Part shown: piece after piece, positions 1-64,000 of the stretch | Layout of the letters: the number at the start of each line of letters is the position of its first letter | Numbering within the stretch: position 1 is the first letter of the stretch | The notes under the pieces: model-generated | What the model was told of the DNA's origin: nothing | What the model saw: only the letters and a program-made list of their open reading frames with translations | Database searches by the model: none | NCBI GenBank assembly: GCA_964578535.1 | Contig: CAZODI010000008.1 | Coordinates: 1,815-65,814, forward strand | DNA: 64,000 nucleotides | Source of the DNA: an uncultured Syntrophaceae bacterium | Lineage (GTDB): Bacteria; Desulfobacterota; Syntrophia; Syntrophales; PHBD01 | Direction: 5' to 3' | Made by a program: the position numbers and the translations under genes

Positions 1-1
1 C

Positions 2-625
2 CCCAACGGCGTTTCCCCTGCGGTAAAGCGGCCGGCGAAGTGGATCCTTGGGCAGGGGCTTGAGCCCGACCGATATATCCTCTTTGCTGCCCGGCTGGTG
101 AGGGAAAAGGGCGCTCATTTTCTGATCGAGGCCTATCGGAAGCTGGACACGGACATGAAGCTCGTCATCGCTGGGGATGCCGCCCACATGGAAACGTATA
201 AGTCTGAGCTCCGGAACCTGGCCGGAAACGATCCGCGCATTCTTTTTCCCGGCTTCGTCACCGGTGAACCGATGCAGGAGCTTTTCAGCAATGCCTACCT
301 GTTCTGCCTTCCGTCCACGCTGGAGGGGCTGCCCATTGCCCTTCTCGATGCGATGAATTATGGAAATTGCTGTGTCTCCAGCGACATCCCGGAAAACCTG
401 GAAGCGATTGAGGATCACGGTTATGCCTTCCGTAACCGCAGCATCGAAGATCTGCACCGGGTTCTCGTTCATCTGCTGGCACACCCGGAGAAAGTGGAGG
501 ACAAGAAATCCGCGGCAATGGCCCACGTCCGGAAGCACTATTCCTGGGACCGCGTGACCGACCAGATGGAATCGCTCTATTTCGACCTGGCGAGGAACCG
601 GCGGCCGGCCGAGGCTCGCAGATGA
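2..625 (+). CDS. Glycosyltransferase family 4 (GT-B), 5'-truncated by window edge
   Basis: Frame is open from base 2 (PNGVSP...YILFAARLVREKG); C-terminal GT4 motif LPSTLEGLPIALLDAMNYG. Confidence 0.9.
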   Translation, partial: PNGVSPAVKRPAKWILGQGLEPDRYILFAARLVREKGAHFLIEAYRKLDTDMKLVIAGDAAHMETYKSELRNLAGNDPRILFPGFVTGEPMQELFSNAYLFCLPSTLEGLPIALLDAMNYGNCCVSSDIPENLEAIEDHGYAFRNRSIEDLHRVLVHLLAHPEKVEDKKSAAMAHVRKHYSWDRVTDQMESLYFDLARNRRPAEARR

Positions 626-687
626 GTCCATCGATGCGATTCTTCAAAGTGCATATGGATTTCATGGGGAAAGAAGATTCCGGCTGA

Positions 688-723
688 AACGATAACACCC
701 GCTCTTGACGGGTGTGTATCGTT
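688..723. terminator. Hairpin between convergent genes, probable bidirectional terminator
   Basis: AACGATAACACCCG-ctcttga-CGGGTGTGTATCGTT inverted repeat with one bulge. Confidence 0.55.
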
Positions 724-2056
724 ACAGCAGGAAATACCACGCCGCCGACAGGACCCCTGCCGTTGCCAGCATGACGGCCGCCGGCCCCAGGAGGTAGCGG
801 TAGGCGCCGTAGATGGGCGTGTGGAAGTACTCCGCCGTGACCACGAAGCAGGCGTGCATCGGCGACAGCATCATGCCCATGTAGCCGAAGGTGTAGGCAA
901 AGCTCGTGGTTGCCGCCGCCACAGCCAGGGAGGGATCGGGCCCCAGGAGGGCGAAGACGATGGGGAAGCTGGCCCCGACGAACCCGAAGGCCACCCCCGT
1001 GACCGCCCCGGAAATGAAGGGGATCACCATGACGATTGTGATGAGGGGAATGCCCGTCCGGACCAGTTCGTCCCTCATCCCCGTGACGAGGGTTCCCCCC
1101 GCGGCGTCCAGCGGGCACAGGAGCGCCGCCGAGAAGGCCTGGATACCCAGGACGAGGACGAACATGAGCCATATCTCTTTTTTTCCGAAGATGGAGAGGG
1201 CCGGCCGGAAGACGTCGGCCCTGCCGGCGAACGACGCGATGAGGGCCAGGATCAGTCCCGCAAGCATGGCCACGAGGTTGGCCAGCGTCCCCTTCACTCC
1301 GAGGGGCGGCAGGAGCGCCGAGCCGAGGATCGAGACCAGCACCAGGATTCCAATGGGAAGGATCGCCGCGAAGACGGCCCGGGGGTCCCAGACGCTGTTT
1401 TCCCGACTGTTCCCCTCCCCTTCCCTCTTCCCCTTCCCCTTCCCGATCCCGCGCAGGATGAAGAGGTAGCCTCCCAGGATCGCCGCGGCGGTGAAGGGCA
1501 CCTGGATGAGGAAATACGTCAAAACCGGCAGGCCCGCGTACTGCATGGCCAGGATGACGCCGGGATACAGGGGCCACCAGTACTCCCAGATGTGGCGGAA
1601 CCAGTAGTTGATCGCCACCTTACGGGGCGGCACCAGCTCCTTCTCCTCGTCCATGGCAGCCACGAAGGGTGCCGAGAAAAGGGCCCCTGCCGGCATGGGC
1701 AGCAGCCCCACCAGCGCCGGCAGGCCAGCGATGATGATGTGCTTCTTCCGGAGCCAGTCCTTGAGACCGGCGATGGTTCTGTCCATCCGCCCCGTCCGCT
1801 TGAGGGAGTCGCTGAAGAACAAAAGGAGCAGGATGATCGGGGGCAGAAGGGCGTTCTGGGGCTGGATGAACGTCTCGGCCTGGTAGAGGAAGCCCTTCCA
1901 GCCCGTTCCCGTCCAGGCCGTGAGCAGAAGCGCGAACGTGAGGATCGCGACGCCCAAGGGTGCCCCGAAGCGGTTCAGGAGCAGGATCCCCAGGAAGGAG
2001 AACAGGATCTTGGCATAGGCGGGCAGCGCGAAAAGTCCGTCCATGACGCCCGTCAC
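722..2056 (-). CDS. DUF401 family multi-pass membrane protein (putative transporter)
   Basis: 444 aa, many TM segments, motifs GLLPMPAGALFSAP and FRHIWEYWWPLYPG, C-terminal SPMHACF. Confidence 0.8.
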   Translation of the reverse strand: MTGVMDGLFALPAYAKILFSFLGILLLNRFGAPLGVAILTFALLLTAWTGTGWKGFLYQAETFIQPQNALLPPIILLLLFFSDSLKRTGRMDRTIAGLKDWLRKKHIIIAGLPALVGLLPMPAGALFSAPFVAAMDEEKELVPPRKVAINYWFRHIWEYWWPLYPGVILAMQYAGLPVLTYFLIQVPFTAAAILGGYLFILRGIGKGKGKREGEGNSRENSVWDPRAVFAAILPIGILVLVSILGSALLPPLGVKGTLANLVAMLAGLILALIASFAGRADVFRPALSIFGKKEIWLMFVLVLGIQAFSAALLCPLDAAGGTLVTGMRDELVRTGIPLITIVMVIPFISGAVTGVAFGFVGASFPIVFALLGPDPSLAVAAATTSFAYTFGYMGMMLSPMHACFVVTAEYFHTPIYGAYRYLLGPAAVMLATAGVLSAAWYFLL

Positions 2057-2484
2057 GCCCCTTCTTTCAGGAAGGGGAGCGGGGTTCCTTTCCGGTAGAC
2101 CAGGGCCTGGCAGGATGCCAGGAGGCGTCCCCCGCCGTCGGTGACCTTGATGTCATAGACGGCGGTCCGGCTGGTCCGGTTGATCTCGCTGGCCTCCGCG
2201 GTGATCGCGGCGCCCGGCTCGGGCGTGGACAGGTAGCTGAGGCTCATGTTGAGGGCCACGGCCATTGTCCCGTGGGAATTGGACGCCGTCTCGAAGGCCT
2301 CGTCGATGAGCGCGAAGATCGCGCCGCCGTGGGCCATGCCGAAGATGTTCTCCATGTCCGGGGTGAACGTCATTCCGACTTTCGAGTAGCCCTCCCCCAG
2401 ATCCAGGAGCTTCATGCCGAATTTCCGGGCGAAGGGTTCCTTCTCCACCCGCCGGAAGATCGCCGCTCTCACTTTATCATCCAT
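2053..2484 (-). CDS. PaaI family hotdog-fold thioesterase
   Basis: MDDKVRAA... start at 2484; N.FGMAHGGAIFALIDEA motif; 4-nt overlap with DUF401 start. Confidence 0.85.
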   Translation of the reverse strand: MDDKVRAAIFRRVEKEPFARKFGMKLLDLGEGYSKVGMTFTPDMENIFGMAHGGAIFALIDEAFETASNSHGTMAVALNMSLSYLSTPEPGAAITAEASEINRTSRTAVYDIKVTDGGGRLLASCQALVYRKGTPLPFLKEGA

Positions 2485-2553
2485 GTTTCGCACCTCGCGC
2501 GGGATGGCGCGGATCGTATCATCAAAGCAAAAAAATTGGTCAGGTTTTTTGAG

Positions 2554-2581
2554 GGAACTTTTGGCGGCGGGCGGCTGTCTT
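2554..2581 (+). promoter_or_regulatory. Candidate ECF sigma-dependent (autoregulatory) promoter
   Basis: GGAACT-N16-TGTCTT, 90 nt upstream of the ECF sigma gene; resembles GGAAC/GTC ECF consensus. Confidence 0.55.
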
Positions 2582-2671
2582 ACCGTTAGAAGTTCGAAAT
2601 GACTTGACAAGAGCCGGCGCATCCGCTGCCATGGGACCGCAATTTCAAAGGAGCGATGTTTCCCGGTTCCA

Positions 2672-3298
2672 ATGGCTGATCCCGCGGATGTCCCAGCAAA
2701 CCGACCGGTCGACGATCCGGACGCCGAGGCCGTCGCCCGCTGCCTGGCCGGCCGCACGGACGCCTTCGAGGCGCTCGTGGAGCGGCACCAGAAGCGGATG
2801 CTGAACCTGGCGTACCGGATGCTCGGCGACTACGACGAGGCCTGTGACGTCGTCCAGGAGGCTTTTCTGTCGGCGTGGCGGGGGCTGCCGAAGTTCCGGC
2901 GGGAGGCGCGATTTTCCACATGGCTGCACGAGATCGTCCTGAACGTGACGAGGAATCGCCTGAAGCAGGCGCAGGCCCGGTCCCGGCACGAGGCGCCCGC
3001 GGCGGACAACCCCCGCGGAGAGGACGGGGAATGCCTCCCCTGCCGGGCCGTCTCCCCGCTGGAGTTGCCGAGCGAGCGGATGGAGCGGAAGGAGCGGGAG
3101 AACAAGGTCCAGGAATGCATTGGCACACTGGAGGGGGAATACCGGGAAGTCCTGGTCCTGCGGGACATCCAGGGCTTCTCCTACGAGGAGATCGGCGACA
3201 TGCTCAAGGTTCCCGGCGGGACGGTCCGCTCCCGGCTCTTCCGGGCGCGGAGCGCCATGAAAGACTGTCTCTCCCGGCTATTGGGTGAAGAGCGATGA
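2672..3298 (+). CDS. ECF RNA polymerase sigma-70 factor
   Basis: Region 2 (DVVQEAFLSAW...FSTWLHEI..N) and region 4 (GFSYEEIGDMLKVPGGTVRSRLFRAR). Confidence 0.93.
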   Translation: MADPADVPANRPVDDPDAEAVARCLAGRTDAFEALVERHQKRMLNLAYRMLGDYDEACDVVQEAFLSAWRGLPKFRREARFSTWLHEIVLNVTRNRLKQAQARSRHEAPAADNPRGEDGECLPCRAVSPLELPSERMERKERENKVQECIGTLEGEYREVLVLRDIQGFSYEEIGDMLKVPGGTVRSRLFRARSAMKDCLSRLLGEER

Positions 3299-4437
3299 CG
3301 TGCAGGGAAATCGAGGAACGCCTGTCGGCACTACTGGACGACACCCTCCCCGCGGAGGAGCGGCGGAAGGTTGAGGAGCACCTTGCCTCGTGCCCGTCGT
3401 GCGCTCGCGCCCTGGCGGACCTGCGCAAGACCGTCGGCCTCGTCCGGGATCTCGAAGAGGTCGAGCCGCCGCCGTGGCTCCGGCAGAAGATCATGACCCG
3501 GGTCCGTGAAGAGGCGGCGCCGAAGAAGAAGGGGATCCTCCGGGCCCTGTTCTTCCCGCTGCACATCAAGGTGCCCGTCCAGGCCTTTGCCGTGGTCCTC
3601 ATCGCCGTCCTGGCCTTCCAGGTCTACCGGACGAGCGAGCCGGAGCGCCAGGCCCTGGACCTGCCGCTTCCCCCCGCCCGGGTCGAGCAGAAGGCCGCCG
3701 CCCCCGGCACGGCCCCGGGAGTCACGGAATCCGCCCCCGCTCCGGATTTGAGGAAGGAGGAATCGAAGGCCGAGCGTGCAATGCGCAGCGCGGCCCCGTC
3801 CACAGTGGAGCCGGCAACGGTCCGGCCTCAGGTGGAGCCGTCCCGGTCTCGCCCGCCGGCGATGGAGGAAAAAGGGTTCGGCTTCGCACCCCCGCCGGAC
3901 CGGGCGAAATCGGCCATCCCGTCGGGAACGGAACGCAGGCAGGAACGGGAAACCAACGGCTACCCCGCCGCTGCCGGCAGGAGCGCCGCCCGGGCCCCGG
4001 CGGCGGAATCCTCCCATGACACCGGATTCGCACCCTCGCGGGAAGCCGGGAAGGCCCGGACGGGCGCCGCCTACGAATCGAAACGGAAGGATCAATCGGA
4101 ATCCGCCGTCATGGCGGCGAAGGAAGACCGGTCCGATGCGGCAACAATGCGGAAACAAGCCCCGGCGCCGAAATCCTCCTGGGATCTCTCGCTCCGCGTC
4201 CAGGACGTCTCCTCCGCTGCTTCCGCCGTCGAGCAGGAGCTGCGCGCCCTGAGCGCCGGGAATATCCGACGCCGGGCCCATCAGGAGGGAGTCACGATCA
4301 CGGCGGATTTCCCCGCGGCCGCCCTTCCCGGCCTGGCCGAGCGACTCCGGGCTCTGGGAGAGCTGCAGACGGCCGGATCGTCCGGCGACACCCGCACCGG
4401 CACGGTGACCGTCCGCATCCGGATCGTCGCCGATTAA
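3295..4437 (+). CDS. Zinc-binding anti-sigma factor (zf-HC2, DUF2275-like), single TM
   Basis: N-terminal C..L...LD...VEEHLASCPSC ZAS motif, TM segment AFAVVLIAVLAF, Pro/Ala-rich extracytoplasmic part; ATGA overlap with sigma. Confidence 0.88.
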   Translation: MTCREIEERLSALLDDTLPAEERRKVEEHLASCPSCARALADLRKTVGLVRDLEEVEPPPWLRQKIMTRVREEAAPKKKGILRALFFPLHIKVPVQAFAVVLIAVLAFQVYRTSEPERQALDLPLPPARVEQKAAAPGTAPGVTESAPAPDLRKEESKAERAMRSAAPSTVEPATVRPQVEPSRSRPPAMEEKGFGFAPPPDRAKSAIPSGTERRQERETNGYPAAAGRSAARAPAAESSHDTGFAPSREAGKARTGAAYESKRKDQSESAVMAAKEDRSDAATMRKQAPAPKSSWDLSLRVQDVSSAASAVEQELRALSAGNIRRRAHQEGVTITADFPAAALPGLAERLRALGELQTAGSSGDTRTGTVTVRIRIVAD

Positions 4438-4458
4438 GAGGATCGTCTGACAAACGGA

Positions 4459-5982
4459 TCAGAAGAGGAACAGGTTCTTCGTGGCGAAGTTGGGCTCGCT
4501 CGTCAGGTTGACGCCGATCCGCCGCAGGCCCGCCTCGTCGCCCGGAGTGGGCATGTGGGTCATGTGGACCTCGCAGTTCCGGAGATCCCGGAGCTTCTCC
4601 ACGGCGAGCTGGGCCGCCGGGTTGGTGGCGGCGCTGATTCCCAGGGCCACCAGCGTCTCCTGCAGGTCCATGCTGACGGACTTCTCTCCCAGGGCATCCG
4701 TCCGGAGGCTGTGCACCGCGTCGGTGATGTAGGGCGGCAGCAGCTTGATCTTGGCGGGAATCGCCGCCAGATGCTTGACGGCATGAATGACCAGGCTGGA
4801 GGCGGCATGCATCAGGGGGGAATTGTTTCCCTTCACGATCGTCCCGTCCACCAGCTCGATCGCCGCGCCGCAGTAGATCCCCTCGTTGCCCTTCTCCTCT
4901 TCCTGCGCCTCCCGGGCGGCCTCCCAGGACGGCGCCACCACCCGCCGGTCCTCCGGCTGCAGGCGGAAATCCTTCATGAACAGCTCCACCCGCTGCACCG
5001 TCTCCCGGTCGGCGAACCCCATGGCGTACTCACAGCGGTACCGGAAATAGCGCCGCAGGATCTCCTGCTTCGCCGCCTCCCGGGTCACGGCGTCGTCCGT
5101 GATGGCGAAGCCGGCCCGGTTCACGCCCATGTCGGTGGGGGACTGGTAGAAGGACTCCGTCCCGGTGATCTTCTCCAGGATCCGCTTCAGGACGGGAAAG
5201 ACCGCCACGTCGCGGTTGTAGTTGACGGAGCTCTTCCCGTAGGTCTCCAGGTGGAAGGGGTCGATGAGGTTGAAGTCCCGGATGTCCGCCGTGGCCGCCT
5301 CGTAGGCCACGTTGACCGGGTGCTTCAGGGGAATGCTCCAGATGGGGAACGTCTCGAACTTGGCGTATCCCGCCTTCACGCCGCGACGGTACTCGTGGTA
5401 GAGCTGGGACAGGCAGGTGGCGAGCTTGCCGCTCCCCGGCCCCGGTCCCGTGACGATGACCAGAGGCTTCTCCGTGGGGATGTACTCGTTGGCCCCGTAT
5501 CCCTCGTCGCTGACGATGGACTCGACGTCCGTCGGGTAGCCCTTCGTGAACCGGTGGGTGAAGACCCGGACGCCGCGCCGCTCCAGCTTGTTCTTGAAGA
5601 GTGCCGCCGCCGGCTGGCCCTCGTAGCGGGTGATGACCACGCCGAGGACCTCGATGCCCCAGCCCCTCAGGTCGTCGATCAGCTTCATCGCGTCGGAGTC
5701 GTAGGTGATGCCGAAGTCGGCCCGGATCTTCTTCCGCTCGATGTCGCCGGCGTAGATGCACAGGAGGATGTCGGCGCTGCCCTTCAACTCCTGGATCAGG
5801 CGCATCTTGACGTTGGCGTCGTAGCCGGGCAGGACGCGGGCGGCGTGGTAGTCATAGAGAAGCTTCCCGCCGAATTCCAGGTAGAGCTTGTTGTCGAACC
5901 GCTTGACCCGCTCGAGGATCTCCTCCGTCTGCTCCCGGATGTACTGCTCGTTGTCGAAACCGTTCCTCTCCCGCCCCGTCAT
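4459..5982 (-). CDS. DUF1846 family protein (P-loop containing)
   Basis: Start moved to MTGRERNGFDNEQY after RBS; motifs LYLEFGGKL, GPGPGSGKLATCLSQ, YAKFETFP, PTDMGVN. Confidence 0.88.
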   Translation of the reverse strand: MTGRERNGFDNEQYIREQTEEILERVKRFDNKLYLEFGGKLLYDYHAARVLPGYDANVKMRLIQELKGSADILLCIYAGDIERKKIRADFGITYDSDAMKLIDDLRGWGIEVLGVVITRYEGQPAAALFKNKLERRGVRVFTHRFTKGYPTDVESIVSDEGYGANEYIPTEKPLVIVTGPGPGSGKLATCLSQLYHEYRRGVKAGYAKFETFPIWSIPLKHPVNVAYEAATADIRDFNLIDPFHLETYGKSSVNYNRDVAVFPVLKRILEKITGTESFYQSPTDMGVNRAGFAITDDAVTREAAKQEILRRYFRYRCEYAMGFADRETVQRVELFMKDFRLQPEDRRVVAPSWEAAREAQEEEKGNEGIYCGAAIELVDGTIVKGNNSPLMHAASSLVIHAVKHLAAIPAKIKLLPPYITDAVHSLRTDALGEKSVSMDLQETLVALGISAATNPAAQLAVEKLRDLRNCEVHMTHMPTPGDEAGLRRIGVNLTSEPNFATKNLFLF

Positions 5983-6161
5983 CCCTTCCTCCCCTCGGAA
6001 TATTGGTTGCCTTTGTTCCTGCAGTGCACAGGCAGGCCCGGCACCATGATTGCCCGTGGAACAAATTCGGGCCGCAAATGGCACAAATCTGTTCCGTCGG
6101 GCCGACACGAGATACCCTATTTTCGCGGGAAATGGAAGGGTACAGAGGCGGGAAGAAGGTT

Positions 6162-7445
6162 TTACGAGCCCATTCGCCGGATGAGAGTCTCCAGGTAGCG
6201 GGACTTCATCTGCCGGGACGCCATGGCCTGCTGTACCGGCGGCAGGCGGAGGATCGCCCCCAGGATTGCCGCCATGGCCCGGTGGCTGAAGAGCGCCCGG
6301 TTGTCGAAGATCAGGTTCTGCAGCTTGCCGCGTTCGACGGCCATGACGACGGCCAGGTGTGCCGTGTTGAGGGGGGTGATGACCCGTTCGGGCCGGCTCG
6401 TGAGCCGGATCAGGCCCTCCCGGCAGGCGCGGACGCAGAGGCCGCAGCCCAGGCAGATCTCCTCCCGGAGCCGCGCCGTCCGTTTCTTCGGCTTTGCGGG
6501 GTCGTTCGCCGAGACCAGGGTCATGGCCTCCACGGGGCAGACGTCGGCGCACCGCCCGCAGCCGGTGCAGCCCTCCTCCGAAACCACCGGCAGGAAGTTC
6601 GTTGTGTGGACCGGCTGCAGGAGGGAGAAGCGGCGGGCGGCGATCATGGCCTCGCAGCAGCAGCCGCAGCAGTTGCAGATGAAGTTGACCTGTTCCCGGA
6701 CGTTGGAGCCGAACTGGACAAGGTTCCGCTCCCAGGCCTCCCGGAGGAGGTCCAGCCCCTCCGCCACGTCCACGGCCCGGGCATGGCCGTGCTTCACCAG
6801 GGACTCCGCGGAGCCGTTGAAGGTCATGCAGATCGTGAGCGGCGCGTCGCAGGCCCGGCCCAGATGCCCCATCTTGTGGCGGCAGTAGCAGGTGCTGACG
6901 CCCCGGACCGAGGCGGTCCGGATGACCTCCGTGGCCCGCTCGTAGTCGAGGATCAGCAGGCCCGGCTCCTCCGGCAGGGCCGGCTCGTGGACGAAGGCCC
7001 GGCCGAGTCGCGTCTCCCCGTCCGCGAAGAGTTCCCGGACAAAGTCCTCCTCCACGTTGAGGTACTGGTAGAAGAGCTCGCTGAGCACCTTCTGGTCGAT
7101 GTCCCCACGGGTCCGCATCAGGGAGAACTCGAAGAAGCCGGCCATGGGCGGCGGGAGCACCCAGGTCTGCACGCCCTTCTCGTTCTCCGTGTCGAGGAGG
7201 ATCGCCCGCCCTGCCAGCTCGTCCAGGATCTTCCGCGCCTCCGTGACGTTCATCTTCCAGCGGCGGGCCGCCTGCTCCGCCGTGAAGGGGCGGATCGGCA
7301 GGAGCGAGACCAGGGCCGCCTCCTTCTCCCGGAACAGGATGCCGAGGATCTTGTAGAGCAGCTCCGACGGCGGCGCCCCCTGGGGGAATCGGTTCAGCCG
7401 GTCCACCAGGGCCGTGTATCCCGTTTTCTGAAGATGATGGCTCAT
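6162..7445 (-). CDS. 4Fe-4S dicluster protein with CNCCxCCC motif
   Basis: CYCRHK, ICNCCGCCC, CTGCGRCADVCP and CLGCGLCVRAC motifs. Confidence 0.85.
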   Translation of the reverse strand: MSHHLQKTGYTALVDRLNRFPQGAPPSELLYKILGILFREKEAALVSLLPIRPFTAEQAARRWKMNVTEARKILDELAGRAILLDTENEKGVQTWVLPPPMAGFFEFSLMRTRGDIDQKVLSELFYQYLNVEEDFVRELFADGETRLGRAFVHEPALPEEPGLLILDYERATEVIRTASVRGVSTCYCRHKMGHLGRACDAPLTICMTFNGSAESLVKHGHARAVDVAEGLDLLREAWERNLVQFGSNVREQVNFICNCCGCCCEAMIAARRFSLLQPVHTTNFLPVVSEEGCTGCGRCADVCPVEAMTLVSANDPAKPKKRTARLREEICLGCGLCVRACREGLIRLTSRPERVITPLNTAHLAVVMAVERGKLQNLIFDNRALFSHRAMAAILGAILRLPPVQQAMASRQMKSRYLETLIRRMGS

Positions 7446-7690
7446 GACATCCCTTTCTTCGCAATGCCCCTGCCGGGACCCGATTTCTCCGGCTCGCCCG
7501 GCGGGGAAAGTCCCGGCTTCATTCTCTACTCCAACGCAGAATCATCGTCCAGCCTGGAAACGCGGCGACCTCGCCGAAGACGGCCCTGCCTATGGGAAAG
7601 ATCCCGCCGGCTCGGAACGCGTTGACAGGGACGGAGCAATTGATTAACCCCGTCCTTGTGTTGTGAAAATATTCGGAGGACACCCGAGCC

Positions 7691-8419
7691 ATGAAGATTC
7701 TGGAGCACCTGATTTCCACACTCGACACGGACGCCCCGGTTCAGGATATCCGCCAGGGAGTGTTCCACACCGCCGTCCTGACCCGGAACTGCGGCCTGGC
7801 CGCCACCCTGCCCCGGGACGCCCTGCGCCAGACCCCGCCGCTGGTCCGGGAGCCGGGGCTCCTGCTGGACAGGACGCCGCTGGACCTGGCCCGGATGGCC
7901 TTTTCGGACAGCATTCTCGAGGCGGCCATCGGGATGGCCGCCATCAACTCGCTCCTTCAGATCGACGAGGCCTCCTGCCTGGAAGTGAACGCCGCCGAGG
8001 TGATCCTGGAAAAGGGAGAGGGCCGGAACGTCGCGATCATCGGGCATTTCCCGTTTCTGCCCCGGGTCCGGGAAAAGGCGAAGGAGCTGTGGGTCATCGA
8101 GAAGAACCCGCAGGAGGGCGACTTTCCGGAGGCCCGGGCGGACGACCTGGTTCCGCAGGCGGACGTCGTGGCCATCACGGGAACGGCCCTGACCAACCAC
8201 TCCCTGCCGCACCTGCTCGAACGGTGCCGTCCCGAAGCCTTCGTGATCCTGCTGGGCGACTCGACGCCCCTGAGCCCGGTGCTTTTCGACTATGGCGTGG
8301 ACGCCCTGGCCGGAACGAAGGTCATCGATCCGGTGACGGCCATGCGGTGCGTGAGCCAGGGGGCGAACTTCCGGCAGATCCGGGGAACCCGGAGGCTCAC
8401 CCTTCTGAAGGGGAAATGA
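7691..8419 (+). CDS. DUF364 family Rossmann-like protein
   Basis: RBS GGAGG; motifs AIGMAAINS, VAIIGHFPF, ADVVAITGTALTN, LGDSTP. Confidence 0.8.
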   Translation: MKILEHLISTLDTDAPVQDIRQGVFHTAVLTRNCGLAATLPRDALRQTPPLVREPGLLLDRTPLDLARMAFSDSILEAAIGMAAINSLLQIDEASCLEVNAAEVILEKGEGRNVAIIGHFPFLPRVREKAKELWVIEKNPQEGDFPEARADDLVPQADVVAITGTALTNHSLPHLLERCRPEAFVILLGDSTPLSPVLFDYGVDALAGTKVIDPVTAMRCVSQGANFRQIRGTRRLTLLKGK

Positions 8420-9683
8420 GGGAGGCGCGTTTCCCCGGGGGAGGCGGTTTCCGAACGGCCAGGAACAGCACCATGGCGGCGACGGCCATTCCCGCGTCCA
8501 GCAGGAAGGCGACATCGTAGGTTCCCAGGGTGTCCCGCAGCATTCCCCCCACCCAGTGGGAGAGGATCGCCCCGGCGCCGTACAGGGGTGTCCAGGCCCC
8601 GATGACGGTCCCGATGATCCGCCGGGGGAAATAGTCTCCGGCACAGGCGCCGTAGATGGGAAACGTAACGCCGTAGAAGACGGCAAACACGGCCACCAGA
8701 ACCGACAGGGCCGCTTGCCCGGAGCCGGCCATGACGATCCCCAGGACGGACAGCGCGATGCACAGGTTCGAGATCAGGATGGTCCGCTTCCGCCCCAGCC
8801 GGTCCGACAGAGGCAGCAGCGTCAGGACGCCCAGGACCTGAAACGAGCCGTGGATCGTCGCCAGGAAGCTCGCCGCCCCGAGGGAGAGTCCCGCCTGGTC
8901 TCGGGCGTAGTCCACCATGAACGTGGTGATCCCGTAGAGGGAATAGGAGATGCAGAAGTAGGAAAGGCCGATCCACCAGAACGTCGGATTCCGGAGGATC
9001 TCCTCCCGCAGGCCGCCCGGCGGCTCCGTCTCTGCAGCGCCCGTCGAAGCGCCTCCCTTTCCCTCCCCGCCCCAGGGATCAACGCCGCAGGACTCCGGGT
9101 CACTGCGGAGAAGAAGGCCGTTGACCGCCACCAGGAGCAGGGCGGCCGCTCCCAGGATGGTCCAGGTGTGGCGCCAGCCGAACTGCGTCGCCACCAGGGG
9201 GAAAAAGGCGCCGACGGCCGCAAAGCCGAGGCCGTATCCCGTGGAGAGGATGCCGAGGGCGAGGCCGCGCCTCCGCGGGGCGAACCAGCGCTGGACGACC
9301 GCCAGGACGGGCGTCCAGATCCCCGTGGCCCCTACTCCGACAATCGCGTAGGCCAGGCAGGCGCCTTCAAGGCTCGCTGCCCTCGCCATGAGGAGAACAC
9401 CGAGGCCCAGGATGGCGAGGCAGACCGGGATGACCCGCCGGGCGCCGACCCGGTCGGTGAGCCAGCCCGTAAGAGGCGTCAGGGCGATGTACGTGAACAG
9501 GTAGGCGTTGTAGATGGTCCCGCCGGCGGTACGGCTGAGGTCCAGGTCCCGGATCATCTCGGGGAGGACCACGCCGTAGCCGAGGCGCACGGAGTAGTTG
9601 ACGAAGAGGTCCAGGAAGCCGGCAGCGAGGATGAACCAGGCCCAGTGCGGCAGGCTTCCCGGACGGCGGCCGGCCGGGCTCAT
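8397..9683 (-). CDS. MFS transporter
   Basis: About 12 TM segments; MFS motif A (GWLTDRVGARR, LSDRLGRKR); start placed at ATG overlapping the lemA stop. Confidence 0.88.
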   Translation of the reverse strand: MSPAGRRPGSLPHWAWFILAAGFLDLFVNYSVRLGYGVVLPEMIRDLDLSRTAGGTIYNAYLFTYIALTPLTGWLTDRVGARRVIPVCLAILGLGVLLMARAASLEGACLAYAIVGVGATGIWTPVLAVVQRWFAPRRRGLALGILSTGYGLGFAAVGAFFPLVATQFGWRHTWTILGAAALLLVAVNGLLLRSDPESCGVDPWGGEGKGGASTGAAETEPPGGLREEILRNPTFWWIGLSYFCISYSLYGITTFMVDYARDQAGLSLGAASFLATIHGSFQVLGVLTLLPLSDRLGRKRTILISNLCIALSVLGIVMAGSGQAALSVLVAVFAVFYGVTFPIYGACAGDYFPRRIIGTVIGAWTPLYGAGAILSHWVGGMLRDTLGTYDVAFLLDAGMAVAAMVLFLAVRKPPPPGKRASLISPSEG

Positions 9684-10237
9684 GAAAAGCTGATCTTGAC
9701 CGGCTGTTTCTCGGCCTCCGGCGCCTCGAGTTCGAAGAAGTCGGCCTTCTTGAACTCGAACCACGTGGCGACGACGTTCGAAGGGAAGGCCTCGATCCGG
9801 ATGTTGAACTCCCGGACGACGGCGTTGTAGGTCCTCCGGGCCCCCTCGATGGCGTCCTCCAGTTCCCGGAGCTGCTGCTGCAGCTGCATGAACTCCTCGC
9901 TGGCCTTGAGGTCCGGGTAGGCCTCGGCCACGGCGAAGAGGCCGCGGACGGCCTCGGTCAGGGCGTTCTCGGCCTTCGTCTTTGCCGCCGGGGATGGGGC
10001 GCCGGCGGCGGCGGACCGGGCCTCCGACAGCTTGTCGAAGAGGCCCCGCTCGTGGGCCGCATAGGCACGAACCGCCTCGGCCAGGTTCGGCACCAGGTCG
10101 TATCGCTTTTTCAGGAGGACGTCGACGTCCGCCCAGGTGGATTCCACGGTGTTCCGGCCCCGGACCAGGGCATTGTAAAGGACGATGCCGATGACGACGA
10201 TGGCGACCGCCCCGACGAAAACGACGAACATGAACAT
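9680..10237 (-). CDS. lemA: LemA family protein
   Basis: N-terminal TM then YNALV...WADVDVLLKKRYDLVPNL, EAYPDLKAS, R..YN..VREFN..I..FPSN. Confidence 0.92.
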   Translation of the reverse strand: MFMFVVFVGAVAIVVIGIVLYNALVRGRNTVESTWADVDVLLKKRYDLVPNLAEAVRAYAAHERGLFDKLSEARSAAAGAPSPAAKTKAENALTEAVRGLFAVAEAYPDLKASEEFMQLQQQLRELEDAIEGARRTYNAVVREFNIRIEAFPSNVVATWFEFKKADFFELEAPEAEKQPVKISFS

Positions 10238-10274
10238 GTCTTCCTCCTGAAAATGATTGTTTTCCTGTCCTGCC

Positions 10275-10694
10275 TCACTCGCCGATGATCTTGACGAGAA
10301 CCCGCTTCCTCCTGCGCCCGTCGAACTCTCCGTAGAAGATCTGCTCCCAGGGACCGAAGTCCAGCTTCCCGGCGGTGACGGCCACGACCACTTCCCGGCC
10401 CATGACCTGCCGCTTCAGGTGGGCGTCCCCGTTGTCTTCCCCCGTCAGGTTGTGGCGGTAGCGGGACACCGGCTCATGGGGGGCCAGCTTCTCCAGCCAC
10501 TCCTCGTAGTCCTGGTGCAGCCCCGGCTCGTCGTCGTTGATGAAGACCGAGGCGGTGATGTGCATGGCGTTGACCAGGACCATCCCCTCCCGGACGCTGC
10601 TTTTCCGCAGGCACTCCTCCACCGCGGGGGTGATGTTGACGAAGCCCCGACGGGCGGAAACGTTGAACCAGAGCTCTTCGCGGTATGATTTCAT
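10275..10694 (-). CDS. yjbQ: YjbQ/UPF0047 family protein (secondary thiamine-phosphate synthase-like)
   Basis: HITASV, NGDAHLK and [16 protein letters not shown] motifs. Confidence 0.9.
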
Positions 10695-10812
10695 GGATTG
10701 CGGTTTCCTCCGGTGATTTGCAGCTTCCGCCGGTTGAGCGGCCTGCAGACTTGATCGGAGACCGACTTTAGCCTAATTTCCCCCGCCGGCAAAAGCCTTT
10801 TTCCAGGGCACG

Positions 10813-13455
10813 TCAATGATCCGTCGCCGGCAATCCGCCCTGTCCGGTCCGGCCCCCGTTCTTTCCCTCCAGGACGGTTCGCACACCCCGGGCCATCTCC
10901 TCCAGCCGAAAGGGCTTCTGAAGAAAGCCGTTGCAGCCCCGGTCGAGGATCTCCCGGGCCGCCCCGTCAATGCTGTAGCCGCTGGAAAGCAGGACCCGGA
11001 CCTGCGGATCGATCTCCCGCAGGCGGTCGAATGTCTCCCCTCCCGACATGCCCGGCATAACCATGTCGAGGATCACCATGTCGATCCCGTCCTTTTTCTC
11101 GTGGTAGACGGCGACCGCCTCCTGGCCGCTTTCCGCACATAGTACCCTGTATCCAAGGGCCTCCAGCATTTCCCTGGCGACGTTGAGGACCAGGGTTTCG
11201 TCGTCCACCAGGAGGATCGTCTCGGCTCCCCCCTCGGCGGTCGCCTGCGGATCCTCCTCCCGGACAGCGGCCTTGCGCGACGCCGGCAGATAGATATCGA
11301 AGGTCGTCCCCCGGCCGGGCCGGCTGGACACGTCGATCGCGCCCCCGTGCCCCTTGACGATCCCGTACACCGTGGCCAGCCCCAGGCCGGTTCCCCGTCC
11401 CATTTCCCGGGTCGTGAAAAACGGGTCGAAGATCCTCTCCAGGGTCTGGTCGTCCATACCGACTCCCGTGTCGCTGACGGAGATCTTCACGTACCGCCCG
11501 GGAGCGAGGGAAAGCGCCCTTCCATCCTCCAGGACGGCATTGTCCGTCCCGAGGCCGAGCTCGCCGCCCCCCGGCATGGCATGCCCGGCGTTCACGTAGA
11601 GATTCATGAAGACCTGCTCCATCTGGGAGCGGTCCACCTCCACGGTCCAGAGGTCCGGCCGGAACGATCGGTGGATGACGATCTCCTTCCTGGTCCTCCC
11701 GAACATGTCGGCGGTCTTCCCCACGATGTCGTTCATATCCGAGGGCTTGACCTCGTAGCGGCCTCCGCGGGCAAATCCCAGGAGCTGGCCGGCCAGGCTG
11801 GAGGCGCTGACGACCTGCTCCTGGATGTACTCCAGCCGGACGCGGTGGGGGTGGTTTTCCGGGAGACCGAGCATCATCAGCGAGGCGTGGCCCTGGATGC
11901 CCATCAGCAGGTTGTTGAAGTCGTGGGCAATGCCGCCGGCAAGCGTGCCGATGGACTCCAGTTTCCGGGAGCGGTTGAGCTCCTCCTTCAGCCTCTCCTG
12001 CTCCTCCTCCACCCGCTTTCGCTCGGTGATGTCCCGGGTAAAGCCCAGGATTCCCATTGCCCGTCCGGCCTGATCGCGCAGGAAGGTCACCTTGATTTCA
12101 CCCCAGACGACGTTGCCGTTTTTATGAACGTGCTCCACTTCAATGATCCTGGAGCGGTGGGGATTCCTGTTCCCGCTCTCTTCGGCGTCACGCTCCTCGG
12201 CAAAAATCTGCATGCACCTCTCCAGGGCGGCAGGGGTCAGTATATCGCCCGGCGACATGCCCAGGAACTCCTCCGCGGTATATCCGAGCATCTCCTCGAT
12301 GTAGGGGCTCACATAGGTGAACCGGAGGCTCAGGTCCGTCGTCCAGATGCCGTCCCGCGCGTTCTCCGCCAGCCGGCGAAACCTCTCCTCGCTGTCCCGA
12401 AGGGCGATTTCCGCCTTCTTGCGTGCCGTGACGTCGTGAATGATGGAGTGAAGCAGGTCCTTCCCCTTCACCCGGATCCTGCTGCTGAACCCCTCGACGT
12501 CCCGGATCGTGCCGTCCGCGCGGCGATGGCGGAACTCGAACCGGAACTGCAGTCCGGTCTTGGCCCGCTCGATGGCCGCTTTCACTTCCTCCGGACTGAG
12601 CGTGTTGATCTCGCTCATCTTCATCTGCCGGAGCCGCTCCAGCGGCCAGCCGTAGTACTCCACGGCCGCCCGGTTTGCATCGACGATTCCGGCGGTTTCC
12701 GGATCGATCAGCAACTTGACGGCGGCGTGGTTGTCGAACAGGTTCCGGTAACGCTCCTCGCTCTCCCGCAGCACCTCCTCCGTCTGCTTTCGCGACTGGA
12801 TCTCCTGCTGGAGCTTAAGGTTGGCTTCCTCTGCTTCTTTTTTCTGCTCCTCGAGGACGTCCAGGGATTCCTCGATGCGGTTCCGGAGCATCTCCGGCGC
12901 GATCACCATGACGGCGACCAGCATGGTAAAGATGAACAGGCCGGTAATCCAGGCCATGGCCGACCTGGAGGTTAGCATGTGTTCCGGGTGGATCGGGATG
13001 AAGCCGGTTGTCATCCCGACGGCTACAAACGCGATGGCGGCGATGCTGATAAGAAGGACGAGGATCCCCATCCGCATCCCGTAGAGCAGGGCCGACAGGA
13101 AGCAGACGCCGAGCAGGAGATGCATGCCGACGCCGCTCATACCGATGCGCAGGAGGATCGAAAAGGAGATCAGGAACAGTGCGGAGACCAGGATCAGCGC
13201 CCGGGCCCGGTAAGGCAGCCTCCGGGAGGCCAAGGTCCCCGCCAGGAAGATGCCGTACAGGCCCAGGTAGAGCACGGAGAACAGCCACCGGCCCTGCATC
13301 CAGGACTGGACGGCACCGATGGCGGCGGCGGGCAGGCCGAGGAGCGATATGACGAAGAGGATCCTGTTCAGAATGGTCCGGCGAAAGTCTGCGACTTCCG
13401 GTCTGTCGCTGTCCGGACGGAAGAAAATAAGCCTGGATCCCCGTAACTTCCCCAT
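10813..13455 (-). CDS. Membrane hybrid sensor histidine kinase (TM-PAS-PAS-HisKA-HATPase-REC)
   Basis: [12 protein letters not shown]-box, N/D/F/G boxes (DPFFTT, GTGLGL), receiver ILLVDD...ILDMVMP...LQKPF. Confidence 0.93.
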
Positions 13456-13493
13456 GTCCGTCTCTCGCCGGTCCTTCTCTCACCCGGAGACCT

Positions 13494-15119
13494 TCACGGA
13501 CCCGGAGTGCTCAAATGGACGCCCGCGGTAAGATAGACGCGGACGATGGTCCCTTTCCCCTCTTGTGATTCCACGGTCATGCAGCCGTTGTGCCTGCCGA
13601 CGACGGCATGGCAGACCGACAGGCCCAACCCCATCCCCTTTTCCGCACCCCGCTGCTTGGTGGAGTAATAAGGATCGAAAATGAGCGGCAGCTCGTCCTT
13701 CGGGATGCCTTTTCCCGTATCCTCCATGGAAATCCGGATGTAAGGGCCTTCCGGAACAGGCAGTCCGTCCGCGGCCGCTACCCGGATGTTCCCGATCCGG
13801 ACCTTGAGGCTGCCCCCATCAGGCATCGCCTCCACGGCATTGACGGCCAGGTTCCGGACGACCTGGCTAAGCTGCCGTTCATCCGCTTCCAGGGCCCACA
13901 GATCGGCGTCCATGAAGAATTCCGTTTCCACCGGCCATTCCCCGACGCTCCGCAGGACGGTGTTTTTAACCAAATCAGCAATGTCGATGATTTCCTTGAA
14001 CGGCTCCCCTCCCTTGGAGAAGGTGAGCAGCAGACCCGTCAGCTCCATTGCCTGGTTGACGGCATTCCGGGCGGCCGAGAGACGGGCATGCGACGTCCCC
14101 CCCTCGGGAGCGTCCGTCATCAGCAGTTCGAGGTAGCCCTGGACGACGGCGAGGACATTGTTGAAATCATGGGCGATCCCTCCCGCCAGCGTGCCGATCG
14201 ACTCCAGCTTGTGGATCTTGATCTGCTCTTCCTCGGCCCGCTTGCGTTCCGTGACATCCCGGTTCAGGATGATCAGCCTCACGGGCTCGCCTCCACCATC
14301 CAGCAAAACCATCCCGTTGGCCTGGATATGCCGGGTCACCTCGTCAGAACGGACGATGCGGTACTCGGTGTTGAATCCCTTTTCCCCGATCGTCCGGGGG
14401 ATGTAATCCCTCAGCGCCCGGTCGCGGTCTTCCGGGTGAACGCGGTTCAGCCAGTCGTCCCGGGTGACGCAGGAATCCCTGGAAACGCCGAACATCTCGT
14501 ACATCCTGTCGTTGCAGATCACGGTGTCCTTCCGGATGTCCCAATCCCAGACGCCGAAGGAACCCGACTCCAGGGCCAGGGCGAGGCGCCGTTCGTTCTC
14601 TTCCAGCTCCCTGTATGCTTTCCGGACAGTCCGCAGCGGGAATCGCTGGAAGAGCAGGAAAATCAAGATCCCCATCATGACGGAGCTGACGCCGACGATG
14701 ACCGTCTGCAGAAGAAGTGGGGTGATGGAACGGGTGATCTCGACGTTCGCCACCACTCTGCCTGCATCATGGACAGGGGCACGGAACGTGACCAGGGGAC
14801 CTGTCAGGGATTCCTCGGTCCGGGCGATGACCTGTCCTTTCAGGTCCTTGACGGCCCTCGACTGCCCGATATCGTAATCGAGCCTGTTTTCCAGGATCTC
14901 CCGGAGGCGTAACTCCTCGAACTGCCAGGTTTCCGGATTCCGGACGACGAGCTCTTCCACGGTCCGTGCGGAAAATGCAAGCTCCGCGTTCACGCCTCCC
15001 TGCATGTTTTCATACGAGACGATGAAATAGCCCACGGGCACGCAGACGGCCACGACAAGGCTGATGACGACCACCAGGATCGATGCGATTCGGGTGATGG
15101 ACGGGACAGGCTTTTTCAT
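13494..15119 (-). CDS. Membrane PAS sensor histidine kinase without receiver
   Basis: Two TM, PAS (FGVWDWD), [24 protein letters not shown]. Confidence 0.92.
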   Translation of the reverse strand: MKKPVPSITRIASILVVVISLVVAVCVPVGYFIVSYENMQGGVNAELAFSARTVEELVVRNPETWQFEELRLREILENRLDYDIGQSRAVKDLKGQVIARTEESLTGPLVTFRAPVHDAGRVVANVEITRSITPLLLQTVIVGVSSVMMGILIFLLFQRFPLRTVRKAYRELEENERRLALALESGSFGVWDWDIRKDTVICNDRMYEMFGVSRDSCVTRDDWLNRVHPEDRDRALRDYIPRTIGEKGFNTEYRIVRSDEVTRHIQANGMVLLDGGGEPVRLIILNRDVTERKRAEEEQIKIHKLESIGTLAGGIAHDFNNVLAVVQGYLELLMTDAPEGGTSHARLSAARNAVNQAMELTGLLLTFSKGGEPFKEIIDIADLVKNTVLRSVGEWPVETEFFMDADLWALEADERQLSQVVRNLAVNAVEAMPDGGSLKVRIGNIRVAAADGLPVPEGPYIRISMEDTGKGIPKDELPLIFDPYYSTKQRGAEKGMGLGLSVCHAVVGRHNGCMTVESQEGKGTIVRVYLTAGVHLSTPGP

Positions 15120-15964
15120 TTTCCGGAACCGGCAACGAGGACGCCGTATTTCCCGGCAAGGGCGTGTCCTCTCTTCGAGTATACAAATTCCAGGAACTGC
15201 GAGGCAGCGACGGGAAGTTTCCCCGTCGTTGCAAAGAGGATCTCCTTGGCGAGCGGGTAGGTTCCATCGGCAAGGGTTTTGCGGCTCGGCCTGACGCCGT
15301 TGAGCGTGACGACATTCAGCGGCAGCCTGGAGGCCAGGACGCCGGCGAGGGCGGCGGTGCCGATCCCCCCGGGCGTCCCGGAAACGGCCTCGTTTGACTC
15401 CGGATCGGTCAGGGCAATCCTCATCCCCTGCCGCTGGTGCGCCGCGGCCACGGCCGCGGCCATGCCCGGCGATATGCTTTTCAGGATTTTCGTTTCCGTG
15501 TCTTCGCGGGGTCTCAGGATGACCCGGACGATCTCCCCGTCGGGCCAGTTCTTCGTCCGTCCTGCATAGATGTCCTCCAGCTCCCGGGTTGAAAGGTTTT
15601 TGAGACGGATGTCCCGGTGGGTCACGACGGCCAGGGGGGTCCTTCCGAAGGGCCTCGATATCCCCCCCTGGGCAACATCCTCCGGCTGAAGAGGAAGGCT
15701 GACGACGGCGATATCGATCGCCCCGGCGAGAAGCGCCTTGATCGCGCCCGAGCTGCCCAGCGGCTTCGTGATTTCAAATGAGACGCCCCTCTTTGTCTTT
15801 CCGTAAGCTTCTATGAGGGGCCTCATCATCTCCAGGGGGGCTCCGGAGCCGTTGATCCGGATCGTCTCCCCCGCCCCGGCATCCTGCACACCCGCACAGA
15901 AAAGAAAAACCGCGAGGAAAAAAGAAAAGGAGAAGGAATGAATACGCCGGCGATGGATGTTCAT
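15116..15964 (-). CDS. PstS-like periplasmic substrate-binding protein
   Basis: Signal peptide, IRINGSG, LGSSGAIKAL..GAIDIA, DGTYPL; stop overlaps start of adjacent kinase (4 nt). Confidence 0.82.
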   Translation of the reverse strand: MNIHRRRIHSFSFSFFLAVFLFCAGVQDAGAGETIRINGSGAPLEMMRPLIEAYGKTKRGVSFEITKPLGSSGAIKALLAGAIDIAVVSLPLQPEDVAQGGISRPFGRTPLAVVTHRDIRLKNLSTRELEDIYAGRTKNWPDGEIVRVILRPREDTETKILKSISPGMAAAVAAAHQRQGMRIALTDPESNEAVSGTPGGIGTAALAGVLASRLPLNVVTLNGVRPSRKTLADGTYPLAKEILFATTGKLPVAASQFLEFVYSKRGHALAGKYGVLVAGSGK

Positions 15965-16077
15965 GGTCTTCTCCTCAACAGGGGTTGCACGCATCGTTCG
16001 AGATCCGTCTCATCCGGATCGCAAGGCCATGAACGGCATCCGGGATGGTATCCGGGTTCGGCGCCATTGCGAATCCC

Positions 16078-16863
16078 TTATGGTTTCAACAGACCGGAGA
16101 GATCCGCCTCCGGCAGATAGCGCCGGTATATCTTTTCGAAGGTTCCATCCGCCTTCATGGCATCCAGGGTGGCCTGCCATCTCCGGACGGTCTCGACGGG
16201 GGTGCCTCGGGACATGGCAATGTAGAAATATGTATTGCTCATGGTGTATGTCGGCTCCAGGTCATTCATGCTGAAGCCCGCACGTTTCACAATCTCCGGA
16301 ACCGTGATGTCGGTAAAGACGGCCAACTGGACCTCGCCCTTCATGAGCTGCCTGACGCCGGTGACCGGGAGGGGCGAGCTGAGGAGATTCGTGAATCCCC
16401 TGCTCTTCAGGTATTGTTCCGTGAACCAGCCCGTCGTTGTGGCAATCGCGCGGACTTTCCTTGCCTCATCGAGGCTCTGGAGCCGGATGCCGCCCCCTCG
16501 CTTTGCATAAAGTATCGAACTGTTTTTTCCGACCGGCCCTACCCACTGGAAGAGATTCTCCCGCTTTTCCGTCCGCTCGGTGCTGAACAGCACGACGTTC
16601 GGCCTGTCCAGGGCCGTCCGGTAGGCCTCGTCCCAGGTGACCAGCCGGATGTCGTCCGGCACACCCTCGCGGGCGGCGATCTCCCGAACCACATCCGTAA
16701 CGAAACCGGTGACCTTCCCGTCTTTCATGAATGTGACCGGCGGGTACTCCTCGGTCAACAGCAGAAGACCGGGAGCGCCTTTCAGGGCCTTCTGAAAGGG
16801 ACAGGCGCAACCGGCCAGAACGAGCATACCCAGGATCAAACAGAACCAGCCTGCTTTTTTCAT
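16078..16863 (-). CDS. Family 3 solute-binding lipoprotein
   Basis: MKKAGWF...LAGC lipobox; LTEEYPP, RTEKRENLFQWVGP, DGTFEKIYRRY. Confidence 0.85.
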   Translation of the reverse strand: MKKAGWFCLILGMLVLAGCACPFQKALKGAPGLLLLTEEYPPVTFMKDGKVTGFVTDVVREIAAREGVPDDIRLVTWDEAYRTALDRPNVVLFSTERTEKRENLFQWVGPVGKNSSILYAKRGGGIRLQSLDEARKVRAIATTTGWFTEQYLKSRGFTNLLSSPLPVTGVRQLMKGEVQLAVFTDITVPEIVKRAGFSMNDLEPTYTMSNTYFYIAMSRGTPVETVRRWQATLDAMKADGTFEKIYRRYLPEADLSGLLKP

Positions 16864-16909
16864 CGTTTCTCCGTTTCTCGACACGTGGTTTCCGTGAAGA
16901 TATCGTCCG

Positions 16910-18154
16910 TCAGCGACGATCCGGCTTTGCCTTGAGCCTGCCGGAGCAGACGATATAGGTCCGGCCGTCGCTCCCCTTTGCCGCCTGGAAGTAGGTCGTC
17001 TTGAAGTACAGGCCGCTCTCGCCGGGATGGGTGTAAATGTAGTCCTCCCAGCCGCTCCCGTCCTTCCGCGCCCGGGTGACGATCTCATCCCGGAACGCCT
17101 TCCCTTCCACGTCCGTCTTTCCCTTGAAATTGACACCCACCGTTTTGGGATTCTCCGCGTGGGCGACCATGGTCACCCCCGGATCGTACACGAAGACGTA
17201 GAGCGCCCGGTTGTCCCGGTCGCGGTAGGGCTGCTCGCCGGCGTTGATCCTGCGGATGGTCAGGGCGGCGTCCCCGGCCAGGTCCTTCGCCGTCTGTTCA
17301 ACCAGCCGCCTCGCCTGCTCCTCGGTGATCCCGTCGTTCCCGTAACGGGGCTTCAGGTAATGATCGAAGATCTCCTCATAGGCGCTGAAGCCTTCCCGGT
17401 TCTTTTCCCGCTTGAGATCATCCAATGCCTGCTGCATCCTCTGAACGACCTCCCGAGGCGTGTTCCGGCTCACGGCAAAGTAGAGCTCGCCCTCGTGGAG
17501 CCGATAGACGCTCCGGAAATTTCCGGCGTCGGCAGCCAGGTGCCGGATCAGCCAGAGTCCCGCCGTTTCTTCATAGGCCCAGGCATCGACGGTCCCTGCT
17601 TCAAGCATCCGGATCGCGTCTTCCGGCTTGTTCCGGATGGCGACGGACCTGCCTTTGATTCCCCCCCGGGCCAGGAGCTGCTCCCCGATGTCGTCCCGGA
17701 GCGCGGCGATCTTCAGCGTCTTCAGGTCGTCGAAGGAATCGATTTTGAGTGCCCGGTCCTTGCGGGCGATCAGGACGATTTTTGTCGGGGCGATGGGACC
17801 GACCCACTGGAAGAGCGTTTCCCGCTCCGGCGTCCGGGTCGCGGAAAAGAGGACCGTGTTTTTCCCGTTCCGGGCAGACCGGTAACCTTCAGTCCAACTC
17901 GTCAGCCGGATCCGGTCGCGGCGGAAATCGAGATTCGCCCTCTTCATCATCTCTTCGAGGAGATAGACGGAGATGCCTTCCAGACGCCCGTTTTCCCTGT
18001 AATTGAAGGGCGGATACTGCTCCGTCAGGAAAGTCAGTGATGGGTCGGCAAGCGGCCTTGCCATGCTCACCGCCGGTCGAAATGCAAACATTGCTGCCAG
18101 GAATAATAATGCCAGAAGACATGCCCGTTTGACGTAGACTCCTTTTCCGATCAT
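16910..18154 (-). CDS. Secreted family 3 solute-binding domain fused to a single Cache domain
   Basis: Signal peptide; LTEQYPPFNY...RTPERETLFQWVGP; C-terminal LYVFVYD...AHAEN...KTDVEGKAF...GSGWEDY...KTTY. Confidence 0.8.
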   Translation of the reverse strand: MIGKGVYVKRACLLALLFLAAMFAFRPAVSMARPLADPSLTFLTEQYPPFNYRENGRLEGISVYLLEEMMKRANLDFRRDRIRLTSWTEGYRSARNGKNTVLFSATRTPERETLFQWVGPIAPTKIVLIARKDRALKIDSFDDLKTLKIAALRDDIGEQLLARGGIKGRSVAIRNKPEDAIRMLEAGTVDAWAYEETAGLWLIRHLAADAGNFRSVYRLHEGELYFAVSRNTPREVVQRMQQALDDLKREKNREGFSAYEEIFDHYLKPRYGNDGITEEQARRLVEQTAKDLAGDAALTIRRINAGEQPYRDRDNRALYVFVYDPGVTMVAHAENPKTVGVNFKGKTDVEGKAFRDEIVTRARKDGSGWEDYIYTHPGESGLYFKTTYFQAAKGSDGRTYIVCSGRLKAKPDRR

Positions 18155-18334
18155 CCGTCCGTCCCTCCCGGGAGATTGAGTTGCGCAGGGCGGTTCTCAC
18201 CGCTCCCGTCCTCGACCGCTCCGCCGCCACCGGGTTTCCCGACGGCGTATCCGGCAATCCGGCCGTGTCCGGAGTTTCACACGAATCGCGAGATCCGTCA
18301 ATTGTTGCCTTCGGGAAGGGCCGGCCCGGCAGTA

Positions 18335-19972
18335 CTATTCCACGGAGAGCAGGTGCGACTGCAGATTGACCTTCTCTCCGGACAGGCCGAGCTTTTTCCG
18401 GATGTTGATCCGGTGCCGGTCCACCGTAAGCTTGCTGGTTCCGAGCATCTCCGCGATTTCCCGACTCTTCTTCCCTTCTCGGATCATGCTGGCCACCTGG
18501 GCCTCCCGGGGCGTCAACTTCCCCTGCATGGAGGAAAGGCCCGCCAGGAAAGGCGATGCGATTTCCCGCAGGTTCGCCTTCAGGAGATCCAGGTAGTGCA
18601 TGCCCCTGGCATTCAGGCCGCAGGATCCCAGCTCATCGAGGGCGGGCAGAACCAGCTGGTCGATGTTCAGCTGCAGCTTCTCCTCAAGGATCTTCCGGTC
18701 CTCCTCGCGCTGCTTCAGGAGATACCGCAGCGCCGAATTCGCTTCGCTCAACTGCAGCGTCCGTTCCCGGACCGTGGAGTCGAGGCTGTCGAGTATCTCC
18801 TTCAGGGCCTTCTCGGCCTCCTTGCGGTCGGTGATGTCCCGCAGGTAGGCCAGGATGCACCGCTCTCCCCCGAAGATCACCTCAACCGGCGACACTTCGA
18901 GGTGGATGCATTGGCCGTCCGGCTTCAGCACCCGGGTTTCGATCTGCCTCTTTTTCGCCTGTCCCCGGTTGAACCGGTCAACGGCATCCCGAAAGGCCGA
19001 CCGGTCGTCGGGATGGATGTAGGTGCCCATGACCGTTCCCAGCATCTCGCCCCGGGTCCGGCCGATCCGGTCCAGGAACGTCTGGTTGACGTAAACATAG
19101 CGGCTGTCCCGGACGATGACCACACCGTCGTTGGAGCTCTCCAGGGCCGTCCGGTAGAGCGCCTCGCTCTCCTGGAGCGCCTTCGCCATGCGCTTGCGGT
19201 CCGTGACGTCCCGGACAAACGAGACCGCCAGGCCCTTTCCTTCGTAACTTATAACCCGGGCGCTGACCTCAATGGCGATCTCCGAGCCGTTCTTGCGGAT
19301 ATTCCTGCGATCGAGGACACCGGCGCCGTCTTCGACGAGGCGCTTCACATCTCCCTGCAGCGGGAAAATCCACTCCGGGTCGATCTGTGCAATGCCGGCG
19401 CCAATGAGCTCCTCCCGGCTGTAGCCGAGCATCCGGCAGGTATTTTCGTTTACGTCGGAAATGTTCCCCTCGAAATCGTTGATGAAGATGGCGTCGTTCG
19501 TGTTCTCCACAATGACGCGATATCTTGCCTCGCTTGTCCTCAGGACCTCTTCGAGCCGCTTCTGCTCCGTAATGTCCTGCGCAACGCCCAGCATATACTG
19601 CTCCCCGGCTCTCCTGATGAGCGTCGCGGACAGGATCACGTGGGCCTCATGGCCGTTGCGGTTCCGGAGCCGCGTTGCGAAATCGACAAGACTTCCTTTT
19701 TCTGCCAGCTCGCGGAATATTTTTCGCCGATCGCCGTGATCGACGAACAGGTCGAGCGCCTCCGTCGTGCGGCCGACGGCGTCCTCCCGGGCGAGTCCCG
19801 TCGCCCTCTCCCATGCCCTGTTTACGTCAACGATCACGCCGTCCCTGACGCGCGTGACGGACATGGGCGCCGGGCTGGCCTGGAAAACGATCGAGAGGAT
19901 CTCCTCCAGTTCTTTTTCGGCCCCGGCCTCATTCCCATACGGTCTGTTGCCTTCTTCCATCCCCTGTTTCAC
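18335..19972 (-). CDS. Multi-PAS LuxR-family one-component transcriptional regulator
   Basis: Three PAS/PAC repeats; C-terminal LTPREAQVASMIREGKKSREIAEML...HRINIRKKLGL; no receiver domain. Confidence 0.9.
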   Translation of the reverse strand: MKQGMEEGNRPYGNEAGAEKELEEILSIVFQASPAPMSVTRVRDGVIVDVNRAWERATGLAREDAVGRTTEALDLFVDHGDRRKIFRELAEKGSLVDFATRLRNRNGHEAHVILSATLIRRAGEQYMLGVAQDITEQKRLEEVLRTSEARYRVIVENTNDAIFINDFEGNISDVNENTCRMLGYSREELIGAGIAQIDPEWIFPLQGDVKRLVEDGAGVLDRRNIRKNGSEIAIEVSARVISYEGKGLAVSFVRDVTDRKRMAKALQESEALYRTALESSNDGVVIVRDSRYVYVNQTFLDRIGRTRGEMLGTVMGTYIHPDDRSAFRDAVDRFNRGQAKKRQIETRVLKPDGQCIHLEVSPVEVIFGGERCILAYLRDITDRKEAEKALKEILDSLDSTVRERTLQLSEANSALRYLLKQREEDRKILEEKLQLNIDQLVLPALDELGSCGLNARGMHYLDLLKANLREIASPFLAGLSSMQGKLTPREAQVASMIREGKKSREIAEMLGTSKLTVDRHRINIRKKLGLSGEKVNLQSHLLSVE

Positions 19973-20017
19973 CGTTTCCTTCTTCGCCCCGCTTGACCGC
20001 CCACGGCAAAGCGGTCT

Positions 20018-20359
20018 CTACTTCAGTTCCCTGAACCGGGCCTCGATGGCCGTGATGTCCTCGATGCGGATCAGGGCGTCATAGAAGTCCCGGCCGGAAA
20101 GCTTCTCCAGGTGGACCAGGTGCTCGCCCAGGGCCTTCACAGACCCCTGGAAGGTCTTCCCCGAGCGGAGATGGATCACGACCTCTTTGCCGCTGTAGAC
20201 TTTCAGGTTGTCCCTGATCGAGTGGGCCGTCTCGAACGCCGCCCCTTCCACGGCAACGGCCTTCCGGGCCTGTGCCTCCGCCGGGAACCCGGCCAAAACG
20301 GCCGTCAGCAGAATCACGGCCGGCAGCACCCACCATGCAATCCGATCCGTTCGTTTCAT
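20018..20359 (-). CDS. Secreted hypothetical protein, possible Sm-like fold
   Basis: RBS AAAGGAGG; signal peptide MKRTDRIAWWVLPAVILL...AEA; GKEVVIHLRSGKTFQGSV...LIRIEDITAIE. Confidence 0.65.
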   Translation of the reverse strand: MKRTDRIAWWVLPAVILLTAVLAGFPAEAQARKAVAVEGAAFETAHSIRDNLKVYSGKEVVIHLRSGKTFQGSVKALGEHLVHLEKLSGRDFYDALIRIEDITAIEARFRELK

Positions 20360-20665
20360 AAAGCCTCCTTTCGGTATGTGAGAAGCTGTCCATCCTTTTT
20401 TCATATAGCATTTCCGGAGGAGAGAAAAGGGGTCTGCATTCCCTTCCGTCACAGCGTGTTCCATATCCAGGGATACGGACAAATATACTCGCTGCTATTG
20501 CATTCGCTTATTGGCGCAGGTATAAGATGCGCGTTCCCCGTGCGTGCGGGTGCGACTCCCGCCGTCCGCGACGGACCGGTCGGCAGCCGGCCCGGCATGG
20601 AGCGGGGTTTGCAGCGGACCGGCGGTCCTGCCGGACGCGGATGATCGATCAGTACAGCGAAGGAG

Positions 20666-21067
20666 ATGGGAATTTTGAGCAGCAAGAGGCATTTTTCGGG
20701 AATCGCGGTGTTGGTCCTGGTCGTATGCGGGCTTTTCATCCTGGCGGGATGCGGCAGCAAGTCGAACATCCCCGTAACCGGCGAGTACCAGGCCGTTTTC
20801 ATGGACACGGGACAGGTCTTCTTCGGCAAGATGGAGAACGCCGGCTCGGACTACCCGGTCCTGAAGAACGTTTTTTACATCCGCCAGCAGACCAACCCCG
20901 AAACAAAGGAAATGAAGAGCGTCCTGATCCGCCGCGGCAACGAGTGGCACGCGCCGGACCGGATGATCATCAACGCGAGGCACATCGCTGCCATCGAGCC
21001 GGTGGGCGCGGATTCGCAGGTGGCGAAGCTGATCAGGGAAGCCGAGGCCAAGCCGGCGGCAAAGTAA
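20666..21067 (+). CDS. Conserved hypothetical lipoprotein, possible Sm-like fold
   Basis: RBS GAAGGAG; LAGC lipobox; YQAVFMDTGQVFFGK...L..VFYI...GNEWHAP..MIIN..HI..IEP. Confidence 0.75.
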   Translation: MGILSSKRHFSGIAVLVLVVCGLFILAGCGSKSNIPVTGEYQAVFMDTGQVFFGKMENAGSDYPVLKNVFYIRQQTNPETKEMKSVLIRRGNEWHAPDRMIINARHIAAIEPVGADSQVAKLIREAEAKPAAK

Positions 21068-21074
21068 GTGAGAA

Positions 21075-21105
21075 AAACAAATCAGATTTGAAATCGGATT
21101 TGTTT
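21075..21105. terminator. Hairpin between convergent genes
   Basis: AAACAAATCAGAT-ttgaa-ATCGGATTTGTTT, one mismatch. Confidence 0.55.
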
Positions 21106-21132
21106 ATCCGCTTCTTTCTTCATTCCTCCCGG

Positions 21133-22074
21133 TTATTTTCCCTTGTCCGCCTTCTCAAGGACCATCCGGATCGCCTCCTCCAGGGCGCGGTTGAACTCCT
21201 CCGGGCGGTTCATCATCAGGAAGTGATCCGCGTTCTTGAGGACAATGGCATCGAAGGACAGCATGTGCCGCCGGTTCGCCTCGTAGTTGACGGGCCAGAG
21301 GTCCCCGTTCACGCCGACGACGGGCAAACGGACCTGTCCGAAGACCCGGGCCGCGTCCCCCGTGACGTACTGCATCATCAGCTCGTTCATGGCACTCAGG
21401 GCCACATCCGGCGGGGCCGCCGACATGTCCGCGAGAATCCACTCGCGAAGCCGCTGATCGGTCCGGGGCGAGATCATCTGCCCAACGAACTGCCGGCTCC
21501 CGGCCCGGAAATCCTTCTTCAGGGGGGCGGTCATCGTTTCGAGCACTTCGCGGGTCATGGGGTGCTCGACGTTTTTGAGCGTGTCGACGCCGATCAGGCC
21601 GGCGACCCGGCCGGGCAGCAGGCGCGCGGCCTCCGCGACCACCGAGCCGCCCATGGAATGGCCGATCAGGATGACGCGGCGGCTGCCCGCGGCCTCGACC
21701 ACGGCCCGCACGTCCTCCCCGAAAGCGCCCATGGTGTACTTCGTCCGCCCCATGCCCGAGTGGCCGTGCCCCGCCAGGTCGAGAACCACCACGCGGTGCG
21801 TCCGGGAAAAGAACGGCACCTGCTCGCGCCAGTAGCGGGCGTCGCAGCTCCAGCCGTGGACGAACACCAGGGCCGGCTCCCCCGCGCCATAGACCTCATA
21901 GGAAATCGGCGTGCCGTCGCCGGACAGGGCGACATGGGGCCAGTCCGCCGGGGCAGCTGACACCGTCCCGATCGCCATGACCAGGAACACGATGCAGCCT
22001 GCCAGGCATATGAAATATTTCGGGGCCGATCGGAGGCGGCGTTCCGCCGTCACCGCGGTGTCGTGTACACTCAT
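21133..22074 (-). CDS. Alpha/beta hydrolase
   Basis: FVHGWS oxyanion motif, GHSMGG nucleophile elbow, DHFLMM; start after AGGAGA RBS. Confidence 0.9.
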   Translation of the reverse strand: MSVHDTAVTAERRLRSAPKYFICLAGCIVFLVMAIGTVSAAPADWPHVALSGDGTPISYEVYGAGEPALVFVHGWSCDARYWREQVPFFSRTHRVVVLDLAGHGHSGMGRTKYTMGAFGEDVRAVVEAAGSRRVILIGHSMGGSVVAEAARLLPGRVAGLIGVDTLKNVEHPMTREVLETMTAPLKKDFRAGSRQFVGQMISPRTDQRLREWILADMSAAPPDVALSAMNELMMQYVTGDAARVFGQVRLPVVGVNGDLWPVNYEANRRHMLSFDAIVLKNADHFLMMNRPEEFNRALEEAIRMVLEKADKGK

Positions 22075-22177
22075 TCTCCTGTCCCTCCCTCCGCCCGCGG
22101 GCGGCATTCATTGCTTATTTCCAGGAACACCGGCCGGACCTTCGGCGACAGGTTCCCCTCTTTCCCGGAACGGCGGA

Positions 22178-22717
22178 TCAGGACGCGGCCGCCTCGGCGA
22201 ATTCGAAGACGAAGTCCCCCTCGCATGTGTCGCCCGACTGCATCCGGCAGCCGGTGATCTCCGGCGTCGCTGTGTACTTCAGGCCAAGGGCGTCGAACCA
22301 GCAGGCCAGCCGGTAGATGACCCCGCATTCGTATCCATCGATCGCCCCGATGCGAACCATCCCCTTGTAGGCGAAACAATTCTTCGGGGCGAACTCCCAG
22401 TGCAGCGTGTTCTCGCGGTCCGTGTCGAACCGGCCGTTCATGAACGGCGGGACACACAGCCTGGCGGCGCCGGAGAAGAATTTTTTGAATTCCTCGAAGG
22501 ACACCATTTTCTCCGCGGCCATGCCCAGTGCCTTTTTCATCCTGGCCATCTCCAGGGGCGCCATGGACCGGATCGCCGCTTTGTTGACCCGGTTGGCCGT
22601 TTCGATGCCGCATTCCCGGAAGCAGTTGTAGAACCACATCCCGTCATGGGTCATCCAGGAGCGGTTCAGAAACTCGATGATCTCGTCCTTCGTCATGGTA
22701 TCGACGACGCTGTTCAT
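22178..22717 (-). CDS. DUF6125-like protein (V4R/L-2-amino-thiazoline-like small ligand-binding fold)
   Basis: RBS GGAGGAG; W..HDGMWF, C..Y.GM, YECGVIYR..CW, terminal C...G..C. Confidence 0.65.
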   Translation of the reverse strand: MNSVVDTMTKDEIIEFLNRSWMTHDGMWFYNCFRECGIETANRVNKAAIRSMAPLEMARMKKALGMAAEKMVSFEEFKKFFSGAARLCVPPFMNGRFDTDRENTLHWEFAPKNCFAYKGMVRIGAIDGYECGVIYRLACWFDALGLKYTATPEITGCRMQSGDTCEGDFVFEFAEAAAS

Positions 22718-22791
22718 GTCGGCTCCTCCCCGATCGTCCGTTCGTTTCCGGACCCTGTCCGGTCCCGAAAGGGAGACGTTCCCCTTCCCTT

Positions 22792-23262
22792 CTACTTCTT
22801 TTCCTCAAGGTGGCGGTCGATCATCTCGCCCACGATCCTCGCGGTTTCACCGGTGATCCGCAGGCACTCGCCGTATTTCTCGCTGCCGTGGAAATTTCTC
22901 GCCTGTTCCCGGTCGCTCCAGTCCACCCCGATCAGGTCGCGGCAAAGGATGTTTCCCCGCCCGATCTCCTCCCTGAAACGTTGCAGAAATTGCTGCGAAT
23001 ACGACCACATCAGGGGGCTCTCCCGCTCCTCCTCCCGGCTGCGGCTGAACATCAGGCCGAACGCGGCGAGGGCGCCGATCACGTTCCCGCATACCTCGCC
23101 CGTCGCCGCCAGGCCCGCCCCGAAGGGCCCCATGGCCCGGACCAGCCCCTCATTCGCCTCCTGCCCCAGTTTTTCCTGCGCGACCGCAAGAACGGCCTGG
23201 CTTCAATGAAACCGCTTCAACATGATCTGGACGGCTTTCTCCCTCATTTCATCCGGCGTCAT
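22792..23262 (-). CDS. C-GCAxxG-C-C family redox selenoprotein (UGA at 23203-23205 read as Sec)
   Basis: RBS AGGAGG then MTPDEMREKAVQIMLKRFH(UGA)SQAVLAV...FGAGLAATGEVCGNVIGA...NILCRDL...ECLRITG; UGA at the family's first Cys; SECIS-like hairpin 12 nt downstream. Confidence 0.85.
23175..23190 (-). promoter_or_regulatory. Putative bacterial SECIS element
   Basis: mRNA CUUGCG-GUCG-CGCAGG stem-loop beginning 12 nt after the UGA, similar to E. coli fdhF SECIS. Confidence 0.7.
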
Positions 23263-23311
23263 GGCACCCTCCTTTTTCCTTGCGGGTGAAAACAGGTCCC
23301 TTCTCCCTTTC

Positions 23312-23782
23312 TCATGCCCCCTCTTTTCCCAGGATCATCGTGACCGTTGGGATTCCGGCGGGATTCAGACCCGCCGCGGCGGAATCCGCGAACCCGAACC
23401 GCCGGTACAGCCTCCTGGCGGGAAGCCCCTCCGGGATCGTATCGTCAAAGGTCGTCACCGCAATCGGCCGGCTTCGATCCAGGCGTCCGATCGCCTCGGA
23501 CAGCAGGGCCGCCCCCATCCCGCATCCCCGGGTCTTTCGTGAAACGGCAAGCCAGAGAATCTCGTTCGCCTCCTTCGAAACGACAATGCCTCCGCGAAAC
23601 GCAGTGTGTCCCCGTTCATCCGGCTCCTCGACACACCAGGCGATCTTCTCCTCGATCGCCCGCTTCAAGCCTTCGCGGAAGGCTGCATCGTCCACCATGG
23701 GGCCGAACAGCGGCTCGACCTCCCTCGCCAGTTCAAGCCAGTCGTTATAGTCATCCAATGTCGATACCCGTACTTTGTCCAT
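23312..23782 (-). CDS. GNAT family N-acetyltransferase
   Basis: WLAVSRKTRGCGMGAALL acetyl-CoA motif A; ARRLYRRFGF. Confidence 0.85.
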   Translation of the reverse strand: MDKVRVSTLDDYNDWLELAREVEPLFGPMVDDAAFREGLKRAIEEKIAWCVEEPDERGHTAFRGGIVVSKEANEILWLAVSRKTRGCGMGAALLSEAIGRLDRSRPIAVTTFDDTIPEGLPARRLYRRFGFADSAAAGLNPAGIPTVTMILGKEGA

Positions 23783-23834
23783 GTTATCAAATCTGCCGAT
23801 GACAATAATAATGCCAAGGTTTAAAAAACCTTCT

Positions 23835-24245
23835 TTATCTTCTTGATCTATATTTAGCTAATCCGATTAAAATAAAGAAGATTGATATGTACACTATTGC
23901 TTGTATTATAACTAAGTAGTCATTCTCTTTGTAATTGCCTGTGAAGAATATTGAAAAAGGCATGGCTAAAAATATGACCGCTATTACACGCAGTTCAAAT
24001 GGGGACAACAATCCACCTTTTGTTTTTACCCCAACAAACATACAGATCGTTTTTTTAAGACCCCAAAGACATGCGAGCATCATGAATGAACCAAGCAGTA
24101 ATGCAAAAATGGGATTATTTTCTGGTGGATATATTATTATTGTGAAAGAACCGGCGGCACACAAGAGCAAGATCAAGAATAAAACCAATGCGATGGGCAA
24201 TCTAATCCATTTTGATAATTCTTTTTCCTTAAATTCTTCCCCCAT
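23835..24245 (-). CDS. AT-rich hypothetical membrane protein (about 4 TM)
   Basis: 136-aa hydrophobic ORF in a segment with roughly 23-35% GC in lines counted; no family recognised. Confidence 0.6.
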   Translation of the reverse strand: MGEEFKEKELSKWIRLPIALVLFLILLLCAAGSFTIIIYPPENNPIFALLLGSFMMLACLWGLKKTICMFVGVKTKGGLLSPFELRVIAVIFLAMPFSIFFTGNYKENDYLVIIQAIVYISIFFILIGLAKYRSRR

Positions 24246-24568
24246 ATTTTATCCCCGACTCTTGATAAATCTTGATTATTGAGGCTACGATGATAGTTGA
24301 TTGTTCCAATCGTAGCACTGGAAAACGGATGAGCAGACTAAGCTTCATCGGATCCCATACATAATCAAGCGCTTCTTCAACATACATATCAATATGGCTC
24401 CAGATCCAAGAGCGTCATTTTCATGGTTATAACCCCTGCAGCCCCACATCGTCCTCACCAGGGACATCCAGGCAGCACCCTTATAACTCGAGAGAAAAAT
24501 CCAGGAAGGTGACTGGCCGGAAAAACGAAAATCTGCAAGCGGATCAGACTCGCTGTCCTGCCTGAGCG

Positions 24569-25042
24569 TCATCGTTTTACGGTCCGCTCGAAAAACCCCT
24601 TCTCGAAGGCGATGACCGTCATCAGCTCATTGTTCACGTCGATCGTGACGATCACGGGGAGCCCGGTGTCGTCGTCCTTCCCCGACAGGCGAACGGCGGT
24701 CCCTCTCCCTCCCGACAGGGTGAAGCCGTTCTCCTGGAGCCTCTTCGCCGTCTCGATCGCCAAGTCACCCTGGAAGAGGAAGGCGATCCCGGCCAGCGTC
24801 TCCCCCTTCTCGTAAATACAGCCTGCACTCACCAGAGGGCTCGCGCCGGTGACCCGGTACAGCTCGACCTTCAGGGGGCCCATGGTCACCATCTCGCTAG
24901 GCGCTCCCAGGATGGAGATCACCCGGGCCTTGGGCATGAGGACGCTGACCCGGTCGAGTGCGGCGAGATCCACTGCCCAGGCCGCCGTCGCCGGGATAAG
25001 GATCAGGATCACCCACAGGATCGTCCGAATTTTCTTTGTCAT
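24569..25042 (-). CDS. Secreted hypothetical protein with SmpA/BamE-like N-terminal motif
   Basis: Signal peptide ...TAAWA; RVSVLMPKARVISILGAP resembles the 'GMT..EV...LG.P' motif. Confidence 0.55.
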   Translation of the reverse strand: MTKKIRTILWVILILIPATAAWAVDLAALDRVSVLMPKARVISILGAPSEMVTMGPLKVELYRVTGASPLVSAGCIYEKGETLAGIAFLFQGDLAIETAKRLQENGFTLSGGRGTAVRLSGKDDDTGLPVIVTIDVNNELMTVIAFEKGFFERTVKR

Positions 25043-25098
25043 GCACAATTCCCTTTCCTTGCGGCAGGGTGCGGATGCGCCCGGTGCCGCAGGGTGCC

Positions 25099-25833
25099 CT
25101 ACTTGAACAGCGTGTCGATGACGTCGACCAGCCCTGCGGGATCGATGCCGACACCGACGGACGTGCTCGATTTTTCCGTGACCCTCGTCCCGTCCGGCTT
25201 GATGTACGTCCTGGACGAAGATGAGGCCTCGACTTTCTTCTCAATGGGCTTCGCGCGGGTCAGCGCCGCGCCGGCGCCCGACCGGAAGACCTCGCGGGCA
25301 AGGTTCCCGTCGTCCGTTCCCGGGACCTCGCGGGAACCTGACGGCCGTCGCTCCATTGCGGCACCGTCAGTCGAACCGGACGGGACGGAATGGCTCCTTC
25401 CGGCCATTCCCAGCGGCGTCAGGGTCATCGCGACCGCCGTCGGCGCCAGGACATAAGCCTCTCCCGTCTCCTCCTGCTCGGAGAGCGACATCATGCCGGC
25501 ACCGATTCCCATGCCGGCATCCCCGAAAAAAAGCCCCGAATCAATGCCCGATTCAATCGCTTTCAGGTAGGACTTGTCTTTCTGGTACCGCCTCTCGATC
25601 ACCACATCCTCCTGTCGGTAGTTCTCCTTGACCAGGGTCAGGATGTGGCTGCGGTTCCGCTCCAGCGCGACGCTTGCCGGCGTCTCCCCCACAAGCTGCC
25701 CGTCGGCGTAGATTCTGGCACCCATCGGGTTGGTGGAAACGGGAATGTCCTGCTTCAGGACCGGGCTGCTGCATCCGCCTGCCATCAGGACGGCCGAGGC
25801 TGCCAGGATTGCCAGTCGCATATGGATTTTCAT
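25099..25833 (-). CDS. PEGA domain lipoprotein
   Basis: AGGC lipobox; VSTNPMGARIYADGQLVGETP...HILTLVKENY. Confidence 0.8.
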   Translation of the reverse strand: MKIHMRLAILAASAVLMAGGCSSPVLKQDIPVSTNPMGARIYADGQLVGETPASVALERNRSHILTLVKENYRQEDVVIERRYQKDKSYLKAIESGIDSGLFFGDAGMGIGAGMMSLSEQEETGEAYVLAPTAVAMTLTPLGMAGRSHSVPSGSTDGAAMERRPSGSREVPGTDDGNLAREVFRSGAGAALTRAKPIEKKVEASSSSRTYIKPDGTRVTEKSSTSVGVGIDPAGLVDVIDTLFK

Positions 25834-25950
25834 CGGTTTTGTATCTCCTCGTTTTGCCGGTCCGCCTCTCCGCTGCAAGGAACACGGGCGGACAGGCTGA
25901 ACGTCCCGCCGGCAATGGCGGGCCGGTGACGATCCGGAAGGGTTTGCATC

Positions 25951-27006
25951 CTAAGCGACGACCCCGTCCGCCCGGGCGCCGCTGATGACAATGGCCCGGT
26001 CGGTATCCCGGACGGACTCCGCCGCCGGGCAGTTGAGCATCGGACGCCCCTCGCGGACAACCCCGATGACCGTGTGGCCGTTGGCAAGACCCCACTTGAC
26101 GAGCTCCCCGTACTCCCACCGCGCCATTTTCCGGATGGGCACGAAGTAGATCTGGTGTCCCCCGAGGTCGCTGACCAGGTCTTTGACGACGTCGTGGATG
26201 CCGGGGTCCTGAAGCTCCTGGATGATCAGGCCAGCGGCCAGCTCCGCGGCACAGACGACGCTGTCGGCGCCGGCGAGGCGCAGCTGCTCGATCTTCTCCG
26301 CGCTGACCGCCTCCACCACGGAAAAGAGCCGGGGATTCAGGCTCTCAATGACGAGGGTGACGGCCAGATTCCGGTCGTCGGAATGGACGTCTGCGGGGTC
26401 CTTCACCAGGACGATCGCGTGGCTCGCCCCGGCGACATTCGCCCGCCGCAGGATCTCCTGCCGGGTCGGATCGCCCCGGAGGAACAGGACGCCCCGGGCA
26501 TGAAGCTCCGCCGGGAGTTCATCCAGGGTGTCGTCGATGAGGCAGATGTCCCGGTCCCGCGTCAGCGGGTCGGCCTTCAGCTCCCGGACGAGTTTCAGCA
26601 CCTGGTCGATCTGGTTGTAATTGACGATCAGGACATGGTTTTTCGCAGTGATGTCGATCATCCCTTTCAGCCTCCTGGAGCGGGTTTCAAGGATGGTCCC
26701 GGCGATCTCGGAGATCAGGTATCCCAGGAAACCGATGCCGAAGACCATCGCCGGCACGCCGACGAGATATCGCCCCCCCGGCGTCACGGGGAAGACGTCC
26801 CCGTAGCCGACGGTCGCCATGGTCACCAGGGACCACCAGAGGGCATCCAGCCAGTTCAAATCGGGTTTTCCCGGAAGCTCGAAATACAGGAACCCCGAGG
26901 AGGTGTACCAGAGGAGCAGGACGAAGACCGCGGCGGCCTTGACCTTCATGTTCAGCGCAGCCAGAGCCCGGCCTCTTCTCCAGAATCGCAGGAGGATCTG
27001 ATACAC
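25951..27006 (-). CDS. Two-TM potassium channel with RCK/TrkA-N domain (MthK-like)
   Basis: WWSLVTMATVGYGD selectivity filter; RCK motif GDPT...L.RAN...A..AIV. Confidence 0.92.
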   Translation of the reverse strand: MYQILLRFWRRGRALAALNMKVKAAAVFVLLLWYTSSGFLYFELPGKPDLNWLDALWWSLVTMATVGYGDVFPVTPGGRYLVGVPAMVFGIGFLGYLISEIAGTILETRSRRLKGMIDITAKNHVLIVNYNQIDQVLKLVRELKADPLTRDRDICLIDDTLDELPAELHARGVLFLRGDPTRQEILRRANVAGASHAIVLVKDPADVHSDDRNLAVTLVIESLNPRLFSVVEAVSAEKIEQLRLAGADSVVCAAELAAGLIIQELQDPGIHDVVKDLVSDLGGHQIYFVPIRKMARWEYGELVKWGLANGHTVIGVVREGRPMLNCPAAESVRDTDRAIVISGARADGVVA

Positions 27007-27008
27007 CG

Positions 27009-27608
27009 TCAGTCTCCTTTCATCCGTTCCGCGTCCCAGAGGCTCTTCAACTGGCCGGACCGGAAGGCCAGTTGCCGGTCCGCCCAGAGGCCCTCCCTGT
27101 CCTGCATGGCCTTTTCCTGTGCCAGCAGGTAGGGACTCATCCTGGAGAAGGGGTATTTCGTGTAGGCCAGGGACAGGCCGCGGGCGATCATCTCCATTCC
27201 GACATCGGCACCGTCCCTGTGCAGATAGGCGAGAAGCCGCTTCCGGGAGTCATACTTCAGCTCGTCGAAGACGATTTCCACATTCTGATTGCGCAGGGTC
27301 CGGTCCAGGTGGAGAAAGGCCTGCCGGGCCACGGGCTTGACCAGGGGATCGTCGGCGGTCGTGTCGTAGGAGTACATCCCGAGAAGCCGGACCCTCACGG
27401 ACTCCTCCCCCGTCCGGACGGTCACCTCGTCGCCGTCGATGATGTTTGTGACGACTCCGGTCTGGCCGCTTCGGAGGCCCGGAGCGGCGGTGCCGGACCC
27501 CAGTCCTTTCTTGAAGGCGACCACCTGGACCGTGAAGTAAAGCGAGGCCCCGAAGAGGACGATGACAAGTGTGACGAAGAGGTTGTAAAGGCGGTTTCTC
27601 ATGGTCAT
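27009..27608 (-). CDS. Membrane-anchored thermonuclease (SNase) family protein, altered active site
   Basis: N-terminal TM; IIDGDEV, VRLLG, KRLLAYL, MIARGLS, A....GLW. Confidence 0.8.
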   Translation of the reverse strand: MTMRNRLYNLFVTLVIVLFGASLYFTVQVVAFKKGLGSGTAAPGLRSGQTGVVTNIIDGDEVTVRTGEESVRVRLLGMYSYDTTADDPLVKPVARQAFLHLDRTLRNQNVEIVFDELKYDSRKRLLAYLHRDGADVGMEMIARGLSLAYTKYPFSRMSPYLLAQEKAMQDREGLWADRQLAFRSGQLKSLWDAERMKGD

Positions 27609-27660
27609 GGCCCGGATGACACGAGGGATTCCTTCATGAACGGGGGCTTCCCGGCCATCG

Positions 27661-28605
27661 CTATTTCTTCTTCATCCCCACCGCGATCTGTTTCGCCCGG
27701 TTGAACGCCGGGGTATTCGTGACGGCTTTCCGGTCGGGGCTCTTCGCGGCCAGCTCGTTCATCTGCCGCACACGCTCCTCGCTGGGCGGGTGCGTACTCA
27801 ACGCGTCGGAGAGGCTTCGCGACACGGCTCCGTCCCCCTGCTTCGACTTCTTTTCCATGGCAAGGAGCTTTTCGTAGAATTTCCCGACCTGATCCTTGTC
27901 ATACCCGGCTGCTACAGAATACCGGAACCCGAGGCGGTCCGCCTCCATCTCGTCTTCCCGGGAGTTCACCAGGAAGGTGTATTTCTGTGCCAGCATGCCG
28001 CCCCCGGCACCGACCACCCCGCCCACGGCCGCCGCCTTGGCGAGGCAGGCCGTGTCGCCCTTTTCACAGATCAGGACCCCCAGGCCGAGGCCGGCCGCCG
28101 CACCCACCACAGCCCCGCCCGTCGCGTAGAGCCAGGTTTTCTTCTGGGCCTTCTCCATCGCAAACATCCGCTCCGCCGAATGCCTGGCGACGACATGGCC
28201 GACCTCATGGGAGACGACCCCGGCCAGCTCCGCCTCGTTGGACGCCATGGCGATCAGGGGCGCCGTCACGAAGATCGTTCCCGCCGGCATCGCAAAGGCG
28301 TTGACGTCGACGACGTCTACGACGGTGAAGGTATAGTGGTAGGGATTGCCCTCCAGGTTATTCGCCCGGACGATCTTCGCGCCCAGGCCGGACACGTACC
28401 GCTGGAGCTCGTCGTGTTTCGCCGGCGGATAGTCTTTGACCATCTTGGGCAAGGCTTCCTGCGTCAGCCGCCGCTCGTCTTCCACGGTCAGACTGGTTTC
28501 CTGCCCCACGTTGCTGCCCTCGCGATAGCGCGAGCTGCTCGTGGGGGCGCAGGCGACGATCAGCACCAGAAGCAGTACGACAATCAGGGTAGGGTTCCTT
28601 TTCAT
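27661..28605 (-). CDS. M48 family metalloprotease lipoprotein (BepA/LoiP-like)
   Basis: IVAC lipobox; VNAFAMPAG, ELAGVVSHEVGH, SREDEMEAD, STHPPSEER. Confidence 0.92.
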   Translation of the reverse strand: MKRNPTLIVVLLLVLIVACAPTSSSRYREGSNVGQETSLTVEDERRLTQEALPKMVKDYPPAKHDELQRYVSGLGAKIVRANNLEGNPYHYTFTVVDVVDVNAFAMPAGTIFVTAPLIAMASNEAELAGVVSHEVGHVVARHSAERMFAMEKAQKKTWLYATGGAVVGAAAGLGLGVLICEKGDTACLAKAAAVGGVVGAGGGMLAQKYTFLVNSREDEMEADRLGFRYSVAAGYDKDQVGKFYEKLLAMEKKSKQGDGAVSRSLSDALSTHPPSEERVRQMNELAAKSPDRKAVTNTPAFNRAKQIAVGMKKK

Positions 28606-28744
28606 GATTTACACCTCCCGGCGCGGCATCGCGCCCGGTTCCTGCCTGTGATCTGTCCAGTTTCCCGGTTTATGCGGCCTGTCACAGGTTATCCCCGACC
28701 AGGGCCGTCCTGTCAAGGTTTCGATGCGCTCCCGCGAGGCAGGG

Positions 28745-30013
28745 TCAATGTTGCTTTTTGCCGGCTTGTCCCGCCTCAGGGGACTTCTTCTTTTTTCTTT
28801 TTTTCAGGAGCCGCGCCTCGTGCTCCAGGATCATCGACTGCAGATCGTTTTCCCCACCGGAGAGGCCGGTGGGCCCGGCATAGTCCTCCCTGTCAATCCG
28901 GATCACCTCGATCTCCCGGTTCAGGAACCGCCGGATCTCGTCCAGGAGCGGCTTCTCCCCGGCGCTGCAGAGCGAGAAGGCCACCCCCTTCTTCACGCCC
29001 CGCCCGGTCCGTCCCACCCGGTGGACGTAGTTCTCCGCCCGCTCCGGCAGATCGTAGTTGATGACGAAATCGACGCCGGGGACGTCGATCCCCCGTGCAC
29101 TGACGTCCGTGGCAACGAGGATGCCGCACTCCCCGTCCCGGAAGCGCTTCATGACGGCGGTTCGCTCGTCCTGGTCCTTGGCACCGTGAATGGAGAGCGC
29201 GGGAATCCCGGCCCTCTCCAGGACCTTCACGACCCGCTCCGCGCGGACGCGGGTCCTGACAAAGACAATGAGCCTGCTGTCAGGATGCTCCCGGACGAAT
29301 CGCTCCAGGAAAAACCGCTTGTCGTCCATCTCCACGAACACGACTGCGTGGGAGACGTTTTTCGAAACGGGATCGTCGGGAGAAAACTGGATCCGGATGG
29401 CGTTGCTTTTCACCTGTGAAAACGCAAGCTTCTTGATCGCCGGGTTGATGGTGGCCGAGAAGAACAGGGTCTGGTGCGGCCGGGTGAGTTTTCTCTTCAC
29501 CGACTGGATGTCCCGGATGAATCCCAGGTCCAGCATGCGGTCGGCCTCGTCGAGAACAAGCGTGTCGATGCCGTCCAGGCGGAGGTGTCCCTGGTGGATG
29601 AGGTCGAACATCCGCCCCGGGGTTGCCACGAGGACATCGATGCCGCCCTGGAGCCGCCGGACCTGCGAGTCCTGCTCCACGCCGCCGTGCAGCGCAAACG
29701 CCTTCACGCCGGTGTGCCTGGCAAGGCTGGTGAATACCTCGCCGATCTGCAGGGCCAACTCGCGGGTCGGCACCATGACGAGGCACCGGATACCGCCGGA
29801 GCGCCGGCTGCTCCTGGTACGCTGGATCCGGTCCACAATGGGGATGGCGAAGGCCGCGGTTTTTCCCGTTCCCGTCTGGGCGACGGCCAGGACGTCCTCC
29901 CCGTTCAGGATGGAGGGGATGGCCCGGAACTGGATGTCCGTCGGTTTCCGGAAGCCCAACCGGGCCAGGTTTTCCTTGATCTCCTCGGAGATGCGGTACG
30001 TCTCGAATTTCAT
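28745..30013 (-). CDS. DEAD-box RNA helicase (RhlE-like)
   Basis: PTDIQ, AQTGTGKT, PTRELALQ, DEAD, SAT, HRVGRTGR; start MKFETY. Confidence 0.95.
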   Translation of the reverse strand: MKFETYRISEEIKENLARLGFRKPTDIQFRAIPSILNGEDVLAVAQTGTGKTAAFAIPIVDRIQRTRSSRRSGGIRCLVMVPTRELALQIGEVFTSLARHTGVKAFALHGGVEQDSQVRRLQGGIDVLVATPGRMFDLIHQGHLRLDGIDTLVLDEADRMLDLGFIRDIQSVKRKLTRPHQTLFFSATINPAIKKLAFSQVKSNAIRIQFSPDDPVSKNVSHAVVFVEMDDKRFFLERFVREHPDSRLIVFVRTRVRAERVVKVLERAGIPALSIHGAKDQDERTAVMKRFRDGECGILVATDVSARGIDVPGVDFVINYDLPERAENYVHRVGRTGRGVKKGVAFSLCSAGEKPLLDEIRRFLNREIEVIRIDREDYAGPTGLSGGENDLQSMILEHEARLLKKRKKKKSPEAGQAGKKQH

Positions 30014-30083
30014 GATCCCTCCCGGACCGGGCGCCCCCAATGGCTGCAGGCGAACCGCCGTTTCGTCATGTGTGGAGTCCGTC

Positions 30084-31421
30084 TCACGGAATGCCGCCTC
30101 CACCCGCGGATGCCACAGCGCCGGCGATGGCGGATCCGATTCCCGATCCGTCCCTTGTGAGGACGAGCCGGACCGCCGACGCCCGGCTGCCGAGGAGGTC
30201 GTCCAGGGTCTTCGAGATTCCGGCCCGGTATCCCGGGTTGTGCTCGAACAGCGCCCCGTCGACCGCCACGGTGTGGCCGGCTTTCAAGTCCGGATCCATC
30301 CAGGTTAGGACGGCGGCGATGGCCGATCCGGCAAGCCGCGCGGACCGGCCGGCGACGAGCCGTCCGATCTCGCGGATCGCCGTCCGGTCATCTTCCCGGG
30401 CATCGCCGAGGCCGGGGATGGAAGCATCTACCGGAGCGCCCGCCGCGGGAAGCAGTTGATCCGTCGTCAGGCCGTACGGCACGGAAAACGCCGTTCCAGC
30501 CCCCCCCGGAAACAGGAGGTCCCTCTCCATCATCTCGCGAACGACCAGCCGCGCGACCTCCCCCAGGTACATCCCGGACACCATCTTCTCGAGCCGCTGC
30601 CGGCCGGGATTCGGCGAGGCACCGTCCAGGAGGTCGTCGTAGCGGTTGGCCGTGAGCCGATCGAAATTGCCCCACTCGAGGTTGACAATCATCTCGCCGG
30701 CCCCTCCCGTCCGCTTGAGCTTCCGGATCCGGTCGGCCCTCTCGGGGTAGCAGGCGTTCGTCCCCGTTCCCAGGATCACCCCCATGTCGCAGGAAGGCTC
30801 GGCGTAGCTCCCGGCCAGGAGCGTCCCCACGGTGTCGTTCGTCAGGGCCGCGATCCGGACGGATTCAAGCCCCCGGCGTCTCATCGCCGCGGAGAGAAGC
30901 GCCGCGACGTCCTCGCCCTCCACACCCGGGGCCGTGAAGGCCTTCGTCCAGCCGATGAGGGTGCCCGAGACGGCGGAGCGCTGCTCCACGGGGAAGGAGA
31001 ACGTGAAGGCCAGGACCGGCTCCCGGTGCGGTTCCGGGGGATGTTCCCGGAGGAAGGAGTCAACACACCCGGCGAGGAAATCGAAGAGCTTCCGGCCGGG
31101 TCCGCACAGGCACTCCCGTGGAATGACGAACCGGCCCGCCGCCGCAACGGAAGCCCCGCCCCGCCCGTCGAGCACCACCTCCAGGACGCGGCAGTTTGTC
31201 CCCCCCAGGTCGAGGGCGAGGAAGCGGCCCCTTTCCCGGCCCGTCGGCCGGCCCACAAAGGAGGGGATCATCCGCAGGGAGCTCGGTTCTCCCGCCAGGC
31301 CGCGGGCCATCTCCCCGTGGAATGCCTCGACGATGCCCCGGGCGCCGGAAACGGAGATGTCAAAGAGTTCCCCAAGACGGGCCAGATAACGCGCGCTCTC
31401 ATTTGCAAGGCTTTTGCCCAT
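30084..31421 (-). CDS. Hexokinase (eukaryote-type Hexokinase_1/2 family)
   Basis: FLALDLGGTNCRV, FTFSFP, WTKAF, NDTVGTL, GVILGTGTNACY, VNLEWGNF, EKMVSGMYLGE, DGSGIGSA. Confidence 0.93.
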   Translation of the reverse strand: MGKSLANESARYLARLGELFDISVSGARGIVEAFHGEMARGLAGEPSSLRMIPSFVGRPTGRERGRFLALDLGGTNCRVLEVVLDGRGGASVAAAGRFVIPRECLCGPGRKLFDFLAGCVDSFLREHPPEPHREPVLAFTFSFPVEQRSAVSGTLIGWTKAFTAPGVEGEDVAALLSAAMRRRGLESVRIAALTNDTVGTLLAGSYAEPSCDMGVILGTGTNACYPERADRIRKLKRTGGAGEMIVNLEWGNFDRLTANRYDDLLDGASPNPGRQRLEKMVSGMYLGEVARLVVREMMERDLLFPGGAGTAFSVPYGLTTDQLLPAAGAPVDASIPGLGDAREDDRTAIREIGRLVAGRSARLAGSAIAAVLTWMDPDLKAGHTVAVDGALFEHNPGYRAGISKTLDDLLGSRASAVRLVLTRDGSGIGSAIAGAVASAGGGGIP

Positions 31422-31479
31422 GGTTCCACCGTTCTGTCGCTCACACCCGGGCGTGAGCGAAGGGAAAAGAACCACCCTG

Positions 31480-33066
31480 TCAGGCCATGGAAAGAAGATG
31501 CGAGCGGAGATTGACCTTCTCCCCAGTCAGCCCGAGCTTGGTCCGGATGCTGATCCGGTGCGAATCCACCGTAACCGTGCTGACCCCCAGCAGCTCCGCG
31601 ATCTCCTTGGTCCGCTTCCCTTCCCGGATCATGCCGGCCACCTGGATCTCCCGGGGAGTGAGGTTTCTGTAAGCGGACGTCAGCCTGGACAAAAACGGGG
31701 ACGTGATGTCCCGCAGGTTCGACTGCAGCAGGTCCAGGAAAAGAAGCCCCTTTTCGTTCAGCCCGCAGGTTCTGAGCCCGTCCAGCGTTGGCATGAGCAG
31801 CTCGTTGACGTTCCGCTGCAGCCGCTCATCGAGGATCTTCCGGTCTTCCTTGCTCCGATCCAGGAGCACTCGGAGGGCCGTGTTTGCTTCTTTCAGCTCG
31901 GTCGTGCGCTCCTGGACGAGCTCCTCCAGGCGGTTGAGCGTGTTCCGCAGCTCCTCTTCCGCGTTCTTCTGCACGGTGATGTCCCGGGCCACCGAAAAGA
32001 TCTCCGTCATTCCCGTCACGTGATTCCGGAAAACCCTGCCCCGGCATTCCACCCAGCGGTACCGGCCGTCCTTCGTGCGCAGCCGGCATTCCAGGCCTCC
32101 CTGTTTGTCTTCCTCAAGCACCCCCAGGAAGATTTCCCCGGCGGCGGGCCGGTCGTCGGGGTGGACCAGGTCCAGGAAGGCCTCTCCTACGATTTCCCTC
32201 GGAAGATAGCCGAGAACCGACTCAACGCCATCGGAAACGAACAGGATGGTCCCGTCCAGGTGAAAGCGGGCAACGTAATCCATCGTGTTCTCCACCAGCA
32301 GGCGGTACTGCTTTTCGCTCCGGAGCAGCTTTGCCTCGGCGGCCTTGCGGTCCGTGATGTCCCTCACGAACCCCATGACGAGTCCCCTTCCCTTCCAGTC
32401 GACGATCTTCACGCTGACCTCGACGGGAATCCCGGAGCCGTCCTTCCGGATATTCAAGCGCTCGAAGGAATGCCGCTCCTGCTTCAGGAGAGAGTCGAGC
32501 TCCGGGTTCTCCTGCTGGTTCCATTTCCCATCGATCATCCCCAGATTGGACCCGATCAATTCATCCCGCTCGTATCCGAGCATCCGGCAGGCGATTTCGT
32601 TCACATCGAGGATGTTCCCTTCGAAATCGTGAAGGTAGATCGCGTCGTTCGCATTCTCCACGATCAGTCGATACCGCCGGTCCCGTTCCCGGAACTTCTC
32701 TTCGACCCGGATGCGCTCCGTGATGTCGCGGGCACAGACGACGATTCCCCGGAACAGGTCCTCCTTCCAGACCGATCGGGCGACCGTCTCAAGCCAGAGG
32801 AAGCGGCCGTCGGCGTGGCGAAAGCGGAACCTCTCCGTCTCCCGGTCGGTCTCCAGGGTTCTCCGGAAGGTCTGATGAACCCTTTCCCGGTCTTCCGGAA
32901 AGACGTAATCGAAGCTGACCGTCCCGACCATGCCGGCCGGCTCGTAGCCGAGGGTCCACCGGGCGGAGGGGCTGACGGCCCGAAAGACACCGTCCCGGTC
33001 GAGGATCACGACGACGTCGATCATGTTCTCCAGGATGACCCGGATCTCCATTTCGCTGGCTGTCAT
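31480..33066 (-). CDS. Multi-PAS LuxR-family one-component regulator (paralog of 18335-19972)
   Basis: Three PAS/PAC; LTPREIQVAGMIREGKRTKEIAELL...HRISIRTKLGL; start uncertain (ORF extends to 33147). Confidence 0.88.
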   Translation of the reverse strand: MTASEMEIRVILENMIDVVVILDRDGVFRAVSPSARWTLGYEPAGMVGTVSFDYVFPEDRERVHQTFRRTLETDRETERFRFRHADGRFLWLETVARSVWKEDLFRGIVVCARDITERIRVEEKFRERDRRYRLIVENANDAIYLHDFEGNILDVNEIACRMLGYERDELIGSNLGMIDGKWNQQENPELDSLLKQERHSFERLNIRKDGSGIPVEVSVKIVDWKGRGLVMGFVRDITDRKAAEAKLLRSEKQYRLLVENTMDYVARFHLDGTILFVSDGVESVLGYLPREIVGEAFLDLVHPDDRPAAGEIFLGVLEEDKQGGLECRLRTKDGRYRWVECRGRVFRNHVTGMTEIFSVARDITVQKNAEEELRNTLNRLEELVQERTTELKEANTALRVLLDRSKEDRKILDERLQRNVNELLMPTLDGLRTCGLNEKGLLFLDLLQSNLRDITSPFLSRLTSAYRNLTPREIQVAGMIREGKRTKEIAELLGVSTVTVDSHRISIRTKLGLTGEKVNLRSHLLSMA

Positions 33067-33244
33067 ATCGGCACCCGTCGGCTTGTCGTTTGGCGGTTCA
33101 CAGCGGTCCGGTGTTCCGGACGGGGAAAGGTTCAGCAGCCGGTGCAATACGACAGCGGGCCATGAAAATCAATCTGGTATTGCCGCCGCTGGACGTGTAC
33201 CATGATGCCTGTCGGAACCGATCCTCCGGAGGGAAAGAACGAGT

Positions 33245-33868
33245 ATGGGACTGCTGAACCTGCTCATCCGGGATCCGCTGGCATTCGTGCTCCTGTCGAT
33301 CCCGCTGTTGTATTCCATCATCATCCACGAATTGGCCCACGGCTGGGTTGCATGGAAAATGGGAGATCCCACCGCAAAGGCCATGGGCCGGCTGACGCTG
33401 AATCCCGTCAGCCACCTCGACCCGATCGGGACGCTCATGCTGTTTCTCTTCGGCTTCGGCTGGGCAAAGCCGGTGCCCTTCAACCTCGCCTATGTCCGGG
33501 ACGCCCGCAGGGGCCTTATCCTGGTTTCCTCGGCGGGGATCGTCGCCAACATGATCCTGGCCTTCCTCGCCTTTCTCCTGTACCGGATCCTCGATCCGCA
33601 GCCGGCCGGGACGGTTGCCACGCTTCTCTATTACATGGCGAAAATCAACATCATCCTGGCCGCCTTCAACCTGATCCCCATTCCGCCGCTCGACGGGTCG
33701 AAAATCCTCATGGGCTTTACATCCGCGAGGTTTCAGGATGCCTTGGCCCGGATCGAGCCCTTCGGATTCTTCATCATCATCGGCCTTCTCCTGCTCGGCG
33801 TCCTGGACCCGGTCATCCGTTTCCTTCAGGCGGTGATCCTGGCCCTCATCGGCTTCCTGCTCCCCTGA
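33245..33868 (+). CDS. Site-2 protease family (M50) intramembrane metalloprotease
   Basis: IIHELAHG and FNLIPIPPLDG motifs. Confidence 0.92.
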   Translation: MGLLNLLIRDPLAFVLLSIPLLYSIIIHELAHGWVAWKMGDPTAKAMGRLTLNPVSHLDPIGTLMLFLFGFGWAKPVPFNLAYVRDARRGLILVSSAGIVANMILAFLAFLLYRILDPQPAGTVATLLYYMAKINIILAAFNLIPIPPLDGSKILMGFTSARFQDALARIEPFGFFIIIGLLLLGVLDPVIRFLQAVILALIGFLLP

Positions 33869-34067
33869 AGACGACACCTGACCGTGAACCGCGGCCCGAT
33901 CAAAGAAGTGGAGGATGGGACTACAGGACATGAAAAAATCGCCCTGAACATCCTGGAGGCGAAAAGGGATCTCGAAAGGGGAAGCGGCACAAGGCCGATA
34001 AGGGGAAATCACGCTCCGGGCGAACGGCCGTTACAGGCTGATCGCGGACCGTTCGGCAGGACTGCAG

Positions 34068-34108
34068 GGATGAGGACGGCCGTTCGGCGCGTCCCGTCCC
34101 CCCTCATC
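34068..34108. terminator. Hairpin between convergent genes
   Basis: GGATGAGG-ACGG ... CCGT-ccc-CCTCATCC followed by a short T tract on +. Confidence 0.4.
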
Positions 34109-35120
34109 CGGTCTTTTTCCATTCGTACATCTCGTAACCGTCGACGACCTTTCCGGAGGGGGCGAACCCGCTCCGGCCGGAAAGCGTTTCCATGATGGGC
34201 TTCGGGATGCCGACGGCGTTCCGGTCCGCGTATTTCTGCATGTGGCCCGCGATGTCGATGGCGGGATCGCTGATCGCATCGAGGGGCACGTCTTCGTCAT
34301 AGATGACGAATCCCGAGTTCACGCCGCAACGAACGGCAAACTCGCGCCTCAACTTCCTGACCTCCCGGTTGAATGCATCCAGATCGGTAACAACGCCCTG
34401 GGCGGCGCGCAAGGCATCGTCCACGGACGGGAAGCAGGCCATGACCCCGTCGGGTGTCCAGGTCGACTTCAGGCATCCGTGCTCATCCAGGATCCCGCTT
34501 ATGAACTGGCGGTAGCGGGTGAAATCGTTCTGCACGACGGCCTTGTCCTCGTCCCGTTTCATGCCCGTGGAGTCGACGACATCGATCGACAGAAAGGCAA
34601 GGTCGCGCCCCTTCTCATCGAGCTTCTTCTCCGCCTCGACGATATTCCTGAGGATCTTATCGCGGTCTTTTTTCTTCGCTGTTTTCAGGAGGTCCAGTTG
34701 CCGGCCGAGCGCCGAGGCGCTCATCGCATGATCGGAGATATGAAGCCGGCGCTTCATGTCGTCGACCTTCTTCCGATAACGGTAGTATTGCCCCTCGTAG
34801 AAGTAGCGGTAGCTCAGGGTGTTGAACCAGAAGGTGAACACGAACGACAGGACCAGGACGATCCACGGCGTCATGTCATGACCGCCGATCCGGATGGGAA
34901 ACACGGCGCGGACGGGCCTGGTGACGGTCTGTTCGAGCGCGAATGCCGCCTTGGCGTACCGGTGCTCCTTTCCCAGCGATAGGTTGTAGGGGGCGAGGCG
35001 CGGAACGACAATGGAATACGCGGTGGCGATCAGGATGACGGCCATTCCCAGGCTGAAGATCTGGGCGGTGAGGGACAGGCCGTAATGAAGGATGGCAGCC
35101 GGGAAATGCTTCAGGCTCAC
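34104..35120 (-). CDS. Membrane class III adenylate/guanylate cyclase with YggT-like N-terminus
   Basis: GTG start after GAAAGGA; two TM; FLSIDVVDST, TPDGVMACF, VRCGVNSG. Confidence 0.78.
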   Translation of the reverse strand: MSLKHFPAAILHYGLSLTAQIFSLGMAVILIATAYSIVVPRLAPYNLSLGKEHRYAKAAFALEQTVTRPVRAVFPIRIGGHDMTPWIVLVLSFVFTFWFNTLSYRYFYEGQYYRYRKKVDDMKRRLHISDHAMSASALGRQLDLLKTAKKKDRDKILRNIVEAEKKLDEKGRDLAFLSIDVVDSTGMKRDEDKAVVQNDFTRYRQFISGILDEHGCLKSTWTPDGVMACFPSVDDALRAAQGVVTDLDAFNREVRKLRREFAVRCGVNSGFVIYDEDVPLDAISDPAIDIAGHMQKYADRNAVGIPKPIMETLSGRSGFAPSGKVVDGYEMYEWKKTG

Positions 35121-35308
35121 GGGGATGTCCTTTCCTGTTTCGAGCCTCGGCGGGAAGCCCCAACCCGCGGGCACGGGGAGCGCCCTCTGAAAGCTCGCGA
35201 AGAGCAGGATTGATCTTCGTTTTCGATTGCTGTGCAGGATAAGAAACGATTCCTTCCCTGTCAACTGAAATGCGTTTTCCGCGGACGGGTTTCCCCGTTG
35301 CCGCATGT

Positions 35309-35959
35309 CTACAGAAGCAGGGTGGAGAAGGCGATCAGGAACTGGCCCGTGTAGTACAGGGGCAGGCCGATCAGCCGGTTCAGGAATTCCGGCTTCACGA
35401 ACCTCTGGCGGGCCACGAACACGTCCGACAGGTAGAAAAGAAGGGCACCGGCCAGGGCAAGGACCCGCCCTCCGACGGGCAGCCCCCTTTCCCCGGCAAG
35501 CGTGGCGGCGCCGGTGACCATGACCGTGATGACCGCAATGTAGGCCGCCACCGGGAGCGCCATCTTCCCAAGATAGGGCCGGATCCACAGAAAGAAAGCG
35601 CCGCCGGACAGGAGGCACACCGCGGCGGCGACTCCGGTCACGGGTCCCGGCGAGGCCATGGTGAAAAACGCGGCGCTGTACAGGACATGCCCGGTGAGGA
35701 AGGCGAACAGGCCCGCCAGGAAAAGCCTTCTCGAGGCGGAGACCAGGAAGACGTCGCCGGCCATGCAGAACAGCAGGCCGGCAAGGACAAGGGCGAAGTA
35801 TCGCGGGTTGCCGTGCGGACCTGCCAGGGCGGCCAGGACAAAGAGCGCCGACAGGGCGGATTTGGTGAGGAGGACTCCCCGCAGCGATTCCCGCTTCCGG
35901 AAATGCAGAAGAGACACCAGAAGAACGGCGGCCGGCAGCAGGAGGACGGCGATGGGCAT
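35309..35959 (-). CDS. Lysoplasmalogenase family (YhhN/TMEM86) membrane protein
   Basis: GLLFCMAGDVFL, AFLTGHVLY, GALLFYLSD, YYTGQFLIA. Confidence 0.88.
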   Translation of the reverse strand: MPIAVLLLPAAVLLVSLLHFRKRESLRGVLLTKSALSALFVLAALAGPHGNPRYFALVLAGLLFCMAGDVFLVSASRRLFLAGLFAFLTGHVLYSAAFFTMASPGPVTGVAAAVCLLSGGAFFLWIRPYLGKMALPVAAYIAVITVMVTGAATLAGERGLPVGGRVLALAGALLFYLSDVFVARQRFVKPEFLNRLIGLPLYYTGQFLIAFSTLLL

Positions 35960-36092
35960 CCCTTCACCTCCGTGGAGCGGTTCCGGCCCCGGGGCAACGG
36001 ATGGACTCCGCATTCCGGACGCCCGGTTTGCCGGACCGGTTGCCTCTTTCCCGCCGCAGGGCCGGACGGCAGGCCCTCTCGCAATGGACCGG

Positions 36093-37178
36093 TTACCTGT
36101 ACGGGCTGAAATCAACCCCCCGGCGGCGTCCCCGCTCGTCGAACCACGTGTCTTCGGCAAGGGGCGGGACATCGATCTCCTGCCGCTCCTTGCGGACCAG
36201 CCGGATGGCCTCCGCCGGGCACGCGGTGACGCAGAGCCCGCAGCCGATGCACCGCTCCCGGATGACCGCAAAGGTCTCCCCTTCGTCCGAGACGGCCCCG
36301 ACCTGGCATCGGCTGTCCGCGCAAATCCCGCAGCCCGTGCAGAGATCGGCGTCGATCACGGCATAATGATGGGAGTTGATGGCCCGGGATGCGGGCACCC
36401 CGAATTCGTTGATCGACCGGAGCACCCCGCAGCAGCACTTGCAGCAGTTGCAGATGTAGTAGTGCCCCGTCTGCACGTTGCCGGTGAGGTGCACGAGGCC
36501 CGCGTCTTCCGTCATTTTCAGGAGGGCACAGGCCTCCTCCTTCGTCAGGATGCGGGCCGAAGGCGTCTTTTCGAAGACCCCGGGCTCCAGGGAGATACCC
36601 AGGCAGACATGCACGGGCCGGTCGCAGGGCTTCCCCAGCAGCCCCTGTTCCTTCTTGCAGATGCATTCGTTGACCATGAACGACCGCCCCTTTTCAATGA
36701 TCGCAGATACTTTCTCATAGGGCAGTGCCTCCTGGTGCGAAGGAACGGTCTCCTCCACGGCAAGGGTCTGCATCAACTGCGGCGTGTCGGAAAAGAACTG
36801 TTTCGAAAGGTACGGCCAGTATTCCTCGTTCAACTCCGCAAACTCCCTGTCCATGCGATCGAGCTGGAACTCGTAGATCCCGAAGACCCAGGGCAGCATC
36901 CGGAAGCGCCGGATGCCCCCGGGCTTGATTGTGAAGACCTGCCCACTCACGGCCATGCCCATGAGGGCGCCTTTCAGGCCTTCCACCGGCATGCCGTTCC
37001 GGGCGGCGATCTCCTCCACCGTCTCGAACGTCAGCCGCAGCCGGCAGAACAGCTCCGCCTGGGCGGGGGTAAAGATTTTCTTGAGGAGCCGGATCTCCAC
37101 TCCGCTGTCGGTCCTGGGAAATCCGTTGGGCAGCGTGTCCAGCACTTCAGCAAGCTTTTCGTAGCACTCGTCCGACAA
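36093..37178 (-). CDS. 4Fe-4S dicluster protein with CNCCxCCC motif (paralog of 6162-7445)
   Basis: TTG start after GGAGG (MSDECYEKL...PNGFP); CICKK, ICNCCKCCC, CTGCGIC...C, CIGCGLCVTACP. Confidence 0.85.
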   Translation of the reverse strand: MSDECYEKLAEVLDTLPNGFPRTDSGVEIRLLKKIFTPAQAELFCRLRLTFETVEEIAARNGMPVEGLKGALMGMAVSGQVFTIKPGGIRRFRMLPWVFGIYEFQLDRMDREFAELNEEYWPYLSKQFFSDTPQLMQTLAVEETVPSHQEALPYEKVSAIIEKGRSFMVNECICKKEQGLLGKPCDRPVHVCLGISLEPGVFEKTPSARILTKEEACALLKMTEDAGLVHLTGNVQTGHYYICNCCKCCCGVLRSINEFGVPASRAINSHHYAVIDADLCTGCGICADSRCQVGAVSDEGETFAVIRERCIGCGLCVTACPAEAIRLVRKERQEIDVPPLAEDTWFDERGRRRGVDFSPYR

Positions 37179-37249
37179 AACAGCCTCCCTTGATCGTTCA
37201 TTGATTCCGCGGCGCGGTGTCCGTTCCACCGCATCGCCGCGGGGCACCC

Positions 37250-38308
37250 TCATCCCTCGACAAAGCGCCTCCGCCAGGGTGCAAAAAGCGGAAAATGGAA
37301 GATGCCCGCCGGGGCGGCGCAGACTTCCGGAATGGCGTTGATGACCGACCCCGCCACGCCGTACTGTTCGGAACGCGTTCGGACCGTGGCGTCCTCCGGC
37401 TCCACGAGGTTCATGACGATGTCGATTCCCGGTTTCCCGCGAACGGAGATCTTCCAGTGGTCGAAATGCTCGAACCCGGGCACGGTGTTTCCCATCACCC
37501 AGTTCACTTCCAGCGTAATGAACCGCCGTCCGCCGATGATCCCGTGCCAGCGGTAGTTCGTCGCCGCCACCGTCCCCGCCTTCACGGTGCCGGCCCGGGC
37601 CGTGATGTCTCCCGATGCCGCCGTCACCCGGTGGTCCGGCTCCACCCGCTCCAGCACCAGGCCCAGGCGGTGGGCCAGAAGCGCGATCACCTCGGCGTAC
37701 ATCGCCGTGATCAACTGCGCGACGGGTCCGGACCCGGCGGGATCGAACCGCCCCGGATCGGAGCCCATCCCGCAGACGGTGAACACGTACTCATGATCCG
37801 GAGCGCCGCTGACGTCGAAGGTCTCCCGGACGGAGATGGATTCGATGTCCGTGCAGATGCCCGTGGCCGCGGCAGCGATCTTTTCCACAACGAAGCCCGG
37901 GTTCAGGCCTGTGCTGAAGAACGTCGAATTCCCCCGCCGGCAGGCCTCTTCGAACTCCGCCGCATACGCGGCGCCGTGCCAGGCCGGAAAGCCGTGTCCG
38001 TTGATGGTGATCAGATTCTTGCCCGAGGCCAGGATCCGGCAAATGTCCCGGTTGTGGTGGCTGTAGGGGAACTGGATGCGGGGCGCATGGATGACCACGT
38101 CGGCGTCGAGCGCCAGGATCTCGTCGATGCTCCGGGTGGCGATCACCCCTGTCTCGCCGCGACGCGCGATCTCGCCGGCGTCGAGGCCGGCCTTCCGCTC
38201 GCTGTAGACATAAAGGCCCGCCAGCTCCAGGTCCGGGTGATCGATGACGGCCCGCAGGCAGGTTTTCCCCATGGAGCCGGTGGCCCACTGAATGACACGG
38301 TATTTCAT
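37250..38308 (-). CDS. NAD(P)-dependent DapB-like / amine-dehydrogenase-family oxidoreductase
   Basis: RVIQWATGSMG Rossmann loop, K.GLDAGE, TGLNPGF; start MKYRV. Confidence 0.75.
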   Translation of the reverse strand: MKYRVIQWATGSMGKTCLRAVIDHPDLELAGLYVYSERKAGLDAGEIARRGETGVIATRSIDEILALDADVVIHAPRIQFPYSHHNRDICRILASGKNLITINGHGFPAWHGAAYAAEFEEACRRGNSTFFSTGLNPGFVVEKIAAAATGICTDIESISVRETFDVSGAPDHEYVFTVCGMGSDPGRFDPAGSGPVAQLITAMYAEVIALLAHRLGLVLERVEPDHRVTAASGDITARAGTVKAGTVAATNYRWHGIIGGRRFITLEVNWVMGNTVPGFEHFDHWKISVRGKPGIDIVMNLVEPEDATVRTRSEQYGVAGSVINAIPEVCAAPAGIFHFPLFAPWRRRFVEG

Positions 38309-38482
38309 GCGCTCCCCCCGGGAAAAGGTTTCCCCTGATATCTTTTCCGGGGAGATCGGGCAAGATAAACTTATCCGGTCTGCCTTTGGCTGCTCGACGG
38401 GGAATCCCGGAACGGTCCGGGGAATGGGGGGACCGGCCGGCCGGTTGCTGCACAGGGGGAAGGAGCGCACGGCCGGCCGGCT

Positions 38483-38511
38483 TCAGGGGGTCAGGGGGTC
38501 AGGGGGTCAGG
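38483..38511 (+). repeat. Short tandem repeat (TCAGGGGG)x3.6
   Basis: tcaggggg tcaggggg tcaggggg tcagg, just downstream of the 38523 gene stop. Confidence 0.85.
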
Positions 38512-38522
38512 AAGTCGGGCTG

Positions 38523-38792
38523 TCACTCCCGGTGAACGGTCAGCCCGAGGACGACGAAGAGCAGCAGGATGAAGCACACCCCCGTGATCAGGAGCGTCCG
38601 TCCGCTCAGCCACGAGGCCGAATCCGAAAAGATGGTGATGTCCCACAGCCTCCCCCAGTACACGAGAAAGCCGTACTGGACGAGCAGGGCCAGCTTCAGG
38701 CGGCCGAAGATCAGGCCGCCCGTGCTGATCAGCACAACGGCAAGGATGCTGGAAAAGGGAACGGCGACGTCCATCGACCAGATCGATTCCAT
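38523..38792 (-). CDS. Small hypothetical membrane protein (89 aa)
   Basis: RBS GGAGG; MESIWSMDVAVPFSSILAVVLI...; three hydrophobic segments. Confidence 0.6.
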   Translation of the reverse strand: MESIWSMDVAVPFSSILAVVLISTGGLIFGRLKLALLVQYGFLVYWGRLWDITIFSDSASWLSGRTLLITGVCFILLLFVVLGLTVHRE

Positions 38793-38894
38793 GTTCAACC
38801 TCCGAATATGCGAAAGGAGGCCGGCCCAGGAGGACGACCCGCGGGCCGGCGGGAGAATGCAGGATGGAGATTGCCAGAAGCGGAGGGGGGGGAT

Positions 38895-38910
38895 TGTGAC
38901 GGACGTCACA
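38895..38910. promoter_or_regulatory. Crp box (perfect consensus)
   Basis: TGTGA-CGGACG-TCACA, overlapping the crp-like stop codon, 103 nt upstream of the 89-aa gene. Confidence 0.7.
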
Positions 38911-39616
38911 CAAAATCGACTTTATGAAAATTCGGCGTGATGAGGATCCGCCGTTTCTCCAGCACGGAGATCTCCCCGGCCAGCTCCAGCCGCTTGAGGA
39001 TGCGGCTGACCGTCTCCCGGGAAAGGGACGCATAGTCGGCCAGTTCACTGTGGGTCATCCGGAGCCGGATCGCCGTGCCCCGCGCGTCCCTCGATCCGAA
39101 GCGGGACGCCATGTGGCCAAGGACCGCCCGGACCCGGTCTTCCGCCCGCTGCAGGTTCAGGACCTTGAGCATGAACCAGGAATCCCGCAGGCGCTCGCAG
39201 AGAAGGGAGATGATCTGCCGGACGGCGATCGGATTCTTGAGGAACCGGGTCTCAAAATCCGCCCGGCCGAGGAACCCGACCCGCGTATCCTCCAGGGCGA
39301 TCACCCTCGCCGGAGACGTCTTTCCGTCCAGGAGAGCCATTTCGCCGAAGAAATCGCCGCGCTTGTGGACGGCCAGGATCTGTTCCCGCCCCTCCTCGTC
39401 GATTTGCGCGACCTTGACCCGTCCTTCGTAGATCACGTAGAGGCAGCGCGGGGTGTCCTCCTCGAAGAGGATCACATCGTTCCGGCGGTAGTTCCTCTCT
39501 CCCATGACCATCCGCAGTTCGGCCACGTCCCCTCCGGGCAGGCCCCGGAAAATGGGAATTTCCTGGAGGAAAACGTTGGGGCGAATGCTCATGGCCGGCT
39601 GTTTCATCGTTGCCAT
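38906..39616 (-). CDS. Crp/Fnr family transcriptional regulator
   Basis: cNMP-binding barrel (FFGEMALLDG..SPA..A), HTH with LSRETVSR recognition helix; no Fnr-type Cys cluster. Confidence 0.93.
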   Translation of the reverse strand: MATMKQPAMSIRPNVFLQEIPIFRGLPGGDVAELRMVMGERNYRRNDVILFEEDTPRCLYVIYEGRVKVAQIDEEGREQILAVHKRGDFFGEMALLDGKTSPARVIALEDTRVGFLGRADFETRFLKNPIAVRQIISLLCERLRDSWFMLKVLNLQRAEDRVRAVLGHMASRFGSRDARGTAIRLRMTHSELADYASLSRETVSRILKRLELAGEISVLEKRRILITPNFHKVDFV

Positions 39617-39628
39617 TGCTGGAAAACC

Positions 39629-40411
39629 TCACGAACGCCTTTTGGTTGATTTCCGGGAGTTCCAATTGTGCCGCCGGTGATCCTGCTCCAGGCTCTCGAT
39701 CTGCCCGGCCGTCAGGATCCCCTTCCGGACGAAGAAATCGCCGAACCGGGGCTGCAGCAGTTTCTGCCATGCCGTCAGGCGGCGCAGCTGTCCTGCGTCC
39801 ATGTACCCGAGGCGGACGGCACACTCACCGAAACGCTCGCCGGACCGGCGGCGCTTCAGGATGACGAGAATATCTCCGCGGTCCAGCCAGCCCCACCCGC
39901 AGGCGATCACACCGACCGGAGGCCTCTGCCTCTGCTGCCATACCACGGCGTCGACCAGGATCCGGTGGGTAATCATGCCGGCGTAGTAGAGATAACGGCC
40001 GAAGAGGAGCCTCCCCCCGGGAATCGGCCCCGCGTGGACGTAATCCTGCACCGGGTCGCGCTTCCTTGGCGCTCTCTTCCCGAAAGGGGGGTCCTCCCCC
40101 GGCGCGGGGGACGCCGTACGGCGCGGATTTCCTTCGATCAGGCGGAACCGGGAGGGATTCTCCAGGTAGAGGCGGAGCCGTTCAAAAGCGGACTGGACCT
40201 CCTTGAACTGCTCCTCGAGAATGCGGGATTCGACGGCCAGCGAGAGGGCGCGATCCGGGTGGGTCTCCCGCGCCCGTTTCCGATAGGCCGCTTTCAAACC
40301 GGACATCTGCAGGGAATGGTTCAGAAACTGGACAGAGACGTCGGTCTGTTTTCCGAAAAGGACCTGACAGGCTTCGAACAGGTCGGTGGCGTGGATTTCG
40401 TTCTTTTGCAA
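39629..40411 (-). CDS. J-domain protein with C-terminal MshEN-like repeats
   Basis: LKAAYRKRARETHPDRA...F.EVQSAFERL J-domain; four FG/VG-x6-G motifs; TTG start after AGAGGA assumed (ORF extends to 40498). Confidence 0.82.
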   Translation of the reverse strand: MQKNEIHATDLFEACQVLFGKQTDVSVQFLNHSLQMSGLKAAYRKRARETHPDRALSLAVESRILEEQFKEVQSAFERLRLYLENPSRFRLIEGNPRRTASPAPGEDPPFGKRAPRKRDPVQDYVHAGPIPGGRLLFGRYLYYAGMITHRILVDAVVWQQRQRPPVGVIACGWGWLDRGDILVILKRRRSGERFGECAVRLGYMDAGQLRRLTAWQKLLQPRFGDFFVRKGILTAGQIESLEQDHRRHNWNSRKSTKRRS

Positions 40412-40664
40412 GCCGGTTCCTCTTTTGCCTCTGCGCAGATGTGAAAACGGGTCGGCTTCCCGTGGCAGCATTCGCGGAAGGCCTGTTTCCCATGCCATTA
40501 AAAGAAAGCCCGTTTCCTTGTCAACGCAAAAAGCAATCCCGCAGCCGGGATCCCGGGAACCGGCCGGTTCAGGACCGACTGGGGAAGGAAGCCGCCGTTT
40601 GCGGCAGGGAGGGGGTTTGAGGGAGGGTGAGCCGCGAATCCGTCGCGGCCCGGAACGGGGAAAC

Positions 40665-43019
40665 CTACTTGATGCAGACCCTCCGGACTTGCCGGAAGTC
40701 GGTGATGCCCCGCAGGGCTTTCTGGATGCCGTCCTGGAGGAGCGTGGACATCCCCTCGGACATGGCCTTGTCCCGCAGCGTCTCGACGGTCTCGCTCTTC
40801 TGGATGAGCCGTTTGATTGGGTCGCTCGCGATGAGAAGCTCGTGGATGCCCACGCGCCCCTTGTACCCGGACCGGTCGCAGAGGTCGCAGCCCCGGGGCC
40901 GGTACAGCGTCAGGTCGCTCGTGAAGGGAACGGCCAGCTCCTCAAACCGTTCCCTGCCGTAACTCTCCGCCATTTCGTCGAATTCTTTGCGATCGGGATG
41001 ATAGGGCTCGCGGCAGTTTTTGCACAGTGTCCGGACCAGCCTCTGGGCGAGGACGCCAAGAAGGGCATCGGCGAAGTTCAGGGGGTCGATGCCCATGTCG
41101 AGCAGCCGGATGATGGTCTCGGGGGCGCTGTTCGTGTGCAGGGTGCTGAAAACCAGATGGCCCGTCAGGGAGGCCTCCACCCCGGTCTTGGCCGTTTCAA
41201 AATCGCGCATCTCCCCCACCATGATCACATCCGGATCGGCCCGGAGAAAGGCCCGCATGGCCGTGGCAAAATCGAAGCCGATCTTGGGCTGCACCTGAAC
41301 CTGCCGGAGTCCGTACTGGGTGATTTCCACGGGGTCCTCGGCCGTCCAGATCTTCTTCTCCGGCGTGTTGATATGCCGCAGGGCCGCATGGAGGGTCGTC
41401 GTCTTTCCCGAGCCCGTAGGCCCGACCACCAGGATCATGCCGTAGGGCTTCTCGCAGATCTTCAGGAGTTCCGAATAGTTCCTCTCCAACATGCCCATGG
41501 CCTCCAGGGGCAGCGTTTCCCCCTTGGCAAGAAGCCGCATCACGACATCTTCGACCCCTCCCTGGGTGGGCAGCGTCGCCACGCGAAGCTCGATCTCGTC
41601 TCCAGGGGAGCGGCGGAACTTGATCTTGCCGTCCTGGGGAATCCGCTTCACCGTGATGTCCAGGTTGGACATGATCTTGATGCGCGACACGAGAGCGGCC
41701 CGATAGTTGAAGGGAACCGTCTGGTACACCGAGCAGTCGCCGTCGACGCGGAAGCGAACCTCCACGTTCTTCCGGCCGATGTTGGGCTCGACGTGGATGT
41801 CCGACGCCCGCCGGCTGACGGCGTCGTTGATGATCTTATTGACGAGCAGCATGATCGCGCTGTCCGACTCCGTGACGGCTTCTTCCCCGTCCTCACTTTC
41901 CTCCTCATCCACACCGTCCAGCCGGCCGATGATGTCCGAAATCGACGTTTCATCCCCATGGACCTGATAGAAATAGTTGATGAACCGGGAGATGTCCTCC
42001 GGAAGGGCCACGTCATAGCGGATGTCTTTTGTCTTCAGGAGGTTTTCAATCATGTCCCGCTTGATGATGTTGTCCGGGTCGCTCACCAGGATGTGGACGG
42101 TTCCGTCGGTCTTCTCGATGGGCACCCAGAGCTCCCGGAGCAGGTATTCCTTGTTGAGCCTGCTCAGGAGATCCGCGGGGATGGGGAACCGGTCGCTGAA
42201 CTGGACAACGCTGCAGCGGAAATATTCTTCCAGCGACGCTCCGAGATCTTCCTTCGAGATGCCGTGTTTCCGCATCAGGAAACTTTCCACGGTCTCCTTC
42301 TCTTCCCGGGCTTCTTCGCAGGCACGATCGAGCTCGTCTTCCTTCAGGAATCCTTTCCGGATGAGGGAGTCGAAGCGCGTCTTTCTCCGGCGGGCATAGC
42401 GTGCGTGGTTGGAAAGCGCGATGGCAAGGACTTCGGAAATCTCCTGGAGCAGCACGGGCTCCTCTTCGATGAACCGGCCGTCCCGCCCCGACTTGTTGAT
42501 CACCTCGATGACGCCGATGACCTCGCCCTCGTGAACGATCGGCGCGGCCATGACCTGCTTCAGGCGGACATTCGACCGGGCGTCCCGGTCGACCGCCAGT
42601 TCCAGTCCCTTGCAGCGCTTTTTCATCTCGGCCGGATCGTGGACGTCGGCGATGTTGATCAGGAAGCCCGTTTCGGCCACGTACCCGGGAATCGTCCGGT
42701 TGTTGACGGCCATCCTCTGTTCCCGGAACAGGCGCCCGGCCTTGGTGGTCGTGAAGATTTCCCTTCGCTGGCGGTCGACGGCATAGATGTTCACTGCTTC
42801 CACGCGGAAAAGATCCACGATCCGCCTGCTGCAGTCGGTGAATATCTGCGCCACGCTCTGGGAGGCGTAGATTTCGTTCGTGATGTCCTGCAGCTCGTTC
42901 TGGAGGCGGAGGATCTCTTCCAGTTCGTTGATTTCATGGAAGGGAACGTCTTTGCCGACGGGATGGGATCCCTGGGACGGCAGCGGATGGAGAGACTCCG
43001 CAGCAACGGACGATGTCAT
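40665..43019 (-). CDS. GAF domain-containing PilB/GspE family secretion ATPase
   Basis: N-terminal GAF (VIGVIEVINK..F..EE); RASDIHVEP, GPTGSGKTT, TAEDPVE, DPDVIMVGEMRD, TGHLVFSTLHTN, CKNC...CDLC. Confidence 0.93.
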   Translation of the reverse strand: MTSSVAAESLHPLPSQGSHPVGKDVPFHEINELEEILRLQNELQDITNEIYASQSVAQIFTDCSRRIVDLFRVEAVNIYAVDRQRREIFTTTKAGRLFREQRMAVNNRTIPGYVAETGFLINIADVHDPAEMKKRCKGLELAVDRDARSNVRLKQVMAAPIVHEGEVIGVIEVINKSGRDGRFIEEEPVLLQEISEVLAIALSNHARYARRRKTRFDSLIRKGFLKEDELDRACEEAREEKETVESFLMRKHGISKEDLGASLEEYFRCSVVQFSDRFPIPADLLSRLNKEYLLRELWVPIEKTDGTVHILVSDPDNIIKRDMIENLLKTKDIRYDVALPEDISRFINYFYQVHGDETSISDIIGRLDGVDEEESEDGEEAVTESDSAIMLLVNKIINDAVSRRASDIHVEPNIGRKNVEVRFRVDGDCSVYQTVPFNYRAALVSRIKIMSNLDITVKRIPQDGKIKFRRSPGDEIELRVATLPTQGGVEDVVMRLLAKGETLPLEAMGMLERNYSELLKICEKPYGMILVVGPTGSGKTTTLHAALRHINTPEKKIWTAEDPVEITQYGLRQVQVQPKIGFDFATAMRAFLRADPDVIMVGEMRDFETAKTGVEASLTGHLVFSTLHTNSAPETIIRLLDMGIDPLNFADALLGVLAQRLVRTLCKNCREPYHPDRKEFDEMAESYGRERFEELAVPFTSDLTLYRPRGCDLCDRSGYKGRVGIHELLIASDPIKRLIQKSETVETLRDKAMSEGMSTLLQDGIQKALRGITDFRQVRRVCIK

Positions 43020-44407
43020 GGAAGCCGGACCTTATCCATACCGACAGGCTCCACCATGGCCTGGACGACTCCCGGCGGCTCCTGGATAAACACGATCATG
43101 AACGGGGTCTCGCCTCCCGGGGGGACCGCGTTGTTCGCCTGCGGACCGGACCGGGCGGCCGAGAGAGCCAGGTGGAGATCCGGCTCTCCAAGGGTCTCCA
43201 GCTGATCGGCGGTCAACCCGCTCCCGCAGGAAACCATCCGCGCCGCCACGAGCACACCCCGGGAATCATAAAGCTCGCCGCGGATCCGGATCCCCGAGAC
43301 GCCTTCATGCCCCCTGTTGAACGCCATGCCCTCGACAACCCTGATTTCCCGGCCGAGAGCCACGTTTCTGACAAACCGGTGCCGCAGATTGACAATCCCC
43401 ACCTGCTCCGCCACGGGATTCCGGTCCGGCCTTCCAACCTCCAGGTATTGGCCGGCGAAGGGGACATTCACGGACAGCCAGCGGACCAGCCCCTGCCCGT
43501 CGGCGGGCCTGGCCAGGAAAAAGCCGAGGGCGGAGAGGGCCAGGGCAAGGCACAGGAGCAGGCCGATCAGAACCGGCGCGCGCCGTGACGTTCCACGGCC
43601 GGACGAAAGGACGGAACCGCTCCCCTGCTTCACCTCTTCCTTCCCGATATCCTCCGCCGTCTGCAGGGACAGACCGTTCTCGGCGGCCGCCTCTTCGATG
43701 GTTTTCCTGTCGATCCGCAGGGTCCGGTCCATTTCCGGTACGTCCCTGCGCACTTCCGGCGCCTCGGCCGACCGGCCGGCGTCCTGGAATTCCACGAAAG
43801 CGGGCGGGTCCTGCTTCGCCGGGGGCTCCGGCGGCTCCTCCGGCACGCCTTCAGCGGCCGCATCTTCCACATCCGGAGCCGGCTCCTGCACCGCCTCCAC
43901 CCCGGGCATGACGGGTGCCGCCGCCGTCTCCATTTCCAGCTTCAGGACCGGCGGCTCCTCCCGCACGACTTCAGCGGCCTCCTCATCCAGATCCGGGGCC
44001 GGCTCCTGCACCGCCTCCGCCCCGGGCACGACGGGCGCCGCCGCCGTCTCCATGTCCAGCTTCGGGACCGGCGGCTCCTCCCGTCTGCCTTCCACGGCGA
44101 ACTCTGCCGGATCCGATATGGGCTCCTGCAGCACCTCTTCCTGCAAAAGGGATAAGGGGCCCGCATCGTCCGTTTCCGGTTTCTGCCGGGGCACATCCTT
44201 TTTCTTAACCGGAACGGTGATGTCGAATTTCCCGAAAATCGCCGGATACGGCGTCACGGGCGTGACGGGATCGACGGGATCGACGGGATCGGACGGCTGT
44301 ATGTCCTCCATCGGCAGCGACGGGCCTGCGGCTGAAAATGTGGATAAAAAAGCCTCCAGTTCCTGCTTTTCACGGACCAGATCGAATGTCTCGTTCGGGA
44401 TGCTCAT
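43016..44407 (-). CDS. Membrane protein with acidic Pro-rich linker and C-terminal DUF3426-like domain
   Basis: Low-complexity N-terminal half, TM (VLIGLLLCLALALSALGFFL), C-terminal I.G.L.D..G...A....CG...VPPG...PFMIVF. Confidence 0.7.
   Translation of the reverse strand: MSIPNETFDLVREKQELEAFLSTFSAAGPSLPMEDIQPSDPVDPVDPVTPVTPYPAIFGKFDITVPVKKKDVPRQKPETDDAGPLSLLQEEVLQEPISDPAEFAVEGRREEPPVPKLDMETAAAPVVPGAEAVQEPAPDLDEEAAEVVREEPPVLKLEMETAAAPVMPGVEAVQEPAPDVEDAAAEGVPEEPPEPPAKQDPPAFVEFQDAGRSAEAPEVRRDVPEMDRTLRIDRKTIEEAAAENGLSLQTAEDIGKEEVKQGSGSVLSSGRGTSRRAPVLIGLLLCLALALSALGFFLARPADGQGLVRWLSVNVPFAGQYLEVGRPDRNPVAEQVGIVNLRHRFVRNVALGREIRVVEGMAFNRGHEGVSGIRIRGELYDSRGVLVAARMVSCGSGLTADQLETLGEPDLHLALSAARSGPQANNAVPPGGETPFMIVFIQEPPGVVQAMVEPVGMDKVRLP
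43850..44083 (+). repeat. Intragenic 120-bp direct repeat (two copies, 40 aa)
   Basis: Lines 43861-43980 and 43981-44083 are near-identical; protein EEPPV(P/L)KL(D/E)METAAAPV(V/M)PG(A/V)EAVQEPAPD. Confidence 0.9.
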
Positions 44408-44486
44408 CTTTGCCTTTCACTCCATGGAATCCGGTGTACCGCCGGTCCCGTGCACGTCGGAACGAATCCGGCACCCGGCCCGCCGT

Positions 44487-44645
44487 TCAGGCTTTCATAG
44501 CCTTAAGACCCTGCACGGCCGCATCCGGAACGGTGATCCGGATGACGTCGCTGCATTTCCTGCAGACCCGGATGATGACGGATTCCCTGATCTCGTCGGG
44601 TTCGATAACGATTCTTTCCCCGCACTCCTCACAGAAGACAATCAT
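44487..44645 (-). CDS. Small zinc-ribbon protein (52 aa), not in ORF track
   Basis: MIVFCEECGERIVIEPDEIRESVIIRVCRKCSDVIRITVPDAAVQGLKAMKA; CxxC-x19-CxxC, MJ0042-type. Confidence 0.75.
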   Translation of the reverse strand: MIVFCEECGERIVIEPDEIRESVIIRVCRKCSDVIRITVPDAAVQGLKAMKA

Positions 44646-44726
44646 GTCTCGGCAGCTCTCTTCGTCAGCATTTCAAGGTTCGCCCACCGGCGCGTCCGGC
44701 CCTTTTCTTTCCAGGCCCCGCTCCCG

Positions 44727-45884
44727 TCAAAGGACCGTCCCTGACCCCGGGTGCGAGGCTCCTTTGCCCCCCAGCCCCAGCTCCGCCCTCAGCGCCTCGA
44801 ACTCGCTGCGGATCATCTTCCGGACCTCTCTCCGGATCTCTTCCAGTGCGCAGGCAAAGGCATCGTGCGGCTCCATGGCCTTCACGGCCTCGCAGAAATC
44901 CGAACCGGTCTCTTCTTCCCTCTCGGGGTGTTGCTCCGCTTCGCTTTCTTCGGCCGTCAGCGTCACAGCAGGGGAGGCCGGGAGTCCGGCCGCGGGCGCA
45001 GGCTCGACATCCTCTTCCCCCGACGCCGGAACCGCCTCGGTCAAGGGCTCCCGGCTGTCCCCGGCGACAGGGACCCGATCCTCCCCGGCGGTCGCCCCCG
45101 TGCAGGAGGAAAGGTCGATCTTCTCCACCCAGTTCCTGTACTTCCCGATATCGACCACCAGGACGGCCCGCTTTGCCTCCTCCGCCATGGCCTTCGAAAG
45201 GAGAACCCGTTCCAGGTCGTCATATACGGAGAAAAGCAGCTTCACCGACTCGGTGTGGGAATCCCCCTGTTTGACCTGGATATAGCGCTCCAGGAAGCGA
45301 AGGATCCGGAGGAAGCCGAGAACGGTGCGCTCGTGGCGGTACAGCTCCTGCAGTCCGTTCAGCTCCCTGTCCAGCCTGCCCAGGATGGCATCGCTGATTT
45401 CCCATTCCAGCGACAGAATGATGCTTTTCAGCGTCTTGACCGGCGAGAACAGGGCCGGCGTGACCGTTTCGATATCGCCGAAAATCTGCTCGAAACGTCT
45501 GTCTCCGTCCTCGACTGCGCAGGGGTCCGCCGATCCGGGAGCCGATTCGATTTCCTCGAGACAGGGATGGGCTGCATCGGATTCCGGAACCGGATCCGGC
45601 GTTTCTTCCTCAAGAAGGATGTGATAGCGTCTGCCCGGATCGGGCTCCGGGGATTCGGCATCGCCGCTCACGTGTTCGTTCATCATGTCCGGAACTGCTG
45701 CCCTATCCCCTTCCCCACCGGCCTCCAGTGGAGTCTCAGCGCTGATTCCGTCCAGAATGGCCCTGGGATCGGCGGGATCCGGTCCCGCATTACGGCCGCG
45801 TTCCACGGAATCAAGGCCGATTCCGAACAGGACATCGAGGCGGTTTTCCACTTCCCGAACGAATGAAGATTCTTTCATCACCAA
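44727..45884 (-). CDS. Hypothetical acidic protein adjacent to mglA (possible scaffold)
   Basis: Overlaps the mglA stop; N-terminal helix EVENRLDVLFG, central helical domain SIILSLEWEISD, C-terminal helix IRSEFEALRAELG. Confidence 0.7.
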   Translation of the reverse strand: MVMKESSFVREVENRLDVLFGIGLDSVERGRNAGPDPADPRAILDGISAETPLEAGGEGDRAAVPDMMNEHVSGDAESPEPDPGRRYHILLEEETPDPVPESDAAHPCLEEIESAPGSADPCAVEDGDRRFEQIFGDIETVTPALFSPVKTLKSIILSLEWEISDAILGRLDRELNGLQELYRHERTVLGFLRILRFLERYIQVKQGDSHTESVKLLFSVYDDLERVLLSKAMAEEAKRAVLVVDIGKYRNWVEKIDLSSCTGATAGEDRVPVAGDSREPLTEAVPASGEEDVEPAPAAGLPASPAVTLTAEESEAEQHPEREEETGSDFCEAVKAMEPHDAFACALEEIRREVRKMIRSEFEALRAELGLGGKGASHPGSGTVL

Positions 45885-46495
45885 TCCCCGTTCTCCAGTT
45901 CCTTTTCCAGGGAGGCCATGGTCAGCGAGATGATCTTCTTCAGGGTTACAACGACGTTGTCTCCCTCCACGGCACTGGCTTCGAATGACGGCGCTTTCAA
46001 TACGCCGTTGAGATCCCGGTCCAGGGTCTCGACATCCAGCACTTCGATCCCCTGCTTTGCCAGATCCCGCTTGTTGTACTGGATGACCAGCGGCATCTCG
46101 AAAATGTTCTTGTTGTAGAGGGCGAGGTTCTCCTGGAGATTCATCAGGGACGCCACGTTCTTGTTTCTTCGCTCCGCCTCTGAATCGGCGACGAACACGA
46201 CGCCGTCCACCCCCTTCAGGACGAGCCGCCTCGTCGAGTTGTATTTCACCTGGCCCGGCACGGTGTACAATTGGATTTTCACGTCGTACCCGGCGATCTT
46301 GCCGATGTCGAAAGGAAAGAAATCAAAGAAGAGGGTTCGGTCGCCCTGTGTCTTGACCGTCACCATTTCGGAATTGATCTGCTCGCGGCACCGGCTGTAG
46401 ATGTATTCCAGGTTCGTCGTCTTGCCGCATCTTCCGGGACCGTAATAGACAATCTTGGCCTGGATGACCCGATCCTTCAGGTTGATGAATGCCAA
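45878..46495 (-). CDS. mglA: MglA Ras-like small GTPase
   Basis: KIVYYGPGRCGKTTN, DRTLFFDF, LYTVPGQ, QYNKRD, EASA. Confidence 0.95.
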   Translation of the reverse strand: MAFINLKDRVIQAKIVYYGPGRCGKTTNLEYIYSRCREQINSEMVTVKTQGDRTLFFDFFPFDIGKIAGYDVKIQLYTVPGQVKYNSTRRLVLKGVDGVVFVADSEAERRNKNVASLMNLQENLALYNKNIFEMPLVIQYNKRDLAKQGIEVLDVETLDRDLNGVLKAPSFEASAVEGDNVVVTLKKIISLTMASLEKELENGDW

Positions 46496-46568
46496 CGTCC
46501 GCTTCCTCCCTGCCCGACGCCTTCCGCGCTTTGCCTGCCCGGCCTGGTCCGGCCGGGTGATCCTGTTC

Positions 46569-46958
46569 CTAATCCAGAACCCGGGACAGCTCCTGGATGA
46601 CCTGGGCCATCTTCAGCCTCAGAAATCCAAGGGTTACCTCGTTGTCAAAGATGTTGACCAGCAGGAATTCTTCGTTCACCCGGCTGAAATAGATGCTCTC
46701 TTTCTGCCCCTTGTGAAAGAGGAGCGAGAATTCTTCCTCCCCGACGATCCTGGCCATGCTGCACATCGCTCCGAAATTGGCCGCAGCGAGTGCGGCCAGC
46801 GAATACATGTCCCGCGTCACCTGCCCGTTGTCGACCGTCACGATGATGTTGCCGGCCATATCGATCAGCATGGTGTTCTGGACACCCGACCCGATCAGGT
46901 TCTTCTGCAGGGTGTCCTGGATCCTGTCGAGGTGCTGACTGCCGAGGATCAGGCTCAT
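46569..46958 (-). CDS. mglB: MglB roadblock/LC7 GTPase-activating protein
   Basis: LIDMAGNII, LAALAAANFGA...ARIVGEEEF..LFH.G..ESIY, FDNEVTLGFLRL; directly upstream of mglA. Confidence 0.9.
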   Translation of the reverse strand: MSLILGSQHLDRIQDTLQKNLIGSGVQNTMLIDMAGNIIVTVDNGQVTRDMYSLAALAAANFGAMCSMARIVGEEEFSLLFHKGQKESIYFSRVNEEFLLVNIFDNEVTLGFLRLKMAQVIQELSRVLD

Positions 46959-47083
46959 GGCGACATCTCTCCCGGGCGGCGGTGGCCCGCGTGCATGTGT
47001 TTCTCCATCATCCTGTCAACTCCCGGTGATGCGCTGCCGTTCCGGCGGCGTCCGTGCCGCGGCCTGCCGCGGAAAGGCGCGCA

Positions 47084-47284
47084 TCAGTGGCTGATGGTGT
47101 TCAGGTTGCTCCGATCGAGGATCAGGTTGGCGGTTTCCTTCAGCTTCTTCACCATCTCCTCGGTATCCTTCATCTGGGCCGCCATGGACTGGGAAATTCC
47201 CGTCCTGGTCGCCAGCTCCATTCGTCCCTTGAGACCCGCCTGCTCCATGACGATCTCAAAGATCCGGACCATTTTTTCTCCCAT
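47084..47284 (-). CDS. Small conserved hypothetical protein B (66 aa)
   Basis: RBS AAGGAAGGGG; MGEKMVRIFEIVMEQAGLKGRMELATRTGIS...; paralog of 48691-48888. Confidence 0.75.
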   Translation of the reverse strand: MGEKMVRIFEIVMEQAGLKGRMELATRTGISQSMAAQMKDTEEMVKKLKETANLILDRSNLNTISH

Positions 47285-47304
47285 CGCCCCTTCCTTTCGC
47301 CTCT

Positions 47305-47676
47305 CTAGGAAACGACCGCATCTTCGAATGCGTTGATGATGCTGGGCAGAACGATATTCAGAAGCAGCCCAAGCTTGACCTGTTTCTTGTTGACGACGAT
47401 CGCCCACTGGTAATCGCCGAAGGGAATGGCCAGGATGCCCATGTTCCCGGCGACGTCGATGTAATAGTACTGGCCCAGCTCCACCGGATAGGTCTTCAGG
47501 CCCTCCCGGATGGACGCAGTGATTTCATTGAGCAGCGTGGCTCCGGCCGTATTGGACCGCTCCGTCGCCACCAGCACCTGCCCGTCCTCCGTAGAGACGA
47601 TGCTCGACGCAAGCAGCCCGTCTCCCAGATCCTTCTTCAAGCCTTCCAGGCAACCGTTCAGTTTCTGTATGTTCAT
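47305..47676 (-). CDS. Roadblock/longin-like protein
   Basis: RBS GGAGG; DLGDGLLASSIVSTEDG...LGLLLN pattern; homologous to C-terminus of 47773-48675. Confidence 0.75.
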   Translation of the reverse strand: MNIQKLNGCLEGLKKDLGDGLLASSIVSTEDGQVLVATERSNTAGATLLNEITASIREGLKTYPVELGQYYYIDVAGNMGILAIPFGDYQWAIVVNKKQVKLGLLLNIVLPSIINAFEDAVVS

Positions 47677-47772
47677 TACGCCTCCCCTTTAGAATGTTGG
47701 ATTCTCCTGCTTTACCATTCCCCGATTCCCGTCTTTCCGGGAATACAGTGCCGTCCCCTGCCCGCGGATCCT

Positions 47773-48675
47773 TCATCCGGACGGATCGCCCCGAGGCGGG
47801 ACCGCTCCATCACCGCCCGCTTCAAACGTCCTGGCAGCCTTGGGAACGATGGCGTTCAGGACCAGCCCCAGAGAGCATTTTGCGCTGTCGAACAGCATAC
47901 CCAGCTGATGCCCGTCGAAAAGAAGAACCATGAGCGTCAGCCCGTCCCTGAGGTTCATGATATAATGGCTGCCGAGCCCCTTCTGTTCCGGATCCCGTCC
48001 GAAGGCGCTCCGGAGGGATTCCGTCAACTGGATGAACAGCTGGGCCGTTCCCAGGGTTTTTCGGTCATGATGGGAAGCCAGGACCGTCCCGCCGTGAAGG
48101 TCCGCGATGCTTGCCGACAGGAGCGCATCCCCCATGTCCTCGCGAACGACCCGAAGGCACTGCTTGAACCGGTCTTCCCCCCTTCCGGGGGCTTCCATTT
48201 CCGCATCCGCGTCGGCTTCCGCTTCCTCCGCCGCCTCCGCACCCTGCCCGCCGGCCGCCTCGTCGCACCGCCGCGAAGACTCCATCAGGATCGACATGAG
48301 GCTCTTCTCGATCTTCCTGGTAAAGCCGCCTGCATCGACAATCCTCCGGATGTTGAGCCGGACGTTCTCCCAGGAGACCATCTCCATTGCGGCGTCTTCA
48401 GCCTCCAGGCCGTCGCAGGCGGCGTCGTAGAGGGCTCCCTGAACGAAGCAGAAGCGTCCCTGGCGGTCGGCGTCCCGGTAGACTTCCAGGATGCATGTCT
48501 GCTGGTCCATGGCGATGACCTGGAGAAAACTCGCCACCGGAAGGCCGCAGATCGGCCAGCGCTGCAATTCCTCTTTTGAGCCCTGTTTTTCCACGTGCGA
48601 CTGGGTCTCCGAAGAACCGTCATTGTGCACGATCAACCTGAGTTCTCTCCTGGCGGCGCCTTCCACTGGCCTCAT
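47773..48675 (-). CDS. DUF4388 domain fused to roadblock-like domain
   Basis: LPVASFLQVIAMDQQTCILEV...GRFCFVQGALYDA...AAMEMVSW; C-terminal DMGDALLSASIADLHGG...LGLVLN. Confidence 0.8.
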   Translation of the reverse strand: MRPVEGAARRELRLIVHNDGSSETQSHVEKQGSKEELQRWPICGLPVASFLQVIAMDQQTCILEVYRDADRQGRFCFVQGALYDAACDGLEAEDAAMEMVSWENVRLNIRRIVDAGGFTRKIEKSLMSILMESSRRCDEAAGGQGAEAAEEAEADADAEMEAPGRGEDRFKQCLRVVREDMGDALLSASIADLHGGTVLASHHDRKTLGTAQLFIQLTESLRSAFGRDPEQKGLGSHYIMNLRDGLTLMVLLFDGHQLGMLFDSAKCSLGLVLNAIVPKAARTFEAGGDGAVPPRGDPSG

Positions 48676-48690
48676 CTCCTGACCGAATCG

Positions 48691-48888
48691 TTACGGCGCG
48701 GTCTTGCCGCAAAGCGTTTCGTAGATATCGCTTGCCGCATGCTTGAACCGGTGAACGAGTTCCTCCGTGTCTTCCACGTCGACCGCCTGGCTCATGGATA
48801 TCCCCGTTCTCACGGCAAGTTCGAGCCGTCCCTTCAGCCCGGTTTTCTCAGTAACGAGTTCATAGATGCGCACCAGCTTTTCCCCCAC
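48691..48888 (-). CDS. Small conserved hypothetical protein A (65 aa)
   Basis: GTG start after GGAGGAG; MGEKLVRIYELVTEKTGLKGRLELAVRTGIS...GKTAP. Confidence 0.78.
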   Translation of the reverse strand: MGEKLVRIYELVTEKTGLKGRLELAVRTGISMSQAVDVEDTEELVHRFKHAASDIYETLCGKTAP

Positions 48889-48959
48889 CGTCTCCTCCGC
48901 ATCCGGTCCGGGGTATTCCGCTTCCGGAATTCACCGGCCATTCTGGTTGGTGTATCCGG

Positions 48960-49001
48960 ATTGTACGGATATTCACGATCTTGTCTGTGATGAAAATCAC
49001 A
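48960..49001 (-). promoter_or_regulatory. Crp box plus -10 element: class II Crp-type promoter of the mgl cluster
   Basis: TGTGA-TGAAAA-TCACA at 48986-49001; minus-strand TACAAT at 48965-48960; box centre about -41. Confidence 0.75.
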
Positions 49002-49341
49002 TTCGTATATTATTTCTATCGTCATTCTTCCGATGCCTCCGCCAATGACGCGGCAGGGACGCGGGAATGGATGGGCCGGCGTGAGAAAAAGGCACGGCGG
49101 GCCGGAGCGAGGAATGGGCAAAAGCGCGGATCGAGGGAACCTCTTGGGAAAGACATGAACAGGCTGGGAAAACCGGATCGCGATGATCCGTCAGGGCGCC
49201 AGGAAGGCCTTCGGCATGGCCGTCACGCGGGACGTGGCATCTGCACGCGCGGTGGTCTCCGTACCGGCCGTGGCCGGTCCGTTGAGTCGTACGGACCGGG
49301 CAGCGGCCGGCCGCATCGCGCATGCTATCATGCGGCTTCGT

Positions 49342-50640
49342 TCAGTAGAAGCGCAGGTTGTCGATCCAGAGGGATCCCCTTTTGTCCGCACGCTCGTCGA
49401 GGTCCGAGGGACAGACGCCAATCCGGATCGCCTCCACCCGCCCCAGGTCGAGGACCTGCCGGCCATGCCGGTAACCGGTGGCCTCGATGCCCTTGACCAC
49501 GATGATGCTCAGCTGATCGAAGGGGACCCGGACGGTCCGCCATTGCTCGCCCACGGGGTAGCGGGCAGACCACCGGTCCCGCATCCTCGGATTTTCGCGG
49601 TCCGAGATGTCGATGTTCGCGTAGGCGCGGGAAGGCTGGGAGGACCGGACCATGAACTCGATCCCTTTGAAGAGAGACAGGTCTCGCTTCCGGACGTTCG
49701 AAAGGGAGGGACATCCGGGCCCCTCGTACGGGTGCGTGAAATTGTAGTCCAGGCGGAGCGATTTCTTCGACCCGCCGGCCCCGCCGGTCATGTCGAGAAC
49801 CGTTTTGCCCACCCCTTTGCGCCACATTCCCATGTGCCACGAATAGTCCACGGATCCCGGCGCATACGATTCGAAGTCCTCCTCCAGGGCCTTCGCCTCG
49901 CGGCTTGCCTCGGCCCGGAAGAGCGGGACCAGCCCCTGGACGGCAACAACCGCCTGGCCCGTGGCCACATTGATGGCCCTCAGATGGACCTCCCAGGCGT
50001 CGCGCATCTCCGTCATCGTCCCCGTTACGATCAGGTCGGCCACCAGGAGCCTCGAGCGGGCATGGGCCGGGATCTCCGTGAGCCCGGAGGAGGCCAGTTT
50101 CATCTCTTCCATGACGGCCTGGATCTTCTGCCTCTCCACGACGACGAAGGACCCCGCTTCGACAAAGGCCGTACCCAGCTTTTCCGCCAGGATCGAGCCT
50201 GCCTCCCGGATGTTTCCCCTCAGGACCTCGATTTCGGCGACGGCGACTTTCTTCTTCGGAACGTCGATGACAAGGCCTGCCCCCGTTTTCAGGGCGGCTG
50301 CTTTTTCAAGGACAACCACAACGGTGTTTCCCGCAACCCTCCGGATCGTGCCCTTCTCTTCACCGATCACAATGGGCATGCCCTCCAGGAGAAGGGTCTT
50401 CCGGGCGATATCCTGGACGATGCGCTCGACGGGATCCGCGGAGGGTTTCCATTCCGGGGCCCGGCAGGCGAGGGTCACTTCCTTTCCGTCCACCGACTGC
50501 ACGGTTGCCGGAAGGGTCTGCACGGCCCCGAGGGCCTGTCCCTGAGGGGACGCGCCACACTCGGACACAGGCACGGTGAGGAGGAGAGCAGCGGCAAGGA
50601 GATGGAGTGCAGCCATCGGCAGGGTTCGGGTTCGCTTCAT
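49342..50640 (-). CDS. Secreted protein: CsgG/FlgO-like domain plus CIA30/CBM11-like domain
   Basis: Signal peptide; VAVAEI...FVVVERQKIQAVMEE...ADLIVTG; C-terminal SLRLDY...GIEFMV...WRTVRVPFDQL...LDLGRVEAIRI. Confidence 0.65.
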   Translation of the reverse strand: MKRTRTLPMAALHLLAAALLLTVPVSECGASPQGQALGAVQTLPATVQSVDGKEVTLACRAPEWKPSADPVERIVQDIARKTLLLEGMPIVIGEEKGTIRRVAGNTVVVVLEKAAALKTGAGLVIDVPKKKVAVAEIEVLRGNIREAGSILAEKLGTAFVEAGSFVVVERQKIQAVMEEMKLASSGLTEIPAHARSRLLVADLIVTGTMTEMRDAWEVHLRAINVATGQAVVAVQGLVPLFRAEASREAKALEEDFESYAPGSVDYSWHMGMWRKGVGKTVLDMTGGAGGSKKSLRLDYNFTHPYEGPGCPSLSNVRKRDLSLFKGIEFMVRSSQPSRAYANIDISDRENPRMRDRWSARYPVGEQWRTVRVPFDQLSIIVVKGIEATGYRHGRQVLDLGRVEAIRIGVCPSDLDERADKRGSLWIDNLRFY

Positions 50641-50987
50641 GATGCCTCCTGTGTGTTCGGAAGAGAAATGGGCGGGCACACGGCCCCGCCTGCGCGGGAA
50701 GTGTAAGAGAGCCGCCGGCGGGTGTCAATCGCAGATTGTGGCCCCGGTTGCGGCTTCGGCGACGGCCGCGGTTGCAAACCTGATCCGGAGGCGCATGTGT
50801 CGTGACGTCCGCACGGACGGCCGCACGGGGCCTGGAAATCGCATCCGTGGGTGTCATCAGGGATTGAAGCCCGGCCCGGATTCAGGTATGGAAGCCATAC
50901 CGGCCGGGAAGGCAAGCCGGCCGCACGGACAAACCTCTTCCCGGGCCTTTGTCGGGCCCGTCACGGCCTGTTCGAAAGGAGATGGAA

Positions 50988-52919
50988 ATGGATCGGCACC
51001 TGTTCACCCCCGGACGCATCGGAAACATGGAAATCAGGAACCGCATCGTCATGCTCCCCATGACGATGGGGTACTCGGAGCCCGACGGATCCGTCGGGGA
51101 CCGTTTCATCGCCTACTTCGCCGAGCGGGCGAAGGGCGGCACCGGCATGATCATTATCCCCTTCACCCCCATGTACGCCGGATCGCACATGGCGCCGGGC
51201 GTCTTCGACGACCGCTACCTGCCGGGAATCCGGCGGCTCACAGAGGCCATCCGGGCCCACGGGGCGAAGGCCGCCTGCCAGCTCATCACCTCCTACCATA
51301 TGGTCTTCCGGGACGGCGTGCCCGAGTTGATCGGCCCCTCGGCGGTCCCGAACCAGATGATGCGGGGAACCCCGCGGGCCCTCACGATCGAGGAGATCCA
51401 CCGGCTGGTCGACGACTACGGAAAGGCGGCCGGACGGGCACGCGCGGGCGGATTCGACGCCGTGGAGTTCATCGTCGGTGCGGGCTACCTGCTGAACCGC
51501 TTCCTGTCGCCCATCACGAACCAGCGCGAGGACAAGTACGGGGGAAGCCTGGAGAACCGGATGCGCATCGTCCTGGAGATCGTCGCCCGCATCCGCCGGG
51601 AGGTCGGCCATGACTTCCCGCTGGGGGTCCGCCTGAACCTGGAGGAGCAGATGCCGGGAGGGCACACCATCGAGGAGTCGAAAATCGTGGCCCGGGCCCT
51701 GGAGCAGGCGGGCATTGATTTTCTCAACACCTACACGGGCTGGCACGAATCGCGTGTCCCCACTGTGGCGTCCTTCGTGCCGAAGGGAGCCTTCGCCCCC
51801 CTGGCCGGGCAGATCCGGGGCGTCGTCGGCATTCCCGTCATCGCCTCCAACCGGATCAACGACCCGGAAACGGCCGAGCGGATCCTGGCGGACGGCCTCG
51901 CCGACTTCGTCGGAATGGGGCGGGCCCTGATCGCCGACCCGCACTTTGCCAACAAGGCAAAAGAAGGGCGCGCCGGGGAGATCGTCCCCTGCCTCGCCTG
52001 CGGCACCTGCCTGTCCGACATCATGGTCGTCTACAAGGACCCGCACTGCGGAGCCTCCGCAGGGTGCACCGTCAATCCGAGTACGGGGAAGGAGCTGCTG
52101 CATGCTGCGACGCCCGCCGTTCGTGCAAAAAAGGTCTTCGTGGCCGGCGGCGGACCCGCGGGCATCGAGGCGGCCATGACGGCGGCCGGAAGGGGGCACC
52201 GGGTCACCCTCTTCGAAAAGGAGCCGGAGCTGGGCGGCTGGATGCGGATCGGCTGCCTGCCGCCCCACAAGGAGGAGATCGCGAACCTCACCCGAAGCAT
52301 GGCACTCAGGGCCGCCGGGGCGGGCGTCGAATTCCGCCTGGGATGTGCCCTGGATCCCGGAACCGTGAAGAGCGAGCAGCCCGACGTCCTGGTCCTGGCT
52401 GTGGGCGCCGTCCCCATCGTCCCGAACATCCCGGGAGTGGACGCGGCCCACGTCGTTGCGGCCGAGGACGTCCTGACCGGGAAGAAGACCGTCCGGGGCC
52501 GTGTCGTCATCGTCGGCGGCGGCCTGGTGGGGTGCGAGACGGCGGAGTTCCTCGTCTCGAAGACGCAGGGTGTCGAGAGCGTCGCCGTCCTGGAGATGCT
52601 GGAGCGCCTGGCGCCGACGGTCGCAACGAGCTACAGGCCGTTTTTTCTGGGCATGCTGAAGATGCTGGGCATCCGTCTGGAGACCCGGACGACCGTCGAG
52701 GAGATCACCGCGCAGGGCGTGAAGGTGACCCGGAACGGGGAGTCCGAATTCATCGAGGCGGATGCCGTGGTCATTGCCGCAGGGCTCCGCCTCGACCCGG
52801 CGGTCATCGAGGGTTTCCGGGGAACGGCCCCGGAGGTCTACACCGTCGGAGACTGCGTCCGGCCCCGGATGATCCGGGAGGCCATGGAGGAAGGCCTGTC
52901 TGTCGGCCTGAAGATCTGA
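50988..52919 (+). CDS. NADH:flavin oxidoreductase, OYE family with Fe-S and FAD domains (FadH/BaiCD-like)
   Basis: LFTPGRIG...NRIVMLPM, NQREDKYGGSLENR, CLACGTC..CTVNP, VAGGGPAG, GGGLVGCE. Confidence 0.92.
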   Translation: MDRHLFTPGRIGNMEIRNRIVMLPMTMGYSEPDGSVGDRFIAYFAERAKGGTGMIIIPFTPMYAGSHMAPGVFDDRYLPGIRRLTEAIRAHGAKAACQLITSYHMVFRDGVPELIGPSAVPNQMMRGTPRALTIEEIHRLVDDYGKAAGRARAGGFDAVEFIVGAGYLLNRFLSPITNQREDKYGGSLENRMRIVLEIVARIRREVGHDFPLGVRLNLEEQMPGGHTIEESKIVARALEQAGIDFLNTYTGWHESRVPTVASFVPKGAFAPLAGQIRGVVGIPVIASNRINDPETAERILADGLADFVGMGRALIADPHFANKAKEGRAGEIVPCLACGTCLSDIMVVYKDPHCGASAGCTVNPSTGKELLHAATPAVRAKKVFVAGGGPAGIEAAMTAAGRGHRVTLFEKEPELGGWMRIGCLPPHKEEIANLTRSMALRAAGAGVEFRLGCALDPGTVKSEQPDVLVLAVGAVPIVPNIPGVDAAHVVAAEDVLTGKKTVRGRVVIVGGGLVGCETAEFLVSKTQGVESVAVLEMLERLAPTVATSYRPFFLGMLKMLGIRLETRTTVEEITAQGVKVTRNGESEFIEADAVVIAAGLRLDPAVIEGFRGTAPEVYTVGDCVRPRMIREAMEEGLSVGLKI

Positions 52920-52954
52920 AGGCCCGGACCTTCCCGGGCGGCAGCACGGAAGCC

Positions 52955-53653
52955 ATGCTGAAAAGACTCCTTACGAAAGCCCGGGACGCCCGCTGGATGT
53001 GGGACCTCCTCGGCCCCGTCTACAATCACCATATCTGTGGAGCGAACGCCGAGCTGTTCGAGGACATCTCCAGGCGGGCACCCCCCGGCTGCGGGGATTC
53101 CTGCCTGGAGGTCGGCACCGGCAGGGGGTACGTCGCCCTGAACCTGGCGGCGGCCCGTCCGGAATCGACGGTCACCGGCGTCGACTACTCCATCACGCAG
53201 GTCCGCTCCGCCGAGCGCCTGCGCCGGAAGAAGGGGGTCGCCAACTGCCGCTTCCGCCAGGCCGACGCCATGCACCTCCCCTTCGTGGACGCGTCCTTTG
53301 ACGGAGCCGTCACCGTCGGGTCCATCAAGCACTGGCCGGAGCCGCGACGGGGACTGGCCGAAATCCATCGCGTCCTCCGTCCCGGAGGATGGATGATCCT
53401 GTCCGAGACCGACCGGGAGGCGACGGACGGGGAGATCCGGGCCTACATGAAGAGGCTGAGCCCCTACCGCCCCCTGGATCCCGTACTGTTCTGGGGTCTC
53501 CGGAACATCATCTTCGGCGGGAGTTTTTCCGGCCGGGATCTTGCCGCCATGGCGGCCGACACGGGGTTCGGGGACATCGTCCTCACCGCGTCGGCGACCT
53601 GCCCGTACGCCGTCGTCGAAGCGAGGAAGAAAAAGGAGCCCGCATGCACCTGA
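52955..53653 (+). CDS. Class I SAM-dependent methyltransferase
   Basis: LEVGTGRG, GVDYS, ADAMHLPF.DASFD, EIHRVLRPGG. Confidence 0.88.
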   Translation: MLKRLLTKARDARWMWDLLGPVYNHHICGANAELFEDISRRAPPGCGDSCLEVGTGRGYVALNLAAARPESTVTGVDYSITQVRSAERLRRKKGVANCRFRQADAMHLPFVDASFDGAVTVGSIKHWPEPRRGLAEIHRVLRPGGWMILSETDREATDGEIRAYMKRLSPYRPLDPVLFWGLRNIIFGGSFSGRDLAAMAADTGFGDIVLTASATCPYAVVEARKKKEPACT

Positions 53654-54363
53654 AAAACGTCACCCTCAACCCGGACCGCTACCCGGTGCGGGACGTCTAC
53701 CCGTTTCATCTCCCCGCGTTTCAGCAGACGCAGGGCCTGCGCTTCGAGACCCCCGTCACGCTCTTCACCGGGGAAAACGGGACGGGGAAATCCACCCTGC
53801 TGGAGGCCATCGCCAGGCGCTCGGGCATTCACATCTGGCAGGCCGTCGAGGGAAGGCGGATCCGGCGAAACCCTTACGAAAAAAAGTTCTGCGAGTACAT
53901 CTCGGTGGAATGGGCGGATGGACGCGTGCCCGGCTCGTTTTTCGGATCGGCGGTCTTCCGCGATTTCGCGCGGATCATCGAGGAGTGGGCGGCGGCGGAC
54001 CCGGGCCAGCTGGATTACCTGGGGGGCCGCTCGTTTCTGACCCAGTCCCACGGCCAGTCGGTGATGTCCTTCTTCCGCGCCCGCTATGCCATTCGCGGCC
54101 TGTACCTGATGGACGAGCCGGAGACGGCCCTCTCGCCCCGCTCCCAGATCGAGCTGCTGGAGGTCCTTGCCGCCGCGGGGAAGGCAGGAAATGTCCAGTT
54201 CATCATGGCGACCCACTCGCCCATCCTGCTGGCCTGCCCCGGGGCCGTCATCTACAGCTTCGATCGCATTCCCATCGCACCGGTGAATTACGAGGACACG
54301 GAAAACTACCGGCTGTACCGGAGCTTCATGGAGAACCGGGAGAAGTACCTGGGCCGGGGATAG
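53644..54363 (+). CDS. ABC-type AAA ATPase (COG3910-like)
   Basis: GENGTGKSTLLE Walker A, QSHGQS signature, YLMDEPETALSP, ATHSPILL. Confidence 0.88.
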   Translation: MHLKNVTLNPDRYPVRDVYPFHLPAFQQTQGLRFETPVTLFTGENGTGKSTLLEAIARRSGIHIWQAVEGRRIRRNPYEKKFCEYISVEWADGRVPGSFFGSAVFRDFARIIEEWAAADPGQLDYLGGRSFLTQSHGQSVMSFFRARYAIRGLYLMDEPETALSPRSQIELLEVLAAAGKAGNVQFIMATHSPILLACPGAVIYSFDRIPIAPVNYEDTENYRLYRSFMENREKYLGRG

Positions 54364-54382
54364 ACGCCGCCGGCGGCCCGGG

Positions 54383-55543
54383 TCAGGAAGCCTCGCGGGT
54401 CCGCGCTGCGGCCTGTTTCGTCTCGCCGGGAACGGATACGGCCCGTCCAAACACGGGCACGATGAACGAGGCGGGGGCGAGATTCCGATCCTTCAGCGCT
54501 GCGGCGACCCCGTTCGACGCTTCGTCGAATCCGTCCCACCCCAGCTGAAACACCCGGAAATGGGCGGCGATGCTCACCCGGGCCCCCAGGTCCAGGTGCG
54601 CCTGGACCGCCTCGTCGGGCCCCATGTGCACACTCGCGAAACGCACGCGGGACGTCTCTTTCGACGCCTGCGGGTTGAACGGCGCGATCGGCAGGAGCGC
54701 CATCCGGATGGGGCCGAAGCGGCGGGCGATTTCATGGAAATGGGGTCCGTACCCGGTATCCCCGGCGAAGTAGACATTGCCCGACGGACCGGATACGACA
54801 AAGCCTCCCCATAGGGTTCGGTTGCGGTCCCAGAGGGTCCGGGAGGAGAAGTGCCGGGCGGGAACCATCGTCACGGTGACCTCCGGGGAAAGGCGTACCG
54901 TATCCCACCAGTCGATCTCCTCCACGGCGGGGATGCCCGTCTCCCGGATGAGATCCCGGCTGCCGAGGCTCGTCACCGCCCGCGGCACGCCCTTGCCGGC
55001 CAGGCGTCTCAGCGTGGCCAGGTCGAGATGGTCGTAATGGTTGTGGGACACAAGGACGACGTCGATGGACGGCAGATCCTCAAACCGGATGCCCGGCGGC
55101 TGGTAGCGCCGCGGTCCCGCCCAGGAGACGGGGCTGCACCGTTCCGACCAGATCGGATCGGTGAGAATGTTGAGGTCGTCCATCTGGATGAGGAAGGTGG
55201 CATGGCCGACGGGGGTGACGACGACGTCCCCCCGCGGTACGCGGGCCACCGGGGGAGGTCCTGCTGGAACCGCGGCCGTTTCCGGCCAGCGGGGCCAGTC
55301 GTCACTGAAAATCCAGCGCCATACCCAGCGGGAGAAGCCCCGCCGCTGCTCCGCTCCCTGCAGGGGGGGCGCCTCACCCGGCGCGGCGGGGTTGAAAAAG
55401 ACCTCGCCGTTGAAATGGTCGGAGATCTTCCAGTCCGCCGCGGCCGTGACACCCGGTTCGACCCGGGCCGCCTCGAAAAGGGCGATGCCCGCCAGGACGG
55501 CCAGGACAACGAACAATGCCCGCTTTTTCATCACGATCTTCAT
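54383..55543 (-). CDS. MBL-fold hydrolase (RomA/NAPE-PLD-like), exported
   Basis: GHAT, TDPIWSER.SP, SHNHYDHLD, PARHFS.R, YFAGDTGY. Confidence 0.9.
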   Translation of the reverse strand: MKIVMKKRALFVVLAVLAGIALFEAARVEPGVTAAADWKISDHFNGEVFFNPAAPGEAPPLQGAEQRRGFSRWVWRWIFSDDWPRWPETAAVPAGPPPVARVPRGDVVVTPVGHATFLIQMDDLNILTDPIWSERCSPVSWAGPRRYQPPGIRFEDLPSIDVVLVSHNHYDHLDLATLRRLAGKGVPRAVTSLGSRDLIRETGIPAVEEIDWWDTVRLSPEVTVTMVPARHFSSRTLWDRNRTLWGGFVVSGPSGNVYFAGDTGYGPHFHEIARRFGPIRMALLPIAPFNPQASKETSRVRFASVHMGPDEAVQAHLDLGARVSIAAHFRVFQLGWDGFDEASNGVAAALKDRNLAPASFIVPVFGRAVSVPGETKQAAARTREAS

Positions 55544-55830
55544 GCTGCTTCCGAAACAGGTATTTGGAGCCTGAAAAATAGGTCAACGTCCTTCGTATGT
55601 CAAATGCGTTTGAATCCGCTCCAAAGGATTTGAAATGACGATCCTTCCCGGGCGATCGGTCCGCCGGCCACCCGGCTGCAGGAGAGGCCGCGGCGTCGGC
55701 CCGGCAGAAGCCGCCCGGTCGAGGGGATATGGCCGCCGGTCAAGTTTCGTGCTAAACATTCCGATATATTGCAGTAGAGACCGTTCCCGACCCCAGCGGC
55801 TCCGAATCTCTCCTGCGAAAGGAACGCTCC

Positions 55831-56673
55831 ATGGTATCGGACCAGGCCATCGCACTGATCGACAAGGTTGAGAAGGCCCTCACCGGCACGATCCACGACC
55901 GGTTCCTCCAGCCGGAGATTTTCCGGACCCTCGACAACCCCGACGCCTCCCGGAACGAGATCGAGGCCTTGCGGGGCAAGATCGGCGATGAAATCTCCCT
56001 CGCCCTCTTCAGCATCGCCAACTCGGTCTATCTCGGAACGCTCCGCCGGGGAGACGCCAAGACGTTTTTCGAAGTCGTCAACCGCCTCGGCCTCCACCAC
56101 GTCAAGGCCCTGATTCTTACACTCGCCGTTCTTCACCACGGCCGCGGCGACGAGGAGCTGGAGCTCCTGTTCGCCCGTTCCTACGCCACGTCCGTCATGG
56201 CACAAATCCTGGCGGTCCAGATGGGATTCCGGGAGGAGGCGGTGCGAAAGGCGGAGTTGGGCGGGATGCTCCTGGAGATGGGTCGGAAGGGTCTTCTGGT
56301 CTACCGGAAAACGGTGGGAGACGAGGACGGAATCCTGAACAAGGACTTCATGGACGCCTACCACCCCTACCTCGGGGAGAGGCTTGCCGCATACTACGGG
56401 CTGCCGGCCTACGTCCGGTTCATGATCCGCACCCGCGCCCTGGTCCTCGATGATCGGGACCTGACGCTGTCCTCCGTGGTCCGCATGGCCCACGAGGCGG
56501 TCCAGGCCAGCTTCTACCGGTACGGCGGTCGTCTAGTCCTGATGTGCACGACCCCCCGGCCGGCGACGGACACGAGCCGTACCCTCGAGGCGATCGTCGC
56601 CGACAAGTTCCGGGCCGTGGGCCTGGAGGACCGCCTCAATATCATCCGGATCCCCTCCACCTCCGACCAATAA
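55831..56673 (+). CDS. HDOD domain-containing protein
   Basis: LFSIANSVYLG..., VVNRLGL..VK, LGGMLLEMG, HPYLG..LA..YGLP. Confidence 0.75.
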   Translation: MVSDQAIALIDKVEKALTGTIHDRFLQPEIFRTLDNPDASRNEIEALRGKIGDEISLALFSIANSVYLGTLRRGDAKTFFEVVNRLGLHHVKALILTLAVLHHGRGDEELELLFARSYATSVMAQILAVQMGFREEAVRKAELGGMLLEMGRKGLLVYRKTVGDEDGILNKDFMDAYHPYLGERLAAYYGLPAYVRFMIRTRALVLDDRDLTLSSVVRMAHEAVQASFYRYGGRLVLMCTTPRPATDTSRTLEAIVADKFRAVGLEDRLNIIRIPSTSDQ

Positions 56674-56733
56674 CAGACAAGACAGGAGGAGAAGCCGGCG
56701 AACCATCTTCCGGAAGGCCGTCAGGGTGCGCGG

Positions 56734-58299
56734 CTACGCGAAGGCCTCCGTCTCAAATCGTCGCAGGGCCATGTCCAGGGTTGCCCTGGCCCAGTTGAGC
56801 GGCGTGATCGGGGAGGGAAGCCAGTGGGACCGTCGTCCCATGATCACCGTGTTGATGCTTTCCGGGGGAAGCAGCGGATCAAGGACATCCCCGTTGGCCG
56901 CCAGGACGGACCCGCCGTCGAAGGATCCGGTCAACTGACCGAGAGCCCGCTTCAGGTGCACCATAGCCAGGAAACAGTCCTGATCCCTCCGTCTCCCGTC
57001 CCGAGCCGTCGAAGCCAGCTGCAGCCGGGCCAGTGCCAGGATGCTGTCGAAGAACCACTGGGCCTCGGTCCCAGGGATCAGGCTCTCCCCACGCCTGAGA
57101 AAGGCGTCCCGGGAAGAGGCCTCCTCCGTTCCGCCCTCCCGCGGGATTTCCTTTCTCTTTCCCGGACGCCGGATCCAATAGTTTCCCGACTGGTAGCTGT
57201 CGTTCCGGTAGCGCAGGATCCCGGCGGGTCCCCGCAGGGTCTCCACAATGGCGACAGCCTGCCTGAGCTCCGTCTCCCGCAGCCCCTCCAGCGGCGACGG
57301 AACCAGGAGGAAAAGAAGCGCCGAATCGGCCGTCCGGAACCGGACGTCGTATGGATCGTAGTCCGGCGACTCCCCGCCCAGCGCAAGCTGGCGTCGGACG
57401 GTCCTAAGCCCGCGGACAATCAGCCGGTCCAGGGACTCTGCGCGCCAGGCATCTTTCCACGGACGGCCGGAGGCATCTCGAAGCCGCCGGAAGCGGGCGC
57501 GGAATGCCTCGTCCCTGTTTCCATCCCGGGCATACAGCAGCCGTCTCCACGACTCCATGGCACGCGTGACCAGCCCGATGCTCGAGGTGTTCCGCCGCTC
57601 CACTTCCTCCCAGGCCCCCGCGTCCTCACCGGAAGCAAAGCGGGTCCGCTCGAAGAAGGCGGGGAAGCGGAGCAGGACATCTCCCCGGTCTCTGTTCAGG
57701 TCCTCCGAAACGACCAGACCCTGGCGGACCGCGTCCGCCAGAGCAATCAGGAACAGGCCGTGGGCGTCATTCTGCCGGTGGTTCCACACCTGGGGCCGTC
57801 CTTCGTCATCAAGGACGTCGTCCGGGCCATGGGGGTGGACATCGAAGCGGATGCGGGGCACCCGCATGATATCGGAAGCCAGGCGTGGATGGGCGATGAC
57901 GTCGTCGAACCGCCGGACTTGGGCCGGCGAGGCATAGTAGTCCCACAGCGCCAGGAGAAGACGCCTCGCGTCCCTTCGCGTTTCGGGGCGCTCCCGGAGG
58001 CTGAAAAAGACCCACACGGCATCACGGACCCAGACGGTGTCGTAGTGCGTCTCGTCCCGCTTCCCACCGGTCTTCCGGTCGGCAGCCCGGGCAAACCCCT
58101 CCGCTGTCAGGGGGATTTCCAGAGAAGGGGCCAGTTCCCGCCGGATCCCGCAGAGCGCCTCTTTCGTCAGGCGCCGGGAAACCCATGCCTCCACCCGCGG
58201 ATTGAAGACGACGATGAACTCGCCCTCCGGCGCGTGCACCAGCCGGTGTACCGGCCCGCGGGCCAGGCGTGCCTTCAGCACCGCGGTAGACTTTTTCAT
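56734..58299 (-). CDS. Glycoside hydrolase family 15 / phosphorylase kinase-like alpha-toroid protein
   Basis: VWVRD, QNDAHGLFL, DAGAWEE, SSIG, GILRYRNDSY, EAQW, TPLNWA. Confidence 0.8.
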   Translation of the reverse strand: MKKSTAVLKARLARGPVHRLVHAPEGEFIVVFNPRVEAWVSRRLTKEALCGIRRELAPSLEIPLTAEGFARAADRKTGGKRDETHYDTVWVRDAVWVFFSLRERPETRRDARRLLLALWDYYASPAQVRRFDDVIAHPRLASDIMRVPRIRFDVHPHGPDDVLDDEGRPQVWNHRQNDAHGLFLIALADAVRQGLVVSEDLNRDRGDVLLRFPAFFERTRFASGEDAGAWEEVERRNTSSIGLVTRAMESWRRLLYARDGNRDEAFRARFRRLRDASGRPWKDAWRAESLDRLIVRGLRTVRRQLALGGESPDYDPYDVRFRTADSALLFLLVPSPLEGLRETELRQAVAIVETLRGPAGILRYRNDSYQSGNYWIRRPGKRKEIPREGGTEEASSRDAFLRRGESLIPGTEAQWFFDSILALARLQLASTARDGRRRDQDCFLAMVHLKRALGQLTGSFDGGSVLAANGDVLDPLLPPESINTVIMGRRSHWLPSPITPLNWARATLDMALRRFETEAFA

Positions 58300-58547
58300 G
58301 ACGACTCCGCTTTTTTCCGCTCAGAGATCACCCGGTCGACCAGGTCGATGAAGTGGAAAATGTTGAGCCGCGCCTCCTCATGCTCGCCGCCGTCCACGCA
58401 GTCCGAATACTCGAAAAAGAATCGATCCACCAGTTCCCGGTGGGCATGGCTCGCCTCGACGGACATCTGGATGCAGCCGCACATCAAGCCGTTGCAGACG
58501 TAGTCGGCGGCCTCCCGGATTTTCATCAGTTCCTCGACACTCATCAT
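58296..58547 (-). CDS. Small hypothetical protein (83 aa) with C-x4-C-x-C
   Basis: MMSVEELMKIREAADYVCNGLMCGCIQ...; stop overlaps GH15 start by 4 nt. Confidence 0.55.
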   Translation of the reverse strand: MMSVEELMKIREAADYVCNGLMCGCIQMSVEASHAHRELVDRFFFEYSDCVDGGEHEEARLNIFHFIDLVDRVISERKKAESS

Positions 58548-58675
58548 GATCGGTCCCGGAAGAAGAGTCGGCCCCGGAATGGAATTCCGAAACCGCACTT
58601 CACGATACCGCGCCTCCTCCGGCCCGTCAACCGGAGGAGGCGTCTTTCCCTCCCGGGGCAGGCGATCAGGAAGAC

Positions 58676-59194
58676 TCAGCGGGAGGATGCCGCTCTTTGC
58701 ATCTTCCTTTTGAGCCTCCATTGGAGAAACCGGACCCAGGGGCTCCAGGCCGGCAGTTTCGCCTCGCCGTCGGCCAGCCTGCGGTCCGCACCGGCCAAGG
58801 CGTCCTCGAGCAGGGCGTCATGGAGCGGACCGATGAGGAACTGCCATCTCAACCAGCTTTTGAAGTCGCACTCGGCATCCACTACATGGCGGAGCACCAC
58901 GTGGTCCTTCCTGGGAATGACCTCGAAGAAGTGGCGGCCGTCCAGGCCCGCCACCGCTCCCACCCCGCTGAAGCGGAACTCGACCCGCCTCCCCGGGACG
59001 TATTCCGAGACGGAATACCGGATCGGGCCATGCCCGCCCGAAGCGCCCACGGCCAGGGGACCGTCAAACTGCATGGCCGGCCAGCGGTGGCGGGGCCAGA
59101 GAAAATCGTCCCGGCCGGACAGGCCGTCAATGGCTCCCCCCGCTTCCGCGGGCTCCACGTTCATGCTCCGTTCGTGAATGTTCAGGACCTTCAT
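58676..59194 (-). CDS. SRPBCC/START-like family protein
   Basis: HERSM...LWP...WP.M.FDGPL.VGA.GGHGPIRY.V..Y.PG..V.F.F...LHDALLEDAL. Confidence 0.7.
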   Translation of the reverse strand: MKVLNIHERSMNVEPAEAGGAIDGLSGRDDFLWPRHRWPAMQFDGPLAVGASGGHGPIRYSVSEYVPGRRVEFRFSGVGAVAGLDGRHFFEVIPRKDHVVLRHVVDAECDFKSWLRWQFLIGPLHDALLEDALAGADRRLADGEAKLPAWSPWVRFLQWRLKRKMQRAASSR

Positions 59195-59772
59195 GGTTTC
59201 CTCCTCATGATGAATTCACAGGTTTCCCGGATCAGGGCATGAACCGCCGGCGCGGGCAGGCGGCCCTCTTCCAGGGGACGGCGCACCGCCGCCAGGGGGA
59301 CGTCGATAAGCGCGAAAACGGATCGCCGGATGCAGGCCTTCTCAGGCGATCCGAAGAAGCGAAGCGAGAAGGCCGCCATGGCCGACCGGAGATCCCCCTC
59401 CAGCTTCTCGGCCCGACGGCGGATTTCCTGGGGCCAGGGTCCCGCAACCAGTTCCTCCCTCCGATACAGGAGCAACACCCTTGCCTCCCTTGGATGGCGC
59501 CGGACCCAGCGGGGGGTGAAGAGCGCCGCGTTCACGGCGTCATCCTTTTCCAAGAGGGCAATGAAGCCTTCCTGGAACGATTCGGCCAGGTGCATCCATG
59601 CCTCCGCCAGGATGCGTTCCCGGGACTGGAACCGATGGTACACGGAACCCACGGGCGCCCCGATCCACGCCGCAATGGCGGCGATGGTCACGGCCTTCGG
59701 CCCCCCCTCGGCGATCAGTGCGAGGGCGGCATCGGCAAACTGCTCGTTCGTAAAGTGTGCTCTGCGTCCCAT
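59191..59772 (-). CDS. TetR/AcrR family regulator
   Basis: AALALIAEGG..AVTIAAIA..IGAPVGSVYHRF.SRE HTH; 4-nt overlap with SRPBCC gene. Confidence 0.92.
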   Translation of the reverse strand: MGRRAHFTNEQFADAALALIAEGGPKAVTIAAIAAWIGAPVGSVYHRFQSRERILAEAWMHLAESFQEGFIALLEKDDAVNAALFTPRWVRRHPREARVLLLYRREELVAGPWPQEIRRRAEKLEGDLRSAMAAFSLRFFGSPEKACIRRSVFALIDVPLAAVRRPLEEGRLPAPAVHALIRETCEFIMRRKP

Positions 59773-59781
59773 GGGCGTTTA

Positions 59782-59799
59782 TTAGAATGTGTATTCTAA
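59782..59799. promoter_or_regulatory. Palindromic operator, probable TetR autoregulatory site
   Basis: TTAGAAT-GTGT-ATTCTAA, 9 nt upstream of the TetR start codon in an AT-rich promoter region. Confidence 0.65.
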
Positions 59800-59870
59800 A
59801 ATGTCAAACGTTATTTTATATACTTATGGAAATATATAATGGTCGTAATGATCATCCTGTTGCCCATAAA

Positions 59871-59918
59871 AAAACAGGGCCGCTTTTTCATGCTGCTTTG
59901 AAAAAACGGACCTGTTTT
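59871..59918. terminator. Long hairpin downstream of Yip1 gene
   Basis: AAAACAGGGCCGCTTTTTCA / TGAAAAAACGGACCTGTTTT, 18 of 20 complementary. Confidence 0.55.
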
Positions 59919-59929
59919 CTGTCTTCCGG

Positions 59930-59954
59930 GGGGACAGGCCTGAAACCTGTCCCC
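59930..59954 (-). terminator. 9-bp hairpin immediately downstream of Yip1 gene
   Basis: GGGGACAGG-cctgaaa-CCTGTCCCC. Confidence 0.5.
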
Positions 59955-59970
59955 TTGTCTCAGCCCTGGA

Positions 59971-60783
59971 TCAGCGCGACTCCCGCTGCTGCTTTTCCAT
60001 GGCCTTGCGCATCTCCTCCATGGCCTTCTGCATCTCTTTGGCCTGCTCCGCGGTCATCCCAGGCTGGGGTCCCGGCTGGCCTCCCGGCTGCGGCTCGCGG
60101 GCGGATTGCTCGGCGGCCTGCTGGGCGGCCCGGGCCGCCTCTTCCGCCTGCTTCTGCAGTTTTTCGGCCTGCTCCATGTACTTCTTCTGCATGACCTCCG
60201 CTTCCTTCTGCAGCCGCTCCGTCTCGACGAGCGCCTTCCTGGCGGCGTACTGGCCTGAGAGGCTCATCACGGCCAGGACGATGGCAATGATGCCGAACAC
60301 CGTCCAGGCCTTTCGGGCGGGAATCCCGTGTGTCTCCACGCTGGCGATGACGTAGTAGTAGCAGGCGATCCCCAGGGAGAGGAGGGATCCGGCATAGGGA
60401 ATCAGGTTCAGGACCGTCATGATGGGAGAGAGGGCCGAGACGTAGGCCACGCATCGGTATGAGGTCTCGTAGGGCTCCTCGGAACCCATGAGCTTCCAGA
60501 TGGCGAACAGGATGGCCGCGGCGACGAACCCCATGACGGCGATGGCGATGGGAATCATCACGATGGAGCCCAGCGCCATGCCGATGCTCGCCTTGAACTG
60601 CAGTCCCAGGAAACTGAACACGGCATGCAGAAGCCCGCTGACGACGCCCATGGCAACCATGAAAATCAGGGGTTCGACATACCCTCCCGTTTTGGGCATC
60701 TCCCGGAAAAAGGCCGCGGGAGACATGACGACCTTCAGGGCCGTCTGGGGGATCTCCGCTACGTTGATGTTCTGGTCTGCCAT
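59971..60783 (-). CDS. Yip1 family membrane protein with C-terminal coiled coil
   Basis: SP..FF..M, five TM, YETSYRCVAY; Q/E/A-rich C-terminal tail. Confidence 0.82.
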   Translation of the reverse strand: MADQNINVAEIPQTALKVVMSPAAFFREMPKTGGYVEPLIFMVAMGVVSGLLHAVFSFLGLQFKASIGMALGSIVMIPIAIAVMGFVAAAILFAIWKLMGSEEPYETSYRCVAYVSALSPIMTVLNLIPYAGSLLSLGIACYYYVIASVETHGIPARKAWTVFGIIAIVLAVMSLSGQYAARKALVETERLQKEAEVMQKKYMEQAEKLQKQAEEAARAAQQAAEQSAREPQPGGQPGPQPGMTAEQAKEMQKAMEEMRKAMEKQQRESR

Positions 60784-60842
60784 TCCATCCTCCTATTCAA
60801 TGATGTCAAGACTGCTCTGTCCGGGCCATCCGACCCTTCGTT

Positions 60843-61580
60843 TCAACTCATCTTCCGGATCCGAACCTCGATATCCTTTTCATTTTTCAGCAGATCCTTC
60901 AGCCTGCCCGTTGCCGTGCCTCCAAAATGGTAGGGATACAGAACGCGCGGCCGGAACGCCTTTGCGGCATCCGCCACCATCTCCGGCGTCATTGTGTAGG
61001 GCAGGTTCATCGGCAGAAAGGCGATGTCGATGCCCTTGAGCGCCTTCATTTCGGGCGTGTTTTCCGTATCGCCGGCGATGTAGATCCGCTTGCCGCCGCA
61101 GGTAACGATATACCCGTTTCCGACGCCCTTCGGGTGATACGGGACTCCGAAACTTCGCATGTGAACGAGGTTGTACGCCGGGACCGCCTCGATCCTGAAT
61201 CCTCCGGCCTCCCGGACGTCGCCGTTGTTCATGACGATGCTTCCCTTGAGCTGCCGGCCGGCCGTCCCGTTGGCCACGACGACCGTCGCGGCCTTGCCGA
61301 TGAGGCCGACGGCCTTGAGGTCCAAGTGGTCGGAGTGCTCATGGGTGACGAGGATCAGGTCCGCCTTCGGCAGTTTGCCGTAGTCGGCATACTGGCTGAC
61401 CGGGTCCACGTGGATTACTTTGCCGCCGACGGACATCATCAGGGTTCCGTGGCCGATGAACGTGATGGTCAGGTCACCTTCCGGGGTGGGGAAAACATCG
61501 GTCTCAAAGGCCTGCCCCGCACCGGCAGCCATGGCCATGGAAATCAGCATGCCCGCACAGAAGATGGAAATTCTTCCCAT
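60843..61580 (-). CDS. MBL-fold metallo-hydrolase, exported
   Basis: Signal peptide; GHGT, IHVDP, THEHSDH, YIAGDT, YPYH. Confidence 0.9.
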   Translation of the reverse strand: MGRISIFCAGMLISMAMAAGAGQAFETDVFPTPEGDLTITFIGHGTLMMSVGGKVIHVDPVSQYADYGKLPKADLILVTHEHSDHLDLKAVGLIGKAATVVVANGTAGRQLKGSIVMNNGDVREAGGFRIEAVPAYNLVHMRSFGVPYHPKGVGNGYIVTCGGKRIYIAGDTENTPEMKALKGIDIAFLPMNLPYTMTPEMVADAAKAFRPRVLYPYHFGGTATGRLKDLLKNEKDIEVRIRKMS

Positions 61581-61677
61581 AACGACCTCCTTGTCCGGAC
61601 GGGACCGCGGCGGATGCCCGTGCGCGGTCCGTCCCGATGCGCTCGGGAATGGAACCAGCCGAATCGTCTATATGTCT

Positions 61678-62484
61678 TCAGCGCCCTTTGAAATCCGGGG
61701 GCCGCTTCTCGAAGAAGGCGGTGACGGCTTCGATCAGGTCCTCCGACGGGACAACGGCGGCGTTCTTCTGGGCCACATACCGGAGTCCCGGGTAAATACC
61801 CTGATCGCGGCTGTAGAGGATCACGTCCTTGGTGCCCTGCACGGCCAGGGGGGCGCAGCCGGCGATCTCGGCGGCCAGTTTCCCTGCCTCCCGGTACAGG
61901 GCGTCCCTGTCTTCGCAGACCCGGGTGAGGAATCCCATCTTCAGGGCCTCCTCGGCGCCGAAATCCCGGCCCGACAGCGCCAGTTCCCGGAACCAGCCGT
62001 GCCCGACGATGTGGGGCATGCGCTGCAGCGTACCCACGTCGGCGATGAAGGCGACACGGGTCTCCCGGATGCTGAAGACGGCGTCCCGGGTTCCGTAACG
62101 CACGTCGGCGGCACAGACGAAATCCACCCCGCCGCCGATGCAGTGTCCATGAATGGCGGCGATGACCGGCTTTCTGCACAGCTCGACGGCATTGATTCCC
62201 TCCTGCGCATCGAGAATCATCCCGCGGAATTTTTCCCGTGTGCCGGTGCTGGGATCCGCGCAGGCGCCCCCCAGCTCGGCCAGGTCGGTCCCGGCGGTGA
62301 AGCTCTTGCCCTCGGCGCGGATCACGACGACCCGAACGTTCGGATCCTGGTCGAAACGGGTGAACAGTTCCTTCAGGCCGAGGTAAAAGGCGAACCCCAT
62401 GGCGTTTCGCTTCTCCGGGCGATTCAGCACCAGCCAGGCGATGTGGCCGTCCATCTCCACCTTGAAAATATCGTCAACAGACAT
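61678..62484 (-). CDS. Crotonase family, delta3,5-delta2,4-dienoyl-CoA isomerase (ECH1)-like
   Basis: LNRPEKRNAM, FTAGTDL, AIHGHCIGGG, IRET...ADVGTLQRMP. Confidence 0.88.
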   Translation of the reverse strand: MSVDDIFKVEMDGHIAWLVLNRPEKRNAMGFAFYLGLKELFTRFDQDPNVRVVVIRAEGKSFTAGTDLAELGGACADPSTGTREKFRGMILDAQEGINAVELCRKPVIAAIHGHCIGGGVDFVCAADVRYGTRDAVFSIRETRVAFIADVGTLQRMPHIVGHGWFRELALSGRDFGAEEALKMGFLTRVCEDRDALYREAGKLAAEIAGCAPLAVQGTKDVILYSRDQGIYPGLRYVAQKNAAVVPSEDLIEAVTAFFEKRPPDFKGR

Positions 62485-62805
62485 ACATCCTCCTTCCTGG
62501 AAAACGCGGCAGCCCCGACTCCGGGGCCTGCCTTTGATTGACTGCCGGGAGCACCGTCGTGGATCGGCCGGCGCTCCTTTCCATGGCGCGCATCATATGC
62601 CAATCCCAAGAGCCGCTCAATCATCTTTTTGCAAGACCTGCAACGGGTGTTCGCCAACAGTCGCGGTGTATACTTTGTGCACATCCGTGGAACCCGGATT
62701 GTGTATTTTTTACCCTGTTGATCACCCATGCATCGCGTTGCCGCTTCCCGTCGGTTTAACAGAATGCAAGTGATATCAGTCGATTGCATAGTGCCGGTGC
62801 GGCAC

Positions 62806-62821
62806 TGGCATACGGATTGCA
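62806..62821 (+). promoter_or_regulatory. Sigma-54 (-24/-12) promoter
   Basis: TGGCATA-CGGA-TTGCA, exact GG-N10-GC spacing, 113 nt upstream of the 62935 gene. Confidence 0.7.
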
Positions 62822-62934
62822 TTTTTCATAAAACAGGTTCAAGCTTTGGGGCAGGAATGCGCCCGAATACAGAGAGTCCCGCCGTCGAATCATCCTGATC
62901 GGGGCGGCGGGGTCATTCCGGAAGGAGAAAAAAC

Positions 62935-63561
62935 ATGAAGCCAGATCGTTCGGCATCGACTGTCAGGCAGGGATGGAAGCGGCGGTTCTCGAGGACCGGT
63001 TTCACACTGGCGGTCCTTCTTTCGGTTCTCGCCCTGTCCGCCTGCTACCATCAGGCACCCTATCGCGAGGTCTCGCCGGCTGCTCCAGAAGACACAGTCG
63101 CGGCCCAGAAGACGCCCCCCCTCACCCAGGTCTATTTCTATCCGAAAGAGGGCCAGACAGAGGAGCAGCAGTCCCGCGACCATTACGAATGCTACAACTG
63201 GGCGGTGAAGCAGACTGCGTTCGACCCGGGACGCTCGTCCATTCCCATTGAGCAGCGCATCCAGGTGGTCCCGCTGCCTCCGCCGGGATTTGAGACCATC
63301 CGCATGGCCATTGCGGGGGCGGTTCTGGGTGCCCTGATCGGCGGCCACCGGCATGCCGGCGGAGGAGCCCTGATCGGCGCGGCTGGTGGTGCCTTCGCCG
63401 GGGCGATGTCCGAGGCGGCCCGGCAGGAGCAGCTCCGGCAGATCGAGGAGGCCCATGCCCGCGATCGCCAGGCGCAAAACTCGCAGATCAGGGAACAGGA
63501 GCTCCGCTTCCGGCGTGCGATGTCCGCCTGCCTGGAAGGGCGGGGTTATACGGTCCAATAG
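62935..63561 (+). CDS. Glycine-zipper lipoprotein
   Basis: LSAC lipobox; YFYPKEGQ..EQQ..D.YECY.WA; glycine zipper GAVLGALIG..GAAGGAFAG; ACLEGRGYTV. Confidence 0.85.
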   Translation: MKPDRSASTVRQGWKRRFSRTGFTLAVLLSVLALSACYHQAPYREVSPAAPEDTVAAQKTPPLTQVYFYPKEGQTEEQQSRDHYECYNWAVKQTAFDPGRSSIPIEQRIQVVPLPPPGFETIRMAIAGAVLGALIGGHRHAGGGALIGAAGGAFAGAMSEAARQEQLRQIEEAHARDRQAQNSQIREQELRFRRAMSACLEGRGYTVQ

Positions 63562-63670
63562 GGGCATCGCGCAGATCGGGCCCCTCGTCTTTTATCCGGA
63601 GGCGGAGAACCGGATGTGCAGTCCGTGCCCCTGCTTCCGTTTGCCCCGTAGCGGGCTGGAGGGAATCGCC

Positions 63671-64000
63671 ATGTCGATGAATTTCATGAAACATAGAAGC
63701 ATTCTATCCGGGCTGGCGGCGGCGGTCCTTACGTCCGTCCTGCTCCTGGCGACCGTGGAGACGGCGCCGGCGCAGCCGCCACGCCCCGGCCCTCGCGGTC
63801 AATGGGAGTACCGGGACATGCGCTATCACCACAACCGGGCCTATCCGTACCGGGGTCGGCATATCCGGATCCTGCCGCCACATCACCGCGTCGTCGTCTA
63901 TGGCGGCCTGAGCTACTACTTCTCAGACGGTGCCTGGTATCTGCCGTCGGGGCCCAACTTCGTGGTCGTCGTACCGCCGGTGGGGCTGGTCGTTCCCTTC
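63671..64000 (+). CDS. DUF6515-like secreted protein, 3'-truncated by window edge
   Basis: Open frame MSMNFMKHRSILSGLAAAVL...LPPHHRVVVYGGLSYYFSDGAWYLPSGPNFVVVVPPVG; RBS GGAGG. Confidence 0.75.
   Translation, partial: MSMNFMKHRSILSGLAAAVLTSVLLLATVETAPAQPPRPGPRGQWEYRDMRYHHNRAYPYRGRHIRILPPHHRVVVYGGLSYYFSDGAWYLPSGPNFVVVVPPVGLVVPF

Follow-up and report, generated by a model that had tools for sequence, protein, structure and literature searches.

An MglA-centred gene module linked to a PilB/GspE-family ATPase in an uncultured Syntrophaceae bacterium, a candidate polar system

A cluster of 13 genes in the window, that is, the whole 64,000-nucleotide stretch of DNA that was analysed, may encode a polar module built around MglA, whose role would be to position or gate a type-IV-filament ATPase of its own. 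We give this reading a probability of roughly 0.55. All 13 ORFs of the original prediction are present at the positions it gave, all on the minus strand, and the ORF check and domain searches bear out the domains that it named. Two transcription units are predicted at the locus, and its features are listed below.

48986-49001, no strand: perfect CRP-type palindrome TGTGATGAAAATCACA, upstream of the first gene
48960-48987, minus: predicted sigma-70-like promoter of the main operon, CAGACA-16-TACAAT, from a consensus scan
48888 to 40665, minus: predicted unit 1, small protein A through the ATPase
48691-48888, minus: small protein A, 65 aa, no family assigned; GTG start, SD GGAGGAG
47773-48675, minus: PATAN (DUF4388) and Roadblock-like fusion protein, 300 aa (PF14332, E 1.7e-9)
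47305-47676, minus: second Roadblock-fold protein, 123 aa, MglC-like by fold (structure model and Foldseek)
47084-47284, minus: small protein B, 66 aa, paralogue of A
46569-46958, minus: MglB (Roadblock GAP), 129 aa (Robl_LC7, E 8e-10)
45878-46495, minus: MglA small Ras-like GTPase, 205 aa (structure matches and motifs)
44727-45884, minus: acidic "scaffold", 385 aa; its start overlaps the mglA stop
44487-44645, minus: stand-alone MJ0042-type zinc ribbon, 52 aa, CXXC-X19-CXXC (weak Pfam Zn_ribbon_4)
43016-44407, minus: bitopic membrane protein with periplasmic DUF3426, 463 aa (PF11906)
40665-43019, minus: GAF-MshEN-T2SSE (PilB/GspE-family) ATPase, 784 aa (T2SSE, E 3e-119)
40535-40552, minus: terminator-like hairpin and T-run after the ATPase gene (consensus-level prediction)
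40497-40524, minus: promoter-like element TTGACA-N16-T(T/C)TAAT before the J-domain gene, read from the sequence
Minus, downstream of the hairpin: predicted unit 2, the J-domain/MshEN-like protein, Crp and the small membrane protein
39629-40498, minus: J-domain (HPD) protein with two C-terminal MshEN_N-like 24+5+24 units (DnaJ, E 3e-6)
38906-39616, minus: Crp/Fnr-family regulator, recognition helix RETVSR (cNMP_binding, E 8e-26, and HTH_Crp_2)
38895-38910, no strand: second perfect CRP-type palindrome, overlapping the crp stop codon
38523-38792, minus: small membrane protein, probably 89 aa (SD and ATG read from the sequence)

The window MglA matches the MglA structures of Myxococcus xanthus and T. 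thermophilus with an E value of 1e-54, and P-loop, DRTLFFDF, TVPGQ and NKRD motifs were found in it. MglB matched the NCBIfam MglB profile (E 6e-18, under the equivalog cutoff). Pfam searches gave no Roadblock match for the 123-aa protein or for the C-terminal half of the PATAN protein; the Roadblock calls originally made for both are instead backed by fold, Foldseek and paralogy. A single-sequence AF2 prediction of the 123-aa protein, in which one of five models was good (pLDDT 71), has the order alpha-beta-beta-alpha-beta-beta-beta-alpha, and the best Foldseek matches of this model were MglB, MglC, Rag CTD and LAMTOR, with a probability of 1.0. The 123-aa protein and the C-terminal half of the PATAN protein are paralogous (28% identity, E 2e-17). 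Both proteins are conserved in related loci, the 123-aa protein with 70–77% identity across Syntrophales loci and the PATAN fusion with 42–48% identity in Smithellaceae-type loci. The small proteins A and B are 58% identical to each other; A has no match in Pfam or PDB, and Smithellaceae-type loci contain one copy of it.

Among the closest known systems is MglA/MglB of M. xanthus, with MglC, RomR/RomX and the SgmX-PilB output. The window shares with it a bona fide MglA (TxxGQ, intrinsic Arg), an adjacent MglB Roadblock GAP accompanied by an extra Roadblock paralogue (cf. MglC) and, presumably, a PilB-type ATPase as the output. In contrast to M. xanthus, no RomR, RomX, SgmX or FrzS homologues were seen in the window, where the partners are the PATAN-Roadblock fusion, the acidic hub, the zinc ribbon and the DUF3426 protein; furthermore, the ATPase is encoded in the mgl operon and MglB has no long C-terminal extension. 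Actinobacterial conservons (CvnA-D) and the eukaryotic Rag-Ragulator likewise combine a small GTPase with several Roadblock-fold proteins and a sensor or scaffold, but differ from the window in GTPase group, partner set and output, and the window has no histidine kinase.

The protein encoded directly after MglA appears to be an acidic, largely disordered, hub-like protein that is translationally coupled to MglA. It consists of an N-terminal motif, a helical domain of ~110 aa, an acidic/Pro-rich linker and a C-terminal helix, and the structure model of the domain is of low confidence (pLDDT 51). No match was found in Pfam or to PopZ and FimV models. The family comprises 816 cluster representatives, and Asp and Glu make up ~25% of its long members. 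The Zn_ribbon_4 match of the zinc ribbon next to it is weak in the window and strong in relatives (E 4e-14), and in other lineages the ribbon is fused to Cache-HAMP or FHA domains. The membrane protein reaches 30.4 bits for DUF3426, against a cutoff of 27.7. We read the zinc ribbon and the DUF3426 protein as a split ZitP-like architecture. Caulobacter ZitP, which acts with PopZ and CpaM, is a bitopic protein that has the same CXXC-X19-CXXC ribbon and a DUF3426 domain in the periplasm, and the neighbouring acidic disordered protein of the window, whose termini are conserved, resembles PopZ in composition. However, in the window the two ZitP-like parts are on two polypeptides, the acidic protein lacks a PopZ model match and there is no CpaM. 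A 120-bp tandem repeat lies inside the DUF3426 membrane-protein gene.

In the ATPase we could read a Walker A box (GPTGSGKTT), a Walker B box (DPDVIMVGEMRD), a His box and a CxxC...CxxC motif, and its scores stay under the equivalog cutoffs for PilB and for GspE. An MshEN domain in the ATPase, and a separate protein beside it that is MshEN_N-like in the window or PilZ in locus L114, recall the MshE/PilB2-type c-di-GMP-gated ATPases and the FimX-PilZ-PilB route. The window differs from these in that the MshEN motif of the ATPase departs from the c-di-GMP binding consensus (RFD instead of RLG), a GAF domain is added at the N terminus and the trans-acting c-di-GMP-motif protein bears a J domain. 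The cyanobacterial PatA-type PATAN regulators (PixE, PixG and LsiR, which bind PilB1/PilC) resemble the locus in that PATAN is encoded beside a PilB-family ATPase, and the receiver domain fused to PATAN in these is also found in distant relatives of the locus. In the window, PATAN is fused to Roadblock and not to a receiver, and appears coupled to a small GTPase and not to a chemosensory kinase.

Comparison of 132 related loci, among which Syntrophales dominate and the distant loci carry no taxonomic label, revealed a conserved core of MglB, MglA, the acidic scaffold and the zinc-ribbon protein. Of the 34 informative loci, 33 have mglA immediately before the scaffold gene; the zinc ribbon comes after the scaffold gene in 28 of 31 loci, and the PATAN and Roadblock proteins usually accompany the core. 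Where the locus was fully flanked (n=12), PATAN was present in 11 and the ATPase in nine; the remaining three have no ATPase within 10 kb of the core. At least four lineages of the GAF/MshEN-T2SSE ATPase show linkage to the core, with three gene arrangements. In the window clade the start of the ATPase gene overlaps the stop of the DUF3426 gene by 4 nt, in the Smithellaceae type it is always ~8 kb upstream, in L114 it is downstream after a PilZ gene, and in L123 it is downstream of the PATAN genes, with a prepilin peptidase gene adjoining mglA. In a tree of the ATPases, bootstrap support is 100% for each of three groups (window clade, Smithellaceae type and orphans), and three of its four main branches contain mgl-linked forms.

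These findings bear on several claims of the original prediction. The proposed link between the GTPase switch and the ATPase holds: four ATPase lineages, with three gene orders, have the two side by side or close together, and translational coupling joins the ATPase gene to the operon in the window. Calling the ATPase an orphan was wrong: its lineage travels with the mgl module, and the true orphan is a paralogue with ~65% identity that stands alone elsewhere in the same genomes. The synteny expected among relatives recurs for mgl and the ATPase, but the J-domain, Crp and small membrane genes are found only in the window's own clade. The 13 genes are thus not one conserved unit, and the tail sits behind a terminator-like hairpin and its own conserved promoter-like element.

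The complete gene order is restricted to the close relatives L001–L003 and L088, where the flanking genes are syntenic too. The hairpin and T-run, with differing stems, also follow the ATPase gene in all four, although terminator-like matches over the region occur near the chance rate and the terminator and promoters are consensus-level predictions. The promoter-like element of the J gene is kept in all five clade members; the scan missed it because its -10 has no A at position 2. Unit 2 may be regarded as a lineage-specific add-on. The J protein matched NF053729 (MshE-related c-di-GMP motif) over three stretches with E 2.6e-9 and 36.7 bits, against a cutoff of 38, and a literature search returned no description of a J domain combined with a c-di-GMP motif. 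Its first ATG (40498) is not conserved in L002, and the next in-frame ATG is at 40471. The crp gene begins 12 nt past the J gene and is followed by the small membrane protein, which has no family match and probably starts at the ATG at 38792 (SD GGAGG), not at 38909.

Perfect TGTGA-N6-TCACA sites occur only twice in the 64 kb, at the operon promoter and at the crp stop codon, where ~0.025 per window would be expected by chance from base composition. Among 1.89 Mb of related loci, all eight perfect sites are at the same two positions of the cluster. The upstream site is in the same place in L001, L002, L003 and L088, with a variable spacer, and the predicted transcription start lies ~40.5 nt downstream of its centre, which corresponds to class II geometry. 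The promoter itself retains GACA and a good -10 hexamer (TACAAT or TAATAT) in five of five clade members. Control by Crp, as originally proposed, is thus supported by two perfect, phylogenetically footprinted sites, one of them in class II position to a conserved promoter, although this predicted link is limited to the window's lineage.

In the mechanism that we propose, MglA-GTP would be spatially confined by MglB and the extra Roadblock partners and would bind the acidic hub, which may be anchored to the membrane or pole by the zinc ribbon and the DUF3426 protein. The PATAN domain would contact the N-terminal region of the ATPase, in keeping with the binding of PATAN to PilC and to the N-terminal domain of PilB1 (10.1101/2021.06.11.447907). 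The ATPase would thereby be placed or licensed at one site and power a type IV pilus-like machine encoded elsewhere. MglA recruits PilB via SgmX (PMC11580455), and pilus biogenesis requires the polar factor ZitP, which has a zinc ribbon-TM-DUF3426 architecture (PMC5182063). Crp would activate unit 1 through the class II-type site, and the J protein might make the action of Hsp70 on the ATPase or the hub responsive to c-di-GMP; in cyanobacteria, DnaK/DnaJ3 act at T4P motors (PMC9239167). Our literature search found no paper describing an assembly of MglA, Roadblock, PATAN, hub, zinc ribbon and ATPase, which agrees with the system being called undescribed, but the PATAN-MglB/MglA gene neighbourhood had been pointed out by Makarova 2006, as cited in PMC4316618. 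The cluster is better termed an undescribed variant, since polarity and pilus-control systems of such kind are already known.

Pilus-motor control, as originally stated, goes further than the GTPase-ATPase link, since it derives from homologues only. The conserved module may instead run another polar or envelope process, such as a step in T2SS-like secretion, the attachment of cells to each other in syntrophic aggregates or the positioning of a membrane sensor, or its ATPase may be a nucleotide-sensing regulator and not a motor. As originally noted, pilC/gspF, pilins and romR are missing: neither the window nor most related loci were found to contain pilC/gspF, pilin, secretin, pilM-O or pilT genes, there is no pilC, secretin or pilT gene among the 30 other major ORFs of the window, and no prepilin-type signal was detected in any of its frames. 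The sub-cutoff ATPase scores, an unusual GAF or TPR-like N terminus, the core loci lacking an ATPase and the Cache-HAMP or FHA partners of the zinc ribbon, which point to a general signalling scaffold, fit such an output as well. Against it, the prepilin peptidase and PilZ genes in L123 and L114 suggest a pilus context, PATAN, MglA and ZitP have each been tied experimentally to type IV pilus ATPases or pilus biogenesis, and the ATPase retains all catalytic boxes and the tetracysteine motif. We regard a non-pilus output as possible but rather unlikely, and the pilus-type ATPase as the preferred reading.

That mglBA, a secretion ATPase and a J-domain/Crp pair without shared function were juxtaposed by chance in one lineage would agree with the narrow distribution of the full gene order and of the tail genes, and with the stand-alone genes for the close ATPase paralogue, seen in 77 loci. 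We consider this very improbable, and as regards the ATPase already largely refuted, because the ATPase-mgl linkage recurs, rearranged, in divergent lineages; the 4-nt gene overlap and the placement of the CRP sites also speak against it. It is likewise unlikely that Crp leaves the mgl operon alone, with the palindromes serving crp autoregulation and downstream metabolic genes, or another Crp/Fnr paralogue. One site does lie at the crp stop, before the membrane gene and a diaminopentanoate-dehydrogenase-like gene, this Crp has an atypical ligand pocket and the window contains no cyclase gene. The other site, however, precedes small protein A at about -40.5 from the conserved promoter, its half-sites are invariant across the four relatives and the RETVSR recognition helix matches that of E. 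coli CRP.

The region at 38523-49001 of the window contains 13 ORFs, all on the minus strand, in agreement with the original prediction. A domain search upheld the labels PATAN/DUF4388, MglB, MglA, zinc ribbon, DUF3426, GAF+MshEN+T2SSE, J domain and Crp. The two roadblock labels are not seen by Pfam; here the label was borne out by the predicted fold of a 123-aa protein and by the C-terminal half of the PATAN protein, which is a paralogue of it.

Genes of the cluster and perfect TGTGA-N6-TCACA palindromes in the window, from upstream to downstream
48986-49001, palindrome
48691..48888 (-), small protein A
47773..48675 (-), PATAN (DUF4388)-Roadblock protein
47305..47676 (-), 123-aa Roadblock protein
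47084..47284 (-), small protein B
between small protein B and the scaffold gene (-), mglB, followed by mglA
44727..45884 (-), acidic scaffold protein, 385 aa
44487-44645 (-), zinc ribbon protein
43016-44407 (-), DUF3426 membrane protein
40665..43019 (-), GAF-MshEN-T2SSE ATPase, 784 aa
39629..40498 (-), J-domain/MshEN-like protein
38906..39616 (-), Crp
38895-38910, palindrome
38523..38792 (-), small membrane protein, from its likely start

MglA aligned to 6h17_A at E 1.3e-54, with TVPGQ and DRTLFFDF kept. By this alignment it has the Thr in the PM3 motif TxxGQ, the intrinsic arginine finger and the catalytic Gln of Group 1-type MglA proteins. Domain search places a putative cognate Roadblock/LC7 GAP beside it: mglB is located 73 nt upstream of mglA, and its product matches PF03259 (Robl_LC7) at E 8e-10 and the NCBIfam MglB model at E 6e-18, where its 65 bits fall short of the equivalog cutoff (200). 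For the 123-aa protein, neither phmmer nor a profile search of the PDB returned a match, and hhalign against MglB gave a probability of only 4.9%, so the fold assignment depends on its structural model and the Foldseek comparison. The model (pLDDT 71) has the order alpha-beta-beta-alpha-beta-beta-beta-alpha, and the closest structures found by Foldseek are MglB, MglC, Rag C-terminal domains and LAMTOR. The PATAN domain itself was matched at E 1.7e-9. In PatA-type regulators PATAN and a receiver are found in one protein, whereas the PATAN of the window is partnered by the Roadblock-like domain; REC-PATAN fusions are present in the related loci L123 and L129. The small proteins A and B are paralogous to each other, and no known relatives of them were found. 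Neither they nor the PATAN-Roadblock protein have relatives in the PDB by sequence.

The scaffold protein has no Pfam match. Searched exhaustively, a set of 1.84 billion representative proteins yielded 816 relatives, 607 of them at E <= 1e-10 and many 700-1350 aa long, and no Pfam domain is assigned to this family. Common to its members are an N-terminal motif, a ~110-aa helical domain in one to three copies, a linker that is very acidic (Asp+Glu ~25%) and a C-terminal amphipathic helix. The likeness to the polar hubs PopZ, FimV and HubP is one of composition only, and no PopZ-family match was obtained. Two of the relatives are labelled 'FimV' by one source, a label that is probably based on composition alone. 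A single-sequence model of the scaffold domain reached pLDDT 51 and was kept out of the fold search.

The zinc ribbon protein is of the MJ0042 type, with the pattern CXXC-X19-CXXC. In ZitP, an N-terminal CXXC-X19-CXXC zinc ribbon, a transmembrane segment and a periplasmic DUF3426 form one protein. All three are present in the window but in two genes, so the single-protein architecture of ZitP is not found here. Behind the scaffold gene, the zinc ribbon is part of an FHA fusion in L117 (6607-7095) and L119 (5881-6507), and of a TM-Cache-HAMP fusion in L123 (11079-12434) and L129 (11194-12327); it behaves like an adaptor that is portable. Within the DUF3426 protein, a 120-bp (40-aa) tandem repeat at 43828-44115 (2.1-2.4 copies, 84-91% match) falls in the cytoplasmic Pro/Glu-rich part, and a 9-bp repeat (x3.6) is found at 44264-44296.

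The ATPase belongs to the T2SSE superfamily (PF00437, E 2.7e-119), and Walker A/B, Asp/His boxes and the tetracysteine motif can be read in the translation. It scored 500.7 bits against PilB (TIGR02538, cutoff 675.65) and 483.2 bits against GspE (TIGR02533, cutoff 630.25), below the equivalog cutoff in both cases. Its MshEN domain is recognised by Pfam at E 1.8e-14, with a motif that reads RFD and a spacing altered relative to the c-di-GMP consensus. This gene might be taken for the GAF-GspE gene widespread in Syntrophales, and a stand-alone GAF-MshEN-T2SSE paralogue is nearly universal in that order (L055, L060, L081 [10001-12292] and 70+ other loci); the one in Syntrophus aciditrophicus is flanked by Germane/EF-G genes and mutS. 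A survey with the N-terminal half of the ATPase as query and one genome per species gave 80 loci. At 77 of these we found a paralogue of ~65% identity with 0 cluster genes within 10 kb, and the three carrying the cluster are all close relatives in which the flanking genes are also syntenic. Furthermore, two genomes encode both forms (L001 with L055, and L003 with L060). The window ATPase is thus not merely the widespread gene, which is a separate, stand-alone paralogue. A neighbour-joining tree of the ATPases, which leaves out L005 (wrong ORF), recovered the window clade (the window, L001, L002, L003 and L088), the Smithellaceae type and the stand-alone orphans each at 100%, and the orphans with the window clade at 97%. 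Three of the four main branches contain mgl-linked forms; lacking an outgroup, the tree is unrooted as to the direction of change.

A metagenome scan using scaffold-specific peptide patterns yielded 45 further loci (27-86% identity), on which all cluster proteins were scored.

Occurrence of cluster features among the related loci
scaffold gene directly preceded by mglA: 33 of 34 informative loci
zinc ribbon protein downstream of the scaffold gene: 28 of 31 informative loci
PATAN present: 11 of 12 fully flanked loci
ATPase present: 9 of 12 fully flanked loci

Contigs of the Smithellaceae type have the order response regulator, PATAN-Roadblock, Roadblock, small protein, MglB, MglA, scaffold, zinc ribbon and DUF3426, with the GAF-MshEN-T2SSE ATPase every time ~8 kb upstream on the same strand. 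In these loci (for example L084 4653-7939 and L086 4555-7875) a receiver-domain gene is first in the operon, and between it and the ATPase lies a divergent pair encoding a periplasmic binding protein and a 4HB_MCP_1 sensor without an obvious signalling domain. L114 has PATAN, Roadblock, MglB, MglA, scaffold, zinc ribbon, a membrane protein, PilZ and the GAF-ATPase, with the PilZ-domain gene (4283-4627) directly upstream of the ATPase. In L123 a prepilin peptidase gene (A24; 8214-9041) adjoins mglA; after these come scaffold, zinc ribbon-Cache-HAMP, PATAN, REC-PATAN, a small protein and an ATPase that belongs to the same subfamily and differs in its N-terminus. No ATPase is encoded in L129 and L131, which have zinc ribbon-Cache-HAMP, REC-PATAN and a TPR protein. 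The core of the cluster is conserved well beyond one genus. The original prediction had linked the mgl genes to the ATPase, the J-domain protein and Crp; outside the window clade the linkage recurs for the ATPase but not for the J-domain and Crp genes. Among the loci compared, these two and the small membrane protein gene do not occur outside the window clade, which rules out the J-domain protein and Crp as parts of the conserved system.

Stop and start overlap between mglA and the scaffold gene and again, by 4 nt, between the DUF3426 and ATPase genes; the mgl genes are therefore continuous with the ATPase. The ATPase gene is followed by a terminator-like hairpin with a T-run and then by TTGACA-N16-T(T/C)TAAT, both kept in 5/5 clade members despite diverged intergenic sequence around them. 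Next come the J-domain, crp and small membrane protein genes, separated by a 12-nt gap and then a 4-nt overlap as ORFs. Because of the hairpin and the promoter-like element, two transcription units are predicted, from signals at consensus level only, and terminator-like matches occur in the region near the chance rate (14 found, 11 expected). The gap between small protein B and mglB contains no conserved element, and no Rfam family was found in 37500-51000. Long antisense ORFs of up to 939 aa opposite the real genes, for example 40386-43205 (+) and 43317-44744 (+), were dismissed as high-GC artefacts; the GC content of the source genome is ~62%.

The J domain of the J-protein matched PF00226 at E 3.4e-6 (27.5 bits, cutoff 27.8), with HPD within THPDR. 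Its C-terminus carries a putative MshE-related c-di-GMP motif (NF053729, E 2.6e-9, 36.7 bits, cutoff 38). The MshEN c-di-GMP receptor consists of two 24-residue RLGxxL(L/V/I)xxG(L/V/I/F)(L/V/I)xxxxLxxxLxxQ motifs with a 5-residue joint (PMC12943098). In the J-protein, the MshEN-like part contains two units of 24+5+24 and retains R and Q in the third motif.

The window has just two perfect TGTGA-N6-TCACA palindromes, against ~0.025 expected from base composition, and they bracket the cluster. The upstream one is centred ~40.5 nt upstream of the start predicted from a CAGACA-16-TACAAT promoter, which is class II geometry. The second shares bases with the crp stop codon and precedes the likely start of the small membrane protein gene by ~110 nt; it may act in autoregulation or in controlling genes downstream. 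The 1.89 Mb of fetched loci contain only 8 perfect sites, all of them in four clade members and at these two positions; their half-sites are invariant and their spacers vary. The recognition helix of Crp reads RETVSR, as in E. coli CRP. By sequence, a Crp-family protein thus occurs together with a CRP-type operator at promoter distance. The two sites, the class II geometry of one of them, the conserved half-sites and the helix make the proposed Crp control of the cluster bioinformatically well supported, as a prediction from conserved operators. Smithellaceae-type loci have the response regulator and the divergent MCP-like/binding-protein gene pair in place of Crp, and the predicted Crp regulation is a lineage-specific rewiring.

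Several precedents bear on function. For the PATAN domain, binding to PilC and to the N-terminal domain of the extension ATPase PilB1 has been described (10.1101/2021.06.11.447907). In Myxococcus, MglA recruits PilB through an effector (PMC11580455). Pilus biogenesis requires ZitP, a polar protein with a zinc ribbon that binds the acidic hub PopZ (PMC5182063). A DnaK/DnaJ system acts at active pilus motors of cyanobacteria (PMC9239167), and c-di-GMP is routed to PilB-type ATPases by PilZ and MshEN (PMC12943098, PMC11580455). From these precedents we propose that the cluster most likely encodes an MglA-gated polar platform that would position or license a dedicated type-IV-filament ATPase; we infer all of its contacts and the pilus output by analogy. 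Inputs would differ by lineage, with Crp and the c-di-GMP-motif J-protein in the window and receiver, Cache-HAMP, FHA or PilZ elsewhere. The main weakness of the proposed function is the absence of platform, pilin and secretin genes nearby. The originally noted lack of pilC/gspF and pilins was confirmed: none of these genes was found in the 30 other ORFs of the window, and a prepilin signal was found in no frame.

A wider and rather doubtful possibility is that the acidic proteins after mglA constitute a large unrecognised family of MglA effectors (>800 sequence clusters, some >1,300 aa). These would be PopZ/FimV-like polar hubs, read by the portable zinc-ribbon adaptor, which occurs by itself or joined to DUF3426, Cache-HAMP or FHA modules, and by PATAN-Roadblock platforms. 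Such a GTPase-Roadblock-scaffold assembly, an analogue of Rag-Ragulator, would place a dedicated PilB-like motor. If true, a single machine would combine the paradigms of Myxococcus MglAB, cyanobacterial PATAN-PilB and Caulobacter ZitP-PopZ. The PATAN-MglB/MglA neighbourhood had been noted before (Makarova 2006, as cited in PMC4316618). We found no description in the literature of the scaffold family, of a link of the zinc ribbon/DUF3426 to the mgl module, of a dedicated ATPase of this module or of the J-domain-MshEN architecture. Knowledge of MglA/MglB polarity comes nearly all from Myxococcus, where effectors and motors are dispersed across the genome, whereas the predicted operon of the window packs switch, candidate effector, membrane anchor, adaptors and motor ATPase together. 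Candidate direct partners are, for the acidic hub, MglA and the zinc ribbon and, for the ATPase N-terminus, PATAN. The cluster also suggests that the Myxococcus, cyanobacterial and Caulobacter polarity systems, so far studied separately, have parts in common. The proposed platform also bears on pilus control in syntrophic Desulfobacterota, for which a role of pili in aggregation and electron transfer has been proposed.

A CsgG/FlgO-like lipoprotein is encoded on the same strand at 49342-50679, at a distance of 453 nt upstream from the operon. L001 and L088 have it, L003 has only a fragment (40% identity, ~60 residues) and L002 lacks it; it is probably outside the mgl system. Elsewhere in the window are a MASE11-PAS hybrid histidine kinase (10813-13455) and two paralogous-looking regulators (18335-19972 and 31480-33147), each with three PAS domains and a LuxR/GerE HTH. 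Full eukaryote-type hexokinase domains are uncommon in bacteria; the ORF at 30084-31475, adjoining a DEAD-box helicase gene, has both Hexokinase_1 and Hexokinase_2 (E ~1e-59).

Follow-up and report, generated by a model that had tools for sequence, protein, structure and literature searches.

A conserved J-domain protein family carrying two tandem MshEN_N-type units, a candidate cyclic-dinucleotide input to the Hsp70 system

The locus and the gene

The gene described here lies on the minus strand of a 64,000-nucleotide stretch of DNA (the window) from an uncultured Syntrophaceae bacterium (contig CAZODI010000008.1). Its product, which we call the J-MshEN_N protein, combines an N-terminal J-domain with four motifs of the MshEN type. 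The gene is flanked by a Crp/Fnr-family regulator gene and a gene for a PilB/GspE-like ATPase:

38906..39616, minus strand: Crp/Fnr-family regulator, starting 12 nt past the stop codon of the J gene
39629..40498, minus strand: longest open reading frame of the J-MshEN_N protein, 289 aa from the first ATG, stop codon included
39629-40411, minus strand: probable true gene, 260 aa from a TTG start at 40411
40497..40524, minus strand: promoter-like pair, TTGACA (40524..40519) and TTTAAT (40502..40497) with a 16-nt spacer, read from the sequence
40526..40552, minus strand: terminator-like hairpin and T-run between the ATPase stop codon and the J gene (stem 40552..40535, tail GCTTTTTGCG)
40665..43019, minus strand: GAF-MshEN-T2SSE (PilB/GspE-like) ATPase, from Pfam and NCBIfam matches; a neighbour, given for context only

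Residues are numbered from the first ATG, at 40498. The start codon is nonetheless probably the TTG at 40411, because the N-termini of homologues match it (relatives of at most 77% identity have their first residue no earlier than our residue 30) and because a GAGG at 40422..40419 lies 7 nt 5′ of it. Among the relatives, only P0001, at 96% identity, shares the 289-aa form, and the upstream ATG is itself overlapped by the TTTAAT hexamer, a −10-like element that stands 16 nt after a perfect TTGACA. A preliminary description of this DNA had placed the gene at 39629-40411, in agreement with the probable TTG start, the homologue N-termini and the GAGG.

A class C J-domain and a flexible linker

The N-terminal part of the protein comprises the following features:

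40160..40390, minus strand: J-domain, residues ~37-113 (Pfam PF00226, 27.5 bits; solved J-domains, E ~2e-7; AF2 helices)
40253..40261, minus strand: HPD tripeptide, H80 P81 D82, the Hsp70-activating signature (family alignment)
40022..40159, minus strand: Pro/Arg/Lys-rich linker of variable length, residues 114-159 (pLDDT and family alignment)

Within the J-domain, helix I reads DLFEACQVLFG, the basic helix II KAAYRKRARET and helix III LEEQFKEVQSAFERL. The HPD tripeptide is invariant in all 150 aligned relatives and likewise in all 28 sequences of a smaller alignment, and R73 on the basic helix II is invariant in the 28 closest relatives. The Pfam DnaJ model (PF00226) aligns to residues 64-108 with 27.5 bits, slightly short of its gathering score of 27.8 (E 3.4e-6), a precomputed match to the same model exists for 24 of 27 relatives, and a profile of the 28 relatives matches solved J-domains in the PDB at E 1.9e-7. 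AF2 predicts helices at residues 37-48, 56-62, 65-78, 81-87 and 91-113, with block-mean pLDDT values of 84-96, and a Foldseek search with the model returned J-domain structures among its matches, with probabilities up to 0.82. The HPD J-domain noticed in the preliminary description is thus well founded in conservation, in homology to solved structures and in the helical model.

The J-domain is the only DnaJ-type part of the protein: Pfam and NCBIfam searches found no G/F-rich region, zinc finger or DnaJ_C domain, and the DnaJ equivalog models match residues 63-108 only, at 22-23 bits against cut-offs of 338-377. Because these other parts are absent, the J-MshEN_N protein is a class C (type III) J-domain protein rather than one of class A or B (the DnaJ or CbpA type). 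The linker that follows differs in length and sequence across the family, and its residues 124-146 have pLDDT values below 50 and are predicted to be disordered.

Four MshEN-type motifs in two pairs

The C-terminal half of the protein contains four 24-residue motifs and, just beyond them, a signature of the family's own:

39935..40006, minus strand: motif 1, residues 165-188, LFGRYLYYAGMITHRILVDAVVWQ, aligning with MshE R9-Q32; G167 and Q188 kept, Leu at position 1
39848..39919, minus strand: motif 2, residues 194-217, PVGVIACGWGWLDRGDILVILKRR, aligning with MshE R38-Q61; Pro at position 1, Arg at position 24
39764..39835, minus strand: motif 3, residues 222-245, RFGECAVRLGYMDAGQLRRLTAWQ; R222, G224 and Q245 canonical
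39677..39748, minus strand: motif 4, residues 251-274, RFGDFFVRKGILTAGQIESLEQDH; R251 and G253 canonical, Glu at position 21, His at position 24
39665..39670, minus strand: H277-N278, a family-specific, near-invariant pair one helical turn beyond motif 4 (family alignment)

Scored against the 11 defined positions of the relaxed motif pattern of Wang et al. 2016 (PMC5013675), the four motifs match at 10, 10, 10 and 9 positions. No other window in the protein reaches 9 of 11, and when its sequence was shuffled 2000 times, such windows numbered 0.19 on average and 3 at most. The motifs, which begin at residues 165, 194, 222 and 251, are those that the preliminary description had picked out, and it was also right about the 5-residue linker within each pair, the spacers between motifs 1-2, 2-3 and 3-4 being 5, 4 and 5 residues long. 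Its reading of them as MshEN-like holds in that all four come near the relaxed pattern, but none of the four matches it fully, and of the first residues (L165, P194, R222 and R251) only those of motifs 3 and 4 are the consensus Arg. Two further signatures, WQ-xRQRP and HN, are specific to the family.

An HMM search, which had been suggested as a check, gave a near-threshold match with one model and none with another. NF053729, the NCBIfam model for a "cyclic di-GMP-binding domain, MshE-related", matches the protein at E 2.6e-9, its 36.7 bits falling just short of the cut-off of 38, whereas Pfam MshEN (PF05157) gave no match at E ≤1. The Pfam model describes MshEN_N plus MshEN_C/T2SSE_N1 and mainly covers the C-terminal subdomain. 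That alpha/beta subdomain is absent here: the protein stops 15 residues past motif 4, and its model is all-helical from residue 166. The J-MshEN_N protein therefore carries MshEN_N only, in two copies, without MshEN_C.

Homology and predicted fold of the two units

Profile-profile comparison with hhalign relates the two pairs of motifs to each other (94.7% probability, E 5.8e-8) and aligns each of them, in register, with the sequences of solved MshEN_N domains, pair 1 reaching 94.2% probability (E 1.1e-7) and pair 2 97.3% (E 1.9e-11). The family profile also matches PilF (E 3.6e-5) and MshE (E 1.8e-4) in the PDB.

The AlphaFold model of the whole protein has a mean pLDDT of 83.7, and residues 160-288 are predicted, at pLDDT values above 94, to form eight helices; the placement of the J-domain relative to the MshEN_N part is not confident (pTM 0.47). 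Foldseek superimposed part of this model on Vibrio cholerae MshE with bound c-di-GMP (5htl_A) with a probability of 1.00 and an rmsd of 1.4 Å over 56 columns, and on the c-di-GMP complex of PilF GSPII-B (8pdk_B) with an rmsd of 1.9 Å over 55 columns. Judging from the identity count, the 5htl_A superposition most likely concerns pair 2. A short-long-short-long succession of helices is seen in both pairs and again in a separate model of pair 1 (64 aa, pLDDT 87). With that small query Foldseek gave three insignificant, unrelated matches and no MshEN structure, a result that we do not count against the fold given the size of the query, and the predicted fold of pair 1 rests on its helix pattern and its homology. 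Sequence motifs, profile-profile alignments and the predicted fold together support a C-terminal half made of two tandem four-helix MshEN_N-type units, and the structure prediction proposed as a check in the preliminary description has returned a match to the MshEN four-helix fold, most likely through pair 2.

A large family of fixed architecture

J-MshEN_N proteins form a large and widespread family of fixed architecture that has no name of its own. A word-indexed search found 27 clusters, mostly from Syntrophales and named at best "J domain-containing protein", and an exhaustive HMM search found at least 664 representatives (clustered at 50% identity) at E < 1e-30. Their length is about 250 aa; the best 150 of these 664 are nearly all about 200-355 aa long and are matched over essentially the full profile. 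Of 150 family members, 149 match NF053729 at E ≤1e-3 (best E 4.8e-25), and the MshEN_N region also matches the EpsG model in 50 and the NfrB model in 27. Relatives were found in 257 GTDB species genomes, the nearest (94%) in an uncultured Syntrophaceae bacterium, and the best 80 of the 257 are almost all MAGs of Syntrophales/Smithella, Desulfatiglandales, Desulfobulbia and Desulfobacterales. The family is almost wholly confined to the Thermodesulfobacteriota. For annotation, this means that hundreds of "J domain-containing protein" entries could be labelled as carriers of tandem MshEN_N.

Ligand-contact positions and the case for c-di-GMP binding

The hhalign alignments place the four motifs on MshE as follows:

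Pair 1, motif 1: L165 at MshE R9, F166 at L10, G167 at G11, Q188 at Q32
Pair 1, motif 2: P194 at MshE R38, G196 at G40, I210 at L54, L214 at L58, R217 at Q61
Pair 2, motif 3: R222 at MshE R9, G224 at G11, L238 at L25, T242 at L29, Q245 at Q32
Pair 2, motif 4: R251 at MshE R38, G253 at G40, I267 at L54, E271 at L58, H274 at Q61

Across 175 family sequences, the glycine at position 3 is found in all four motifs and is 93-100% conserved (93% in motif 1, while G196 of motif 2 is invariant), 98% of the sequences keep the position-24 glutamine of motifs 1 and 3 (W187 of motif 1 likewise stands at 98%), and positions 2, 17 and 21 are hydrophobic throughout. Conservation is thus concentrated at the ligand-contact positions, as selection for a ligand pocket would give, and the pattern looks like such selection with one glutamine per unit. 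The remaining contact positions are less regular. In the 175 sequences, motif 1 mostly opens with Leu at position 1, the other motifs with R, K or P. The terminal glutamine is absent from the second motif of both pairs, where our protein has R217 and H274; in the family this position is R or K in motif 2 (64% and 18%) and variable in motif 4 (L 24%, Q 20%, H 18%). In the J-MshEN_N protein's own clade, moreover, the position-21 hydrophobics of pair 2 are replaced by T242, where the family residue is Leu, and by E271.

The absence of Arg from position 1 of pair 1 led us to consider that this unit might be a certain non-binder, an idea that we dropped because Leu, Lys and Pro at this position all bind in PilF (PMC11731258); L165 and P194 are therefore not disqualifying. 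Position 1 of the two GSPII-B motifs is K167 and L196, Leu or Lys there binds more tightly than Arg, and the K167L variant has a KD of 2 nM, while GSPII-C binds c-di-GMP with a Pro (P335) at position 1 of its motif II; binding by GSPII-B and GSPII-C with Leu or Pro at this position ranges from nanomolar to sub-micromolar (PMC11731258). From the sequence, c-di-GMP binding by the J-MshEN_N protein is plausible, and we think it fairly probable that at least one of its two MshEN_N units would bind this ligand. The prediction is likely yet unassured because R217 and H274 replace glutamines and T242 and E271 replace the position-21 hydrophobics, and the predicted binding may differ between pair 1 and pair 2.

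The main rival to this ligand-sensing reading, which we judge unlikely, is that the MshEN_N units are nucleotide-blind relics, in the manner of PilF GSPII-A and XpsE, and form a rigid eight-helix scaffold, either for dimerisation or for holding a protein client that the J-domain would pass on to DnaK. Non-binding MshEN domains with small motif deviations are indeed documented (PMC5013675, PMC12002112): in GSPII-A, which does not bind, the two Gln positions are occupied by His and Arg, and binding returned only in constructs with H33Q, S39R and R62Q (PMC12002112). The combination [RK]..G..Q in both motifs of a pair is found in none of the 175 members for pair 1 and in 11 of the 175 for pair 2, and several invariants of the family that lie outside the canonical motif (W187, R192-P193, Q249 and H277-N278) hint at some other interface. 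On the other side, an Ala at position 3 sterically blocks binding by GSPII-A, and it is precisely the Gly at this position that the family has kept in all four motifs, together with the glutamines of motifs 1 and 3 and the hydrophobic triads; in addition, substitution of Q32 in MshE is reported to alter binding less than fivefold.

The units might instead recognise another cyclic dinucleotide, such as 3′3′-cGAMP, or differ from each other in ligand or affinity, which we regard as improbable. 3′3′-cGAMP is used by related deltaproteobacterial lineages, and pairs 1 and 2 differ systematically at positions 1 and 24. MshEN_N does bind cGAMP, weakly, with a KD of 3.3e-4 M (PMC5013675), but we found in the literature no MshEN domain that prefers another ligand, and the guanine-reading positions are hydrophobic and similar in all four motifs.

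Neighbourhood and the adjacent ATPase

The preliminary description had also proposed a second-messenger-gated DnaK recruiter for the adjacent ATPase. On that view, sensing of c-di-GMP would bring DnaK specifically to the GAF-MshEN-T2SSE ATPase or its machinery, for instance for assembly or remodelling of the hexamer. The two genes are same-strand neighbours in this genome, in those of four close relatives and on one additional short contig, and the ATPase's own MshEN_N is degenerate (NF053729 at 16.3 bits, no window at or above 9/11, and TRF../TVE.. in place of RLG), so that input in trans would make sense. We surveyed the neighbourhood by tblastn of 13 window proteins against 88 loci and by de novo clustering of neighbours within 5 kb. 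The ATPase adjoins the J gene in only 5 of the 88 loci, all of them from relatives at least 73% identical. From 64% identity downwards, and in all more distant members, the adjacency is lost and the J gene lies in unrelated neighbourhoods, and family members keep the architecture in many genomes and contexts that lack a T2SSE ATPase within 8-10 kb. The same limit applies to the Crp/Fnr gene and to the block further upstream of the ATPase (genes for a DUF3426 protein, a 385-aa unknown, a Ras-like GTPase, a Roadblock protein, a 123-aa unknown and a PATAN/DUF4388 protein), which accompany the J gene only in loci L005, L006 and L009-L011, again at 73% identity or more. Because this neighbourhood is shared only by the closest relatives, service to the ATPase is unsupported, and we reject a dedicated role of this kind.

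The ATPase and J genes are, in addition, separated by a gap of 166-254 nt that contains the terminator-like and promoter-like sites listed above. Together these two sites suggest that the J gene has its own transcription start, although both are consensus matches: the terminator scan of the region found 2 sites where 2.0 were expected by chance, and the promoter scanner, which requires an A at position 2 of the −10 element, passed over the TTGACA/TTTAAT pair. A link to the ATPase is a low-probability option, for the nearest clade only, and we regard DnaK recruitment to it as improbable. In that same clade, and only there, the Crp/Fnr regulator is probably co-transcribed with the J gene.

No neighbour is conserved family-wide within 5 kb in the 88 loci, and the survey thus indicates no client; the best other neighbour is a convergent TPR protein in 23 of the 88, in the Smithella clade. 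A regex scan of the long ORFs of the window found no GGDEF or HD-GYP signatures.

The bleakest reading, with a negligible chance of being right, is that the motifs look like MshEN by coincidence or that the ORF does not represent a genuine gene: it has nothing in its favour except that the Pfam DnaJ and NF053729 scores fall just under their curated cut-offs, and it is ruled out by full-length homologues in the hundreds and by shuffle, HMM and hhalign statistics that all run the other way, as does the confident structure model.

A model for the J-MshEN_N protein

We favour, on balance, an explanation that takes the architecture as a whole and adds cyclic-dinucleotide control of a DnaK co-chaperone. 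The protein is a class C J-domain protein in which a J-domain with an intact HPD and basic helix II is followed, after a flexible linker, by two MshEN_N units in tandem, and at least one of these units would bind c-di-GMP or a related cyclic dinucleotide. Binding would alter the conformation or the association state of the eight-helix module, and this change would in turn determine whether, where or on which client the J-domain triggers ATP hydrolysis by DnaK, the consequence for the J-domain arising through its exposure, its localisation or its choice of client. The J gene behaves as a unit of its own, accompanied in the nearest clade by the Crp/Fnr regulator, and is no dedicated accessory of the PilB-like ATPase.

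To our knowledge, MshEN is a cis-regulatory ligand sensor in every characterised case (MshE, PilF and NfrB), and control of the J-domain in cis is the simplest reading because the characterised examples all act in this way. The stronger version, in which a cyclic dinucleotide (c-di-GMP, possibly 3′3′-cGAMP) on the duplicated MshEN_N directly switches the J-domain on or off throughout this Thermodesulfobacteriota-wide family, we put forward tentatively, as a possibility that may well prove wrong. If it is true, a second messenger would have a direct input to the Hsp70 system, targeting or activity of Hsp70 would be a primary output of second-messenger signalling, and the difference between the two units might provide two thresholds of affinity or let the protein read two ligands.

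Known c-di-GMP effectors are far fewer than the enzymes that make or break this messenger. Chaperones are, as far as we know, no established output class for c-di-GMP, the only nearby cases being the PilZ-DnaK proteins of Myxococcus. Should the MshEN_N receptor couple to the J-domain, the J-MshEN_N protein would provide a small, soluble system for studying second-messenger gating of Hsp70 recruitment, and would add an effector class for the syntrophic and sulfate-reducing Thermodesulfobacteriota, in which c-di-GMP biology has been little studied.

Comparison with known systems

The preliminary description knew of no characterised J-MshEN fusion, and our literature search agrees. Neither the MshEN paper nor its supplement (PMC5013675) contains the terms "DnaJ", "J domain" or "chaperone", and MshEN, T2SSE, PilZ and c-di-GMP are absent from the main text of a census of 280,000 J-domain proteins; the full-text literature yielded no description of such a fusion, only unrelated co-mentions and the work on PilZ-DnaK.

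MshEN_N is a four-helix, two-motif module that binds one c-di-GMP each in MshE, PilF and NfrB. The units described here resemble those of V. cholerae MshE (5HTL), T. thermophilus PilF GSPII-B/C (8PDK) and E. coli NfrB in their two 24-residue motifs, 5-residue spacer and four-helix bundle, in the register of the motifs, with a position-3 Gly and hydrophobic residues at positions 2, 17 and 21, and in superposing at 1.4-1.9 Å. They differ in being tandem copies without MshEN_C/T2SSE_N1, in the replacement of the terminal Gln in the second motif of each pair, in the WQ-xRQRP and HN signatures, and above all in their partner, which is a J-domain here and an ATPase, a glycosyltransferase or a signalling domain there. 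Duplicated MshEN_N without MshEN_C has been described before, among the tandem (MshEN_N)2 and stand-alone MshEN_N proteins of Wang et al. 2016, examples of which are the N-terminus of Methylobacillus EpsG and Bdellovibrio Bd2402. That paper also lists many MshEN fusions, but none of its architectures includes a J-domain (PMC5013675).

From the side of the chaperones, the closest likeness is to class C proteins such as DjlA, CbpA, HscB and AtcJ, which share with the J-MshEN_N protein the HPD, the basic helix II and a C-terminal specificity module that is not of the DnaJ type, as well as the absence of the Gly/Phe region, zinc finger and DnaJ_C. What confers specificity in those proteins is a membrane anchor, a DNA-binding domain or an IscU-binding domain; here the module has a second-messenger receptor fold. 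The nearest precedent for that pairing, by analogy, is provided by CsdK1 and CsdK2 of Myxococcus xanthus and the PilZ-DnaJ and PilZ-DnaK fusions, in which a c-di-GMP receptor domain likewise sits on a component of the Hsp70 system (PMC10313047, PMC8316039). This suggests that a second messenger controls what the chaperone does, although for PilZ-DnaK, too, ligand dependence is not established. CsdK1 and CsdK2 differ in carrying a PilZ beta-barrel rather than an MshEN_N helical bundle, in being fusions to Hsp70 itself and in belonging to another lineage. Both modules of the J-MshEN_N protein are thus well known; their combination, a J-domain with tandem MshEN_N, is a new conserved architecture, and what it implies is moderately surprising.

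Conserved residues of the J-MshEN_N protein

Several residues of the J-MshEN_N protein, W187, R192-P193, Q249 and H277-N278 (39665..39940), are nearly invariant among its relatives and are not in the canonical MshEN contact set. R192-P193 belong to xRQRP, the spacer of the first motif pair, Q249 is the Gln within the spacer of the second, and H277-N278 form an HN pair one helical turn past motif 4. These residues may point to an altered ligand site or to an interface with a partner.

Genes flanking the J gene in the window and in its relatives

Downstream of the J gene lies a gene with counterparts in two of the closest relatives' loci (L005:10784-11494 and L006:1327-2037):

38906..39616, minus strand, Crp/Fnr-family regulator (cNMP-binding plus HTH)

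Only 12 nt separate the J-gene stop codon from the start of this regulator, a distance that points to a bicistronic unit. The two genes are paired in 5 of the 88 loci, all within the closest clade.

More distant relatives have other neighbors. A TPR protein of ~295 aa is encoded directly downstream of the J gene in 23 of the 88 loci (e.g. L018:1093-4489), with a median gap of 163 nt and convergent orientation in 15 of the 23; an HATPase_c protein and a REC-TPR protein come next in 14 loci. This arrangement is a clade-specific synteny of the Smithella clade. For two relatives of ~45% identity (L001:7650-9632 and L007:6371-8792), a ParA/MinD-like ATPase (250 aa) and, in each locus, one further protein without a Pfam hit (405-437 aa) are encoded directly upstream of the J gene.

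Two family members are assigned to phyla outside Thermodesulfobacteriota, and both lie on very short contigs: L012, 58% identical, on 2.6 kb of a "Spirochaetota" MAG, and L023, 42% identical, on 4.4 kb of a "Prolixibacteraceae" MAG. Mis-binning is more likely here than real spread.

The block upstream of the J gene

Seven genes, all in the same direction, form a block upstream of the J gene (40665..48675, minus strand) that is kept in the relatives' loci L005 and L009-L011:

47773..48675, minus strand, PATAN/DUF4388
minus strand, 123-aa protein
46569..46958, minus strand, Roadblock/LC7
45878..46495, minus strand, Ras/Arf-like small GTPase
minus strand, 385-aa protein
43016..44407, minus strand, DUF3426
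40665..43019, minus strand, GAF-MshEN-T2SSE ATPase

The MshEN_N region of the ATPase (residues ~217-270) is degenerate: TRF.. and TVE.. replace the expected RLG, the score against the MshE-related model NF053729 is only 16.3 bits, and none of the 24-aa windows of the ATPase matches at least 9 of the 11 relaxed-pattern positions. Within the DUF3426 protein, a Pro/Glu/Ala-rich segment is nearly duplicated (EEPPVPKLDMETAAAPVVPGAEAVQEPAPD..., then again as EEPPVLKLEMETAAAPVMPGVEAVQEPAPD...), and this repeat region appears to be expanded in the window, given a protein length of 463 aa vs. 312 aa in L005. The block resembles a polarity module of the MglA/MglB type combined with a PilB-like ATPase, and there are no pilin or secretin genes near it.

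Follow-up and report, generated by a model that had tools for sequence, protein, structure and literature searches.

The perfect TGTGA-N6-TCACA box at the head of an MglA-type gene cluster in an uncultured anaerobic-digester syntroph of the Syntrophales (site 1; Table 1) appears, on well-supported comparative evidence, to be a real and conserved operator of a known kind that serves ordinary promoter control. It is likely the operator for the Crp/Fnr-family regulator encoded by the adjacent crp gene (hereafter Crp), with probable class II-type activation. The original prediction had held that the cluster is activated by its own Crp and that this gives a feedback loop; the operator and the probable class II-type activation by the adjacent Crp stand, and the feedback loop does not. 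Positions are those of the window, the whole 64-kb stretch of DNA that was analysed. It corresponds to C8:1815-65814 of a 3.65 Mb draft genome (G000; 62% GC) whose DNA occurs in digester, sludge and mixed-culture metagenomes.

Table 1 Positions of sites 1 and 2, their promoter elements and the associated genes in the window
Feature	Position	Strand	Details
A/T-rich tract directly upstream of box	49002..49024	-	GATAGAAATAATATACGAA; genome 62% GC
Site 1	48986..49001	.	perfect CRP-type palindrome TGTGATGAAAATCACA; minus strand TGTGATTTTCATCACA
-35-like hexamer CAGACA	48982..48987	-	4/6 consensus matches; 16-nt spacer; 2-nt box overlap
-10 hexamer TACAAT	48960..48965	-	20 nt after box; same hexamer chosen by promoter-prediction tool
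Predicted transcription start	48952..48954	-	inferred from -10
Two GGAATTC-like repeats, 5' leader	48912..48936	-	GGTGAATTCC ... GGAATACC (second repeat also quoted as GCGGAATACC)
Site 1 transcription unit	40665..48888	-	ORF list and Pfam; 8 kb; order kept in G001-G005
Gene 1: 65-aa protein	48691-48888	-	GTG start; GGAGGAG ribosome-binding site upstream
Gene 2: DUF4388 protein		-	C-terminal part resembles next (123-aa) protein
Gene 3: 123-aa protein		-	similar to C-terminus of DUF4388 protein; no Pfam match
Gene 4: paralog of 65-aa protein		-	
Gene 5: Robl_LC7 protein, MglB-like		-	Pfam
Gene 6: MglA-like GTPase		-	
Gene 7: 385-aa protein		-	
Gene 8: DUF3426 protein		-	Pfam
Gene 9: GAF-MshEN-T2SSE ATPase (PilB-like)		-	Pfam; stop at 40665
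Terminator-like hairpin (7-bp) and T5	40535..40552	-	after ATPase gene
dnaJ-crp sigma-70-type promoter	40497..40524	-	TTGACA (40524-40519)-16-TTTAAT (40502-40497)
J-domain gene (dnaJ; MshEN c-di-GMP modules)	39629-40411	-	first gene of dnaJ-crp unit
crp: Crp/Fnr-family regulator, 236 aa	38906..39616	-	helix SRETVSRILK; starts 12 nt after J-domain gene
Site 2	38895..38910	.	perfect box TGTGACGGACGTCACA; overlaps crp stop codon
Candidate extended -10 TGgCAATCT	38868..38876	-	21 nt after site 2; TTCTGG(N6) block conserved; start predicted from it about 38861
89-aa small membrane-protein gene	38523..38792	-	conserved site 2 target; no family match

A conserved palindrome upstream of the cluster

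Site 1 is centred at 48993.5, 105.5 nt upstream of the first start codon of the cluster, and the minus-strand TACAAT that had been paired with the box at the outset does begin 28.5 nt from this centre. A genome-wide motif scan (3,646,496 bp) returned exactly two perfect TGTGA-N6-TCACA boxes, the two already picked out by eye, both inside the window and 10 kb apart. Since 1.6 perfect boxes are expected genome-wide by chance (mononucleotide model), the count itself is not enriched. Within the window, 100 dinucleotide-preserving shuffles gave a mean of 0.03 box matches and none reached two, so the early estimate of about 0.02 chance matches per 64 kb was about right; the control pattern, the box read backwards, had no perfect match in 13 of the 15 genomes searched. 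Unlike their number, the placement and conservation of the boxes are non-random. Both lie outside gene bodies and flank the crp-containing cluster, site 2 touching only the crp stop codon, and site 1 has what marks a CRP-type operator, a non-coding palindrome conserved beyond its surroundings. Boxes with one mismatch number 25 in the genome and about 20 of them look coding, which leaves the motif by itself with little power to predict operators; the coding call comes from a stop-to-stop ORF classifier that over-calls coding and misfiled both site 2 and the box at C14:38359.

The cluster occurs in the congeners G001-G005, with cluster proteins 55-100% identical, and both boxes and the whole gene order are kept in all five. 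The ten specified positions of box 1 are invariant in the six congeners. Four independent congeneric lineages, compared pairwise, are 91% identical over box 1 together with two flanking bases. Over the 120 nt upstream of the box identity is 30%, while the spacer has 47%, the leader 55% and the -10 element 72%; the -10 reads TACAAT, TAATAT, TAATAT and TAAAGT at 20, 20, 19 and 20 nt after the box. On this alignment, the box together with a TAnnnT -10 element makes up a phylogenetic footprint. Box and Crp ortholog share one pattern of presence and loss across genomes: a sixth congener, G006 (99% complete), is without the cluster, without a Crp ortholog and without any perfect box. In G040, from another family, the cluster and a 53%-identical Crp ortholog lie on separate contigs, and a perfect box precedes the first gene of the cluster by 103.5 nt, with GATATT 21 nt after the box. 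Two genomes from other genera of the same family (G007 and G008) have the cluster without the box, under the promoters TTGACA-17-TATATT and TTGACT-17-TATTAT. The pairing of box-less clusters with consensus promoters and of boxed clusters with sub-consensus ones is what activator dependence would predict. The expectation that the box would be conserved upstream of orthologous clusters is thus borne out in G001-G005 and G040 and fails in G007 and G008. Of 80 further public loci that have MglA homologs, only those of G002 and G040, both already known, showed a perfect box upstream. The clusters of G007 (L028, about 15700-15740) and G008 (L029, about 1470-1500) have leaders of about 290 nt and near-consensus sigma-70 promoters; one more copy of the 123-aa protein and one more pair of 65-aa genes stand at the head of these clusters.

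Promoter geometry and RNA ends

Class II activation by CRP and FNR involves a site centred near -41.5 at a fixed distance from the -10 element. Placing TACAAT at -12 to -7 puts the predicted start at 48953 and the centre of the box at -40.5, or at -41.5 if transcription starts one base further on. The distance from box centre to -10 (28.5 nt) is therefore 1 bp off the canonical 29.5 nt that corresponds to a -41.5 centre, and ranges from 27.5 to 29.5 nt in the orthologs. With this predicted start, the class II spacing claimed originally is supported as a class II-like arrangement. The -35 element had been called poor: it is indeed sub-consensus, but not that poor, since CAGACA matches the consensus at four of six positions. 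It borders directly on the box and is separated from the -10 by 16 nt. CAGACA is kept in five of the six congeners (G001, G002, G004 and G005 among them) and reads CAGAAA in G003. The tract directly upstream of the box would suit an alpha-CTD seat at a class II promoter; G001 and G002 are likewise A/T-rich there, G003 less strongly.

RNA data were available as assembled contigs of public metatranscriptomes, of low depth and without strand information. Contigs over the first gene of the cluster end at 48954 (X25), 48967 (X16), 48926 (X27) and 48906 (X31); the first two ends, both from true metatranscriptomes, are close to or compatible with the predicted start at 48953, the X16 end lying 14 nt upstream of it. 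Both X16 and X30 lack coverage from 48968 to 49067, a gap that contains the box, and both cover 49068-49323, the tail of a CsgG-like gene. This gap fits a promoter within it, and the RNA is supportive rather than decisive: a 172-nt contig (48828-48999) from X29, a run of uncertain type that may or may not be RNA, crosses the -10 and most of the box. Two metatranscriptomes have contigs over the CsgG-like gene that stop at about 49068-49072, just past an imperfect hairpin rich in GC (about 49076-49106), where the upstream CsgG-like transcript probably has its 3' end.

The leader and the genes downstream of site 1

The GGAATTC-like repeats of the leader are kept in all congeners and in G040 (L030, about 15290-15310), and a second regulator might bind there. 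An Rfam search over 38400-49400 gave no match at E <= 1, and RNAalifold on the leader recovered only a short self-pairing of GAATTC that lacks covariation. Being GGA-rich, the leader was also considered as a target of CsrA, a reading rejected because the genome has no CsrA gene.

The genes downstream of site 1 on the minus strand are all co-oriented, and the GC content of the cluster matches that of the genome. That the box heads an mgl cluster, as first stated, is supported in the sense of an MglA-type cluster: mgl here denotes the MglA Ras-like GTPase and not the E. coli mglBAC galactoside transporter. A literature search found no account of transcriptional control of clusters of MglA-type GTPase, roadblock and PilB-like ATPase genes, and none of Crp control of MglA clusters in the Syntrophales.

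The adjacent Crp and its recognition helix

Crp has the two-domain make-up of the Crp/Fnr family, a beta-barrel of the cNMP-binding type at the N-terminus and a winged HTH of the Crp type at the C-terminus (PF00027, E = 8e-26; PF13545, 1e-12; PF00325, 3e-9). Its open reading frame contains SLSRETVSRILKRL, with the R-E-x-x-x-R recognition helix in SLSRETVSRILK, and the RETVSR reported in the original prediction is present in the translation. The genome encodes three Crp/Fnr proteins and RETVSR, with Arg at the position of CRP Arg180, is found only in the local Crp; the other two paralogs (G000:C34:4681-5412 and C56:9541-10239) read PETLSR and PEALSR, with Pro at that position. Among delta-proteobacterial HcpR proteins, those with Arg180 are paired with sites of the TGTGA type, and those with Ser or Pro with sites of the TTGA type (Rodionov et al., PMC545781). 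The local Crp has the equivalents of Arg180, Glu181 and Arg185 that characterise the TGTGA-reading subtype, and R-E-T-x-[ST]-R is present in 12 of 12 orthologs. These residues make the adjacent Crp the most likely reader of site 1. The two Pro-180 paralogs resemble the TTGA-reading HcpR type of Desulfuromonas and Desulfotalea.

The signal to which Crp responds is less clear-cut. Its phosphate-binding cassette reads GEMALLDGKTSPARV, with GKTSPAR against GQPRSAD in Clr and EGERSAS in Thermus CRP. The motif x-P-A occupies the region of CRP Arg82-Ser83 in 12 of 12 orthologs, as Ser-Pro in the local Crp, which thus lacks the R-[ST]-A cassette of cAMP-dependent CRPs; the global regulon with many operators that goes with such CRPs is absent as well, the genome holding two perfect boxes and one further conserved operator. 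Nine class III cyclase homologs imply that cyclic nucleotides are made. Canonical binding of cAMP by the local Crp is nevertheless doubtful, and so is either of the nucleotides suggested earlier for binding tests, cAMP or cGMP, as effector, since x-Pro replaces Arg82-Ser83 in all 12 orthologs. The adjoining MshEN modules bring c-di-GMP to mind as effector, which is speculative. The beta4-beta5 loop of Crp, IDEEGRE, is acidic and resembles AR3, which reads KDEEGKE in E. coli CRP. The best matches among solved structures are 7PZA (E = 2e-22) and 4EV0 (2e-21), Clr of Sinorhizobium meliloti and CRP of Thermus thermophilus, and PDB matches include CRP, FNR and Clr.

Site 2 and the ancestral module

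The second perfect box is centred 110.5 nt upstream of the next gene and is invariant in G001-G005 while its spacers and flanks drift. Comparison of sites 1 and 2 revealed no similarity outside the ten specified bases. In G007 and G008, TGgTATAAA and TGgTGTAAA lie 19 nt after the box and are followed by the ortholog of the small membrane protein; site 2 has only an extended -10 there, with no recognisable -35. Eight more genomes of the order encode Crp orthologs (39-53% identity), each of which carries R-E-T-x-[ST]-R, and a search for DUF4388 gave no match in five of these eight (G015, G021, G026, G028 and G036). In G007, G008, G021 and G028, which represent four further genera and have 3-5 perfect boxes per genome, the crp stop is followed at 14-150 nt by a perfect box, and G040 has a one-mismatch box just 3' of its crp ortholog. 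Since site 2 accompanies crp across genera, the ancestral module would consist of crp, the box and the small membrane-protein gene. The GTPase cluster, to judge from its distribution, appears to have joined the regulon in the genus of the window, along with physical linkage, and in the lineage of G040.

Throughout this genus the TGA of the TGTGA arm of site 2 is the crp stop codon (38906-38910 in the window), as it is in G028 (L044, 2165-2180); other genera have the box 20-150 nt downstream of the crp stop. A dimer bound at site 2 would sit on the last codons of crp and might act as a roadblock. A sigma-54 promoter at site 2 (TGGCA...TGCA) was rejected, the spacing of GG and GC being 3 nt too long and the motif not conserved in G001. 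Between the small membrane-protein gene and a DapB_N/DAP_DH_C oxidoreductase gene stands a tandem octamer, TCAGGGGG x3.4, at 38483-38511; tblastn finds only fragments of the oxidoreductase gene in G001 and G002.

Further boxes and the size of the regulon

A third conserved Crp-type box lies between an rfbG-like gene (CDP-glucose dehydratase-like) and an rfbF-like gene (glucose-1-phosphate cytidylyltransferase). It is perfect in G001 (C46:96169), G002 (C84:1326) and G003 (C12:618577) and has one mismatch in G000 (CGTGACGTTCATCACA, G000:C14:38359-38374, outside the window). A search for a -10 at class II distance found no convincing candidate, and the box upstream of the rfbF-like gene is a probable third operator. 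Together, the sites indicate a local regulator with a regulon of two to three promoters rather than a global one. A wider regulon acting through one-mismatch sites was rejected, given how many of these look coding; one of them, C86:3230, is the rplL terminator hairpin. An apparent third perfect site in G005 (C4:195988; G000 counterpart C6:69696) lies inside a small secreted-protein gene, where it encodes V-K-S-V-T, and is not regulatory. The sequence TGTGAAAAAATTCAAA at G000:C14:62058-62073, also outside the window, is identical in G000, G001 and G003 and immediately precedes the ribosome-binding site of a gene for an acyl-CoA dehydrogenase; it could represent a weak operator or else a conserved element of the leader.

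Alternative readings of the cluster and its box

If the genes from 48888 to 38906, which are all co-oriented, formed one operon read from site 1, Crp would amplify its own synthesis in a positive feedback loop. We consider this improbable. The block TTTTGCGTTGACAAGGAAACGGGCTTTCTTTTAATGGCATGG between the ATPase stop (40665) and the J-domain gene is invariant in six of six congeners and carries the TTGACA-16-TTTAAT promoter just past the hairpin, and the genome-wide one-mismatch scan found no box near this promoter. The hairpin with its T5 stands out in G000, G004 and G005 and is less distinct in G001-G003; read-through is possible, and an X26 contig (run of uncertain type) spans 40503-40652. 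X25 contigs, by contrast, tile 39035-40477 at a depth of 5-8 and end about 13 nt short of the predicted dnaJ-crp start at about 40490, with the 3' end of the ATPase gene uncovered and a depth of 2.2 at the cluster head. In G007, G008, G040 and others, moreover, the crp ortholog is not linked to the cluster. Taken together, the separate promoter, the hairpin and the X25 coverage imply that crp is expressed on its own, a loop arising only through terminator read-through. The autoregulatory loop first proposed, in which Crp would be transcribed from a promoter that it activates, is thus not supported: the dnaJ-crp unit has its own invariant promoter behind the hairpin and RNA coverage is discontinuous. 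The longest-ORF ATG of the J-domain gene, at 40498, falls inside the -10 TTTAAT and the G001 reading frame starts at the codon equivalent to 40411, where the true start is probably a TTG, giving a leader of about 79 nt.

Crp might also bind the box as a repressor, occluding CAGACA-16-TACAAT until an effector releases it. CAGACA/TACAAT scores 9/12 with the promoter-prediction tool and is promoter-like without an activator, so it could give Crp-independent activity; the box overlaps the -35-like hexamer by 2 nt; and there is precedent in the Crp-family protein Clp, whose DNA binding is inhibited by its ligand. The position of the box weighs against repression: it is centred at about -41 and its distance to the -10 is conserved, a combination that is the signature of class II activation. 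So does the comparison between genera, in which the box-less orthologous clusters have a consensus -35 and the boxed ones do not, and so do the site 2 promoters of G007 and G008, whose extended -10 without a -35 is an arrangement that needs an activator. We therefore regard repression as quite unlikely. That the palindrome is no Crp site at all, being read by another factor, a product of chance or the terminal repeat of a mobile 10-kb island, is very improbable. The genome-wide box count does match the chance expectation and the two boxes do bracket the cluster, but they are alike only in their ten specified bases, which stay invariant while spacers and flanks drift; site 2 accompanies crp where the cluster lies elsewhere or is absent; and the N6 spacing and TGTGA arms fit the RE..R helix. 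Mobile-element ends at the two boxes were rejected, there being no shared sequence outside the ten bases and a cluster GC content that matches the genome's.

A proposed model for activation by Crp

In the preferred reading, activation at site 1 by the adjacent Crp, a Crp dimer with its effector would bind the palindrome through its CRP-type helix (Arg-Glu-x-x-x-Arg). Held about 40.5-41.5 bp upstream of the start, beside a sub-consensus -35 and a good -10, it would recruit RNA polymerase in the class II manner. We infer both the binding and the positive sign of the effect, which would turn on the 8-kb unit that begins with the 65-aa gene, takes in the roadblock proteins and the MglA-like GTPase, and ends with the GAF-MshEN-PilB-like ATPase. 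The same Crp would serve the evolutionarily older operator at site 2, driving the small membrane-protein gene. Crp itself would come from the separate, constitutive-looking dnaJ-crp promoter, so that the circuit would run from regulator to targets with no obligatory positive loop.

The conservation data suggest a small, lineage-specific regulon, well footprinted and built on a known kind of regulatory site, rather than a new kind of mechanism. The analysis provides testable regulatory wiring for an uncultured syntroph (a local Crp, two or three operators and an MglA-type cluster) and defines a Syntrophales-wide module of crp, box and small membrane-protein gene. As the same cluster stands under a consensus promoter or under a Crp box depending on the genus, it offers a natural experiment that could help to study how activator dependence evolves.

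Comparison with known systems

The closest parallel in operator and helix is E. coli CRP, which at class II promoters such as galP1 (centred at -41.5) uses the same palindrome, here with the preferred TGTGAT and ATCACA arms, and whose helix SRETVGRILK is nearly identical to SRETVSRILK of the local Crp. As at the class II sites of E. coli, the box borders on the -35 region or overlaps it, at about 41 bp from the predicted start on the upstream side, and IDEEGRE stands in the place of AR3. The differences are also clear: overall identity is about 25-30% and no NCBIfam equivalog cut-off is reached, Arg82-Ser83 is replaced by Ser-Pro, the operators number two to three as against hundreds, and the distance from box to -10 is 1 bp shorter. 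Clr (7PZA) and Thermus CRP (4EV0) have the same two-domain architecture as the local Crp; both keep the R-S-A that it lacks.

Xanthomonas Clp and Burkholderia Bcam1349 are Crp-family regulators that respond to c-di-GMP rather than cAMP, bind CRP-like boxes and control surface and motility functions. The setting of the local Crp is similar in that MshEN-type c-di-GMP modules occur in the neighbouring genes, and no sequence- or residue-level sign of c-di-GMP binding was obtained for Crp itself. It is conceivable, if unlikely, that the Syntrophales Crp group, which has lost the cAMP contacts and in the genus of the window is co-transcribed with an MshEN J-domain protein, is a receptor for c-di-GMP or another messenger and couples its targets to that signal. 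If true, a Ras-like GTPase polarity module, a PilB-like motor and surface-polysaccharide genes would be coupled transcriptionally to that messenger, through a minimal dedicated regulon recruited independently in two lineages.

Among delta-proteobacterial regulators, HcpR of Desulfovibrio is a CRP/FNR protein predicted by comparative genomics to read TTGTGA-N6-TCACAA (PMC545781). Like the local Crp, it is a non-cAMP Crp/Fnr regulator with Arg180 and a CRP-identical box, it adjoins its targets, and the prediction rests on the same kind of evidence. The two differ in what they would control: HcpR is tied to hcp-frdX and the metabolism of sulfate and nitrogen oxides, whereas the Crp described here is associated with a GTPase, roadblock and ATPase cluster and a small membrane protein.
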